From the NCBI GenBank assembly GCA_043228905.1, contig JBHGNT010000050.1, positions 62,001-126,000 of the forward strand: a stretch of DNA of 64,000 bases. Direction: 5' to 3'. Positions within the stretch are counted from its first letter, which is position 1. Each line of letters begins with the position of its first letter. The notes below the pieces were generated by a model, which was given only the letters and a program-made list of their open reading frames with translations, did not search any database and was not told the origin of the DNA. The stretch comes from Azolla caroliniana (lineage: Eukaryota > Plantae > Polypodiophyta). A program made the translations under genes and the position numbers. This document shows positions 1-64,000 of the stretch, piece after piece.

Positions 1-989
1 ATCACACGAGCCAGGTATGACCATTTTAATTTACTCACTCGCTCTTCTCAACTCCCTCCTCCAACATGCTAATTTCCTCATGTCTTTCGACGTCAGTTTC
101 AAAATCTCGATTTTTTAATTCTATATCATAGCTAGCCTTGTTAGCTTCGATTTGCATGTTTGAACACAGAAATCCGATATCACACAAGCCAGGTATGACC
201 ATTTTAATTTACTCACTGGCTCTTCTCAACTCCCTCCTCAAATATGCTAATTTCCTCATGTCTCTCGACCTGAGTTTCAAAATCACGATTTTTTAATTCT
301 ATATCATAGCTAGCCTTGTTAGTTTCGATTCGCATGTTTGAACACAGAAATCCGATATTACACGAGCCAGGTATGACCATTTTAATTTACTCACTGGCTC
401 TTCTCAACTCCCTCCTCAAATATGCTAATTTCCTCATGTCTCTCGACCTGAGTTTCAAAATCACAAATTTTTAATTCTATATCATAGCTAGGCTTGTTAG
501 TTTCGATTCGCATGTTTGAACACAAAAATCCGATATCACACGAGCCAGGTATGACCATTTTAATTTACTCACTGGCTCTTCTCAACTCCCTCCTCAAATA
601 TGCTAATTTCGGCATGTCTCTCGACCTGAGTTTCAAAATCTTGATTTTTTAATTCTATATCATAGCTAGCCTTGTTAGTTTCGATTCGCATGTTTGAACA
701 CAGAAATCCGATATCACACGAGCCAGGTATGACCATTTTAATTTACTCACTCGCTTTTCTCAACTCCCTCCTCCAACATGCTAATTTCCTCATGTCTTTC
801 GACGTCAGTTTCAAAATCTTGATTTTTTAATTCTATATCATAGCTAGCGTTGTTAGCTTCGATTCGCATGTTTGAACACAGAAATCCGATATCACACGAG
901 CCAGGTATGAACATTTTAATTTACTGACTAGCTCTTCTCAACTCCCTCCTCAAATATTGAAATTTCTTCATGTCTCTCGACCTGAGTTT

Positions 990-3900
990 TAAAATCTCGA
1001 TTATTTAATTCTATATCATAGCTAGCGTTGTTATCTTCGATTCGCATGTTTGAACACAAAAATCCGATATCAGACGTCCCAGGTATGAACATTTTAATTT
1101 ACTGACTGGCTCTTCTCAACTCCTTCTTGAAATACGCTAATTTCCTCATGTCTCTCGACCTGAGTTTCAAAATCTCCATTTTTTAATTCTATATCATAGC
1201 TAGCGTTGTTAGCTTCGATTCGCATGTTTGAACACAAAAATCCGATATCACACGAGCCAGGTATGAACATTTTAATTTACTCACTAGCTCTTCCCAACTC
1301 CCTCCTCAAATATTGTAATTTCTTCATGTCTCTTGACCTGAGTTTCAAAATCTCGATTATTTAATTCTATATCATAACTAGCATTGTTATCTTCGATTCG
1401 CATGTTTGAACACAAAAATCCGATATCACACGTGCCAGGTCTGAACATTTTAATTTACTGACTGGCTCTTCTCAACTCCTTCTTGAAATATGCTAATTTC
1501 CTCATGTCTCTCGACCTGAGTTTCAAAATCTCGATTTTTTAATTCTATATGATAGCTAGCGTTGTTAGCTTCGATTCGCATGTTTGAACACAAAAATCCG
1601 ATATCACACGAGCCAGGTATGAACATTTTAATTTACTCACTAGCTCTTCTCAACTCCCTCCTCAAATATTCTAATTTCCTCATGTCTTTCGACGTGAGTT
1701 TCAAAATCTTGATTTTTAAATTCTATATCAAAGCTAGCGTTGTTAGCTTCGATTCGCATGTTTGAACAGAGAAATCCGATATCACACGTGCCAGGTTTGA
1801 CCAGTTTAATTTACTCACTCGCTCTTCTCAACTCCCTCCTCAAATATGCTAATTTCCTCATGTCTCTCGACCTGAGTTTCAAAATCTCGATTTTTTAATT
1901 CTATGTCATAGCTAGCCTTGTTAGCTTCGATTCGCATGTTTGGCCACAGAAATCCGATATCACACGAGCCAGGTATGAACATTTTAATTTACTCACTCGC
2001 TCTTCTCAACTCCCTCCTCCAACATGCTAATTTCCTCATATCTTTCGACGTCAGTTTCAAAATCTCGATTTTTTAATTCTATATCATAGCTAGCGTTGTT
2101 AGCTTCGATTCGCATGTTTGAACACAGAAATCCGATATCACACGAGCCAGGTATGACCATTTTAATTTACTCACTGGCTCTTCTCAACTCCCTCCTCAAA
2201 TATGCTAATTTCCGCATGTCTCTCGATCTGAGTTTCAAAATCTCGATTTTTTAATTCTATATCATAGCTAGCGTTGTTAGCTTCGATTCGCATCTTTGAA
2301 CACAGAAATCCGATATCACACGAGCCAGGCATGACCATTTTAATTTACTCACTGGCTCTTCTCAACTCCCTCCTTAAATATGTTAATTTTGTCATGTCTC
2401 TCGACCTGAGTTTCAAAATCTCGATTTTTTAATTCTATGTCATAGCTAGCCTTGTTATCTTCGATTCGAATGTTTGAACACAAAAATCCGATATCACACG
2501 AGCCAGGTATGAACATTTTAATTTACTCACTGGCTCTTCTCAACTCCCTCCTTAAATATGTTAATTTTGTCATGTCTCTCGACCTGAGCTTCAAAATCTC
2601 GATCTCTTAATTCTATGTCATAGCTAGCGTTGTTATCTTCGAGTCGCATGTTTGAACACATAAATCCGATATCACACGAGCCAGCTATGACCATTTTAAT
2701 TTACACACTGGCACTTCTCAACTCCCTCCTCAAATATGCTAATTTCCTCATGTCTCTCGACCTGAGTTTCAAAATCTCGATTTTTTAATTCTATATCATA
2801 GCTAGCGTTGTTAGCTTCGATTCGCATGTTTGAACACAAAAATCCGATATCACACGAGCCAGGTATGAACATTTTAATTTACTCACTGGCTCTTCTCAAC
2901 TCCCTCCTTAAATATGTTAATTTCGTCATGTCTCTCGACCTAAGTTTCAAAATCTCGATTTTTTAATTCTATATCATACCTAGCGTTGTTATCTTCGATT
3001 CGCATGTTTGAACACAAATATCCGATATCACACGTGCCAGGTATGAACATTTTAATTTACTGACGTACTCTTCTCCACTACCTCCTCAAATTTGTTACTT
3101 TCCTCATGTCTCTCGGCCTCAGTTTTAAAATTATAATTTGTCAATTCAATATCATAGCTAGCATGGTTAACTTTGATTCGCATGTTTGAACACAAAAATC
3201 TGATATCACACGAGCCAGGTATGAACATTTTAATTTCCTGACGCACTCTTCTCCACTCCCTCCTCAAATGTGTTAATTTCCTCATGTCTCTCGACCTGAG
3301 TTTCAAAATCACGATATTTTAATTCTATGTCATAGCTAGCGTTGTTATCTTCGAGTCGCATGTTTGAACACAGAAATCCGATATCACACGAGCCACGTAT
3401 GACCATTTTAATTTACACACTGGCACTTCTCAACTCCCTCCTCAAATATGCTAATTTCCTCATGTCTCTCGACCTGAGTTTCAAAATCTCGATTTTTTAA
3501 TTCTATATCATAGCTAGCGTTGTTAGCTTCGATTCGAATGTTTGAACACAAAAATCCGATATCACACGAGCCAGGTATGAACATTTTAATTTACTCACTG
3601 GCTCTTCTCAACTCCCTCCTTAAATATGTTAATTTTGTCATGTCTCTCGACCTGAGTTTCAAAATCTCGATCTCTTAATTCTATGTCATAGCTAGGGTTG
3701 TTATCTTCGAGTCGCATGTTTGAACACATAAATCCGATATCACACGAGCCAGCTATGACCATTTTAATTTACACACTGGCACTTCTCAACTCCCTCCTCA
3801 AATATGCTAATTTCCTCATGTCTCTCGACCTAAGTTTCAAAATCTTGATTTTTTAATTCTATATCATACCTAGCGTTGTTATCTTCGATTCGCATGTTTG

Positions 3901-6900
3901 AACACAAATATCCGATATCACACGTGCCAGGTATGAACATTTTAATTTACTGACGTACTCTTCTCCACTACCTCCTCAAATTTGTTACTTTCCTCATGTC
4001 TCTCGGCCTCAGTTTTAAAATTATAATTTGTCAATTCAATATCATAGCTAGCATGGTTAACTTTGATTCGCATGTTTGAACACAAAAATCTGATATCACA
4101 CGAGCCAGGTATGAACATTTTAATTTCCTGACGCACTCTTCTCCACTCCCTCCTCAAATGTGTTAATTTCGTCATATCTCTCGACCTGAGTTTCAAAATC
4201 TTGATTTTTTAACTCTATATCATAGCTAGCGTTGTTAGCTTCGATTCGCATGTTTGAACACAGAAATCCGATATCACACGTGCCAGGTATGAACATTTTA
4301 ATTTACTGACACACTCTTCTCCACTACCTCCTCAAATTTGCTAATTTCCTCATGTCTCTCGGCCTCAGTTTTAAAATCTCGATTATTTAATTCTATATCA
4401 TAGCTAGCGTTGTTATCTTCGATTCGCATGTTTGAACACAAAAATCCGATATCAGACGTCCCAGGTATGAACATTTTAATTTACTGACTGGCTCTTCTCA
4501 ACTCCTTCTTGAAATACGCTAATTTCCTCATGTCTCTCGACCTGAGTTTCAAAATCTCAATTTTTTAATTCTATATCATAGCTAGCGTTGTTAGCTTCGA
4601 TTCGCATGTTTGAACACAAAAATCCGATATCACACGAGCCAGGTATGAACATTTTAATTTACTCACTAGCTCTTCTCAACTCCCTCCTCAAATATTGTAA
4701 TTTCTTCATGTCTCTCGACCTGAGTTTCAAAATCTCGATTATTTAATTCTATATCATAGCTAGCATTGTTATCTTCGATTCGCATGTTTGAACACAAAAA
4801 TCCGATATCACACGTGCCAGGTCTGAACATTTTAATTTACTGACTCACTCTTCTCAACTCCTTCTTGAAATATGCTAATTTCCTCATGTCTCTCGACCTG
4901 AGTTTCAAAATCTCGATTTTTTAATTCTATATGATAGCTAGCGTTGTTAGCTTCGATTCGCATGTTTGAACACAAAAATCCGATATTACACGAGCCAGGT
5001 ATGAACATTTTAATTTACTCACTAGCTCTTCTCAACTCCCTCCTCAAATATTCTAATTTCCTCATGTCTTTCGACGTGAGTTTCAAAATCTTGATTTTTA
5101 AATTTTATATCAAAGCTAGCGTTGTTAGCTTCGATTCGCATGTTTGAACAGAGAAATCGGATATCACACGTGCCAGGTTTGACCAGTTTAATTTACTCAC
5201 TCGCTCTTCTCAACTCCCTCCTCAAATATGCTAATTTCCTCATGTCTCTCGACCTGAGTTTCAAAATCTCGATTTTTTAATTCTATGTCATAGCTAGCCT
5301 TGTTAGCTTCGATTCGCATGTTTGGCCACAGAAATCCGATATCACACGAGCCAGGTATGACCATTTTAATTTACTCACTGGCTCTTCTCAACTCCCTCCT
5401 CCAACATGCTAATTTCCTCATATCTTTCGACGTCAGTTTCAAAATCTCGATTTTTTAATTCGATATCATAGCTAGCCTTGTTAGCTTCGATTCGCATGTT
5501 TGAACACAGAAATCCGATATCACACGAGCCAGGTATGACCATTTTAATTTACTCACTGGCTCTTCTCAACTCCCTCCTCAAATATGCTAATTTCCGCATG
5601 TCTCTCGATCTGAGTTTCAAAATCTCGATTTTTTAATTCTATATCATAGCTAGCGTTGTTAGCTTCGATTCGCATCTTTGAACACAGAAATCCGATATCA
5701 CACGAGCCAGGCATGACCATTTTAATTTACTCACTGGCTCTTCTCAACTCCCTCCTTAAATATGTTAATTTTGTCATGTCTCTCGACCTGAGTTTCAAAA
5801 TCTCGATTTTTTAATTCTATGTCATAGCTAGCCTTGTTAGCTTCGATTCGAATGTTTGAACACAAAAATCCGATATCACACGAGCCAGGTATGAACATTT
5901 TAATTTACTGACTGGCTCTTCTCAACTCCCTCCTTAAATATGTTAATTTTGTCATGTCTCTCGACCTGAGTTTCAAAATCTCGATCTCTTAATTCTATGT
6001 CATAGCTAGCGTTGTTATCTTCGAGTCGCATGTTTGAACACATAAATCCGATATCACACGAGCCAGCTATGACCATTTTAATTTACTGACTAGCTCTTCT
6101 CAACTCCCTCCTCAAATATTGTAATTTCTTCATGTCTCTCGACCTGAGTTTCAAAATCTCGATTATTTAATTCTATATCATAGCTAGCATTGTTATCTTC
6201 GATTCGCATGTTTGAACACAAAAATCCGATATCACACGTGCCAGGTCTGAACATTTTAATTTACTGACTGGCTCTTCTCAACTCCTTCTTGAAATATGCT
6301 AATTTCCTCATGTCTCTCGACCTGAGTTTCAAAATCTCGATTTTTTAATTCTATATGATAGCTAGCGTTGTTAGCTTCGATTCGCATGTTTGAACACAAA
6401 AATCCGATATCACACGAGCCAGGTATGAACATTTTAATTTACTCACTAGCTCTTCTCAACTCCCTCCTCAAATATTCTAATTTCCTCATGTCTTTCGACG
6501 TGAGTTTCAAAATCTTGATTTTTAAATTCTATATCAAAGCTAGCGTTGTTAGCTTCGATTCGCATGTTTGAACAGAGAAATCCGATATCACACGTGCCAG
6601 GTTTGACCAGTTTAATTTACTCACTCGCTCTTCTCAACTCCCTCCTCAAATATGCTAATTTCCTCATGTCTCTCGACCTGAGTTTCAAAATCTCGATTTT
6701 TTAATTCTATGTCATAGCTAGCCTTGTTAGCTTCGATTCGCATGTTTGGCCACAGAAATCCGATATCACACGAGCCAGGTATGACCATTTTAATTTACTC
6801 ACTGGCTCTTCTCAACTCCCTCCTCCAACATGCTAATTTCCTCATATCTTTCGACGTCAGTTTCAAAATCTCGATTTTTTAATTCTATATCATAGCTAGC

Positions 6901-7230
6901 CTTGTTAGCTTCGATTCGCATGTTTGAACACAGAAATCCGATATCACACGAGCCAGGTATGACCATTTTAATTTACTCACTGGCTCTTCTCAACTCCCTC
7001 CTCAAATATGCTAATTTCCGCATGTCTCTCGATCTGAGTTTCAAAATCTCGATTTTTTAATTCTATATCATAGCTAGCGTTGTTAGCTTCGATTCGCATC
7101 TTTGAACACAGAAATCCGATATCACACGAGCCAGGCATGACCATTTTAATTTACTCACTGGCTCTTCTCAACTCCCTCCTTAAATATGTTAATTTTGTCA
7201 TGTCTCTCGACCTGAGTTTCAAAATCTCGA
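990..7230. repeat. Nested block duplications within the satellite (offsets 3382 bp = 19 monomers, 1424 bp = 8 monomers, 890 bp = 5 monomers); boundaries approximate
   Basis: Variant CAGACGTCCC occurs at 1071 and 4453 (offset 3382). Near-identical spurious ORFs lie at 1562, 4944 and 6368 (offsets 3382, 1424) and at 3052 and 3942 (offset 890). Confidence 0.8.
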
Positions 7231-8009
7231 TCTTTTAATTCTATGTCATAGCTAGCGTTCTTATCTTCGAGTCGCATGTTTGAACACATAAATCCGATAT
7301 CACACGAGCCAGCTATGACCATTTTAATTTACACACTCGCACTTCTCAACTCCCTCCTCAAATATGCTAATTTCCTCATGTCTCTCGACCTGAGTTTCAA
7401 AATCTCGATTTTTTAATTCTATATCATAGCTAGCGTTGTTAGCTTCGATTCGCATGTTTGAACACAAAAATCCGATATCACACGAGCCAGGTATGAACAT
7501 TTTAATTTACTCACTGGCTCTTCTCAACTCCCTCCTTAAATATGTTAATTTCGTCATGTCTCTCGACCTAAGTTTCAAAATCTCGATTTTTTAATTCTAT
7601 ATCATACCTAGTGTTGTTATCTTCGATTCGCATGTTTGAACACAAATATCCGATATCACACGTGCCAGGTATGAACATTTTAATTTACTGACGTACTCTT
7701 CTCCACTACCTCCTCAAATTTGTTACTTTCCTCATGTCTCTCGGCCTCAGTTTTAAAATTATAATTTGTCAATTCAATATCATAGCTAGCATGGTTAACT
7801 TTGATTCGCATGTTTGAACACAAAAATCTGATATCACACGAGCCAGGTATGAACATTTTAATTTCCTGACGCACTCGTCTCCACTCCCTCCTCAAATGTG
7901 TTAATTTCGTCATGTCTCTCGACCTGAGTTTCAAAATCTTGATTTTTTAATTCTATATCATAGCTAGCGTTGTTAGCTTCGATTCGCATGTTTGAACACA
8001 GAAATCCGA

Positions 8010-11000
8010 TATCACACGTGCCAGGTATGAACATTTTAATTTACTGACACACTCTTCTCCACTACCTCCTCAAATTTGCTAATTTCCTCATGTCTCTCGG
8101 CCTCAGTTTTAAAATTCTAATTTTTCAATTCAATATCATAGCTAGCGTTGTTAACCTCGATTCGCATGTTTGAACACAAAAATCCGATATCACACGAGCC
8201 AGGTATGACCATTTTAATTTACTCACTGGCTCTTCTCAATTCCTTCCTTAAATATGTTAATTTCGTCATGTCTCTCGACCTGAGTTTCAAAATCTTGATT
8301 TTTTAATTCTATGTCATAGCTAGCCTTGTTAGCTTCGATTCGCATGCTTGAACACAGAAATCCGATATCACACGAGCCACGTATGACCATTTTAATTTAC
8401 TGACGCACTCTTCTCCACTACCTCCTCAAATTTGCTAATTTCGTCATGTCTCTCGGCCTCAGTTTTAAAATTATCAATTTTCAATTCAATATCACAGCTA
8501 GCGTTGAAAACTTCGATTCGCATGTTTGAACACAGAAATCGGATATCACACGAGCCAGGTATGACCATTTTAATTTACTCACTGGCTCTTCTCAACTCCC
8601 TCCTCAAATATGTTAATTTTTTCATGTCTCTCGAACTGAGTTTCAAAATCTCGATTTTTTAATTCTATATCATAGCTAGCCTTGTTAGCTTCGATTCGCA
8701 TGTTTGAACACAGAAATCCGATATCACACGAGCCAGGTGTGACCATTTTAATTTACTCCCTCGCTCTTCTCAACTCCCTCCTCCAACATGCTAATTTCCT
8801 CATGTCTCTCGACGTGAGTTTCAAAATCTTGATTTTTTAATTCTATATCAAAGCTAGCGTAGTTAGCTTCGATTCGCATGTTTGAACACAAAAATCCGAT
8901 ATCACACGAGCCAGGTATGACCATTTTAATTTACTCACTGGCTCTTCTCTACTCCCTCCTCAAATATGCTAATTTCCTGATGTCTCTCGAACTGAGTTTC
9001 AAAATCTCGATTTTTTAATTCTATGTCATAGCTAGCCTTGTTAGCTTCCATTCGCATGTTTGAACACAGAAATCCGATATCACACGAGCCAGGTATGACC
9101 GTTTTAATTTACTCACTGGCTCTTCTCAACTCCCTCCTCAAATATGCTAATTTCGGCATGTCTTTCGACGTGAGTTTCAAAATATTGATTTTTAAATTCT
9201 ATATCAAAGCTAGCGTTGTTAGCTTCGATTCGCATGTTTGAACACAATAATCCGATATTACACGAGCCAGGTATGACCATTTTAATTTACTCACTCGCTC
9301 TTCTCAACTCCCTCCTCAAATATGCTAATTTCCTCATGTCTCTCGACCTGAGTTTCAAAATCTCGATTTTTTAATTCTATATCATAGCTAGCCTCGTTAG
9401 CTTCGATTTGCATGTTTGAACACAGAAATCAGATATCACACGAGCCAGGTATGACCATTTTAATTTACTCACTGGGTCTTCTCAACTCCCTCCTCAAATA
9501 TGCTAATTTCCTCATGTCTCTCGACCTGAGTTTCAAAATCACGATTTTTTAATTCTATATCATAGCTAGCCTTGTTAGTTTCGATTCGCATGTTTGAACA
9601 CAGAAATACGATATCACACGAGCCAGGTATGACGTACTCTTCTCCACTACCTCCTCAAATTTGTTACTTTCCTCATGTCTCTCGGCCTCAGTTTTAAAAT
9701 TATAATTTGTCAATTCAATATCGTAGCTAGCATGGTTAACTTTGATTCGCATGTTTGAACACAAAAATCTGATATCACACGAGCCAGGTATGACCATTTT
9801 AATTTACTCACTCGCTCTTCTCAACTCCCTCCTCCAACATGCTAATTTCCTCATGTCTTTCGACGTCAGTTTCAAAATCTTGATTTTTTAATTCTATATC
9901 ATAGCTAGCCTTGTTAGCTTCGATTCGCATGTTTGAACACAGAAATCCGATATCACACGAGCCAGGCATGACCATTTTAATTTACTCACTGGCTCTTCTC
10001 AACTCCCTCCTTAAATATGCTAATTTCTTCATGTCTCTCGACCTGAGTTTCAAAATCTCGATCTTCTAATTCTATATCATAGCTAGCGTTGTTATCTTCG
10101 AGTCGCATGTTTGAACACATAAATCCGATATCACACGTGCCAGGTATGAACATTTTAATTTACTGACACACTCTTCTCCACTACCTCCTCAACTTTGCTA
10201 ATTTCCTCATGTCTCTCGGCCTCAGTTTTAAAATTCTAATTTTTCAATTCAATATCATAGCTAGCGTTGTTAACCTCGATTCGCATGTTTGAACACAGAA
10301 ATCCGATATCACACGAGCCAGGTATGACCATTTTAATTTACTCACTGGCTCTTCTCAACTCCTTCCTTAAATATGTTAATTTCGTCATGTCTCTCGACCT
10401 GAGTTTCAAAATCTTGATTTTTTAATTCTATGTCATAGCTAGCCTTGTTAGCTTCGATTCGCATGTTTGAACACAGAAATCCGATATCACACGAGCCACG
10501 TATGACCATTTTAATTTACTGACGCAGTCTTCTCCAGTACCTCCTCAAATTTGCTAATTTCGTCATGTCTCTCGGCCTCAGTATTAAAATTATCAATTTT
10601 CAATTCAATATCACAGCTAGCGTTGAAAACTTCGATTCGCATGTTTGAACACAGAAATCGGATATCACACGAGCCAGGTATGACCATTTTAATTTACTCA
10701 CTGGCTCTTCTCAACTCCCTCCTCAAATATGTTAATTTTTTCATGTCTCTCGAACTGAGTTTCAAAATCTCGATTTTTTAATTCTATGTCATAGCTAGCC
10801 TTGTTAGCTTCGATTCGCATGTTTGAACACAGAAATCCGATATCACACGAGCCAGGTGTGACCATTTTAATTTACTCACTCGCTCTTCTCAACTCCCTCC
10901 TCCAACATGCTAATTTCCTCATGTCTCTCGACGTGAGTTTCAAAATCTTGATTTTTTAATTCTATATCAAAGCTAGCGTAGTTAGCTTCGATTCGCATGT

Positions 11001-12420
11001 TTGAACACAAAAATCCGATATCACACGAGCCAGGTATGACCATTTTAATTTACTCACTGGCTCTTCTCTACTCCCTCCTCAAATATGCTAATTTCCTGAT
11101 GTCTCTCGAACTGAGTTTCAAAATCTCGATTTTTTAATTCTATGTCATAGCTAGCCTTGTTAGCTTCGATTCGCATGTTTGAACACAGAAATCCGATATC
11201 ACACGAGCCAGGTATGACCGTTTTAATTTACTCACTGGCTCTTCTCAACTCCCTCCTCAAATATGCTAATTTCGGCATGTCTTTCGACGTGAGTTTCAAA
11301 ATCTTGATTTTTAAATTCTATATCAAAGCTAGCGTTGTTAGCTTCGATTCGCATGTTTGAACACAATAATCCGATATTACACGAGCCAGGTATGACCATT
11401 TTAATTTACTCACTCGCTCTTCTCAACTCCCTCCTCAAATATGCTAATTTCCTCATGTCTCTCGACCTGAGTTTCAAAATCTCGATTTTTTAATTCTATA
11501 TCATAGCTAGCCTTGTTAGCTTCGATTTGCATGTTTGAACACAGAAATCAGATATCACACGAGCCAGGTATGACCATTTTAATTTACTCACTGGCTCTTC
11601 TCAACTCCCTCCTCAAATATGCTAATTTCCTCATGTCTCTCGACCTGAGTTTCAAAATCACGATTTTTTAATTCTATATCATAGCTAGCCTTGTTAGCTT
11701 CGATTTGCATGTTTGAACACAGAAATCCGATATCACACGAGCCAGGTATGACCATTTTAATTTACTCACTCGCTCTTCTCAACTCCCTCCTCAAATATGC
11801 TAATTTCCTCATGTCTCTCGACCTGAGTTTCAAAATCACGATTTTTTAATTCTATATCATAGCTAGCCTTGTTAGTTTCGATTCGCATGTTTGAACACAG
11901 AAATCCGATATCACACGAGCCAGGTATGACGTACTCTTCAAAACTACCTCCTCAAATTTGTTACTTTCCTCATGTCTCTCGGCCTCAGTTTTAAAATTAT
12001 AATTTGTCAATTCAATATCGTAGCTAGCATGGTTAACTTTGATTCGCATGTTTGAACACAAAAATCTGATATCACACGAGCCAGGTATGACCATTTTAAT
12101 TTACTCACTCGCTCTTCTCAACTCCCTCCTCCAACATGCTAATTTCCTCATGTCGTTCGACGTCAGTTTCAAAATCTTGATTTTTTAATTCTATATCATA
12201 GCTAGCCTTGTTAGCTTCGATTCGCATGTTTGAACACAGAAATCCGATATCACACGAGCCAGGCATGACCATTTTAATTTACTCACTTGCTCTTCTCAAC
12301 TCCCTCCTTAAATATGCTAATTTCTTCATGTCTCTCGACCTGAGTTTCAAAATCTCGATCTTCTAATTCTATATCATAGCTAGCGTTGTTATCTTCGAGT
12401 CGCATGTTTGAACACATAAA
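8010..12420. repeat. Tandem duplication of a 12-monomer unit (2119 bp = 11x178 + 161); the second copy has one extra monomer
   Basis: ORF-track markers 8432/10551 and 9038/11157 are offset 2119, and 9555/11852 are offset 2297. Both copies share the 17-bp deletion junction GGTATGAC-GTACTC (~9631, ~11930) and the variant CACAGCTAGCGTTGAAAAC. Confidence 0.85.
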
Positions 12421-13649
12421 TCCGATATCACACGAGCCAGCTATGACCATTTTAATTTACACACTGGCACTTCTCAACTCCCTCCTCAAATATGCTAATT
12501 TCCTCATGTCTCTCGACTTTCGTTTCAAAATCTCGATTTTTAATTCTATATCATAGCTAGCCTTGTTAGCTTCGATTCGCATGTTTGAACACAGAAATCC
12601 GATATCACACGAGCCAGGTATGACCATTTTAATTTACTCACTGGCTCTTCTCAACTCCCTCCTTAAATATGTTAATTTCGTCATGTCTCTCGACGTCAGT
12701 TTCAAAATCTTGATTTTCTAATTCTATATCAAAGCTAGCGTAGTTAGCTTCGATTCGCATGTTTGAACACAAAAATCCGATATCACACGAGCCAGGTATG
12801 ACTATTTTAATTTACTCACTGGCTCTTCTCTACTCCCTCCTCAAATATGCTAATTTCCTCATGTCTCTCGAACTGAGTTTCAAAATCTCGATCTTCTAAT
12901 TCTATATCATAGCTAGCGTTGTTAGCTTCGATTCGCATGTTTGAACACAGAAATCCGATATCACACGAGCCAGCTATGACCATTTTAATTTACTCACTGG
13001 CTCTTCTCAACTCCCTCCTCAAATATGCTAATTTCCTCATGTCTCTCGACCTGAGTTTCAAAATCACGATTTTTTAATTCTATATCATAGCTAGCGTTGT
13101 TAGCTTCGATTCGCATGTTTGAACACAAAAATCCGATATTAAACGAGCCAGGTATGACCATTTTAATTTACTCACTCGCTCTTCTCAACTCCCTCCTCAA
13201 ATATGCTAATTTCCGCATGTCTCTCGACCTGAGTTTCAAAATCTCGATCTTCTAATTCTATATCATAGCTAGCGTTGTTAGCTTCGATTCGCATGTTTGA
13301 ACACAAAAATCCGATATCACACGAGCCAGGTATGAACATTTTAATTTACTGACTAGCTCTTCTCAACTCCCTCCTCAAATATTGTAATTTCTTCATGTCT
13401 CTCGACCTGAGTTTCAAAATCTCGATTATTTAATTCTATATCATAGCTAGCGTTGTTATCTTCGATTCGCATGTTTGAACACAAAAATCCGATATCAGAC
13501 GTGCCAGGTATGAACATTTTAATTTACTCACTGGCTCTTCTCAACTCCTTCTTGAAATACGCTAATTTCCTCATGTCTCTCGACCTGAGATTCAAAATCT
13601 CGATTGTTTAATTCTATATCATAGCTAGCGTTGTTAGCTTCGATTCGCA

Positions 13650-15076
13650 TGTTTGAACACAAAAATCTGATATCACACGAGCCAGGTATGAACATTTTAA
13701 TTTACTCACTAGCTCTTCTCAACTCCCTCCTCAAATATTGTAATTTCTTCATGTCTCTCGACCTGAGTTTCAAAATCTCGATTATTTAATTCTATATCAT
13801 AGCTAGCGTTGTTATCTTCGATTCGCATGTTTGAACACAAAAATCCGATATCACACATGCCAGGTCTGAACATTTTAATTTACTGACTGGCTCTTCTCAA
13901 CTCCTTTCTTGAAATATGCTAATTTCCTCATGTCTCTCGACCTGAGTTTCAAAATCTCGATTTTTTAATTCTATATGATAGCTAGCGTTGTTAGCTTCGA
14001 TTCGCATGTTTGAACACAAAAATCCGGTATCACACGAGCCAGGTATGAACATTTTAATTTACTCACTAGCTCTTCTCAACTCCCTCCTCAAATATTCTAA
14101 TTTCCTCATGTCACTCGACCTGAGTTTCAAAATCTCGATTTTTTAATTCTATATCATAGCTAGCGTTGTTAGCTTCGATTCGCATGTTTGAACAGAGAAA
14201 TCCGATATCACACGTGCCAGGTTTGACCAGTTTAATTTACTCACTGGCTCTTCTCAACTCCCTCCTCAAATATGCTAATTTCGGCATGTCTTTCGACGTG
14301 AGTTTCAAAATCTTGATTTTTAAATTCTATATCAAAGCTAGCGTTGTTAGCTTCGATTCGCATGTTTGAACACAAAAATCTGATATCACACGAGCCAGGT
14401 ATGAACATTTTAATTTACTCACTAGCTCTTCTCAACTCCCTCCTCAAATATTGTAATTTCTTCATGTCTCTCGACCTGAGTTTCAAAATCTCGATTATTT
14501 AATTCTATATCATAGCTAGCGTTGTTATCTTCGATTCGCATGTTTGAACACAAAAATCCGATATCACACATGCCAGGTCTGAACATTTTAATTTACTGAC
14601 TGGCTCTTCTCAACTCCTTTCTTGAAATATGCTAATTTCCTCATGTCTCTCGACCTGAGTTTCAAAATCTCGATTTTTTAATTCTATATGATAGCTAGCG
14701 TTGTTAGCTTCGATTCGCATGTTTGAACACAAAAATCCGGTATCACACGAGCCAGGTATGAACATTTTAATTTACTCACTAGCTCTTCTCAACTCCCTCC
14801 TCAAATATTCTAATTTCCTCATGTCACTCGACCTGAGTTTCAAAATCTCGATTTTTTAATTCTATATCATAGCTAGCGTTGTTAGCTTCGATTCGCATGT
14901 TTGAACAGAGAAATCCGATATCACACGTGCCAGGTTTGACCAGTTTAATTTACTCACTGGCTCTTCTCAACTCCCTCCTCAAATATGCTAATTTCGGCAT
15001 GTCTTTCGACGTGAGTTTCAAAATCTTGATTTTTAAATTCTATATCAAAGCTAGCGTTGTTAGCTTCGATTCGCAT
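13650..15076. repeat. Tandem duplication of a 4-monomer unit (713 bp = 4x178 + 1)
   Basis: Markers 14166/14879 are offset 713. Both copies share the 1-bp insertion CTCCTTTCTTG and variants AATCCGGTAT and TGTCACTCGA. Confidence 0.88.
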
Positions 15077-18000
15077 GTTTGAACACAAAAATCCGATATT
15101 ACACGACCCTGGTATGACCATTTTAATTTACTCACTCGCTCTTCTCAACTCCCTCCTCAAATATGCTAATTTCCTCATGTCTCTCGAGCTGAGTTTCAAA
15201 ATCTCGATTTTTTAATTCTATGTCATAGCTAGCCTTGTTAGCTTCGATTCGCATGTTTGAACACAGAAATCCGATATCACACGAGCCAGGTATGACCATT
15301 TTAATTTACTCACTCGCTCTTCTCAACTCCCTCCTCAAATATGTTAATTTTTTCATGTCTCTCGAACTGAGTTTCAAAATCTCGATTTTTTAATTCTATA
15401 TCATAGCTAGCTTTGTTAGCTTCGATTCGCATGTTTGAACACAAAAATCCGATATCACACGAGCCAGGTATGATTATTTTAATTTACTCACTGTTAATTT
15501 CGTCATGTCTCTCGACCTAAGTTTCAAAATCTCGATTTTTTAATTTTATATCATACCTAGCGTTGTTATCTTCGATTCGCATGTTTGAACACAAATATCC
15601 GATATCACACGTGCCAGGTATGAACATTTTAATTTACTGACGTACTCTTCTCCACTACCTCCTCAAATTTGTTACTTTCCTCATGTCTCTCGGCCTCAGT
15701 TTTAAAATTATAATTTGTCAATTCAATATCATAGCTAGCATGTTTGAACACAAAAATCTGATATCACACGAGCCAGGTATGAACATTTTAATTTCCTAAC
15801 GCACTCTTCTCCACTCCCTCCTCAAATGTGTTAATTTCGTCATGTCTCTCGACCTGAGTTTCAAAATCTTGATTTTTTAATTCTATATCATAGCTAGCGT
15901 TGTTAGCTTCGATTCGCATGTTTGAACACAGAAATCCGATATCACACGTGCCAGGTATGAACATTTTAATTTACTGACACACTCTTCTCCACTACCTCCT
16001 CAAATTTGCTAATTTCCTCATGTGTCTCGGCCTCAGTTTTAAAATTCTAATTTTTCAATTCAATATCATAGCTAGCGTTGTTAACCTCGATTCGCATGTT
16101 TGAACACAGAAATCTGATATCACACGAGCCAGGTATGACCATTTTAATTTACTCACTGGCTCTTCTCAACTCCTTCCTTAAATATGTTAATTTCGTCATG
16201 TCTCTCGACCTGAGTTTCAAAATCTTGATTTTTTAATTCTATGTCATAGCTAGCGTTGTTATCTTCGAGTCGCATGTTTGAACACATAAATCCGATATCA
16301 CACGAGCCAGCTATGACCATTTTAATTTACACACTGGCACTTCTCAACTCCCTCCTCAAATATGCTAATTTCCTCATGTCTCTCGACCTGAGTTTCAAAA
16401 TCTCGATTTTTTAATTCTATATCATAGCTAGCGTTGTTAGCTTCGATTCGAATGTTTGAACACAAAAATCCGATATCACACGAGCCAGGTATGAACATTT
16501 TAATTTACTCACTGGCTCTTCTCAACTCCCTCCTTAAATATGTTAATTTTGTCATGTCTCTCGACCTGAGTTTCAAAATCTCGATCTCTTAATTCTATGT
16601 CATAGCTAGCGTTGTTATCTTCGAGTCGCATGTTTGAACACATAAATCCGATATCACACGAGCCAGCTATGACCATTTTAATTTACACATTGGCACTTCT
16701 CAACTCCCTCCTCAAATATGCTAATTTCCTCATGTCTCTCAACGTGAGTTTCAAAATCTCGATTTTTTAATTCTATAGCAAAGCTAGCGTAGTTAGCTTC
16801 GATTCGCATGTTTGAACACAAAAATCCGATATCACACGAGCCAGGTATGAACATTTTAATTTACTCACTGGCTCTTCTCAACTCCCTCCTTAAATATGTT
16901 AATTTCGTCATGTCTCTCGACCTAAGTTTCAAAATCTCGATTTTTTAATTCTATATCATACCTAGCGTTGTTATCTTCGATTCGCATGTTTGAACACAAA
17001 TATCCGATATCACACGTGCCAGGTATGAACATTTTAATTTACTGACGTACTCTTCTCCACTACCTCCTCAAATTTGTTACTTTCCTCATGTCTCTCGGCC
17101 TCAGTTTTAAAATTATAATTTGTCAATTCAATATCATAGCTAGCATGGTTAACTTTGATTCGCATGTTTGAACACAAAAATCTGATATCACACGAGCCAG
17201 GTATGAACATTTTAATTTCCTAACGCACTCTTCTCCACTCCCTCCTCAAATGTGTTAATTTCGTCATGTCTCTCGACCTGAGTTTCAAAATCTTGATTTT
17301 TTAATTCTATATCATACCTAGCGTTGTTATCTTCGATTCGCATGTTTGAACACAAATATCCGATATCACACGTGCCAGGTATGAACATTTTAATTTACTG
17401 ACGTACTCTTCTCCACTACCTCCTCAAATTTGTTACTTTCCTCATGTCTCTCGGCCTCAGTTTTAAAATTATAATTTGTCAATTCAATATCATAGCTAGC
17501 ATGGTTAACTTTGATTCGCATGTTTGAACACAAAAATCTGATATCACACGAGCCAGGTATGAACATTTTAATTTCCTGACGCACTCTTCTCCACTCCCTC
17601 CTCAAATATGTTAATTTCGTCATGTCTCTCGACTTGAGTTTCAAAATCTTGATTTTTTAATTCTATATCATAGCTAGCGTTGTTAGCTTCGATTCGCATG
17701 TTTGAACACAGAAATCCGATATCACACGTGCCAGGTATGAACATTTAAGTTTACTGACACACTCTTCTCCACTACCTCCAACATGCTAATTTCCTCATGT
17801 CTCTCAACGTGAGTTTCAAAATCTTGATTTTTTAATTCTATACCAAAGCTAGCGTAGTTAGCTTCGATTCGCATGTTTGAACACAGAAATCCGATATCAC
17901 ACGAGCCAGGTATGACCATTTTAATTTACTCACTGGCTCTTCTCAACTCCCTCCTCAAATATGTTAATTTTTTCATGTCTCTCGAACTGAGTTTCAAAAT

Positions 18001-21000
18001 TTCGATTTTTTAATTCTATATCATAGCTAGCCTTGTTAGCTTCGATTCGCATGTTTGAACACAGAAATCCGATATCACACGAGCCAGGTGTGACCATTTT
18101 AATTTACTCACTCGCTCTTCTCAACTCCCTCCTCCAACATGCTAATTTCCTCATGTCTCTCGACGTGAGTTTCAAAATCTTGATTTTTTAATTCTATATC
18201 ATAGCTAGCGTAGTTAGCTTCGATTCGCATGTTTGAACACAAAAATCCGATATCACACGAGCCAGGTATGACCATTTTAATTTACTCACTGGCTCTTCTC
18301 TACTCCCTCCTCAAATATGCTAATTTCCTCATGTCTCTCGAACTGAGTTTCAAAATCTTGATTTTTTAATTCTATGTCATAGCTAGCCTTGTTAGCTTCG
18401 ATTCGCATGTTTGAACACAGAAATCCGATATCACACGAGCCACGTATGACCATTTTAATTTACTCACTGGCTCTTCTTAACTCCCTCCTGAAATATGCTA
18501 ATTTGGGCATGTCTTTCGACGTGAGTTTCAAAATCTTGATTTTTAAATTCTATATCAAAGCTAGCGTTGTTAGCTCCGATTCTTAACTCCCTCCTTAAAT
18601 ATGTTAATTTTGTCATGTCTCTCGACCTGAGTTTCAAAATCTCGATCTTCTAATTCTATATCATAGCTAGCTTTGTTATCTTCGAGTCGCATGTTTGAAC
18701 ACATAAATCCGATATCACACGAGCCAGCTATGACCATTTTAATTTACACACTGGCACTTCTCAACTCCCTCCTCAAATATGCTAATTTCCTCATGTCTCT
18801 CGACTTTCGTTTCAAAATCTCGATTTTTAATTCTATATCATAGCTAGCCTTGTTAGCTTCGATTCGCATGTTTGAACACAGAAATCCGATATCACACGAG
18901 CCAGGTATGACCATTTTAATTTACTCACTGGCTCTTCTCAACTCCCTCCTTAAATATGTTAATTTCGTCATGTCTCTCGACCTAAGTTTCAAAATCTCGA
19001 TTTTTTAATTCTATATCATACCTAGCGTTGTTATCTTCGATTCGCATGTTTGAACACAAATATCCGATATCACACGTGCCAGGTATGAACATTTCAATTT
19101 ACTGACGTACTCTTCTCCACTACCTCCTCAAATTTGTTACTTTCCTCATGTCTCTCGGCCTCAGTTTTAAAATTATAATTTGTCAATTCAATATCATAGC
19201 TAGCATGGTTAACTTTGATTCGCATGTTTGAACACAAAAATCTGATATCACACGAGCGAGGTATGAACATTTTAATTTACTGACGCACTCTTCTCGACTC
19301 CCTCCTCCAACATGCTAATTTCCTCATGTCTTTCGACGTCAGTTTCAAAATCTTGATTTTTTAATTCTATATCATAGCTAGCGTTGTTAGCTTCGATTCG
19401 CATGTTTGAACACAGAAATCCGATATCACACGTGCCAGGTATGAACATTTTAATTTACTCACACACTCTTCTCCACTACCTCCTCAAATTTGCTAATTTC
19501 CTCATGTCTCTCGGGCTCAGTTTTAAAATTCTAATTTTTCAATTCAATATCATAGCTAGCGTTGTTAACCTCGATTCGCATGTTTGAACACAGAAATCCG
19601 ATATCACACGAGCCAGGTATGACCATTTTAATTTACTCACTGGCTCTTCTCAACTCCTTCCTTAAATATGTTAATTTCGTCATGTCTCTCGACCTGAGTT
19701 TCAAAATCTCGATTTTTTAATTCTATATCATAGCTAGCTTTGTTAGCTTCGGTTCGCATGTTTGAACACAAAAATCCGATATCACACGAGCCAGGTATGA
19801 TTATTTTAATTTACTCACTGGCTCTTCTCCACTCCCTCCTCAAATATGCGAATTTCCTCATGTCTCTTGACCTGAGTTTCAAAATCTCGATTTTTTAATT
19901 CTATGTCATAGCTAGCCTTGTTAGCTTCGATTCGCATGTTTGAACACCGAAATCCGATATCACACGAGCCACGTATGACCATTTTAATTTACTGACGCAC
20001 TCTTCTCCACTACCTCCTCAAATTTGCTAATTTCGTCATGTCTCTCGGCCTCAGTTTTAAAATTATGAATTTTCAATTCAATATCATAGCTAGCGTTGTT
20101 AACTTCGATTCGCATGTTTGAACACAGAAATCCGATATCACATGAGCCAGGTATGACCATTTTAATTTACTCACTGGCTCTTCTCAACTCCCTCCTCAAA
20201 TATGTTAATTTTTTCATGTCTCTCGAACTGAGTTTCAAAATCTCGATTTTTTAATTCTATATCATAGCTAGCCTTGTTAGCTTCGATTCGCATGTTTGAA
20301 CACAGAAATCCGATATCACACGAGCCAGGTATGACCATTTTAATTTACTCACACGCTCTTCTCAACGCCCTCCTCAAATATGCTAATTTCGTCATGTCTC
20401 TCGACCTGAGTTTCAAAATCTCGATTTTTTAATTCTATATCATAGCTAGCTTTTTTAGCTTCGATTCGCATGTTTGAACACAAATATCCGATATCACACG
20501 AGCCAGATATGACTATTTTAATTTACTCACTGGCTCTTCTCCACTCCCTCCTGAAATATGCGAATTTCCTCATGTCTCTGGACCTGAGTTTCAAAATCTC
20601 GATTTTTTAATTCTATGTCATAGCTAGCCTTGTTAGCTTCGATTCGCATGTTTGAACACAGAAATCCGATATCACACGAGCCACGTATGACCATTTTAAT
20701 TTACTGACGCACTCTTCTCCACTACCTCCTCAAATTTGCTAATTTCGTCATGTCTCTCGGGCTCAGTTTTAAAATTTTCAATTTTCAATTCAATATCATA
20801 GCTAGCGTTGTTAACTTCGATTCGCATGTTTGAACACAGAAATCCGATATCACACAAGCCAGGTATGACCATTTTAATTTACTCACTGGCTCTTCTCAAC
20901 TCCCTCCTCAAATATGTTAATTTTTTCATGTCTCTCGAACTGAGTTTCAAAATCTCGATTTTTTAATTCTATGTCATAGCTAGCCTTGTTAGCTTCGGTT

Positions 21001-24000
21001 CACATGTTTGAACACCGAAATCCGATATCACACGAGCCACGTATGACCATTCTAATTTACTGACGCACTCTTCTCCACTACCTCCTCAAATTTGCTAATT
21101 TCGTCATGTCTCTCGCCCTCAGTTTTAAAATTATGAATTTTCAATTCAATATCATAGCTAGCGTTGTTAACTTCGATTCGCATGTTTGAACACAGAAATC
21201 CGATATCACACGAGCCAGGTATGACCATTTTAATTTACTCATTGGCTCTTCTCAACTCCCTCCTCAAATATGTTAATTTTTTCATGTCTCTCGAACTGAG
21301 TTTCAAAATCTCTATTTTTTAATTCTATATCATAGCTAGCCTTGTTAGCTTCGATTCGCATGTTTGAACACAGAAATCCGATATCACACGAGCCAGATAT
21401 GACCATTTTAATTTACTCACACGCTCTTCTCAACGCCCTCCTCAAATATGCTAATTTCGTCATGTCTCTCGACCTGAGTTTCAAAATCTCGATTTTTTAA
21501 TTCTATATCATAGCTAGCTTTTTTAGCTTCGATTCGCATGTTTGAACACAAAAATCCGATATCACACGAGCCAGGTATGACTATTTTAATTTACTCACTG
21601 GCTCTTCTCCACTCCCTCCTGAAATATGCGAATTTCCTCATGTCTCTGGACCTGAGTTTCAAAATCTCGATTTTTTAATTCTATGTCATAGCTAGCCTTG
21701 TTAGCTTCGATTCGCATGTTTGAACACAGAAATCCGATATCACACGAGCCACGTATGACCATTTTAATTTACTGACGCACTCTTCTCCACTACCTCCTCA
21801 AATTTGCTAATTTCGTCATGTCTCTCGGGCTCAGTTTTAAAATTTTCAATTTTCAATTCAATATCATAGCTAGCGTTGTTAACTTCGATTCGCATGTTTG
21901 AACACAGAAATCCGATATCACACAAGCCAGGTATGACCATTTTAATTTACTCACTGGCTCTTCTCAACTCCCTCCTCAAATATGTTAATTTTTTCATGTC
22001 TCTCGAACTGAGTTTCAAAATCTCGATTTTTTAATTCTATATCATAGCTAGCCTTGTTAGCTTCGATTCGCATGTTTGAACACAGAAATCCGATATTACA
22101 CGAGCCAGGTGTGACCATTTTAATTTACTCACTCGCTCTTCTCAACTCCCTCCTCCAACATGCTAATTTCCTCATGTCTCTCGACGTGAGTTTCAAAATC
22201 TTGATTTTTTAATTCTATATCAAAGCTGGCGTAGTTAGCTTCGATTCGCATGTTTGAACACAAAAATCCGATATCACACGAACCAGGTATGACCATTTTA
22301 ATTTACTCACTGGCTCTTCTCTACTCCCTTCTCAAATATGCTAATTTCCTCATGTCTCTCGAACTAGGTTTCAAAATCTCGATTTTTTAATTCTATGTCA
22401 TAGCTAACCTTGTTAGCTTCGATTCGCATGTTTGAACACAGAAATCCGATATCACACGAGCCAGGTGTGACCATTTTAATTTACTCACTGGCTCTTCTCA
22501 ACTCCCTCCTTAAATATGTTAATTTCGTCATGTCTCTCGACCTAAGTTTCAAAATCTTGATTTTTTAATTCTATATCATACCTAGCGTTGTTATCTTCGA
22601 TTCGCATGTTTGAACACAAATATCCGATATCACACGTGCCAGGTATGAACATTTTAATTTACTGACGTACTCTTCTCCAATACCTCCTCAAATTTATTAC
22701 TTTCCTCATGTCTCTCGGCCTCAGTTTTAAAATTATAATTTGTCAATTCAATATCATAGCTAGCATGGTTAACTTTGATTCGCATGTTTGAACACAAAAA
22801 TCTGATATCACACGAGCCAGGTATGAACATTTTAATTTCCTGACGCACTCTTCTCCACTCCCTCCTCAAATATGTTAATTTCGTCATGTCTCTCGACTTG
22901 AGTTTCAAAATCTTGATTTTTTAATTCTATATCATAGCTAGCGTTGTTAGCTTCGATTCGCATGTTTGAACACAGAAATCCGATATCACACGTGCCAGGT
23001 ATGAACATTTAAGTTTACTGACACACTCTTCTCCACTACCTCCAACATGCTAATTTCCTCATGTCTCTCAACGTGAGTTTCAAAATCTTGATTTTTTAAT
23101 TCTATAGCAAAGCTAGCGTAGTTAGCTTCGATTCGCATGTTTGAACACAAAAATCCGATATCACACGAGCCAGGTATGACCATTTTAATTTACTCACTGG
23201 CTCTTCTCAACTCCCTCCTCAAATATGTTAATTTTTTCATGTCTCTCGAACTGAGTTTCAAAATCTCTATTTTTTAATTCTATATCATAGCTAGCCTTGT
23301 TAGTTTCGATTCGCATGTTTGAACACAGAAATCCGATATCACACGAGCCAGGTATGACCATTTTAATTTACTCACTCGCTCTTCTCAACTCCCTCCTCAA
23401 ATATGCTAATTTCTTCAGGTCTCTCGACTTGAGTTTCAAAATCTCGATTTTTTAATTCTATATCATAGCTAGCCTTGTTAGCTTCGATTCGCATGTTTGA
23501 ACACTGAAATCCGATATCACACGAGCCAGGTATGACCATTTTAATTTACTCACACGCTCTTCTCAACTCCCTCCTCAAATATGCTAATTTCTTCATGTCT
23601 CTTGACCTGAGTTTCAAAATCTCGATTTTTTAATTCTATATCATAGCTAGCCTTGTTAGCTTCGATTTGCATGTTTGAACACAGAAATCCGATATCACAC
23701 GAGCCAGGTATGACCATTTTAATTTACTCACACGCTCTTCTCAACGCCCTCCTCAAATATGCTAATTTCGTCATGTCTCTCGACCTGAGTTTCAAAATCT
23801 CGATTTTTTAATTCTATATCATAGCTAGCTTTTTTAGCTTCGATTCGCATGTTTGAACACAAAAATCCGATATCACACGAGCCAAGTATGACTATTTTAA
23901 TTTACTCACTGGCTCTTCTCCACTCCCTCCTGAAATATGCGAATTTCCTCATGTCTCTGGACCTGAGTTTCAAAATCTCGATTTTTTAATTCTATGTCAT

Positions 24001-27000
24001 AGCTAGCCTTGTTAGCTTCGATTCGCATGTTTGAACACAGAAATCCGATATCACACGAGCCACGTATGACCATTTTAATTTACTGACGCACTCTTCTCCA
24101 CTACCTCCTCAAATTTGCTAATTTCGTCATGTCTCTCGGGCTCAGTTTTAAAATTTTCAATTTTCAATTCAATATCATAGCTAGCGTTGTTAACTTCGAT
24201 TCGCATGTTTGAACACAGAAATCCGATATCACACAAGCCAGGTATGACCATTTTAATTTACTCACTGGCTCTTCTCAACTCCCTCCTCAAATATGTTAAT
24301 TTTTTCATGTCTCTCGAACTGAGTTTCAAAATCTTGATTTTTTCATTCTATATCATAGCTAGCCTTGTTAGCTTCGATTCGCATGTTTGAACACAGAAAT
24401 CCGATATTACACGAGCCAGGTGTGACCATTTTAATTTACTCACTCGCTCTTCTCAACTCCCTCCTCCAACATGCTAATTTCCTCATGTCTCTCGACGTGA
24501 GTTTCAAAATCTTGATTTCTTAATTCTATATCAAAGCTGGCGTAGTTAGCTTCGATTCGCATGTTTGAACACAAAAATCCGATATCACACGAACCAGGTA
24601 TGACCATTTTAATTTACTCACTGGCTCTTCTCTACTCCCTCCTCAAATATGCTAATTTCCTCATGTCTGTCGAACTGAGTTTCAAAATCTCGATTTTTTA
24701 ATTCTATGTCATAGCTAACCTTGTTAGCTTCGATTCGCATGTTTGAACACAGAAATCCAATATCACACGAGCCAGGTGTGACCATTTTAATTTACTCACT
24801 GGCTCTTCTCAACTCCCTCCTTAAATATGTTAATTTCGTCATGTCTCTCGACCTAAGTTTCAAAATCTTGATTTTTTAATTCTATATCATACCTAGCGTT
24901 GTTATCTTCGATTCGCATGTTTGAACACAAATATCCGATATCACACGTGCCAGGTATGAACATTTTAATTTACTGACGTACTCTTCTCCACTACCTCCTC
25001 AAATTTGTTACTTTCCTCATGTCTCTCGGCCTCAGTTTTAAAATTATAATTTGTCAATTCAATATCATAGCTAGCATGGTTAACTTTGATTCGCATGTTT
25101 GAACACAAAAATCTGATATCACACGAGCCAGGTATGAACATTTTAATTTCCTGACGCACTCTTCTCCACTCCCTCCTCAAATATGTTAATTTCGTCATGT
25201 CTCTCGACTTGAGTTTCAAAATCTTGATTTTTTAATTCTATATCATAGCTAGCGTTGTTAGCTTCGATTCGCATGTTTGAACACAGAAATCCGATATCAC
25301 ACGTGCCAGGTATGAACATTTAAGTTTACTGACACACTCTTCTCCACTACCTCCAACATGCTAATTTCCTCATGTCTCTCAACGTGAGTTTCAAAATCTT
25401 GATTTTTTAATTCTATAGCAAAGCTAGCGTAGTTAGCTTCGATTCGCATGTTTGAACACAAAAATCCGATATCACACGAGCCAGGTATGACCATTTTAAT
25501 TTACTCACTGGCTCTTCTCTACTCCCTCCTCAAATATGCTAATTTCCTCATGTCTCTCGAACTGAGTTTCAAAATCTCGATTTTTTAATTCTATGTCATA
25601 GCTAGCCTTGTTAGCTTCGATTCGCATGTTTGAACACAGAAATCCGATATCACACGAGCCAGGTATGACCATTTTAATTTACTCACTGGCTCTTCTCAAC
25701 TCCTTCCTTAAATATGTTAATTTCGTCATGTCTCTCGACCTGAGTTTCAAAATCTCGATTTTTTAATTCTATATCATAGCTAGCTTTGTTAGCTTCGGTT
25801 CGCATGTTTGAACACAAAAATCTGATATCACACGAGCCAGGTATGATTATTTTAATTTACTCACTGGCTCTTCTCCACTCCCTCCTCAAATATGCGAATT
25901 TCCTCATGTCTCTTGACCTGAGTTTCAAAATCTCGATTTTTTAATTCTATGTCATAGCTAGCCTTGTTAGCTTCGATTCGCATGTTTGAACACCGAAATC
26001 CGATATCACATGAGCCACGTATGACCATTTTAATTTACTGACGCACTCTTCTCCACTACTTCCTCAAATTTGCTAATTTCGTCATGTCTCTTGGCCTCAG
26101 TTTTAAAATTATGAATTTTCAATTCAATATCATAGCTAGCGTTGTTAGCTTCGATTCGCATGTTTGAACACAGAAATCCGATATCACACGTGCCAGGTAT
26201 GAACATTTAAGTTTACTGACACACTCTTCTCCACTACCTCCAACATGCTAATTTCCTCATGTCTCTCAACGTGAGTTTCAAAATCTTGATTTTTTAATTC
26301 TATAGCAAAGCTAGCGTAGTTAGCTTTGATTCGCATGTTTGAACACAAAAATCCGATATCACACGAGCCAGGTATGAACATTTTAATTTACTCACTGGCT
26401 CTTCTCAACTCCCTCCTTAAATATGTTAATTTCGTCATGTCTCTCGACCTAAGTTTCAAAATCTCGATTTTTTAATTCGATTCGCATGTTTGAACACAAA
26501 TATCCGATATCACACGTGCCAGGTATGAACATTTTAATTTACTGACGTACTCTTCTCCACTACCTCCTCAAATTTGTTACTTTCCTCATGTCTCTCGGCC
26601 TCAGTTTAAAAATTATAATTTGTCAATTCAATATCATAGCTAGCATGGTTAACTTTGATTCGCATGTTTGAACACAAAAATCTGATATCACACGAGCCAG
26701 GTATGAACATTTTAATTTCCTGACGCACTCTTCTCCACTCCCTCCTCAAATGTGTTAATTTCGTCATGTCTCTCGACCTGAGTTTCAAAATCTCGATTTT
26801 TTAATTCTATATCATACCTAGCGTTGTTATCTTCGATTCGCATGTTTGAACACAAATATCCGATATCACACGTGCCAGGTATGAACATTTTAATTTACTG
26901 ACGTACTCTTCTCCAATACCTCCTCAAATTTGTTACTTTCCTCATGTCTCTCGGCCTCAGTTTTAAAATTATAATTTGTCAATTCAATATCATAGCTAGC

Positions 27001-28108
27001 ATGGTTAACTTTGATTCGCATGTTTGAACACAAAAATCTGATATCACACGAGCCAGGTATGAACATTTTAATTTCCTGACGCACTCTTCTCCACTCCCTC
27101 CTCAAATATGTTAATTTCGTCATGTCTCTCGACTTGAGTTTCAAAATCTTGATTTTTTAATTCTATATCATAGCTAGCGTTGTTAGCTTCGATTCGCATG
27201 TTTGAACACAGAAATCCGATATCACACGTGCCAGGTATGAACATTTAAGTTTACTGACACGCTCTTCTCCACTACCTCCAACATGCTAATTTCCTCATGT
27301 CTCTCAACGTGAGTTTCAAAATCTTGATTTTTTAATTCTATAGCAAAGCTAGCGTAGTTAGCTTCGATTCGCATGTTTGAACACAAAAATCCGATATCAC
27401 ACGAGCCAGGTATGACCATTTTAATTTACTCACTGGCTCTTCTCTACTCCCTCCTCAAATATGCTAATTTCCTCATGTCTCTCGAACTGCGTTTCAAAAT
27501 CTCGATTTTTTAATTCTATGTCATAGCTAGCCTTGTTAGCTTCGATTCGCATGTTTGAACACAGAAATCCGATATCACACGAGCCAGGTATGACCATTTT
27601 AATTTACTCACTGGCTCTTCTCAACTCCTTCCTTAAATATGTTAATTTCGTCATGTCTCTCGACCTGAGTTTCAAAATCTCGATTTTTTAATTCTATATC
27701 ATACCTAGCGTTGTTATCTTCGATTCGCATGTTTGAACACAAATATCCGATATCACACGTGCCAGGTATGAACATTTTAATTTACTGACGTACTCTTCTC
27801 CAATACCTCCTCAAATTTATTACTTTCCTCATGTCTCTCGGCCTCAGTTTTAAAATTATAATTTGTCAATTCAATATCATAGCTAGCATGGTTAACTTTG
27901 ATTCGCATGTTTGAACACAAAAATCTGATATCACACGAGCCAGGTATGAACATTTTAATTTCCTGACGCACTCTTCTCCACTCCCTCCTCAAATATGTTA
28001 ATTTCGTCATGTCTCTCGACTTGAGTTTCAAAATCTTGATTTTTTAATTCTATATCATAGCTAGCGTTGTTAGCTTCGATTCGCATGTTTGAACACAGAA
28101 ATCCGATA

Positions 28109-31100
28109 TCACACATGCCAGGTATGAACATTTAAGTTTACTGACACACTCTTCTCCACTACCTCCAACATGCTAATTTCCTCATGTCTCTCAACGTGAG
28201 TTTCAAAATCTTGATTTTTTAATTCTATAGCAAAGCTAGCGTAGTTAGCTTCGATTCGCATGTTTGAACACAAAAATCCGATATCACACGAGCCAGGTAT
28301 GACCATTTTAATTTACTCACTGGCTCTTCTCAACTCCCTCCTCAAATATGTTAATTTTTTCATGTCTCTCGAACTGAGTTTCAAAATCTCGATTTTTTAA
28401 TTCTATATCATAGCTAGCCTTGTTAGCTTCGATTCGCATGTTTGAACACAGAAATCCGATATCACACGAGCCAGGTATGACCATTTTAATTTACTCACAC
28501 GCTCTTCTCAACGCCCTCCTCAAATATGCTAATTTCGTCATGTCTCTCGACCTGAGTTTCAAAATCTCGATTTTTTAATTCTATATCATAGCTAGCTTTT
28601 TTAGCTTCGATTCGCATGTTTGAACACAAAAATCCGATATCACACGAGCCAGGTATGACTATTTTAATTTACTCACTGGCTCTTCTCCACTCCCTCCTGA
28701 AATATGCGAATTTCCTCATGTCTCTGGACCTGAGTTTCAAAATCTCGATTTTTTAATTCTATGTCATAGCTAGCCTTGTTAGCTTCGATTCGCATGTTTG
28801 AACACAGAAATCCGATATAACACGAGCCACGTATGACCATTTTAATTTACTGACGCACTCTTCTCCACTACCTCCTCAAATTTGCTAATTTCGTCATGTC
28901 TCTCGGGCTCAGTTTTAAAATTTTCAATTTTCAATTCAATATCATAGCTAGCGTTGTTAACTTCGATTCGCATGTTTGAACACAGAAATCCGATATCACA
29001 CAAGCCAGGTATGACCATTTTAATTTACTCACTGGCTCTTCTCAACTCCCTCCTCAAATATGTTAATTTTTTCATGTCTCTCGAACTGAGTTTCAAAATC
29101 TCGATTTTTTAATTCTATATCATAGCTAGCCTTGTTAGCTTCGATTCGCATGTTTGAACACAGAAATCCGATATTACACGAGCCAGGTGTGACCATTTTA
29201 ATTTACTCACTCGCTCTTCTCAACTCCCTCCTCCAACATGCTAATTTCCTCATGTCTCTCGACGTGAGTTTCAAAATCTTGATTTTCTAATTCTATATCA
29301 AAGCTGGCGTAGTTAGCTTCGATTCGCATGTTTGAACACAAAAATCCGATATCACACGAACCAGGTATGACCATTTTAATTTACTCACTGGCTCTTCTCT
29401 ACTCCCTCCTCAAATATGCTAATTTCCTCATGTCTCTCGAACTAGGTTTCAAAATCTCAATTTTTTAATTCTATGTCATAGCTAACCTTGTTAGCTTCGA
29501 TTCGCATGTTTGAACACAGAAATCCGATATCACACGAGCCAGGTGTGACCATTTTAATTTACTCACTGGCTCTTCTCAACTCCCTCCTTAAATATGTTAA
29601 TTTCGTCATGTCTCTCGACCTAAGTTTCAAAATCTTGATTTTTTAATTCTATATCATACCTAGCGTTGTTATCTTCGATTCGCATGTTTGAACACAAATA
29701 TCCGATATCACACGTGCCAGGTATGAACATTTTAATTTACTGACGTACTCTTCTCCAATACCTCCTCAAATTTATTACTTTCCTCATGTCTCTCGGCCTC
29801 AGTTTTAAAATTATAATTTGTCAATTCAATATCATAGCTAGCATGGTTAACTTTGATTCGCATGTTTGAACACAAAAATCTGATATCACACGAGCCAGGT
29901 ATGAACATTTTAATTTCCTGACGCACTCTTCTCCACTCCCTCCTCAAATATGTTAATTTCGTCATGTCTCTCGACTTGAGTTTCAAAATCTTGATTTTTT
30001 AATTCTATATCATAGCTAGCGTTGTTAGCTTCGATTCGCATGTTTGAACACAGAAATCCGATATCACACGTGCCAGGTATGAACATTTAAGTTTACTGAC
30101 ACACTCTTCTCCACTACCTCCAACATGCTAATTTCCTCATGTCTCTCAACGTGAGTTTCAAAATCTTGATTTTTTAATTCTATAGCAAAGCTAGCGTAGT
30201 TAGCTTCGATTCGCATGTTTGAACACAAAAATCCGATATCACACGAGCCAGGTATGACCATTTTAATTTACTCACTGGCTCTTCTCAACTCCCTCCTCAA
30301 ATATGTTAATTTTTTCATGTCTCTCGAACTGAGTTTCAAAATCTCGATTTTTTAATTCTATATCATAGCTAGCCTTGTTAGCTTCGATTCGCATGTTTGA
30401 ACACAGAAATCCGATATCACACGAGCCAGGTATGACCATTTTAATTTACTCACACGCTCTTCTCAACGCCCTCCTCAAATATGCTAATTTCGTCATGTCT
30501 CTCGACCTGAGTTTCAAAATCTCGATTTTTTAATTCTATATCATAGCTAGCTTTTTTAGCTTCGATTCGCATGTTTGAACACAAAAATCCGATATCACAC
30601 GAGCCAGGTATGACTATTTTAATTTACTCACTGGCTCTTCTCCACTCCCTCCTGAAATATGCGAATTTCCTCATGTCTCTGGACCTGAGTTTCAAAATCT
30701 CGATTTTTTAATTCTATGTCATAGCTAGCCTTGTTAGCTTCGATTCGCATGTTTGAACACAGAAATCCGATATAACACGAGCCACGTATGACCATTTTAA
30801 TTTACTGACGCACTCTTCTCCACTACCTCCTCAAATTTGCTAATTTCGTCATGTCTCTCGGGCTCAGTTTTAAAATTTTCAATTTTCAATTCAATATCAT
30901 AGCTAGCGTTGTTAACTTCGATTCGCATGTTTGAACACAGAAATCCGATATCACACAAGCCAGGTATGACCATTTTAATTTACTCACTGGCTCTTCTCAA
31001 CTCCCTCCTCAAATATGTTAATTTTTTCATGTCTCTCGAACTGAGTTTCAAAATCTCGATTTTTTAATTCTATATCATAGCTAGCCTTGTTAGCTTCGAT

Positions 31101-33973
31101 TCGCATGTTTGAACACAGAAATCCGATATTACACGAGCCAGGTGTGACCATTTTAATTTACTCACTCGCTCTTCTCAACTCCCTCCTCCAACATGCTAAT
31201 TTCCTCATGTCTCTCGACGTGAGTTTCAAAATCTTGATTTTCTAATTCTATATCAAAGCTGGCGTAGTTAGCTTCGATTCGCATGTTTGAACACAAAAAT
31301 CCGATATCACACGAACCAGGTATGACCATTTTAATTTACTCACTGGCTCTTCTCTACTCCCTCCTCAAATATGCTAATTTCCTCATGTCTCTCGAACTAG
31401 GTTTCAAAATCTCAATTTTTTAATTCTATGTCATAGCTAACCTTGTTAGCTTCGATTCGCATGTTTGAACACAGAAATCCGATATCACACGAGCCAGGTG
31501 TGACCATTTTAATTTACTCACTGGCTCTTCTCAACTCCCTCCTTAAATATGTTAATTTCGTCATGTCTCTCGACCTAAGTTTCAAAATCTTGATTTTTTA
31601 ATTCTATATCATACCTAGCGTTGTTATCTTCGATTCGCATGTTTGAACACAAATATCCGATATCACACGTGCCAGGTATGAACATTTTAATTTACTGACG
31701 TACTCTTCTCCAATACCTCCTCAAATTTATTACTTTCCTCATGTCTCTCGGCCTCAGTTTTAAAATTATAATTTGTCAATTCAATATCATAGCTAGCATG
31801 GTTAACTTTGATTCGCATGTTTGAACACAAAAATCTGATATCACACGAGCCAGGTATGAACATTTTAATTTCCTGACGCACTCTTCTCCACTCCCTCCTC
31901 AAATATGTTAATTTCGTCATGTCTCTCGACTTGAGTTTCAAAATCTTGATTTTTTAATTCTATATCATAGCTAGCGTTGTTAGCTTCGATTCGCATGTTT
32001 GAACACAGAAATCCGATATCACACGTGCCAGGTATGAACATTTAAGTTTACTGACACACTCTTCTCCACTACCTCCAACATGCTAATTTCCTCATGTCTC
32101 TCAACGTGAGTTTCAAAATCTTGATTTTTTAATTCTATAGCAAAGCTAGCGTAGTTAGCTTCGATTCGCATGTTTGAACACAAAAATCCGATATCACACG
32201 AGCCAGGTATGACCATTTTAATTTACTCACTGGCTCTTCTCAACTCCCTCCTCAAATATGTTAATTTTTTCATGTCTCTCGAACTGAGTTTCAAAATCTC
32301 GATTTTTTAATTCTATATCATAGCTAGCCTTGTTAGCTTCGATTCGCATGTTTGAACACAGAAATCCGATATCACACGAGCCAGGTATGACCATTTTAAT
32401 TTACTCACACGCTCTTCTCAACGCCCTCCTCAAATATGCTAATTTCGTCATGTCTCTCGACCTGAGTTTCAAAATCTCGATTTTTTAATTCTATATCATA
32501 GCTAGCTTTTTTAGCTTCGATTCGCATGTTTGAACACAAAAATCCGATATCACACGAGCCAGGTATGACTATTTTAATTTACTCACTGGCTCTTCTCCAC
32601 TCCCTCCTGAAATATGCGAATTTCCTCATGTCTCTGGACCTGAGTTTCAAAATCTCGATTTTTTAATTCTATGTCATAGCTAGCCTTGTTAGCTTCGATT
32701 CGCATGTTTGAACACAGAAATCCGATATAACACGAGCCACGTATGACCATTTTAATTTACTGACGCACTCTTCTCCACTACCTCCTCAAATTTGCTAATT
32801 TCGTCATGTCTCTCGGGCTCAGTTTTAAAATTTTCAATTTTCAATTCAATATCATAGCTAGCGTTGTTAACTTCGATTCGCATGTTTGAACACAGAAATC
32901 CGATATCACACAAGCCAGGTATGACCATTTTAATTTACTCACTGGCTCTTCTCAACTCCCTCCTCAAATATGTTAATTTTTTCATGTCTCTCGAACTGAG
33001 TTTCAAAATCTCGATTTTTTAATTCTATATCATAGCTAGCCTTGTTAGCTTCGATTCGCATGTTTGAACACAGAAATCCGATATTACACGAGCCAGGTGT
33101 GACCATTTTAATTTACTCACTCGCTCTTCTCAACTCCCTCCTCCAACATGCTAATTTCCTCATGTCTCTCGACGTGAGTTTCAAAATCTTGATTTTTTAA
33201 TTCTATATCAAAGCTGGCGTAGTTAGCTTCGATTCGCATGTTTGAACACAAAAATCCGATATCACACGAACCAGGTATGACCATTTTAATTTACTCACTG
33301 GCTCTTCTCTACTCCCTCCTCAAATATGCTAATTTCCTCATGTCTCTCGAACTGAGTTTCAAAATCTCGATTTTTTAATTCTATGTCATAGCTAACCTTG
33401 TTAGCTTCGATTCGCATGTTTGAACACAGAAATCCGATATCACACGAGCCAGGTGTGACCATTTTAATTTACTCACTGGCTCTTCTCAACTCCCTCCTTA
33501 AATATGTTAATTTCGTCATGTCTCTCGACCTAAGTTTCAAAATCTTGATTTTTTAATTCTATATCATACCTAGCGTTGTTATCTTCGATTCGCATGTTTG
33601 AACACAAATATCCGATATCACACGTGCCAGGTATGAACATTTTAATTTACTGACGTACTCTTCTCCACTACCTCCTCAAATTTGTTACTTTCCTCATGTC
33701 TCTCGGCCTCAGTTTTAAAATTATAATTTGTCAATTCAATATCATAGCTAGCATGGTTAACTTTGATTCGCATGTTTGAACACAAAAATCTGATATCACA
33801 CGAGCCAGGTATGAACATTTTAATTTACTGACGCACTCTTCTCAACTCCCTCCTCAAATATGTTAATTTCATCATGTCTCTCGACTTGAGTTTCAAAATC
33901 TTGATTTTTTAATTCTATATCATAGCTAGCGTTGTTAGCTTCGATTCGCATGTTTGAACACAGAAATCCGATA
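28109..33973. repeat. 11-mer higher-order repeat, 1955 bp x3
   Basis: The 175-bp marker monomer lies at 28109, 30064, 32019 and 33974 (spacing 1955 = 10x178 + 175). Monomer order is the same, and diagnostic variant GATATAACAC occurs once per copy. Confidence 0.93.
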
Positions 33974-36900
33974 TCACACGTGCCAGGTATGAACATTTAA
34001 GTTTACTGACACACTCTTCTCCACTACCTCCAACATGCTAATTTCCTCATGTCTCTCAACGTGAGTTTCAAAATCTTGATTTTTTAATTCTATAGCAAAG
34101 CTAGCGTAGTTAGCTTCGATTCGCATGTTTGAACACAAAAATCCGATATCACACGAGCCAGGTATGACCATTTTAATTTACTCACTGGCTCTTCTCTACT
34201 CCCTCCTCAAATATGCTAATTTCCTCATGTCTCTCGAACTGAGTTTCAAAATCTCGATTTTTTAATTCTATGTCATAGCTAGCCTTGTTAGCTTCGATTC
34301 GCATGTTTGAACACAGAAATCCGATATCACACGAGCCAGGTATGACCATTTTAATTTACTCACTGGCTCTTCTCAACTCCTTCCTTAAATATGTTAATTT
34401 CGTCATGTCTCTCGACCTGAGTTTCAAAATCTCGATTTTTTAATTCTATATCATACCTAGCGTTGTTATCTTCGATTCGCATGTTTGAACACAGATATCC
34501 GATATCACACGTGCCAGGTATGAACATTTTAATTTACTGACGTACTCTTCTCCAATACCTCCTCAAATTTGTTACTTTCCTCATGTCTCTCGGCCTCAGT
34601 TTTAAAATTATAATTTGTCAATTCAATATCATAGCTAGCATGGTTAACTTTGATTCGCATGTTTGAACACAAAAATCCGATATCACACGAGCCAGATATG
34701 ACCATTTTAATTTACTCACACGCTCTTCTCAACGCCCTCCTCAAATATGCTAATTTCGTCATGTCTCTCGACCTGAGTTTCAAAATCTCGATTTTTTAAT
34801 TCTATATCATAGCTAGCTTTTTTAGCTTCGATTCGCATGTTTGAACACAAAAATCCGATATCACACGAGCCAGGTATGACTATTTTAATTTACTCACTGG
34901 CTCTTCTCCACTCCCTCCTGAAATATGCGAATTTCCTCATGTCTCTGGACCTGAGTTTCAAAATCTCGATTTTTTAATTCTATGTCATAGCTAGCCTTGT
35001 TAGCTTCGATTCGCATATTTGAACACAGAAATCCGATATCACACGAGCCACGTATGACCATTTTAATTTACTGACGCACTCTTCTCCACTACCTCCTCAA
35101 ATTTGCTAATTTCGTCATGTCTCTCGGGCTCAGTTTTAAAATTTTCAATTTTCAATTCAATATCATAGCTAGCGTTGTTAACTTCGATTCGCATGTTTGA
35201 ACACAGAAATCCGATATCACACAAGCCAGGTATGACCATTTTAATTTACTCACTGGCTCTTCTCAACTCCCTCCTCAAATATGTTAATTTTTTCATGTCT
35301 CTCGAACTGAGTTTCAAAATCTCGATTTTTTAATTCTATATCATAGCTAGCCTTGTTAGCTTCGATTCGCATGTTTGAACACAGAAATCCGATATTACAC
35401 GAGCCAGGTGTGACCATTTTAATTTACTCACTCGCTCTTCTCAACTCCCTCCTCCAACATGCTAATTTCCTCATGTCTCTCGACGTGAGTTTCAAAATCT
35501 TGATTTTTTAATTCTATATCAAAGCTGGCGTAGTTAGCTTCGATTCGCATGTTTGAACACAAAAATCCGATATCACACGAACCAGGTATGACCATTTTAA
35601 TTTACTCACTGGCTCTTCTCTACTCCCTCCTCAAATATGCTAATTTCCTCATGTCTCTCGAACTGAGTTTCAAAATCTCGATTTTTTAATTCTATGTCAT
35701 AGCTAACCTTGTTAGCTTCGATTCGCATGTTTGAACACAGAAATCCGATATCACACGAGCCAGGTGTGACCATTTTAATTTACTCACTGGCTCTTCTCAA
35801 CTCCCTCCTTAAATATGTTAATTTCGTCATGTCTCTCGACCTAAGTTTCAAAATCTTGATTTTTTAATTCTATATCATACCTAGCGTTGTTATCTTCGAT
35901 TCGCATGTTTGAACACAAATATCCGATATCACACGTGCCAGGTATGAACATTTTAATTTACTGACGTACTCTTCTCCACTACCTCCTCAAATTTGTTACT
36001 TTCCTCATGTCTCTCGGCCTCAGTTTTAAAATTATAATTTGTCAATTCAATATCATAGCTAGCATGGTTAACTTTGATTCGCATGTTTGAACACAAAAAT
36101 CTGATATCACACGAGCCAGGTATGAACATTTTAATTTACTGACGCACTCTTCTCAACTCCCTCCTCAAATATGTTAATTTCATCATGTCTCTCGACTTGA
36201 GTTTCAAAATCTTGATTTTTTAATTCTATATCATAGCTAGCGTTGTTAGCTTCGATTCGCATGTTTGAACACAGAAATCCGATATCACACGTGCCAGGTA
36301 TGAACATTTAAGTTTACTGACACACTCTTCTCCACTACCTCCAACATGCTAATTTCCTCATGTCTCTCAACGTGAGTTTCAAAATCTTGATTTTTTAATT
36401 CTATAGCAAAGCTAGCGTAGTTAGCTTCGATTCGCATGTTTGAACACAAAAATCCGATATCACACGAGCCAGGTATGACCATTTTAATTTACTCACTGGC
36501 TCTTCTCTACTCCCTCCTCAAATATGCTAATTTCCTCATGTCTCTCGAACTGAGTTTCAAAATCTCGATTTTTTAATTCTATGTCATAGCTAGCCTTGTT
36601 AGCTTCGATTCGCATGTTTGAACACAGAAATCCGATATCACACGAGCCAGGTATGACCATTTTAATTTACTCACTGGCTCTTCTCAACTCCTTCCTTAAA
36701 TATGTTAATTTCGTCATGTCTCTCGACCTGAGTTTCAAAATCTCGATTTTTTAATTCTATATCATACCTAGCGTTGTTATCTTCGATTCGCATGTTTGAA
36801 CACAGATATCCGATATCACACGTGCCAGGTATGAACATTTTAATTTACTGACGTACTCTTCTCCAATACCTCCTCAAATTTGTTACTTTCCTCATGTCTC

Positions 36901-39900
36901 TCGGCCTCAGTTTTAAAATTATAATTTGTCAATTCAATATCATAGCTAGCATGGTTAACTTTGATTCGCATGTTTGAACACAAAAATCCGATATCACACG
37001 AGCCAGATATGACCATTTTAATTTACTCACACGCTCTTCTCAACGCCCTCCTCAAATATGCTAATTTCGTCATGTCTCTCGACCTGAGTTTCAAAATCTC
37101 GATTTTTTAATTCTATATCATAGCTAGCTTTTTTAGCTTCGATTCGCATGTTTGAACACAAAAATCCGATATCACACGAGCCAGGTATGACTATTTTAAT
37201 TTACTCACTGGCTCTTCTCCACTCCCTCCTGAAATATGCGAATTTCCTCATGTCTCTGGACCTGAGTTTCAAAATCTCGATTTTTTAATTCTATGTCATA
37301 GCTAGCCTTGTTAGCTTCGATTCGCATGTTTGAACACAGAAATCCGATATCACACGAGCCACGTATGACCATTTTAATTTACTGACGCACTCTTCTCCAC
37401 TACCTCCTCAAATTTGCTAATTTCGTCATGTCTCTCGGGCTCAGTTTTAAAATTTTCAATTTTCAATTCAATATCATAGCTAGCGTTGTTAACTTCGATT
37501 CGCATGTTTGAACACAGAAATCCGATATCACACAAGCCAGGTATGACCATTTTAATTTACTCACTGGCTCTTCTCAACTCCCTCCTCAAATATGTTAATT
37601 TTTTCATGTCTCTCGAACTGAGTTTCAAAATCTCGATTTTTTAATTCTATATCATAGCTAGCCTTGTTAGCTTCGATTCGCATGTTTGAACACAGAAATC
37701 CGATATTACACGAGCCAGGTGTGACCATTTTAATTTACTCACTCGCTCTTCTCAACTCCCTCCTCCAACATGCTAATTTCCTCATGTCTCTCGACGTGAG
37801 TTTCAAAATCTTGATTTTTTAATTCTATATCAAAGCTGGCGTAGTTAGCTTCGATTCGCATGTTTGAACACAAAAATCCGATATCACACGAACCAGGTAT
37901 GACCATTTTAATTTACTCACTGGCTCTTCTCTACTCCCTCCTCAAATATGCTAATTTCCTCATGTCTCTCGAACTGAGTTTCAAAATCTCGATTTTTTAA
38001 TTCTATGTCATAGCTAACCTTGTTAGCTTCGATTCGCATGTTTGAACACAGAAATCCGATATCACACGAGCCAGGTGTGACCATTTTAATTTACTCACTG
38101 GCTCTTCTCAACTCCCTCCTTAAATATGTTAATTTCGTCATGTCTCTCGACCTAAGTTTCAAAATCTTGATTTTTTAATTCTATATCATACCTAGCGTTG
38201 TTATCTTCGATTCGCATGTTTGAACACAAATATCCGATATCACACGTGCCAGGTATGAACATTTTAATTTACTGACGTACTCTTCTCCACTACCTCCTCA
38301 AATTTGTTACTTTCCTCATGTCTCTCGGCCTCAGTTTTAAAATTATAATTTGTCAATTCAATATCATAGCTAGCATGGTTAACTTTGATTCGCATGTTTG
38401 AACACAAAAATCTGATATCACACGAGCCAGGTATGAACATTTTAATTTACTGACGCACTCTTCTCAACTCCCTCCTCAAATATGTTAATTTCATCATGTC
38501 TCTCGACTTGAGTTTCAAAATCTTGATTTTTTAATTCTATATCATAGCTAGCGTTGTTAGCTTCGATTCGCATGTTTGAACACAGAAATCCGATATCACA
38601 CGTGCCAGGTATGAACATTTAAGTTTACTGACACACTCTTCTCCACTACCTCCAACATGCTAATTTCCTCATGTCTCTCAACGTGAGTTTCAAAATCTTG
38701 ATTTTTTAATTCTATAGCAAAGCTAGCGTAGTTAGCTTCGATTCGCATGTTTGAACACAAAAATCCGATATCACACGAGCCAGGTATGACCATTTTAATT
38801 TACTCACTGGCTCTTCTCTACTCCCTCCTCAAATATGCTAATTTCCTCATGTCTCTCGAACTGAGTTTCAAAATCTCGATTTTTTAATTCTATGTCATAG
38901 CTAGCCTTGTTAGCTTCGATTCGCATGTTTGAACACAGAAATCCGATATCACACGAGCCAGGTATGACCATTTTAATTTACTCACTGGCTCTTCTCAACT
39001 CCTTCCTTAAATATGTTAATTTCGTCATGTCTCTCGACCTGAGTTTCAAAATCTCGATTTTTTAATTCTATATCATACCTAGCGTTGTTATCTTCGATTC
39101 GCATGTTTGAACACAGATATCCGATATCACACGTGCCAGGTATGAACATTTTAATTTACTGACGTACTCTTCTCCAATACCTCCTCAAATTTGTTACTTT
39201 CCTCATGTCTCTCGGCCTCAGTTTTAAAATTATAATTTGTCAATTCAATATCATAGCTAGCATGGTTAACTTTGATTCGCATGTTTGAACACAAAAATCC
39301 GATATCACACGAGCCAGATATGACCATTTTAATTTACTCACACGCTCTTCTCAACGCCCTCCTCAAATATGCTAATTTCGTCATGTCTCTCGACCTGAGT
39401 TTCAAAATCTCGATTTTTTAATTCTATATCATAGCTAGCTTTTTTAGCTTCGATTCGCATGTTTGAACACAAAAATCCGATATCACACGAGCCAGGTATG
39501 ACTATTTTAATTTACTCACTGGCTCTTCTCCACTCCCTCCTGAAATATGCGAATTTCCTCATGTCTCTGGACCTGAGTTTCAAAATCTCGATTTTTTAAT
39601 TCTATGTCATAGCTAGCCTTGTTAGCTTCGATTCGCATGTTTGAACACAGAAATCCGATATCACACGAGCCACGTATGACCATTTTAATTTACTGACGCA
39701 CTCTTCTCCACTACCTCCTCAAATTTGCTAATTTCGTCATGTCTCTCGGGCTCAGTTTTAAAATTTTCAATTTTCAATTCAATATCATAGCTAGCGTTGT
39801 TAACTTCGATTCGCATGTTTGAACACAGAAATCCGATATCACACAAGCCAGGTATGACCATTTTAATTTACTCACTGGCTCTTCTCAACTCCCTCCTCAA

Positions 39901-40906
39901 ATATGTTAATTTTTTCATGTCTCTCGAACTGAGTTTCAAAATCTCGATTTTTTAATTCTATATCATAGCTAGCCTTGTTAGCTTCGATTCGCATGTTTGA
40001 ACACAGAAATCCGATATTACACGAGCCAGGTGTGACCATTTTAATTTACTCACTCGCTCTTCTCAACTCCCTCCTCCAACATGCTAATTTCCTCATGTCT
40101 CTCGACGTGAGTTTCAAAATCTTGATTTTTTAATTCTATATCAAAGCTGGCGTAGTTAGCTTCGATTCGCATGTTTGAACACAAAAATCCGATATCACAC
40201 GAACCAGGTATGACCATTTTAATTTACTCACTGGCTCTTCTCTACTCCCTCCTCAAATATGCTAATTTCCTCATGTCTCTCGAACTGAGTTTCAAAATCT
40301 CGATTTTTTAATTCTATGTCATAGCTAACCTTGTTAGCTTCGATTCGCATGTTTGAACACAGAAATCCGATATCACACGAGCCAGGTGTGACCATTTTAA
40401 TTTACTCACTGGCTCTTCTCAACTCCCTCCTTAAATATGTTAATTTCGTCATGTCTCTCGACCTAAGTTTCAAAATCTTGATTTTTTAATTCTATATCAT
40501 ACCTAGCGTTGTTATCTTCGATTCGCATGTTTGAACACAAATATCCGATATCACACGTGCCAGGTATGAACATTTTAATTTACTGACGTACTCTTCTCCA
40601 CTACCTCCTCAAATTTGTTACTTTCCTCATGTCTCTCGGCCTCAGTTTTAAAATTATAATTTGTCAATTCAATATCATAGCTAGCATGGTTAACTTTGAT
40701 TCGCATGTTTGAACACAAAAATCTGATATCACACGAGCCAGGTATGAACATTTTAATTTACTGACGCACTCTTCTCAACTCCCTCCTCAAATATGTTAAT
40801 TTCATCATGTCTCTCGACTTGAGTTTCAAAATCTTGATTTTTTAATTCTATATCATAGCTAGCGTTGTTAGCTTCGATTCGCATGTTTGAACACAGAAAT
40901 CCGATA
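33974..40906. repeat. 13-mer higher-order repeat, 2311 bp x3
   Basis: Marker monomer at 33974, 36285, 38596 and 40907 (spacing 2311 = 12x178 + 175). Copies are near-identical and share variant GAACACAGATATCC. Confidence 0.93.
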
Positions 40907-42149
40907 TCACACGTGCCAGGTATGAACATTTAAGTTTACTGACACACTCTTCTCCACTACCTCCAACATGCTAATTTCCTCACGTCTCTCAACGTGAGTT
41001 TCAAAATCTTGATTTTTTAATTCTATAGCAAAGCTAGCGTAGTTAGCTTCGATTCGCATGTTTGAACACAAAAATCCGATATCACACGAGCCAGGTATGA
41101 CCATTTTAATTTACTCACTGGCTCTTCTCTACTCCCTCCTCAAATATGCTAATTTCCTCATGTCTCTCGAACTGAGTTTCAAAATCTCGATTTTTTAATT
41201 CTATGTCATAGCTAGCCTTGTTAGCTTCGATTCGCATTTTTGAACACAGAAATCCGATATCACACGAGCCAGGTATGACCATTTTAATTTACTCACTGGC
41301 TCTTCTCAACTCCTTCCTTAAATATGTTAATTTCGTCATGTCTCTCGACCTGAGTTTCAAAATCTCGATTTTTTAATTCTATATCATAGCTAGCTTTGTT
41401 AGCTTCGGTTCGCATGTTTGAACACAAAAATCCGATATCACACGAGCCAGGTATGATTATTTTAATTTACTCACTGGCTCTTCTCCACTCCCTCCTCAAA
41501 TATGCGAATTTCCTCATGTCTCTTGACCTGAGTTTCAAAATCTCGATTTTTTAATTCTATGTCATAGCTAGCCTTGTTAGCTTCGATTCGCATGTTTGAA
41601 CACAGAAATCCGATATCACACGAGCCAGGTATGACCATTTTAATTTACTCACTGGCTCTTCTCAACTCCTTCCTTAAATATGTTAATTTCGTCATGTCTC
41701 TCGACCTGAGTTTCAAAATCTCGATTTTTTAATTCTATATCATACCTAGCGTTGTTATCTTCGATTCGCATGTTTGAACACAAATATCCGATATCACACG
41801 TGCCAGGTATGAACATTTTAATTTACTGACGTACTCTTCTCCAATACCTCCTCAAATTTATTACTTTCCTCATGTCTCTCGGCCTCAGTTTTAAAATTAT
41901 AATTTGTCAATTCAATATCATAGCTAGCATGGTTAACTTTGATTCGCATGTTTGAACACAAAAATCTGATATCACACGAGCCAGGTATGAACATTTTAAT
42001 TTCCTGACGCACTCTTCTCCACTCCCTCCTCAAATGTGTTAATTTCGTCATGTCTCTCGACCTGAGTTTCAAAATCTCGATTTTTTAATTCTATATCATA
42101 GCTAGCGTTGTTATCTTCGATTCGCATGTTTGAACACAGAAATCCGATA

Positions 42150-45100
42150 TCACACGTGCCAGGTATGAACATTTAAGTTTACTGACACACTCTTCTCCAC
42201 TACCTCCAACATGCTAATTTCCTCATGTCTCTCAACGTGAGTTTCAAAATCTTGATTTTTTAATTCTATAGCAAAGCTAGCGTAGTTAGCTTCGATTCGC
42301 ATGTTTGAACACAAAAATCCGATATCACACGAGCCAGGTATGACCATTTTAATTTACTCACTGGCTCTTCTCAACTCCCTCCTCAAATATGTTAATTTTT
42401 TCATGTCTCTCGAACTGAGTTTCAAAATCTCGATTTTTTAATTCTATATCATAGCTAGCCTTGTTAGCTTCGATTCGCATGTTTGAACACAGAAATCCGA
42501 TATCACACGAGCCAGGTATGACCATTTTAATTTACTCACACGCTCTTCTCAACGCCCTCCTCAAATATGCTAATTTCGTCATGTCTCTCGACCTGAGTTT
42601 CAAAATCTCGATTTTTTAATTCTATATCATAGCTAGCTTTTTTAGCTTCGATTCGCATGTTTGAACACAAAAATCCGATATCACACGAGCCAGGTATGAC
42701 TATTTTAATTTACTCACTGGCTCTTCTCCACTCCCTCCTGAAATATGCGAATTTCCTCATGTCTCTGGACCTGAGTTTCAAAATCTCGATTTTTTAATTC
42801 TATGTCATAGCTAGCCTTGTTAGCTTCGATTCGCATGTTTGAACACAGAAATCCGATATAACACGAGCCACGTATGACCATTTTAATTTACTGACGCACT
42901 CTTCTCCACTACCTCCTCAAATTTGCTAATTTCGTCATGTCTCTCGGGCTCAGTTTTAAAATTTTCAATTTTCAATTCAATATCATAGCTAGCGTTGTTA
43001 ACTTCGATTCGCATGTTTGAACACAGAAATCCGATATCACACAAGCCAGGTATGACCATTTTAATTTACTCACTGGCTCTTCTCAACTCCCTCCTCAAAT
43101 ATGTTAATTTTTTCATGTCTCTCGAACTGAGTTTCAAAATCTCGATTTTTTAATTCTATATCATAGCTAGCCTTGTTAGCTTCGATTCGCATGTTTGAAC
43201 ACAGAAATCCGATATTACACGAGCCAGGTGTGACCATTTTAATTTACTCACTCGCTCTTCTCAACTCCCTCCTCCAACATGCTAATTTCCTCATGTCTCT
43301 CGACGTGAGTTTCAAAATCTTGATTTTTTAATTCTATATCAAAGCTGGCGTAGTTAGCTTCGATTCGCATGTTTGAACACAAAAATCCGATATCACACGA
43401 ACCAGGTATGACCATTTTAATTTACTCACTGGCTCTTCTCTACTCCCTCCTCAAATATGCTAATTTCCTCATGTCTCTCGAACTGAGTTTCAAAATCTCG
43501 ATTTTTTAATTCTATGTCATAGCTAACCTTGTTAGCTTCGATTCGCATGTTTGAACACAGAAATCCGATATCACACGAGCCAGGTGTGACCATTTTAATT
43601 TACTCACTGGCTCTTCTCAACTCCCTCCTTAAATATGTTAATTTCGTCATGTCTCTCGACCTAAGTTTCAAAATCTTGATTTTTTAATTTTATATCATAC
43701 CTAGCGTTGTTATCTTCGATTCGCATGTTTGAACACAAATATCCGATATCACACGTGCCAGGTATGAACATTTTAATTTACTGACGTACTCTTCTCCACT
43801 ACCTCCTCAAATTTGTTACTTTCCTCATGTCTCTCGGCCTCAGTTTTAAAATTATAATTTGTCAATTCAATATCATAGCTAGCATGGTTAACTTTGATTC
43901 GCATGTTTGAACACAAAAATCTGATATCACATGAGCCAGGTATGAACATTTTAATTTACTGACGCACTCTTCTCAACTCCCTCCTCAAATATGTTAATTT
44001 CATCATGTCTCTCGACTTGAGTTTCAAAATCTTGATTTTTTAATTCTATATCATAGCTAGCGTTGTTAGCTTCGATTCGCATGTTTGAACACAGAAATCC
44101 GATATCACACGTGCCAGGTATGAACATTTAAGTTTACTGACACACTCTTCTCCACTACCTCCAACATGCTAATTTCCTCATGTCTCTCAACGTGAGTTTC
44201 AAAATCTTGATTTTTTAATTCTATAGCAAAGCTAGCGTAGTTAGCTTCGATTCGCATGTTTGAACACAAAAATCCGATATCACACGAGCCAGGTATGACC
44301 ATTTTAATTTACTCACTGGCTCTTCTCTACTCCCTCCTCAAATATGCTAATTTCCTCATGTCTCTCGAACTGAGTTTCAAAATCTCGATTTTTTAATTCT
44401 ATGTCATAGCTAGCCTTGTTAGCTTCGATTCGCATGTTTGAACACAGAAATCCGATATCACACGAGCCAGGTATGACCATTTTAATTTACTCACTGGCTC
44501 TTCTCAACTCCTTCCTTAAATATGTTAATTTCGTCATGTCTCTCGACCTGAGTTTCAAAATCTCGATTTTTTAATTCTATATCATACCTAGCGTTGTTAT
44601 CTTCGATTCGCATGTTTGAACACAAATATCCGATATCACACGTGCCAGGTATGAACATTTTAATTTACTGACGTACTCTTCTCCAATACCTCCTCAAATT
44701 TGTTACTTTCCTCATGTCTCTCGGCCTCAGTTTTAAAATTATAATTTGTCAATTCAATATCATAGCTAGCATGGTTAACTTTGATTCGCATGTTTGAACA
44801 CAAAAATCCGATATCACACGAGCCAGATATGACCATTTTAATTTACTCACACGCTCTTCTCAACGCCCTCCTCAAATATGCTAATTTCGTCATGTCTCTC
44901 GACCTGAGTTTCAAAATCTCGATTTTTTAATTCTATATCATAGCTAGCTTTTTTAGCTTCGATTCGCATGTTTGAACACAAAAATCCGATATCACACGAG
45001 CCAGGTATGACTATTTTAATTTACTCACTGGCTCTTCTCCACTCCCTCCTGAAATATGCGAATTTCCTCATGTCTCTGGACCTGAGTTTCAAAATCTCGA

Positions 45101-48100
45101 TTTTTTAATTCTATGTCATAGCTAGCCTTGTTAGCTTCGATTCGCATGTTTGAACACAGAAATCCGATATCACACGAGCCACGTATGACCATTTTAATTT
45201 ACTGACGCACTCTTCTCCACTACCTCCTCAAATTTGCTAATTTCGTCATGTCTCTCGGGCTCAGTTTTAAAATTTTCAATTTTCAATTCAATATCATAGC
45301 TAGCGTTGTTAACTTCGATTCGCATGTTTGAACACAGAAATCCGATATCACACAAGCCAGGTATGACCATTTTAATTTACTCACTGGCTCTTCTCAACTC
45401 CCTCCTCAAATATGTTAATTTTTTCATGTCTCTCGAACTGAGTTTCAAAATCTCGATTTTTTAATTCTATATCATAGCTAGCCTTGTTAGCTTCGATTCG
45501 CATGTTTGAACACAGAAATCCGATATTACACGAGCCAGGTGTGACCATTTTAATTTACTCACTCGCTCTTCTCAACTCCCTCCTCCAACATGCTAATTTC
45601 CTCATGTCTCTCGACGTGAGTTTCAAAATCTTGATTTTTTAATTCTATATCAAAGCTGGCGTAGTTAGCTTCGATTCGCATGTTTGAACACAAAAATCCG
45701 ATATCACACGAACCAGGTATGACCATTTTAATTTACTCACTGGCTCTTCTCTACTCCCTCCTCAAATATGCTAATTTCCTCATGTCTCTCGAACTGAGTT
45801 TCAAAATCTCGATTTTTTAATTCTATGTCATAGCTAACCTTGTTAGCTTCGATTCGCATGTTTGAACACAGAAATCCGATATCACACGAGCCAGGTGTGA
45901 CCATTTTAATTTACTCACTGGCTCTTCTCAACTCCCTCCTTAAATATGTTAATTTCGTCATGTCTCTCGACCTAAGTTTCAAAATCTTGATTTTTTAATT
46001 CTATATCATACCTAGCGTTGTTATCTTCGATTCGCATGTTTGAACACAAATATCCGATATCACACGTGCCAGGTATGAACATTTTAATTTACTGACGTAC
46101 TCTTCTCCACTACCTCCTCAAATTTGTTACTTTCCTCATGTCTCTCGGCCTCAGTTTTAAAATTATAATTTGTCAATTCAATATCATAGCTAGCATGGTT
46201 AACTTTGATTCGCATGTTTGAACACAAAAATCTGATATCACACGAGCCAGGTATGAACATTTTAATTTACTGACGCACTCTTCTCAACTCCCTCCTCAAA
46301 TATGTTAATTTCATCATGTCTCTCGACTTGAGTTTCAAAATCTTGATTTTTTAATTCTATATCATAGCTAGCGTTGTTAGCTTCGATTCGCATGTTTGAA
46401 CACAGAAATCCGATATCACACGTGCCAGGTATGAACATTTAAGTTTACTGACACACTCTTCTCCACTACCTCCAACATGCTAATTTCCTCATGTCTCTCA
46501 ACGTGAGTTTCAAAATCTTGATTTTTTAATTCTATAGCAAAGCTAGCGTAGTTAGCTTCGATTCGCATGTTTGAACACAAAAATCCGATATCACACGAGC
46601 CAGGTATGACCATTTTAATTTACTCACTGGCTCTTCTCTACTCCCTCCTCAAATATGCTAATTTCCTCATGTCTCTCGAACTGAGTTTCAAAATCTCGAT
46701 TTTTTAATTCTATGTCATAGCTAGCCTTGTTAGCTTCGATTCGCATGTTTGAACACAGAAATCCGATATCACACGAGCCAGGTATGACCATTTTAATTTA
46801 CTCACTGGCTCTTCTCAACTCCTTCCTTAAATATGTTAATTTCATCATGTCTCTCGACCTGAGTTTCAAAATCTCGATTTTTTAATTCTATATCATACCT
46901 AGCGTTGTTATCTTCGATTCGCATGTTTGAACACAAATATCCGATATCACACGTGCCAGGTATGAACATTTTAATTTACTGACGTACTCTTCTCCAATAC
47001 CTCCTCAAATTTGTGACTTTCCTCATGTCTCTCGGCCTCAGTTTTAAAATTATAATTTGTCAATTCAATATCATAGCTAGCATGGTTAACTTTGATTCGC
47101 ATGTTTGAACACAAAAATCCGATATCACACGAGCCAGATATGACCATTTTAATTTACTCACACGCTCTTCTCAACGCCCTCCTCAAATATGCTAATTTCG
47201 TCATGTCTCTCGACCTGAGTTTCAAAATCTCGATTTTTTAATTCTATATCATAGCTAGCTTTTTTAGCTTCGATTCGCATGTTTGAACACAAAAATCCGA
47301 TATCACACGAGCCAGGTATGACTATTTTAATTTACTCACTGGCTCTTCTCCACTCCCTCCTGAAATATGCGAATTTCCTCATGTCTCTGGACCTGAGTTT
47401 CAAAATCTCGATTTTTTAATTCTATGTCATAGCTAGCCTTGTTAGCTTCGATTCGCATGTTTGAACACAGAAATCCGATATCACACGAGCCACGTATGAC
47501 CATTTTAATTTACTGACGCACTCTTCTCCACTACCTCCTCAAATTTGCTAATTTCGTCATGTCTCTCGGGCTCAGTTTTAAAATTTTCAATTTTCAATTC
47601 AATATCATAGCTAGCGTTGTTAACTTCGATTCGCATGTTTGAACACAGAAATCCGATATCACACAAGCCAGGTATGACCATTTTAATTTACTCACTGGCT
47701 CTTCTCAACTCCCTCCTCAAATATGTTAATTTTTTCATGTCTCTCGAACTGAGTTTCAAAATCTCGATTTTTTAATTCTATATCATAGCTAGCCTTGTTA
47801 GCTTCGATTCGCATGTTTGAACACAGAAATCCGATATTACACGAGCCAGGTGTGACCATTTTAATTTACTCACTCGCTCTTCTCAACTCCCTCCTCCAAC
47901 ATGCTAATTTCCTCATGTCTCTCGACGTGAGTTTCAAAATCTTGATTTTTTAATTCTATATCAAAGCTGGCGTAGTTAGCTTCGATTCGCATGTTTGAAC
48001 ACAAAAATCCGATATCACACGAACCAGGTATGACCATTTTAATTTACTCACTGGCTCTTCTCTACTCCCTCCTCAAATATGCTAATTTCCTCATGTCTCT

Positions 48101-48726
48101 CGAACTGAGTTTCAAAATCTCGATTTTTTAATTCTATGTCATAGCTAACCTTGTTAGCTTCGATTCGCATGTTTGAACACAGAAATCCGATATCACACGA
48201 GCCAGGTGTGACCATTTTAATTTACTCACTGGCTCTTCTCAACTCCCTCCTTAAATATGTTAATTTCGTCATGTCTCTCGACCTAAGTTTCAAAATCTTG
48301 ATTTTTTAATTCTATATCATACCTAGCGTTGTTATCTTCGATTCGCATGTTTGAACACAAATATCCGATATCACACGTGCCAGGTATGAACATTTTAATT
48401 TACTGACGTACTCTTCTCCACTACCTCCTCAAATTTGTTACTTTCCTCATGTCTCTCGGCCTCAGTTTTAAAATTATAATTTGTCAATTCAATATCATAG
48501 CTAGCATGGTTAACTTTGATTCGCATGTTTGAACACAAAAATCTGATATCACACGAGCCAGGTATGAACATTTTAATTTACTGACGCACTCTTCTCAACT
48601 CCCTCCTCAAATATGTTAATTTCATCATGTCTCTCGACTTGAGTTTCAAAATCTTGATTTTTTAATTCTATATCATAGCTAGCGTTGTTAGCTTCGATTC
48701 GCATGTTTGAACACAGAAATCCGATA
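42150..48726. repeat. Second HOR block: one 11-mer (1955 bp) plus two 13-mers (2311 bp)
   Basis: Marker monomer at 42150, 44105, 46416 and 48727. This matches 32019-38595 at a constant offset of 10131 bp. Confidence 0.9.
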
Positions 48727-51700
48727 TCACACGTGCCAGGTATGAACATTTAAGTTTACTGACACACTCTTCTCCACTACCTCCAACATGCTAATTTCCT
48801 CATGTCTCTCAACGTGAGTTTCAAAATCTTGATTTTTTAATTCTATAGCAAAGCTAGCGTAGTTAGCTTCGATTCGCATGTTTGAACACAAAAATCCGAT
48901 ATCACACGAGCCAGGTATGACCATTTTAATTTACTCACTGGCTCTTCTCAACTCCCTCCTCAAATATGTTAATTTTTTCATGTCTCTCGAACTGAGTTTC
49001 AAAATCTCGATTTTTTAATTCTATGTCATAGCTAGCCTTGTTAGCTTCGATTCGCATGTTTGAACACCGAAATCCGATATCACACGAGCCAGGTGTGACC
49101 ATTTTAATTTACTCACTCGCTCTTCTCAACTCCCTCCTCCAACATGCTAATTTCCTCATGTCTCTCGACGTGAGTTTCAAAATCTTGATTTTTTAATTCT
49201 ATATCAAAGCTAGCGTAGTTAGCTTCGATTCGCATGTTTGAACACAAAAATCCGATATCACACGAGCCAGGTATGACCATTTTAATTTACTCACTGGCTC
49301 TTCTCTACTCCCTCCTCAAATATGCTAATTTCCTCATGTCTCTCGAACTGAGAGTCAAAATCTCGATTTTTTAATTCTATGTCATAGCTAGCCTTGTTAG
49401 CTTCGATTCGCATGTTTGAACACAGAAATCCGATATCACACGAGCCACGTATGACCATTTTAATTTACTCACTGGCTCTTCTCAACTACCTCCTGAAATA
49501 TGCTAATTTCGGCATGTCTTTCGACGTGAGTTTCAAAATCTTGATTTTTAAATTCTATATCAAAGCTAGCGTTGTTAGCTCCGATTCGCATGTTTGAACA
49601 CAAAAATCCGATATTACACGAGCTAGGTATGACTATTTTAATTTACTCACTCGCTCTTCTCAACTCCCTCCTCAAATATGCTAATTTCCTCATGTCTCTC
49701 GACCTGAGTTTCAAAATCTCGATTTTTTAATTCTATATCATAGCTAGCCTTGTTAGCTTCGATTCGCATGTTTGAACATAGAAATCCGATATCACACGAG
49801 CCAGGCATGACCATTTTAATTTACTTACTGGCTCTTCTCAACTCCCTCCTTAAATATGTTAATTTTGTCATATCTCTCGACCTGAGTTTCAAAATCTCGA
49901 TCTTCTAATTCTATATCATAGCTAGCGTTGTTATCTTCGAGTCGCATGTTTGAACACATAAATCCGATATCACACGAGCCAGGTATGACCATTTTAATTT
50001 ACACTCTAGCACTTCTCAACTCCCTCCTCAAATATGCTAATTTCCTCATGTCTCTCGACTTTCGTTTCAAAATCTTGATTTTTAATTCTATATCATAGCT
50101 AGCCTTGTTAGCTTCGATTCGCATGTTTGAACACAGAAATCCGATATCACACGAGCCAGGTATGACCATTTTAATTTACTCACTGGCTCTTCTCAACTCC
50201 CTCCTCCAACATGCTAATTTCCTCATGTCTTTCGACGTCAGTTTCAAAATCTCGATTTTTTAATTCTATATCATAGCTAGCCTTGTTAGCTTCGATTTGC
50301 ATGTTTGAACACAGAAATCCGATATCACACGAGCCAGGTATAACCATTTCGTCATGTGTCTCGACCTAAGTTTCAAAATCTCGATTTTTTAATTCTATAT
50401 CATAGCTAGCGTTGTTATCTTCGATTCGCATGTTTGAACACAAATATCCGATATCACACGTGCCAGGTATGAACATTTTAATTTACTGACGTACTCTTCT
50501 CCACTACCTCCTCAAATTTGTTACTTTCCTCATGTCTCTCGGCCTCAGTTTTAAAATTATAATTTGTCAATTCAATATCATAGCTAGCATGGTTAACTTT
50601 GATTCGCATGTTTGAACACAAAAATCTGATATCACACGAGCCAGGTATGAACATTTTAATTTACTGACGCACTCTTCTCCACTCCCTCCTCAAATATGTT
50701 AATTTCGTCATGTCTCTCGACCTGAGTTTCAAAATCTTGATTTTTTAATTCTATATCATAGCTAGCGTTGTTAGCTTCGATTCGCATGTTTGAACACAGA
50801 AATCCGATATCACACGTGCCAGGTATGAACATTTTAATTTACTAACACACTCTTCTCCACTACCTCCTCAAATTTGCTAATTTCCTCATGTCTCTCGGCC
50901 TCAGTTTTAAAATTCTAATTTTTCAATTCAATATCATAGCTAGCGTTGTTAACCTCGATTCGCATGTTTGAACACAGAAATCCGATATCACACGAGCCAG
51001 GTATGACCATTTTAATTTACTCACTGGCTCTTCTCAACTCCTTCCTTAAATATGTTAATTTCGTCATGTCTCTCGACCTGAGTTTCAAAATCTCGATTTT
51101 TTAATTCTATATCATAGCTAGCTTTGTTAGCTTCGATTCGCATGTTTGAACACAAAAATCCGATATCACACGAGCCAGGTATGACTATTTTAATTTACTC
51201 ACTGGCTCTTCTCCACTCCCTCATCAAATATGCAAATTTCCTCATGTCTCTCGACCTGAGTTTCAAAATCTCGATTTTTTAATTCTATGTCATAGCTAGC
51301 CTTGTTAGCTTCGATTCGCATGTTTGAACACAGAAATCCGATATCACACGAGCCACGTATGACCATTTTAATTTACTGACGCACTCTTCTCCACTACCTC
51401 CTCAAATTTGCTAATTTCGTCATGTCTCTCGGCCTCAGTTTTAAAATTATCAATTTTCAATTCAATATCATAGCTAGCGTTGTTAACTTCGATTCGTATG
51501 TTTGAACACAGAAATCCGATATCACACGAGCCAGGTATGACCATTTTAATTTACTCACTGGCTCTTCTCAACTCCCTCCTCAAATATGTTAATTTCCTCA
51601 TGTCTCTCGACCTGAGTTTCAAAATCTCGATTTTTTAATTCTATATCATAGCTAGCCTTGTTAGCTTCGATTCGCATGTTTGAACACAGAAATCCGATAT

Positions 51701-53117
51701 CACACGAGCCAGGTGTGACCATTTTAATTTACTCAATCGCTCTTCTAAACTCCCTCCTCAAATATGCTAATTTCCTCATGTCTCTCGACGTGAGTTTCAA
51801 AATCTTGATTTTTTAATTCTATATCAAAGCTAGCGTAGTTAACTTCGATTCGCATGTTTGAACACAAAAATCCGATATCACACGAGCCAGGTATGACCAT
51901 TTTAATTTACTCACTGGCTATTCTCAACTCCCTCCTCAAATATGCTAATTTTCTCATGTCTATCGACCTGAGTTTCAAAATCTTGATTTTTTAATTCTAT
52001 ATTATAGCTAGCCTTGTTAGCTTCGATTCGCATGTTTGAACACAGAAATCCGATATCACACGAGCCAGGTATGACCATTTTAATTTACTCACACGCTCTT
52101 CTCAACTCCCTCCTCAAATATGCTAATTTCGTCATGTCTCTCGATCTGAGTTTCAAAATCTTGATATTTTAATTCTATATCATAGCTAGCGTTGTTAGCG
52201 TCGATTCGCATGTTTGAACACAAATATCCGATATCACACGAGCCAGGTGTGAACATTTTGATTTACTCACTGGCTCTTCTCAACTCCTTCTTGAAATATG
52301 CTAATTTCCTCATGTCTCTCGACCTGAGTTTCAAAATCTTGATTTTTTAATTCTATATCATAGCTAGCGTTGTTAGCTTCGATTCGCATGTTTGAACACA
52401 AAAATCCGATATCACACGAGCCAGGTATGAACATTTTAATTTACTCACTAGCTCTTCTCAACTCCCTCCTCAAATATTGTAATTTCTTCATGTCTCTCGA
52501 CCTGAGTTTCAAAATCTCGATTATTTAATTCTATATCATAGCTAGCGTTGTTATCTTCGATTCGCATGTTTGAACACAAAAATCCGATATCACACGTGCC
52601 AGGTATGAACATTTTAATTTACTGACGCACTCTTCTGCACTACCTCCTCAAATTTGCTAATTTCCTCATGTCTCTCGGCCTCAGTTTTAAAATTAAAAAT
52701 TTTCAATTCAATATCATAGCTAACGTTGTTAACTTCGATTCGCATGTTTGAACACAAAAATCTGATATCACACGAGCCCGGTATGAACATTTTAATTTAA
52801 TCACAACCTCTTCTCAACTCCCTCCTCAAATATGCTTATTTTTTCATGTCTCTCGACCTGAGTTTCAAAATCTCGATTTTTTGCTATGACCGTAGGATCG
52901 TGACAAGGAGTGCGAGCGAACTAGCACAACTATTGAGATGATATGGGAAGAGTAAGAAAAGAAATAAAGCAATGATGCAAGTGAAACTAAGGTGAGTAGG
53001 ATTAGAGGTGACCAAGAGTAAAAGAGAATGAGAGAATGAGATGAAAGAAGAAGAGAAGAAGAGAAGAGTGAGTGAGAAAAGAGAAAAGAGAAAAGCTTAA
53101 GAAATTTTCATTAGAAA

Positions 53118-53169
53118 GACCTTGTGCAAACTAGTTTCGCTCTAGGTAGAGCTCATCAGTGCCAAGGTC
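53118..53169 (-). ncRNA. Type I minimal hammerhead ribozyme
   Basis: Minus strand reads GACCUUG-GCA CUGAUGA GCUCU-ACCU-AGAGC GAAA CUAG UU UGC-A-CAAGGUC. It has intact CUGAUGA and GAAA core boxes, a 5-bp stem II, a 10-bp stem I with one bulged A, and a palindromic minimal stem III. Predicted cleavage is after GUU, between 53129 and 53128. Confidence 0.9.
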
Positions 53170-53189
53170 ATTTACAACAAGAGGGTAGG

Positions 53190-53197
53190 TTTATATA
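53190..53197 (-). promoter_or_regulatory. Candidate TATA box (TATATAAA) in the PLE 3' terminal region
   Basis: Minus strand reads CCCCC-TATATAAA-CC, starting 28 nt upstream of the first base of the hammerhead and just downstream of the (CT)31 tract. Function is inferred from position only. Confidence 0.5.
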
Positions 53198-53203
53198 GGG
53201 GGA

Positions 53204-53205
<2 letters not shown>

Positions 53206-53267
<62 letters not shown>
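53206..53267. repeat. (GA)31 microsatellite, (CT)n on the element sense strand
   Basis: Perfect 62-bp dinucleotide run in the 3' UTR of the PLE. Confidence 0.97.
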
Positions 53268-53270
<3 letters not shown>

Positions 53271-53380
53271 GGAGTTTAATGATGGGAGAGAGGGAAACGG
53301 GGAATTGTGATAGGTAATGGATTGGTTAGTGAAAGTGGGTTAGAGGGGGGTTATATGTATGTACATGATAAGTGATAGGT

Positions 53381-53401
53381 GGGGGTGGGTGTGGGGGTGG
53401 G
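53381..53401 (+). other. Potential G-quadruplex motif
   Basis: GGGGG-T-GGG-TGT-GGGGG-T-GGG: four G-tracts of at least 3 with 1-3 nt loops, about 20 nt beyond the RT stop codon. Confidence 0.55.
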
Positions 53402-53420
53402 ATATAAAAGGCATATAGTA

Positions 53421-54968
53421 TTAAGTGGGAGTTTTTATGGATTTATATTTAGTTTTGACGAGAAGAGAATGAATGGACTTAGACTTAGTCCAACATATGA
53501 AGGGTCGCGGTAGTTCGGATAGTTGGGGATGTGTGGCTAAATCTGCGTGGAGGTTTTCTAGCATGTCGTGAATTCCTAATCTAGGGGTATCTTTCGTATA
53601 CCTAAGTTTGAAGATGACAGGTATAAGGGTACTTTTAGGTTTTCTACTAAATACTAGTGATTTCCTGGCGTTAAATGGCACCTTTTTATAATTCTCTAAT
53701 ATAAAAGAAAGGGGATACCCTCTCTTAACTAATCTACTAAAAAATAGTTTTTTCATTCGAAGGAAACCTAAGGGGGTACTTTCTCTAATTAGGTATCGTT
53801 TTAGTTCATTAATAATAAAATGACGTTTTAAGTGAAGGGGGTGAACTGACGAGAATGAGAGATATTGGTAGGCATTTTGAGGCTTTTGGTAGCAATTAAA
53901 GGAGAAATGTGAATTCTTTAGGTTAATCCATAAATCTAAGAACGGTAATCTAAAGGGAGAAGTGGTGATGGTAATTTTGATGCAATTATTAGTGGAGGTG
54001 TTATAGAACTGGAGGTAATTTTCTAATTCGGGTTTAGTACCTGTCCATATCCCGAATGCATCATCTATATATCTAGTGAAATAAAAAAGATTAGGGTGTG
54101 ATGGCTGGGAGTTCTCTAAGTGAGCTAAGAATAGGCATGCATAAACTACAGAAAAATTACTACCCATGGCTGTACCCTTGACTTGTTGATAGATCATGTC
54201 ATCAAAGGATAGAAAGTGATATTCTAATGTGAGTGCGCTAAGTGTATAGATAAGGTTAGTTTTAGAAGATGAAAAATGTGGGGTAATCATTTTTCGTAAA
54301 GCTTGGAGTCCTAACCTAGGGGGTATGCTGGGATATAGAGATTCAACATCAAAGGTGAAGATAAAGCTATTAGGGGGTGGGTTGAGATGTTCTAAAGTCT
54401 GGACAAGGGAATGTGAGTCTTTCAAATATTGCTTTTGAAGGAGAAGGATAGGCATGAGTTGGTGGTGAAGCCATTTTGATGTTTGTTCAAAAAGGGAGTT
54501 ATTGTATGAGCAAATAGGTCTAAAACCTATTGGGTTTTTATGGAGTTTTGGGAGGAAATAGATATTGCATACTTTGTACCCTTTTGAGGGTTTATGTAGT
54601 ATGTAATTGGCTTCTATGTTGGATAGGGTACCAAGATGGTTATTAACAATGTTTTTCAATCTATAGGATAATTCCTCAAGTGGATAGTGGGAGACTTTTT
54701 TATATGTATTAGTATCAGAAAGGTGTTCTATAGCTTTGTTATAGTACGTGTCCTTATCAAGAACACACACTCCACCATTCTTGTCAGCAGGTAGGATTAT
54801 GATTTTGTTGTTTTTCTTAAGAGATTGTAAGGCTAGTGATAAGTGAGGTGCAATCCTAGTGGGTTTTAATTTGAGTGTATGAAGTGTGTCCCTAAAGATA
54901 GTTTGGTGTTTAGATATAATGTTTTCTAAGGGAGTGTACTTAGTAGGAGGTTGCCAACTAGGGTTAGG
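53421..54968 (-). CDS. PLE-type reverse transcriptase, N-terminally truncated (515 element-derived codons plus stop, no internal stop); no C-terminal GIY-YIG
   Basis: PLE RT motifs in order: ILPADKNGGVCVLD, IYFLPKLHK..FRPICS, FTFDVESLYPSIP, QQVKGTAMGS, RYIDD, LPFLDL, YQKP..YL.F.S.HP, RGYP. The first 17 aa of the listed 532-aa ORF (54969-55019, GTG start) are satellite read-through. Confidence 0.92.
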   Translation of the reverse strand, partial: PNPSWQPPTKYTPLENIISKHQTIFRDTLHTLKLKPTRIAPHLSLALQSLKKNNKIIILPADKNGGVCVLDKDTYYNKAIEHLSDTNTYKKVSHYPLEELSYRLKNIVNNHLGTLSNIEANYILHKPSKGYKVCNIYFLPKLHKNPIGFRPICSYNNSLFEQTSKWLHHQLMPILLLQKQYLKDSHSLVQTLEHLNPPPNSFIFTFDVESLYPSIPPRLGLQALRKMITPHFSSSKTNLIYTLSALTLEYHFLSFDDMIYQQVKGTAMGSNFSVVYACLFLAHLENSQPSHPNLFYFTRYIDDAFGIWTGTKPELENYLQFYNTSTNNCIKITITTSPFRLPFLDLWINLKNSHFSFNCYQKPQNAYQYLSFSSVHPLHLKRHFIINELKRYLIRESTPLGFLRMKKLFFSRLVKRGYPLSFILENYKKVPFNARKSLVFSRKPKSTLIPVIFKLRYTKDTPRLGIHDMLENLHADLATHPQLSELPRPFICWTKSKSIHSLLVKTKYKSIKTPT

Positions 54969-57900
54969 TAGCCTTGTTAGCTTCGATTCGCATGTTTGAA
55001 CAAAGAAATCCGATATCACACGAGCCAGGTATTACCATTTTAATTTACTCACTCGCTCTTCTCAACTCCCTCCTCAAATTTATTAATTTCCTCATGTCTC
55101 TCGGCCTCAATTTTAAAATTATAATTTGTCAATTCAATATCATAGCTAGCGTTGTTAACTTCGATTTTGCATGTTTGAACACAAAAATCCGATGTCACAC
55201 GAGCTAGGTATGACCATTTTAATTTACTCACTAGCTCTTCTCAACTCCCTCCTCAAATATTGTAATTTCTTCATGTCGCTCGACCTGAGTTTCAAAATCT
55301 CGATTTTTCAATTCAATATCATAGCTAGCGTTGTTAGCTTCCTTTCGCATGTTTGAACAGAGAAATCCGATATCACACGTGCCAGGTTTGACCATTTTAA
55401 TTTACTGACGCACTCTTCTCCACTACCTCCTTAAATTTGCTAATTTCGTCATGTCTCTCGGCCTATTCAATATCATAGCTAGCATTGTTAACTTCGATTC
55501 GCATGTTTGAACACAGAAATCCGATATCACACGAGCCAGGTATGACCATTTTAATTTACTCACTCGCTCTTCTCAACTCCCTCCTCAAACATGCTAATTT
55601 CCTCATGTCTTTCGACGTGAGTTTCAAAATCTTGATTTTTTAATTCTATATCAAAGCTAGCGTTGTTAGCTTCGATTCGCATGTTTGAACACAGACATCC
55701 GATATCACACGAGCTGGGTATGACCATTTTAATTTACTCACTGGCTCTTCTCAACTCCCTCCTCAAATATGCTAATTTCCTCATGTCTCTCGACCTGATT
55801 TTCAAAATCTCGATTTTTTAATTCTATATCATAGCTAGCCTTGTTAGTTTCGACTCGCATGTTTGAACACAGAAATCCGATGTCACACAAGCCAGGTATG
55901 ACCATTTTAATTTACTCACACGCTCTTCTCAACACCCTCCTCAAATATTGTAATTTCTTCATGTCGCTCGACCTGAGTTTCAAAATCTCGATTTTTTAAT
56001 TCTATATCATAGCTAGCGTTGTTAACTTCGATGCGCATGTTTGAATAGAGAAATCCGATATCACACGAGCCAGGTATGACCATTTTAATTTACTCACTGG
56101 CTCTTCTCAACTCCCTCCTCAAATATGCTAATTTCCACATGTCTCTCGATCTGAGTTTCAAAATCTCGATTTTTTAATTCTATATCATAGCTAGCGTTGT
56201 TAGATTCGATTCGCATGTTTGAACACAAAAATCCGATATCACACGAGCCAGGTATGACCATTTTAATTTACTCACACGCTCTTCTCAACTCCCTCCTCAA
56301 ATATGCTAATTTCCTCATGTCTCTCGACCTGAGTTTCAAAATCTCGATTTTTTAATTCTATGTCATAACTAGCCTTGTTAGCTTCGATTCGCATGTTTGA
56401 ACACAGAAATCCGATATCACACGAGCCAGGTATGACCATTTTAATTTACTCACTCGCTCTTCTCAACTCCCTCCACCAACATGCTAATTTCCTCATGTCT
56501 TTCGACGTCAGTTTCAAAATCTTGATTTTTTAATTCTATATCATAGCTAGCCTTGTTAGCTTCGATTCGCATGTTTGAACACAAAAATCCGATATCACAA
56601 GAGCCAGGTATGACCATTTTAATTTACTCACTCGCTCTTCTCAACTCCCTCCTCCAGCATGCTAATTTCCTCATGTCTTTCGACGTCAGTTTCAAAATCT
56701 TGATATTTTAATTCTATATCATAGCTAGCGTTGTTAGCTTCGATTCGCATGTTTGAACACAAAAATCCGATATCACACGAGCCAGGTATGAACATTTTAA
56801 TTTACTCACTAGCTCTTCTCAACTCCCTCCTCAAATATTGTAATTTCTTCATGTCTCTCGACCTGAGTTTCAAAATCTCGATTTTTTAATTCTATATCAT
56901 AGCTAGCCTTGTTAGTTTCGATTCGCATGTTTGAATACAGAAATCCGATATCACACGAGCCAGGTATAACCATTTTAATTTACTCACTCGCTCTTCTCAA
57001 CTCCCTCCTCCAACATGCTAATTTCCTCATGTCTTTCGACGTCAGTTTCAAAATCTTGATATTTTAATTCTATATCATAGCTAGCCTTGTTAGCTTCGAT
57101 TCACATGTTTGAGCACAGAAATCCGATATCACACGAGCCAAGTATGACCATTTTAATTTACTCACTGGCTCTTCTCAACTCCCTCCTCAAATATGTTAAT
57201 TTCGTCATGTCTCTCGACCTGAGTTTCAAAATCTCGATTTTTTAATTCTATATCATACCTAGCTTTGTTAGCTTCGATTCGCATGTTTGAACACAAAAAT
57301 CAAATATCACACGAGCCAGGTATGACCATTTTAATTTACTCACTCGCTCTTCTCAACTCCCTCCTCCAACATGCTAATTTCCTCATGTCTTTCGACGTCA
57401 GTTTCAAAATCTTGATTTTTTAATTCTATATCATAGCTAGCCTTGTTAGTTTCGATTCGCATGTTTGAACACAGAAATCCGATATCACACGAGCCAGGTA
57501 TGACCATTTTAATTTACTCACTCGCTCTTCTCAACTCCCTCCTCCAACATGCTAATTTCCTCATGTCTTTCGACGTCAGTTTCAAAATCTCGATTTTTTA
57601 ATTCTATATCATAGCTAGCCTTGTTAGCTTCGATTTGCATGTTTGAACACAGAAATCCGATATCACACGAGCCAGGTATGACCATTTAAATTTACTCACT
57701 GGCTCTTCTCAACTCCCTCCTCAAATATGCTAATTTCGGCATGTCTCTCGACCTGAGTTTCAAAATCTTGATTTTTAAATTCTATATCAAAGCTAGCGTT
57801 GTTAGCTTCGATTCGCATGTTTGAACACAAAAATCCGATATTAAACGAGCCAGGTATGACCATTTTAATTTACTCACTCGCTCTTCTCAACTCCCTCCTC

Positions 57901-60900
57901 AAATATGCTAATTTCCGCATGTCTCTCGACCTGAGTTTCAAAATCTCGATCTTCTAATTCTATATCATAGCTAGCGTTGTTAGCTTCGATTCGCATGTTT
58001 GAACACAAAAATCCGATATCACACGAGCCAGGTATGAACATTTTAATTTACTCACTAGCTCTTCTCAACTCCCTCCTCAAATATTGTAATTTCTTCATGT
58101 CTCTCGACCTGAGTTTCAAAATCTCGATTATTTAATTCTATATCATAGCTAGCGTTCTTATCTTCGATTCGCATGTTTGAACACAAAAATCCGATATCAG
58201 ACGTGCCAGGTATGAACATTTTAATTTACTCACTGGCTCTTCTCAACTCCTTCTTGAAATACGCTAATTTCCTCATGTCTCTCGACCTGAGTTTCAAAAT
58301 CTCGATTTTTTAATTCTATATCATAGCTAGCGTTGTTAGCTTCGATTTGCATGTTTGAACACAAAAATCCGATATCACACGAGCCAGGTATGAACATTTT
58401 AATTTACTCACTAGCTCTTCTCAACTCCCTCCTCAAATATTGTAATTTCTTCATGTCTCTCGACCTGAGTTTCAAAGTCTCGATTATTTAATTCTATATC
58501 ATAGCTAGCGTTGTTATCTTCGATTCGCATGTTTGAACACAAAAATCCGATATCACACATGCCAGGTATGAACATTTTAATTTACTCACTAGCTCTTCTC
58601 AACTCCCTCCTCAAATATTCTAATTTCCTCATGTCGCTCGACCTGAGTTTCAAAATCTCGATTTTTTAATTCTATATCATAGCTAGCGTTGTTAGCTTCG
58701 ATTCGCATGTTTGAACACAAAAATCCGATATCACACGAGCCAGGTATGAACATTTTAATTTACTCACTAGCTCTTCTCAACTCCCTCCTCAAATATTGTA
58801 ATTTCCTCATGTCTTTCGACATCAGTTTCAAAATCTTGATTTTTTAATTCTATATCATAGCTAGCGTTGTTAGCTTCGATTCGCATGTTTGAACAGAGAA
58901 ATCCGATATCACACGTGCCAGGTTTGACCAGTTTAATTTACTCACTCGCTCTTCTCAACTCCCTCCTCAAATATGCTAATTTCCTCATGTCTCTCGACCT
59001 GAGTTTCAAAATCTCGATTTTTTAATTCTATGTCATAACTAGCCTTGTTAGCTTCGATTCGCATGTTTGAACACAGAAATCCGATATCACACGAGCCAGG
59101 TATGACCATTTTAATTTACTCACTCGCTCTTCTCAACTCCCTCCTCCAACATGCTAATTTCCTCATGTCTTTCGACGTCAGTTTCCAAATCTCGATTTTT
59201 TAATTCTATATCATAGCTAGCCTTGTTAGCTTCGATTCGCATGTTTGAACACAGAAATCCGATATCACACGAGCCAGGTATGACCATTTTAATTTACTCA
59301 CTCGCTCTTCTCAACTCCCTCCTCCAACATGCTAATTTCCTCATGTCTTTCGACGTCAGTTTCAAAATCTTGATTTTTTAATTCTATATCATAGCTAGCC
59401 TTGTTAGTTTCGATTCGCATGTTTGAACACAAAAATCCGATATCACACGAGCCAGGTATGACCATTTTAATTTACTCACTCGCTCTTCTCAACTCCCTCC
59501 TCCAACATGCTAATTTCCTCATGTCTTTCGACGTCAGTTTCAAAATCTCGATTTTTTAATTCTATATCATAGCTAGCCTTGTTAGCTTCGATTTGCATGT
59601 TTGAACACAGAAATCCGATATCACACGAGCCAGGTATGACCATTTAAATTTACTCACTGGCTCTTCTCAACTCCCTCCTCAAATATGCTAATTTCGGCAT
59701 GTCTCTCGACCTGAGTTTCAAAATCTTGATTTTTAAATTCTATATCAAAGCTAGCGTTGTTAGCTTCGATTCGCATGTTTGAACACAAAAATCCGATATT
59801 AAACGAGCCAGGTATGACCATTTTAATTTACTCACTCGCTCTTCTCAACTCCCTCCTCAAATATGCTAATTTCCGCATGTCTCTCGACCTGAGTTTCAAA
59901 ATCTCGATCTTCTAATTCTATATCATAGCTAGCGTTGTTAGCTTCGATTCGCATGTTTGAACACAAAAATCCGATATCACACGAGCCAGGTATGAACATT
60001 TTAATTTACTCACTAGCTCTTCTCAACTCCCTCCTCAAATATTGTAATTTCTTCATGTCTCTCGACCTGAGTTTCAAAATCTCGATTATTTAATTCTATA
60101 TCATAGCTAGCGTTCTTATCTTCGATTCGCATGTTTGAACACAAAAATCCGATATCAGACGTGCCAGGTATGAACATTTTAATTTACTCACTGGCTCTTC
60201 TCAACTCCTTCTTGAAATACGCTAATTTCCTCATGTCTCTCGACCTGAGTTTCAAAATCTCGATTTTTTAATTCTATATCATAGCTAGCGTTGTTAGCTT
60301 CGATTTGCATGTTTGAACAAAAAAATCCGATATCACACGAGCCAGGTATGAACATTTTAATTTACTCACTAGCTCTTCTCAACTCCCTCCTCAAATATTG
60401 TAATTTCTTCATGTCTCTCGACCTGAGTTTCAAAGTCTCGATTATTTAATTCTATATCATAGCTAGCGTTGTTATCTTCGATTCGCATGTTTGAACACAA
60501 AAATCCGATATCACACGTGCCAGGTATGAACATTTTAATTTACTCACTAGCTCTTCTCAACTCCCTCCTCAAATATTCTAATTTCCTCATGTCGCTCGAC
60601 CTGAGTTTCAAAATCTCGATTTTTTAATTCTATATCATAGCTAGCGTTGTTAGCTTCGATTCGCATGTTTGAACACAAAAATCCGATATCACACGAGCCA
60701 GGTATGAACATTTTAATTTACTCACTAGCTCTTCTCAACTCCCTCCTCAAATATTGTAATTTCCTCATGTCTTTCGACATCAGTTTCAAAATCTTGATTT
60801 TTTAATTCTATATCATAGCTAGCGTTGTTAGCTTCGATTCGCATGTTTGAACAGAGAAATCCGATATCACACGTGCCAGGTTTGACCAGTTTAATTTACT

Positions 60901-63900
60901 CACTCGCTCTTCTCAACTCCCTCCTCAAATATTGTAATTTCCTCATGTCTCTCGACCTGAGTTTCAAAGTCTTGATTTTTTAATTCTATATCATAGCTAG
61001 CCTTGTTAGTTTCGATTCGCATGTTGGAACACAGAAATCCGATATCACACGAGCCAGGTATGACCATTTTAATTTACTCACTCGCTCTTCTCAACTCCCT
61101 CCTCCAACATGCTAATTTCCTCATGTCTTTAGACGTCAGTTTCAAAATCTTGATTTTTTAATTCTATATCATAGCTAGCCTTGTTAGCTTCGATTTGCAT
61201 GTTTGAACACAGAAATCCGATATCACACGAGCCAGGTATGACCATTTTAATTTACTCACACGCTCTTCTCAACTCCCTCCTCAAATATGCTAATTTCGGC
61301 ATGTCTCTCGACCTGAGTTTCAAAATCTTGATTTTTTAATTCTATATCATAGCTAGCCTTGTTAGTTTCGATTCGCATGTTTGAACACAGAAATCCGATA
61401 TCACACGAGCCAGGTATGACCATTTTAATTTACTCACTCGCTCTTCTCAACTCCCTCCTCCAACATGCTAATTTCCTCATGTCTTTCGACGTCAGTTTCA
61501 AAATCTCGATTTTTTAATTCTATATCATAGCTAGCCTTGTTAGCTTCGATTTGCATGTTTGAACACAGAAATCCGATATCACACGAGCCAGGTATGACCA
61601 TTTAAATTTACTCACTGGCTCTTCTCAACTCCCTCCTCAAATATGCTAATTTCGGCATGTCTCTCGACCTGAGTTTCAAAATCTTGATTTTTAAATTCTA
61701 TATCAAAGCTAGCGTTGTTAGCTTCGATTCGCATGTTTGAACACAAAAATACGATATTAAACGAGCCAGGTATGACCATTTTAATTTACTCACTCGCTCT
61801 TCTCAACTCCCTCCTCAAATATGCTAATTTCCGCATGTCTCTCGACCTGAGTTTCAAAATCTCGATCTTCTAATTCTATATCATAGCTAGCGTTGTTAGC
61901 TTCGATTCGCATGTTTGAACACAAAAATCCGATATCACACGAGCCAGGTATGACCATTTTAATTTACTCACTCGCTCTTCTCAACTCCCTCCTCCAACAT
62001 GCTAATTTCCTCATGTCTTTCGACGTCAGTTTCAAAATCTCGATTTTTTAATTCTATATCATAGCTAGCCTTGTTAGCTTCGATTTGCATGTTTGAACAC
62101 AGAAATCCGATATCACACGAGCCAGGTATGACCATTTAAATTTACTCACTGGCTCTTCTCAACTCCCTCCTCAAATATGCTAATTTCGGCATGTCTCTCG
62201 ACCTGAGTTTCAAAATCTTGATTTTTAAATTCTATATCAAAGCTAGCGTTGTTAGCTTCGATTCGCATGTTTGAACACAAAAATCCGATATTAAACGAGC
62301 CAGGTATGACCATTTTAATTTACTCACTCGCTCTTCTCAACTCCCTCCTCAAATATGCTAATTTCCGCATGTCTCTCGACCTGAGTTTCAAAATCTCGAT
62401 CTTCTAATTCTATATCATAGCTAGCGTTGTTAGCTTCGATTCGCATGTTTGAACACAAAAATCCGATATCACACGAGCCAGGTATGAACATTTTAATTTA
62501 CTCACTAGCTCTTCTCAACTCCCTCCTCAAATATTGTAATTTCTTCATGTCTCTCGACCTGAGTTTCAAAATCTCGATTTTTTAATTCTATATCATAGCT
62601 AGCCTTGTTAGTTTCGATTCGCATGTTTGAATACAGAAATCCGATATCACACGAGCCAGGTATAACCATTTTAATTTACTCACTCGCTCTTCTCAACTCC
62701 CTCCTCCAACATGCTAATTTCCTCATGTCTTTCGACGTCAGTTTCAAAATCTTGATATTTTAATTCTATATCATAGCTAGCCTTGTTAGCTTCGATTCAC
62801 ATGTTTGAGCACAGAAATCCGATATCACACGAGCCAAGTATGACCATTTTAATTTACTCACTGGCTCTTCTCAACTCCCTCCTCAAATATGTTAATTTCG
62901 TCATGTCTCTCGACCTGAGTTTCAAAATCTCGATTTTTTAATTCTATATCATACCTAGCTTTGTTAGCTTCGATTCGCATGTTTGAACACAAAAATCAAA
63001 TATCACACGAGCCAGGTATGACCATTTTAATTTACTCACTCGCTCTTCTCAACTCCCTCCTCCAACATGCTAATTTCCTCATGTCTTTCGACGTCAGTTT
63101 CAAAATCTTGATTTTTTAATTCTATATCATAGCTAGCCTTGTTAGTTTCGATTCGCATGTTTGAACACAGAAATCCGATATCACACGAGCCAGGTATGAC
63201 CATTTTAATTTACTCACTCGCTCTTCTCAACTCCCTCCTCCAACATGCTAATTTCCTCATGTCTTTCGACGTCAGTTTCAAAATCTCGATTTTTTAATTC
63301 TATATCATAGCTAGCCTTGTTAGCTTCGATTTGCATGTTTGAACACAGAAATCCGATATCACACGAGCCAGGTATGACCATTTAAATTTACTCACTGGCT
63401 CTTCTCAACTCCCTCCTCAAATATGCTAATTTCGGCATGTCTCTCGACCTGAGTTTCAAAATCTTGATTTTTAAATTCTATATCAAAGCTAGCGTTGTTA
63501 GCTTCGATTCGCATGTTTGAACACAAAAATCCGATATTAAACGAGCCAGGTATGACCATTTTAATTTACTCACTCGCTCTTCTCAACTCCCTCCTCAAAT
63601 ATGCTAATTTCCGCATGTCTCTCGACCTGAGTTTCAAAATCTCGATCTTCTAATTCTATATCATAGCTAGCGTTGTTAGCTTCGATTCGCATGTTTGAAC
63701 ACAAAAATCCGATATCACACGAGCCAGGTATGAACATTTTAATTTACTCACTAGCTCTTCTCAACTCCCTCCTCAAATATTGTAATTTCTTCATGTCTCT
63801 CGACCTGAGTTTCAAAATCTCGATTATTTAATTCTATATCATAGCTAGCGTTCTTATCTTCGATTCGCATGTTTGAACACAAAAATCCGATATCAGACGT

Positions 63901-64000
63901 GCCAGGTATGAACATTTTAATTTACTCACTGGCTCTTCTCAACTCCTTCTTGAAATACGCTAATTTCCTCATGTCTCTCGACCTGAGTTTCAAAATCTCG
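54969..64000. repeat. 178-bp tandem satellite array (right part), same family and orientation
   Basis: The same monomer resumes after the insertion and continues to the window end. Confidence 0.98.
57300..62000. repeat. Distinct 11-mer periodicity of 1958 bp (11x178), about two good copies plus a partly rearranged third; boundaries approximate
   Basis: Variant GATATTAAACGAG has its TT at 57841, 59799 and 61757 (spacing 1958). Variants GCGTTCTTATC, TTCAAAGTCTCG and TTCGACATCAG are shared by the first two copies. Confidence 0.8.

What the first reader, a model, noticed from the sequence alone, without database searches (positions are those of the whole stretch)
52883..54968. Penelope-like retroelement with an intact RT frame but no C-terminal endonuclease, embedded in a centromere-like satellite
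Seen: the RT frame is open for 515 codons and terminates at ...PFICWTKSKSIHSLLVKTKYKSIKTPT*, followed directly by non-coding UTR. No Cys-rich linker or GIY-YIG motif follows. Known: Penelope/Poseidon and Neptune PLEs carry GIY-YIG C-terminal to RT, Naiad/Chlamys PLEs carry it N-terminal, and Athena/Coprina lack it and are telomere-associated. Inference: this is a domain-permuted (Naiad/Chlamys-like) PLE whose endonuclease was lost by 5' truncation, or an endonuclease-less lineage inserting at internal sites. Well-known satellite-invading elements are mostly LTR or LINE types, so a PLE in this niche is worth following up. One copy cannot demonstrate targeting.
Basis: partly seen in the sequence, partly recalled or inferred. 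Interest (0 to 1): 0.8.

Follow-up and report, generated by a model that had tools for sequence, protein, structure and literature searches.

The report
Telomere-type retroelement stranded in plant satellite
A shortened copy of a jumping gene that has no DNA-cutting enzyme, of a known kind that normally attaches to chromosome tips, sits inside a long 178-base repeat array of what is likely a land plant, where it likely patched a DNA break; its full-length relatives also lack the cutter, and nothing yet shows that it seeks out such arrays.

Summary
In detail: 52883-54968 (minus strand) is the only non-satellite stretch in 64 kb of a 178-bp array and carries a 515-codon Penelope-like RT frame with no GIY-YIG. 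Full-length sisters (97% identical, 620 aa) start 105 residues upstream, with no endonuclease at either end, no CxC and no IFD. The family is a 4.6-4.7 kb two-ORF unit (helical ORF1, DKN-type RT, 3' hammerhead). It lies in head-to-tail chains in 9 of 16 related loci, carries (CCCTAA)n inside ORF1, and in one locus ends within that repeat. Its RT nests with Selaginella and conifer sequences in an endonuclease-free clade: a Coprina-type telomeric element. This copy is 5'-truncated, ends at the family's recurrent 3' end about 250 nt past the ribozyme, and shows junction microhomology, a 16-bp target deletion and no duplication, which fits capture at a DNA break. Targeting is unshown: 1 of 11 non-element junctions in related loci is satellite, at another monomer position. 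Centromeric status is untested, as no genome is held. The scan earlier noted what appears to be this family elsewhere in this genome (unchecked). Interest 0.35.

The parts
1..52882 (+). 178-bp satellite array, left arm; ends in a T6 run (52877-52882) at monomer position 137
52881..52882 (-). 3' junction: two bases shared by the element's terminal AA and the satellite's T run
   Evidence: L003 and L011 read ..ACAAC-AA at this place; contigs of X11 and X3 run two letters past 52883 and stop
52883..54968 (-). 5'-truncated copy of an endonuclease-less (Coprina-type) Penelope-like element; replaces 16 bp of one monomer; no target-site duplication
52883..53420 (-). 3' UTR (pLTR part); in chains it is followed directly by the next unit's ORF1
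52895..52917 (-). 23-nt block near the 3' end kept in both subfamilies while the UTR around it diverges to about 70%; possible end signal (weak)
53109..53172 (-). type I hammerhead ribozyme with a short palindromic stem III (predicted to work as a dimer); predicted cut 3' of 53129 (GUU)
   Evidence: HH9, 20.7 bits, E 0.07, below gathering 52; z -3.68, 0 of 200 shuffles; core kept in 11 of the 11 loci that cover it, with a compensatory pair in stem II
53206..53267 (+). (GA)31 microsatellite in the UTR, also present in sisters
53421..54968 (-). ORF2 remnant, residues 106-620 of the family RT (DKN motif, RT core with GTAMGS and YIDD, thumb); no GIY-YIG
54965..54972 (.). 5' junction microhomology: 4 of 4 at 54969-54972, 7 of 8 at 54965-54972
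   Evidence: (loose ends at 54972 in 4 of 4 runs); chance of 4 or more matching bases about 0.017
54969..64000 (+). 178-bp satellite array, right arm; resumes at monomer position 154

Best explanation
This is a 5'-truncated, non-autonomous copy of an endonuclease-less, Coprina-type Penelope-like retroelement of a likely land plant, and it was likely written into a pre-existing DNA break in the satellite array rather than into a site it cut or chose. Shown: the family unit is ORF1 (about 720 aa, with an in-frame (CCCTAA)n run read as Asn-Pro repeats) + ORF2 (620 aa, RT only) + 3' UTR with a hammerhead, 4.6-4.7 kb, in head-to-tail chains. Inferred, normal life cycle: read-through RNA that runs into the next ORF1 pairs its CCCUAA run with a G-rich chromosome-end overhang, and the RT extends the end, building chains; the hammerhead, predicted to cut as a dimer, would trim multimeric RNA. 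Inferred, this event: an RNA ending at the family's recurrent 3' end (about 250 nt past an uncut hammerhead, about 20 nt before the next ORF1 start) paired its terminal A's with the T6 end of a broken monomer. The RT, supplied by an intact copy, copied 2.09 kb, and the cDNA was joined to the far end by 4-8 nt of microhomology, with loss of 16 bp.
For: No endonuclease in the family: P0001 (97%, 620 aa) and P0002-P0008 begin with Met and have no CxC, CxxC or YIG-like word in the first 200 residues; Pfam finds no GIY-YIG in ORF1 or ORF2; a GIY-YIG profile finds nothing in six frames of 16 loci and the insert (best E 0.88; controls 4e-31 and 1.6e-9). Tree: a clade of 30 with Selaginella, Cryptomeria and Picea (support 0.999, 0 of 30 with EN), inside a clade of 187 with 0 EN (support 0.805). 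Chains in 9 of 16 loci and (CCCTAA)2+ in 10 of 16. L009 leaves the element inside the (CCCTAA)n run for unrelated DNA. The same build, and a telomeric repeat at the inner border, is described for Coprina-1_Alen (PMC13159263 section 17). Recurrent 3' end: window, L011, and contig ends in two runs of two studies. Junctions. Priming at double-strand breaks is part of the published model for EN-deficient PLEs (PMC3846280 passage). Other fragments abut LTR-retrotransposon-like and unique DNA.
Against: No host genome is held, so terminal position of the chains, the host telomere motif and the genome-wide spread are not shown. The telomere-type junction is one case (L009), from a short-read assembly. 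The tree holds no named Coprina, Naiad, Chlamys, Athena or TERT reference and is midpoint-rooted. The break lies exactly at TTTTTT|AA, which matches the recalled L1 endonuclease site. One related locus (L007) also joins a related 194-bp satellite (64-71% alike). The telomeric run lies about 1.3 kb from the hammerhead, not beside it as described for Terminons.
Confidence: 0.76

Rival explanations
1. The family, or a subfamily, is preferentially drawn into satellite (centromeric) arrays without a nuclease, for example because each monomer offers a T6 end that its RNA end pairs with, or because ORF1 binds centromeric chromatin.
For: The window copy and L007 both touch members of one satellite family. 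Short-read assemblies under-represent copies embedded in satellite. EN-less site targeting has a precedent in spikemoss PLE-X at 28S rDNA (PMC8557442 section 9).
Against: One copy in 64 kb of array. 1 of 11 distinct non-element junctions in 16 loci is satellite, at about monomer position 65, against 137-154 here. The L007 junction cuts ORF1, so it is not the recurrent 3' end. Most copies sit behind other copies.
Confidence: 0.1
2. The nick was supplied in trans by another element's endonuclease (a LINE APE-type or an EN+ PLE), and the RNA was copied by ordinary target-primed reverse transcription.
For: The break is at TTTTTT|AA, the recalled L1 consensus, and the element ends in AA against the T run.
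Against: No target-site duplication and no added A tail; a 16-bp deletion instead. L011 ends at the same place with no A run behind it. No cross-mobilisation of EN-less PLEs by Penelope EN was seen in a rotifer (PMC3846280 passage).
Confidence: 0.08
3. No reverse transcription took place here: a DNA piece of a telomeric chain was copied or captured into the break.
For: Microhomology at both ends and a small deletion also fit end-joining of a DNA fragment; several related fragments have arbitrary ends on both sides (L005, L013/L014).
Against: The 3' end falls on the recurrent end shared with L011 and with contig stops in X11 and X3, which a random DNA piece would rarely hit.
Confidence: 0.05
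4. A Naiad/Chlamys element whose N-terminal GIY-YIG was lost by 5' truncation.
For: Only the absence of a C-terminal endonuclease in a truncated copy.
Against: Full-length sisters have only 105 more residues, with no GIY-YIG or CxC; motif A-B spacing is 58, so no IFD; the motif is DKN, not DKA; a canonical hammerhead is present; the ORF upstream has no nuclease match (criteria from PMC8557442 sections 6 and 9).
Confidence: 0.01

Closest known systems
Coprina-type EN-deficient PLEs, including Selaginella moellendorffii Sm1/Sm2 and the two-ORF Coprina-1_Alen (PMC13159263, passages and section 17; PMC8557442, passages and sections 6, 9, 12)
   Same: No GIY-YIG; DKN motif; RT plus thumb; upstream ORF that is helical and disordered; about 4.5 kb; telomere-complementary repeats on the sense strand; type I hammerhead in the pLTR (reported for Selaginella in PMC4209133, passages); RT 39% identical to a Selaginella protein and in one clade with it.
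   Different: The telomeric run lies in frame inside ORF1, about 1.05 kb past its start; it is the 6-mer CCCTAA, not the 7-mer usual in land plants (recalled); internal copies use a second 3' end with no telomeric repeat; this copy is inside a satellite. Whether Sm1/Sm2 share these traits could not be read (the 2007 and 2017 papers are not held).
Athena / Terminons of bdelloid rotifers (PMC12477314 and PMC3846280, passages)
   Same: EN-less RT, chains at chromosome ends, C-rich repeats and hammerheads, priming at telomeres or at double-strand breaks.
   Different: Rotifer lineage; there the repeats lie directly beside the hammerhead; giant multi-ORF units.
PLE-X of spikemosses (Chlamys clade; PMC8557442 section 9)
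   Same: Plant, EN-less, canonical hammerhead, inserts at internal sites.
   Different: PLE-X has the CxC motif and a Cys-rich N-terminal extension and targets one 28S rDNA site; none of these is seen here.
Naiad / Chlamys (PMC8557442)
   Same: No C-terminal endonuclease; frequent 5' truncation.
   Different: No N-terminal GIY-YIG, no CxC, no IFD, hammerhead present.

Membership tests
Penelope-like elements | PLE-type RT with N-terminal motifs, DK motif, core and thumb | tested here: met
   (PF28514/PF26215/PF00078 set on relatives)
Coprina-type EN- PLE | No GIY-YIG endonuclease in the full-length element | tested here: met
Coprina-type EN- PLE | DKN motif before the RT core | tested here: met
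   motif named in PMC13159263
Coprina-type EN- PLE | Reverse-complement telomeric repeats on the sense strand | tested here: met
   (CCCTAA)2+ in 10 of 16 loci; absent from the truncated window copy; match to the host's own telomere motif not tested
Coprina-type EN- PLE | Hammerhead ribozyme in the pLTR | tested here: met
   cleavage itself not tested
Coprina-type EN- PLE | Location at chromosome ends, ORFs pointing inwards | tested here: inconclusive
   chains in 9 of 16 loci and one junction inside (CCCTAA)n; no assembly held; the window copy is internal
Coprina-type EN- PLE | RT clade membership with named Coprina references | tested here: inconclusive
   nests with Selaginella and conifer proteins in an EN-free clade next to C-terminal EN+ sequences; no Repbase references were available in the tree
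Naiad/Chlamys | N-terminal GIY-YIG endonuclease | tested here: not met
Naiad/Chlamys | CxC motif upstream of the RT | tested here: not met
   0 of 8 full-length sisters
Naiad/Chlamys | Insertion in fingers (about 20-40 extra aa between RT motifs A and B) | tested here: not met
   spacing 58 against 52-68 (mostly 59-63) in C-terminal EN+ hits
Naiad/Chlamys | Lack of a canonical hammerhead (most families) | tested here: not met
Penelope/Poseidon, Neptune, Dryad | C-terminal GIY-YIG | tested here: not met
Centromere-targeting element | Enrichment in a CENH3-bound satellite | not testable with these tools
   no genome or ChIP data; a 20-nt satellite stretch found 0 papers

The most novel reading that the evidence does not exclude
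A plant telomeric retroelement with two priming modes: an in-frame (CCCTAA)n run inside ORF1 for chromosome ends, and a fixed, structured 3' end that primes on T-rich broken ends, through which it preferentially colonises a centromeric satellite with no nuclease or integrase. It would be an endonuclease-free centrophilic element and a natural recorder of breaks in centromeric arrays; the recent centromere atlas lists only GIY-YIG-primed Penelope, in chordates.
Probability: 0.1. Interest if true: 0.75.

Novelty: new member of a known kind. Interest (0 to 1): 0.35.

Why it matters
Telomere-associated elements are called rare in plants, with Selaginella as the Penelope-like example (PMC12477314, passage). 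This family adds a young, multi-copy, full-length example from what is likely another land-plant lineage, with relatives in conifers. It also gives a clean record of an endonuclease-less RT inserting at an internal site, which the published model predicts for DNA breaks. The 6-mer telomeric run inside a coding frame makes two testable predictions: that the host has TTAGGG-type telomeres, and that read-through RNA is the template at chromosome ends. As it stands, one truncated copy in a satellite is an ordinary outcome for a known kind of element.

Tried and rejected
Host genome: none held, so copy number, flanks and satellite enrichment could not be counted.

The TAGGGTTAGG at the 5' junction looked like a telomerase cap. 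Rejected: it is the element's own coding sequence for Pro-Asn-Pro, and the window has no two-unit telomeric repeat.

The last 7 nt of the element are the reverse complement of part of the deleted target and looked like an inverted capture. Rejected: contigs of X11 and X3 carry the same end with 0 and 1 differences.

Host identity: a Gypsy gag from L016 found 41 hits, none named; cluster look-ups gave no organism for the five closest clusters asked about; a paper search on fern telomere motifs gave one paper, with one assembly-methods sentence on (TTAGGG)n, which is not decisive; a 20-nt satellite stretch matched 0 papers.

ORF1: no Pfam family; 7 homologues, all unnamed; no usable Atlas hit; a single-sequence fold of residues 1-331 had mean pLDDT 46.8 with long helices, too poor for a fold search, so none was run.

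Expression: no RNA holder listed. Two poly(A) runs under the species label of a partial holder gave 22 and 23 reads among about 12.6 million records each, none 99% alike, mostly on one strand, with no pile-up at the ribozyme: weak, and not about this copy.

3'-end structure: RNAalifold on 7 sequences (two subfamilies, two near-identical pairs) gave only -4.57 kcal/mol, with 2 of 11 pairs compensated: inconclusive.

Papers not held: Gladyshev & Arkhipova 2007, Arkhipova 2017, Lin 2016; they may already describe Sm1/Sm2 or conifer features that are called differences here. No supplements were read. Searches for a prior report showed no listing whose title or abstract start describes an EN-less PLE in a plant satellite or in a fern; only listings were seen for most.
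Full report
Observation. The window is one 178-bp satellite array on one strand. Masking with its own consensus leaves a single gap, 52883-54964; 273 full monomers average 93.8% identity to the consensus. The insert holds a minus-strand frame open for 515 codons to a stop at 53421-53423, with RVT_1 as its only Pfam match (E 2.4e-6). The broken monomer stops after its T6 run (position 137) and resumes at position 154, so 16 bp are gone and nothing is duplicated.

No endonuclease in the family. A protein search gave 187 hits, of which 120 were listed. The best are 97% (P0001, 620 aa) and 86% (P0002, 627 aa) identical; the best named ones are from Cryptomeria (38-43%), Selaginella (39%) and Ginkgo (40%), and a Picea protein lies in one of the clusters. 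In the alignment, P0001-P0008 start with Met about 105 residues before the window's first codon and end where the window's frame ends. Their first 200 residues have no CxC, CxxC or YIG-like word (0 of 8). Pfam finds no GIY-YIG in P0001, in the ORF2 of L001 or in three ORF1 copies, but finds it in a control (P0044). A profile built from eight C-terminal GIY-YIG domains finds nothing in six frames of the 16 loci and the insert (best E 0.88) and finds two controls at 4e-31 and 1.6e-9; it is built from C-terminal domains and could miss a very divergent one. The spacing between RT motifs A and B is 58, as in canonical PLEs, so there is no IFD; the DK motif reads DKN. By the criteria in PMC8557442 (passages, abstract, sections 6, 9 and 12) this excludes Naiad, Chlamys and PLE-X.

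Phylogeny. 244 of 262 proteins (18 dropped for partial cover), 471 columns, FastTree, midpoint root. The window sequence lies in a clade of 30 (support 0.999) with Selaginella, five Cryptomeria proteins and Picea, none with an endonuclease. That clade is inside one of 187 with none (support 0.805); all 37 GIY-YIG-bearing tips lie outside it, and all carry the domain C-terminally. This matches the published picture of Coprina next to Neptune, but the tree holds no named references. Pfam found no GIY-YIG in 29 longer or IFD-like RT relatives either.

The full element. Sixteen loci from metagenome assemblies match the insert at 80-99%. The unit is 4.6-4.7 kb: ORF1 of about 720-810 aa, ORF2, and a 3' UTR of about 0.5 kb. 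In 9 of 16 loci the UTR is followed directly by the next ORF1. ORF1 holds a run of CCCTAA about 1.05 kb past its ATG, read as Asn-Pro repeats with nearly fixed codons; 10 of 16 loci have two or more units, and none has the 7-mer. In L009 the element stops inside this run and unrelated DNA follows, where L010 goes on in ORF1. This is the inner border described for Coprina-1_Alen, a 4.5 kb two-ORF element with coil ORF1 and DKN-RT-thumb ORF2 (PMC13159263, passages and section 17). The UTR carries a type I hammerhead at 53109-53172: a weak Rfam score (20.7 bits, E 0.07), but a complete core, folding z -3.68, kept in all 11 loci that cover it, with a compensatory pair in stem II in L008-L010. Its short palindromic stem III is the form reported to need a dimer, and canonical type I hammerheads are reported in Selaginella PLEs (PMC4209133, passages).

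This copy. At its 5' end the element's sequence continues to 54972 (loose ends there in 4 of 4 runs), giving 4 of 4 and 7 of 8 shared bases with the satellite; four or more arise by chance about 1.7% of the time. At its 3' end it stops at ..CATAGC-AA, where L011, a copy fused to a Copia-like frame (read by eye), also stops, and where contigs of two runs from two studies end two letters past 52883 (a branch between subfamilies could also end a contig there). This end is about 250 nt past the predicted ribozyme cut and about 20 nt before the next ORF1 start, so the template RNA had not been cut by that ribozyme (inferred). The copy is young: 99.1% to L005 over 1503 nt, 9 silent and 5 amino-acid differences in 495 codons. 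It is single, although the array has 99-100% identical 11- and 13-monomer duplications between about 30 and 48 kb. It cannot encode a full RT.

Targeting. The 16 loci show 11 distinct junctions to non-element DNA (L005 two, L007 two, L008, L009, L011 two, L013/L014 two shared, L016). One is telomere-like (L009). One is a related 194-bp satellite (L007), reached from within ORF1 at about monomer position 65, not 137-154. The rest are LTR-retrotransposon-like or unique DNA, and some are ends made by later insertions. Short-read assemblies of other samples are biased against satellite, so this neither shows nor excludes enrichment. Whether the array is centromeric is untested; no genome is held.

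Mechanism. Shown: no nuclease; chains; telomeric run; ribozyme motif; recurrent 3' end; microhomology, deletion and no duplication. Inferred: telomere priming through the ORF1 run on read-through RNA; capture of this copy at a break, primed by the T6 end on the RNA's terminal A's; end-joining of the truncated cDNA. Priming at deprotected telomeres or double-strand breaks is the published model for EN-deficient PLEs (PMC3846280, passages). The break also matches the recalled L1 site TTTT/AA, so a nick from another element is a rival, weakened by the lack of a duplication or tail.

Known and new. Plant telomeric PLEs are cited for Selaginella only in a 2025 review (PMC12477314, passages). A 2026 centromere atlas notes Penelope in satellites of chordates and treats them as GIY-YIG-primed (10.64898/2026.09.17.752431, passages). 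The host is a land plant by the RT tree. 'Fern' comes from unchecked notes on this genome and was not confirmed here. Verdict: a new member of a known kind, in an uncommon place; interest 0.35.

Noticed in passing
window about 21000-48000 and 57000-59000: Recent higher-order duplications in the satellite: lags of 1955 bp (11 monomers), 2311 bp (13) and 4767 bp (27) at 97-100% identity, against 73-93% ungapped at one monomer. Typical of an actively turning-over array.
   Followed up: partly
L007:5503-6096: A 194-bp satellite 64-71% alike to the window's 178-bp monomer, so the satellite family has at least two monomer lengths among related samples.
   Followed up: partly
L001:4790-4823, L003:5420-5640, L010:1839-2100: The telomeric 6-mer inside ORF1 varies in copy number and stays in frame (Asn-Pro repeats); in the L003/L009/L010 subfamily it forms 30-nt higher-order units. 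It predicts TTAGGG-type telomeres in the host.
   Followed up: partly
L001, L003, L009, L010: Chains mix subfamilies (adjacent units 67-86% alike; L003 carries three kinds in a row), as expected if units are added one by one at an end rather than by rolling-circle copying of one RNA.
   Followed up: partly
window 53126-53162: Many contigs match only the hammerhead core and run on into other sequence on both sides, so other hammerhead-bearing families exist in these genomes.
   Followed up: no
window 52895-52917: A 23-nt block near the 3' end is almost invariant between subfamilies whose UTRs are only about 70% alike, followed by a small possible hairpin.
   Followed up: partly
L001:5881-6003: The ORF2 frame opens about 40 codons before its first Met, overlapping the ORF1 stop, with a basic stretch (KKRVARRAKR) conserved across subfamilies; it suggests a frameshift or non-ATG start that adds a nuclear localisation signal.
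   Followed up: no
P0223 (cluster 9): A Picea glauca member of this clade is annotated as a mitochondrial-assembly gene (ABT39_MTgene4059).
   Followed up: no
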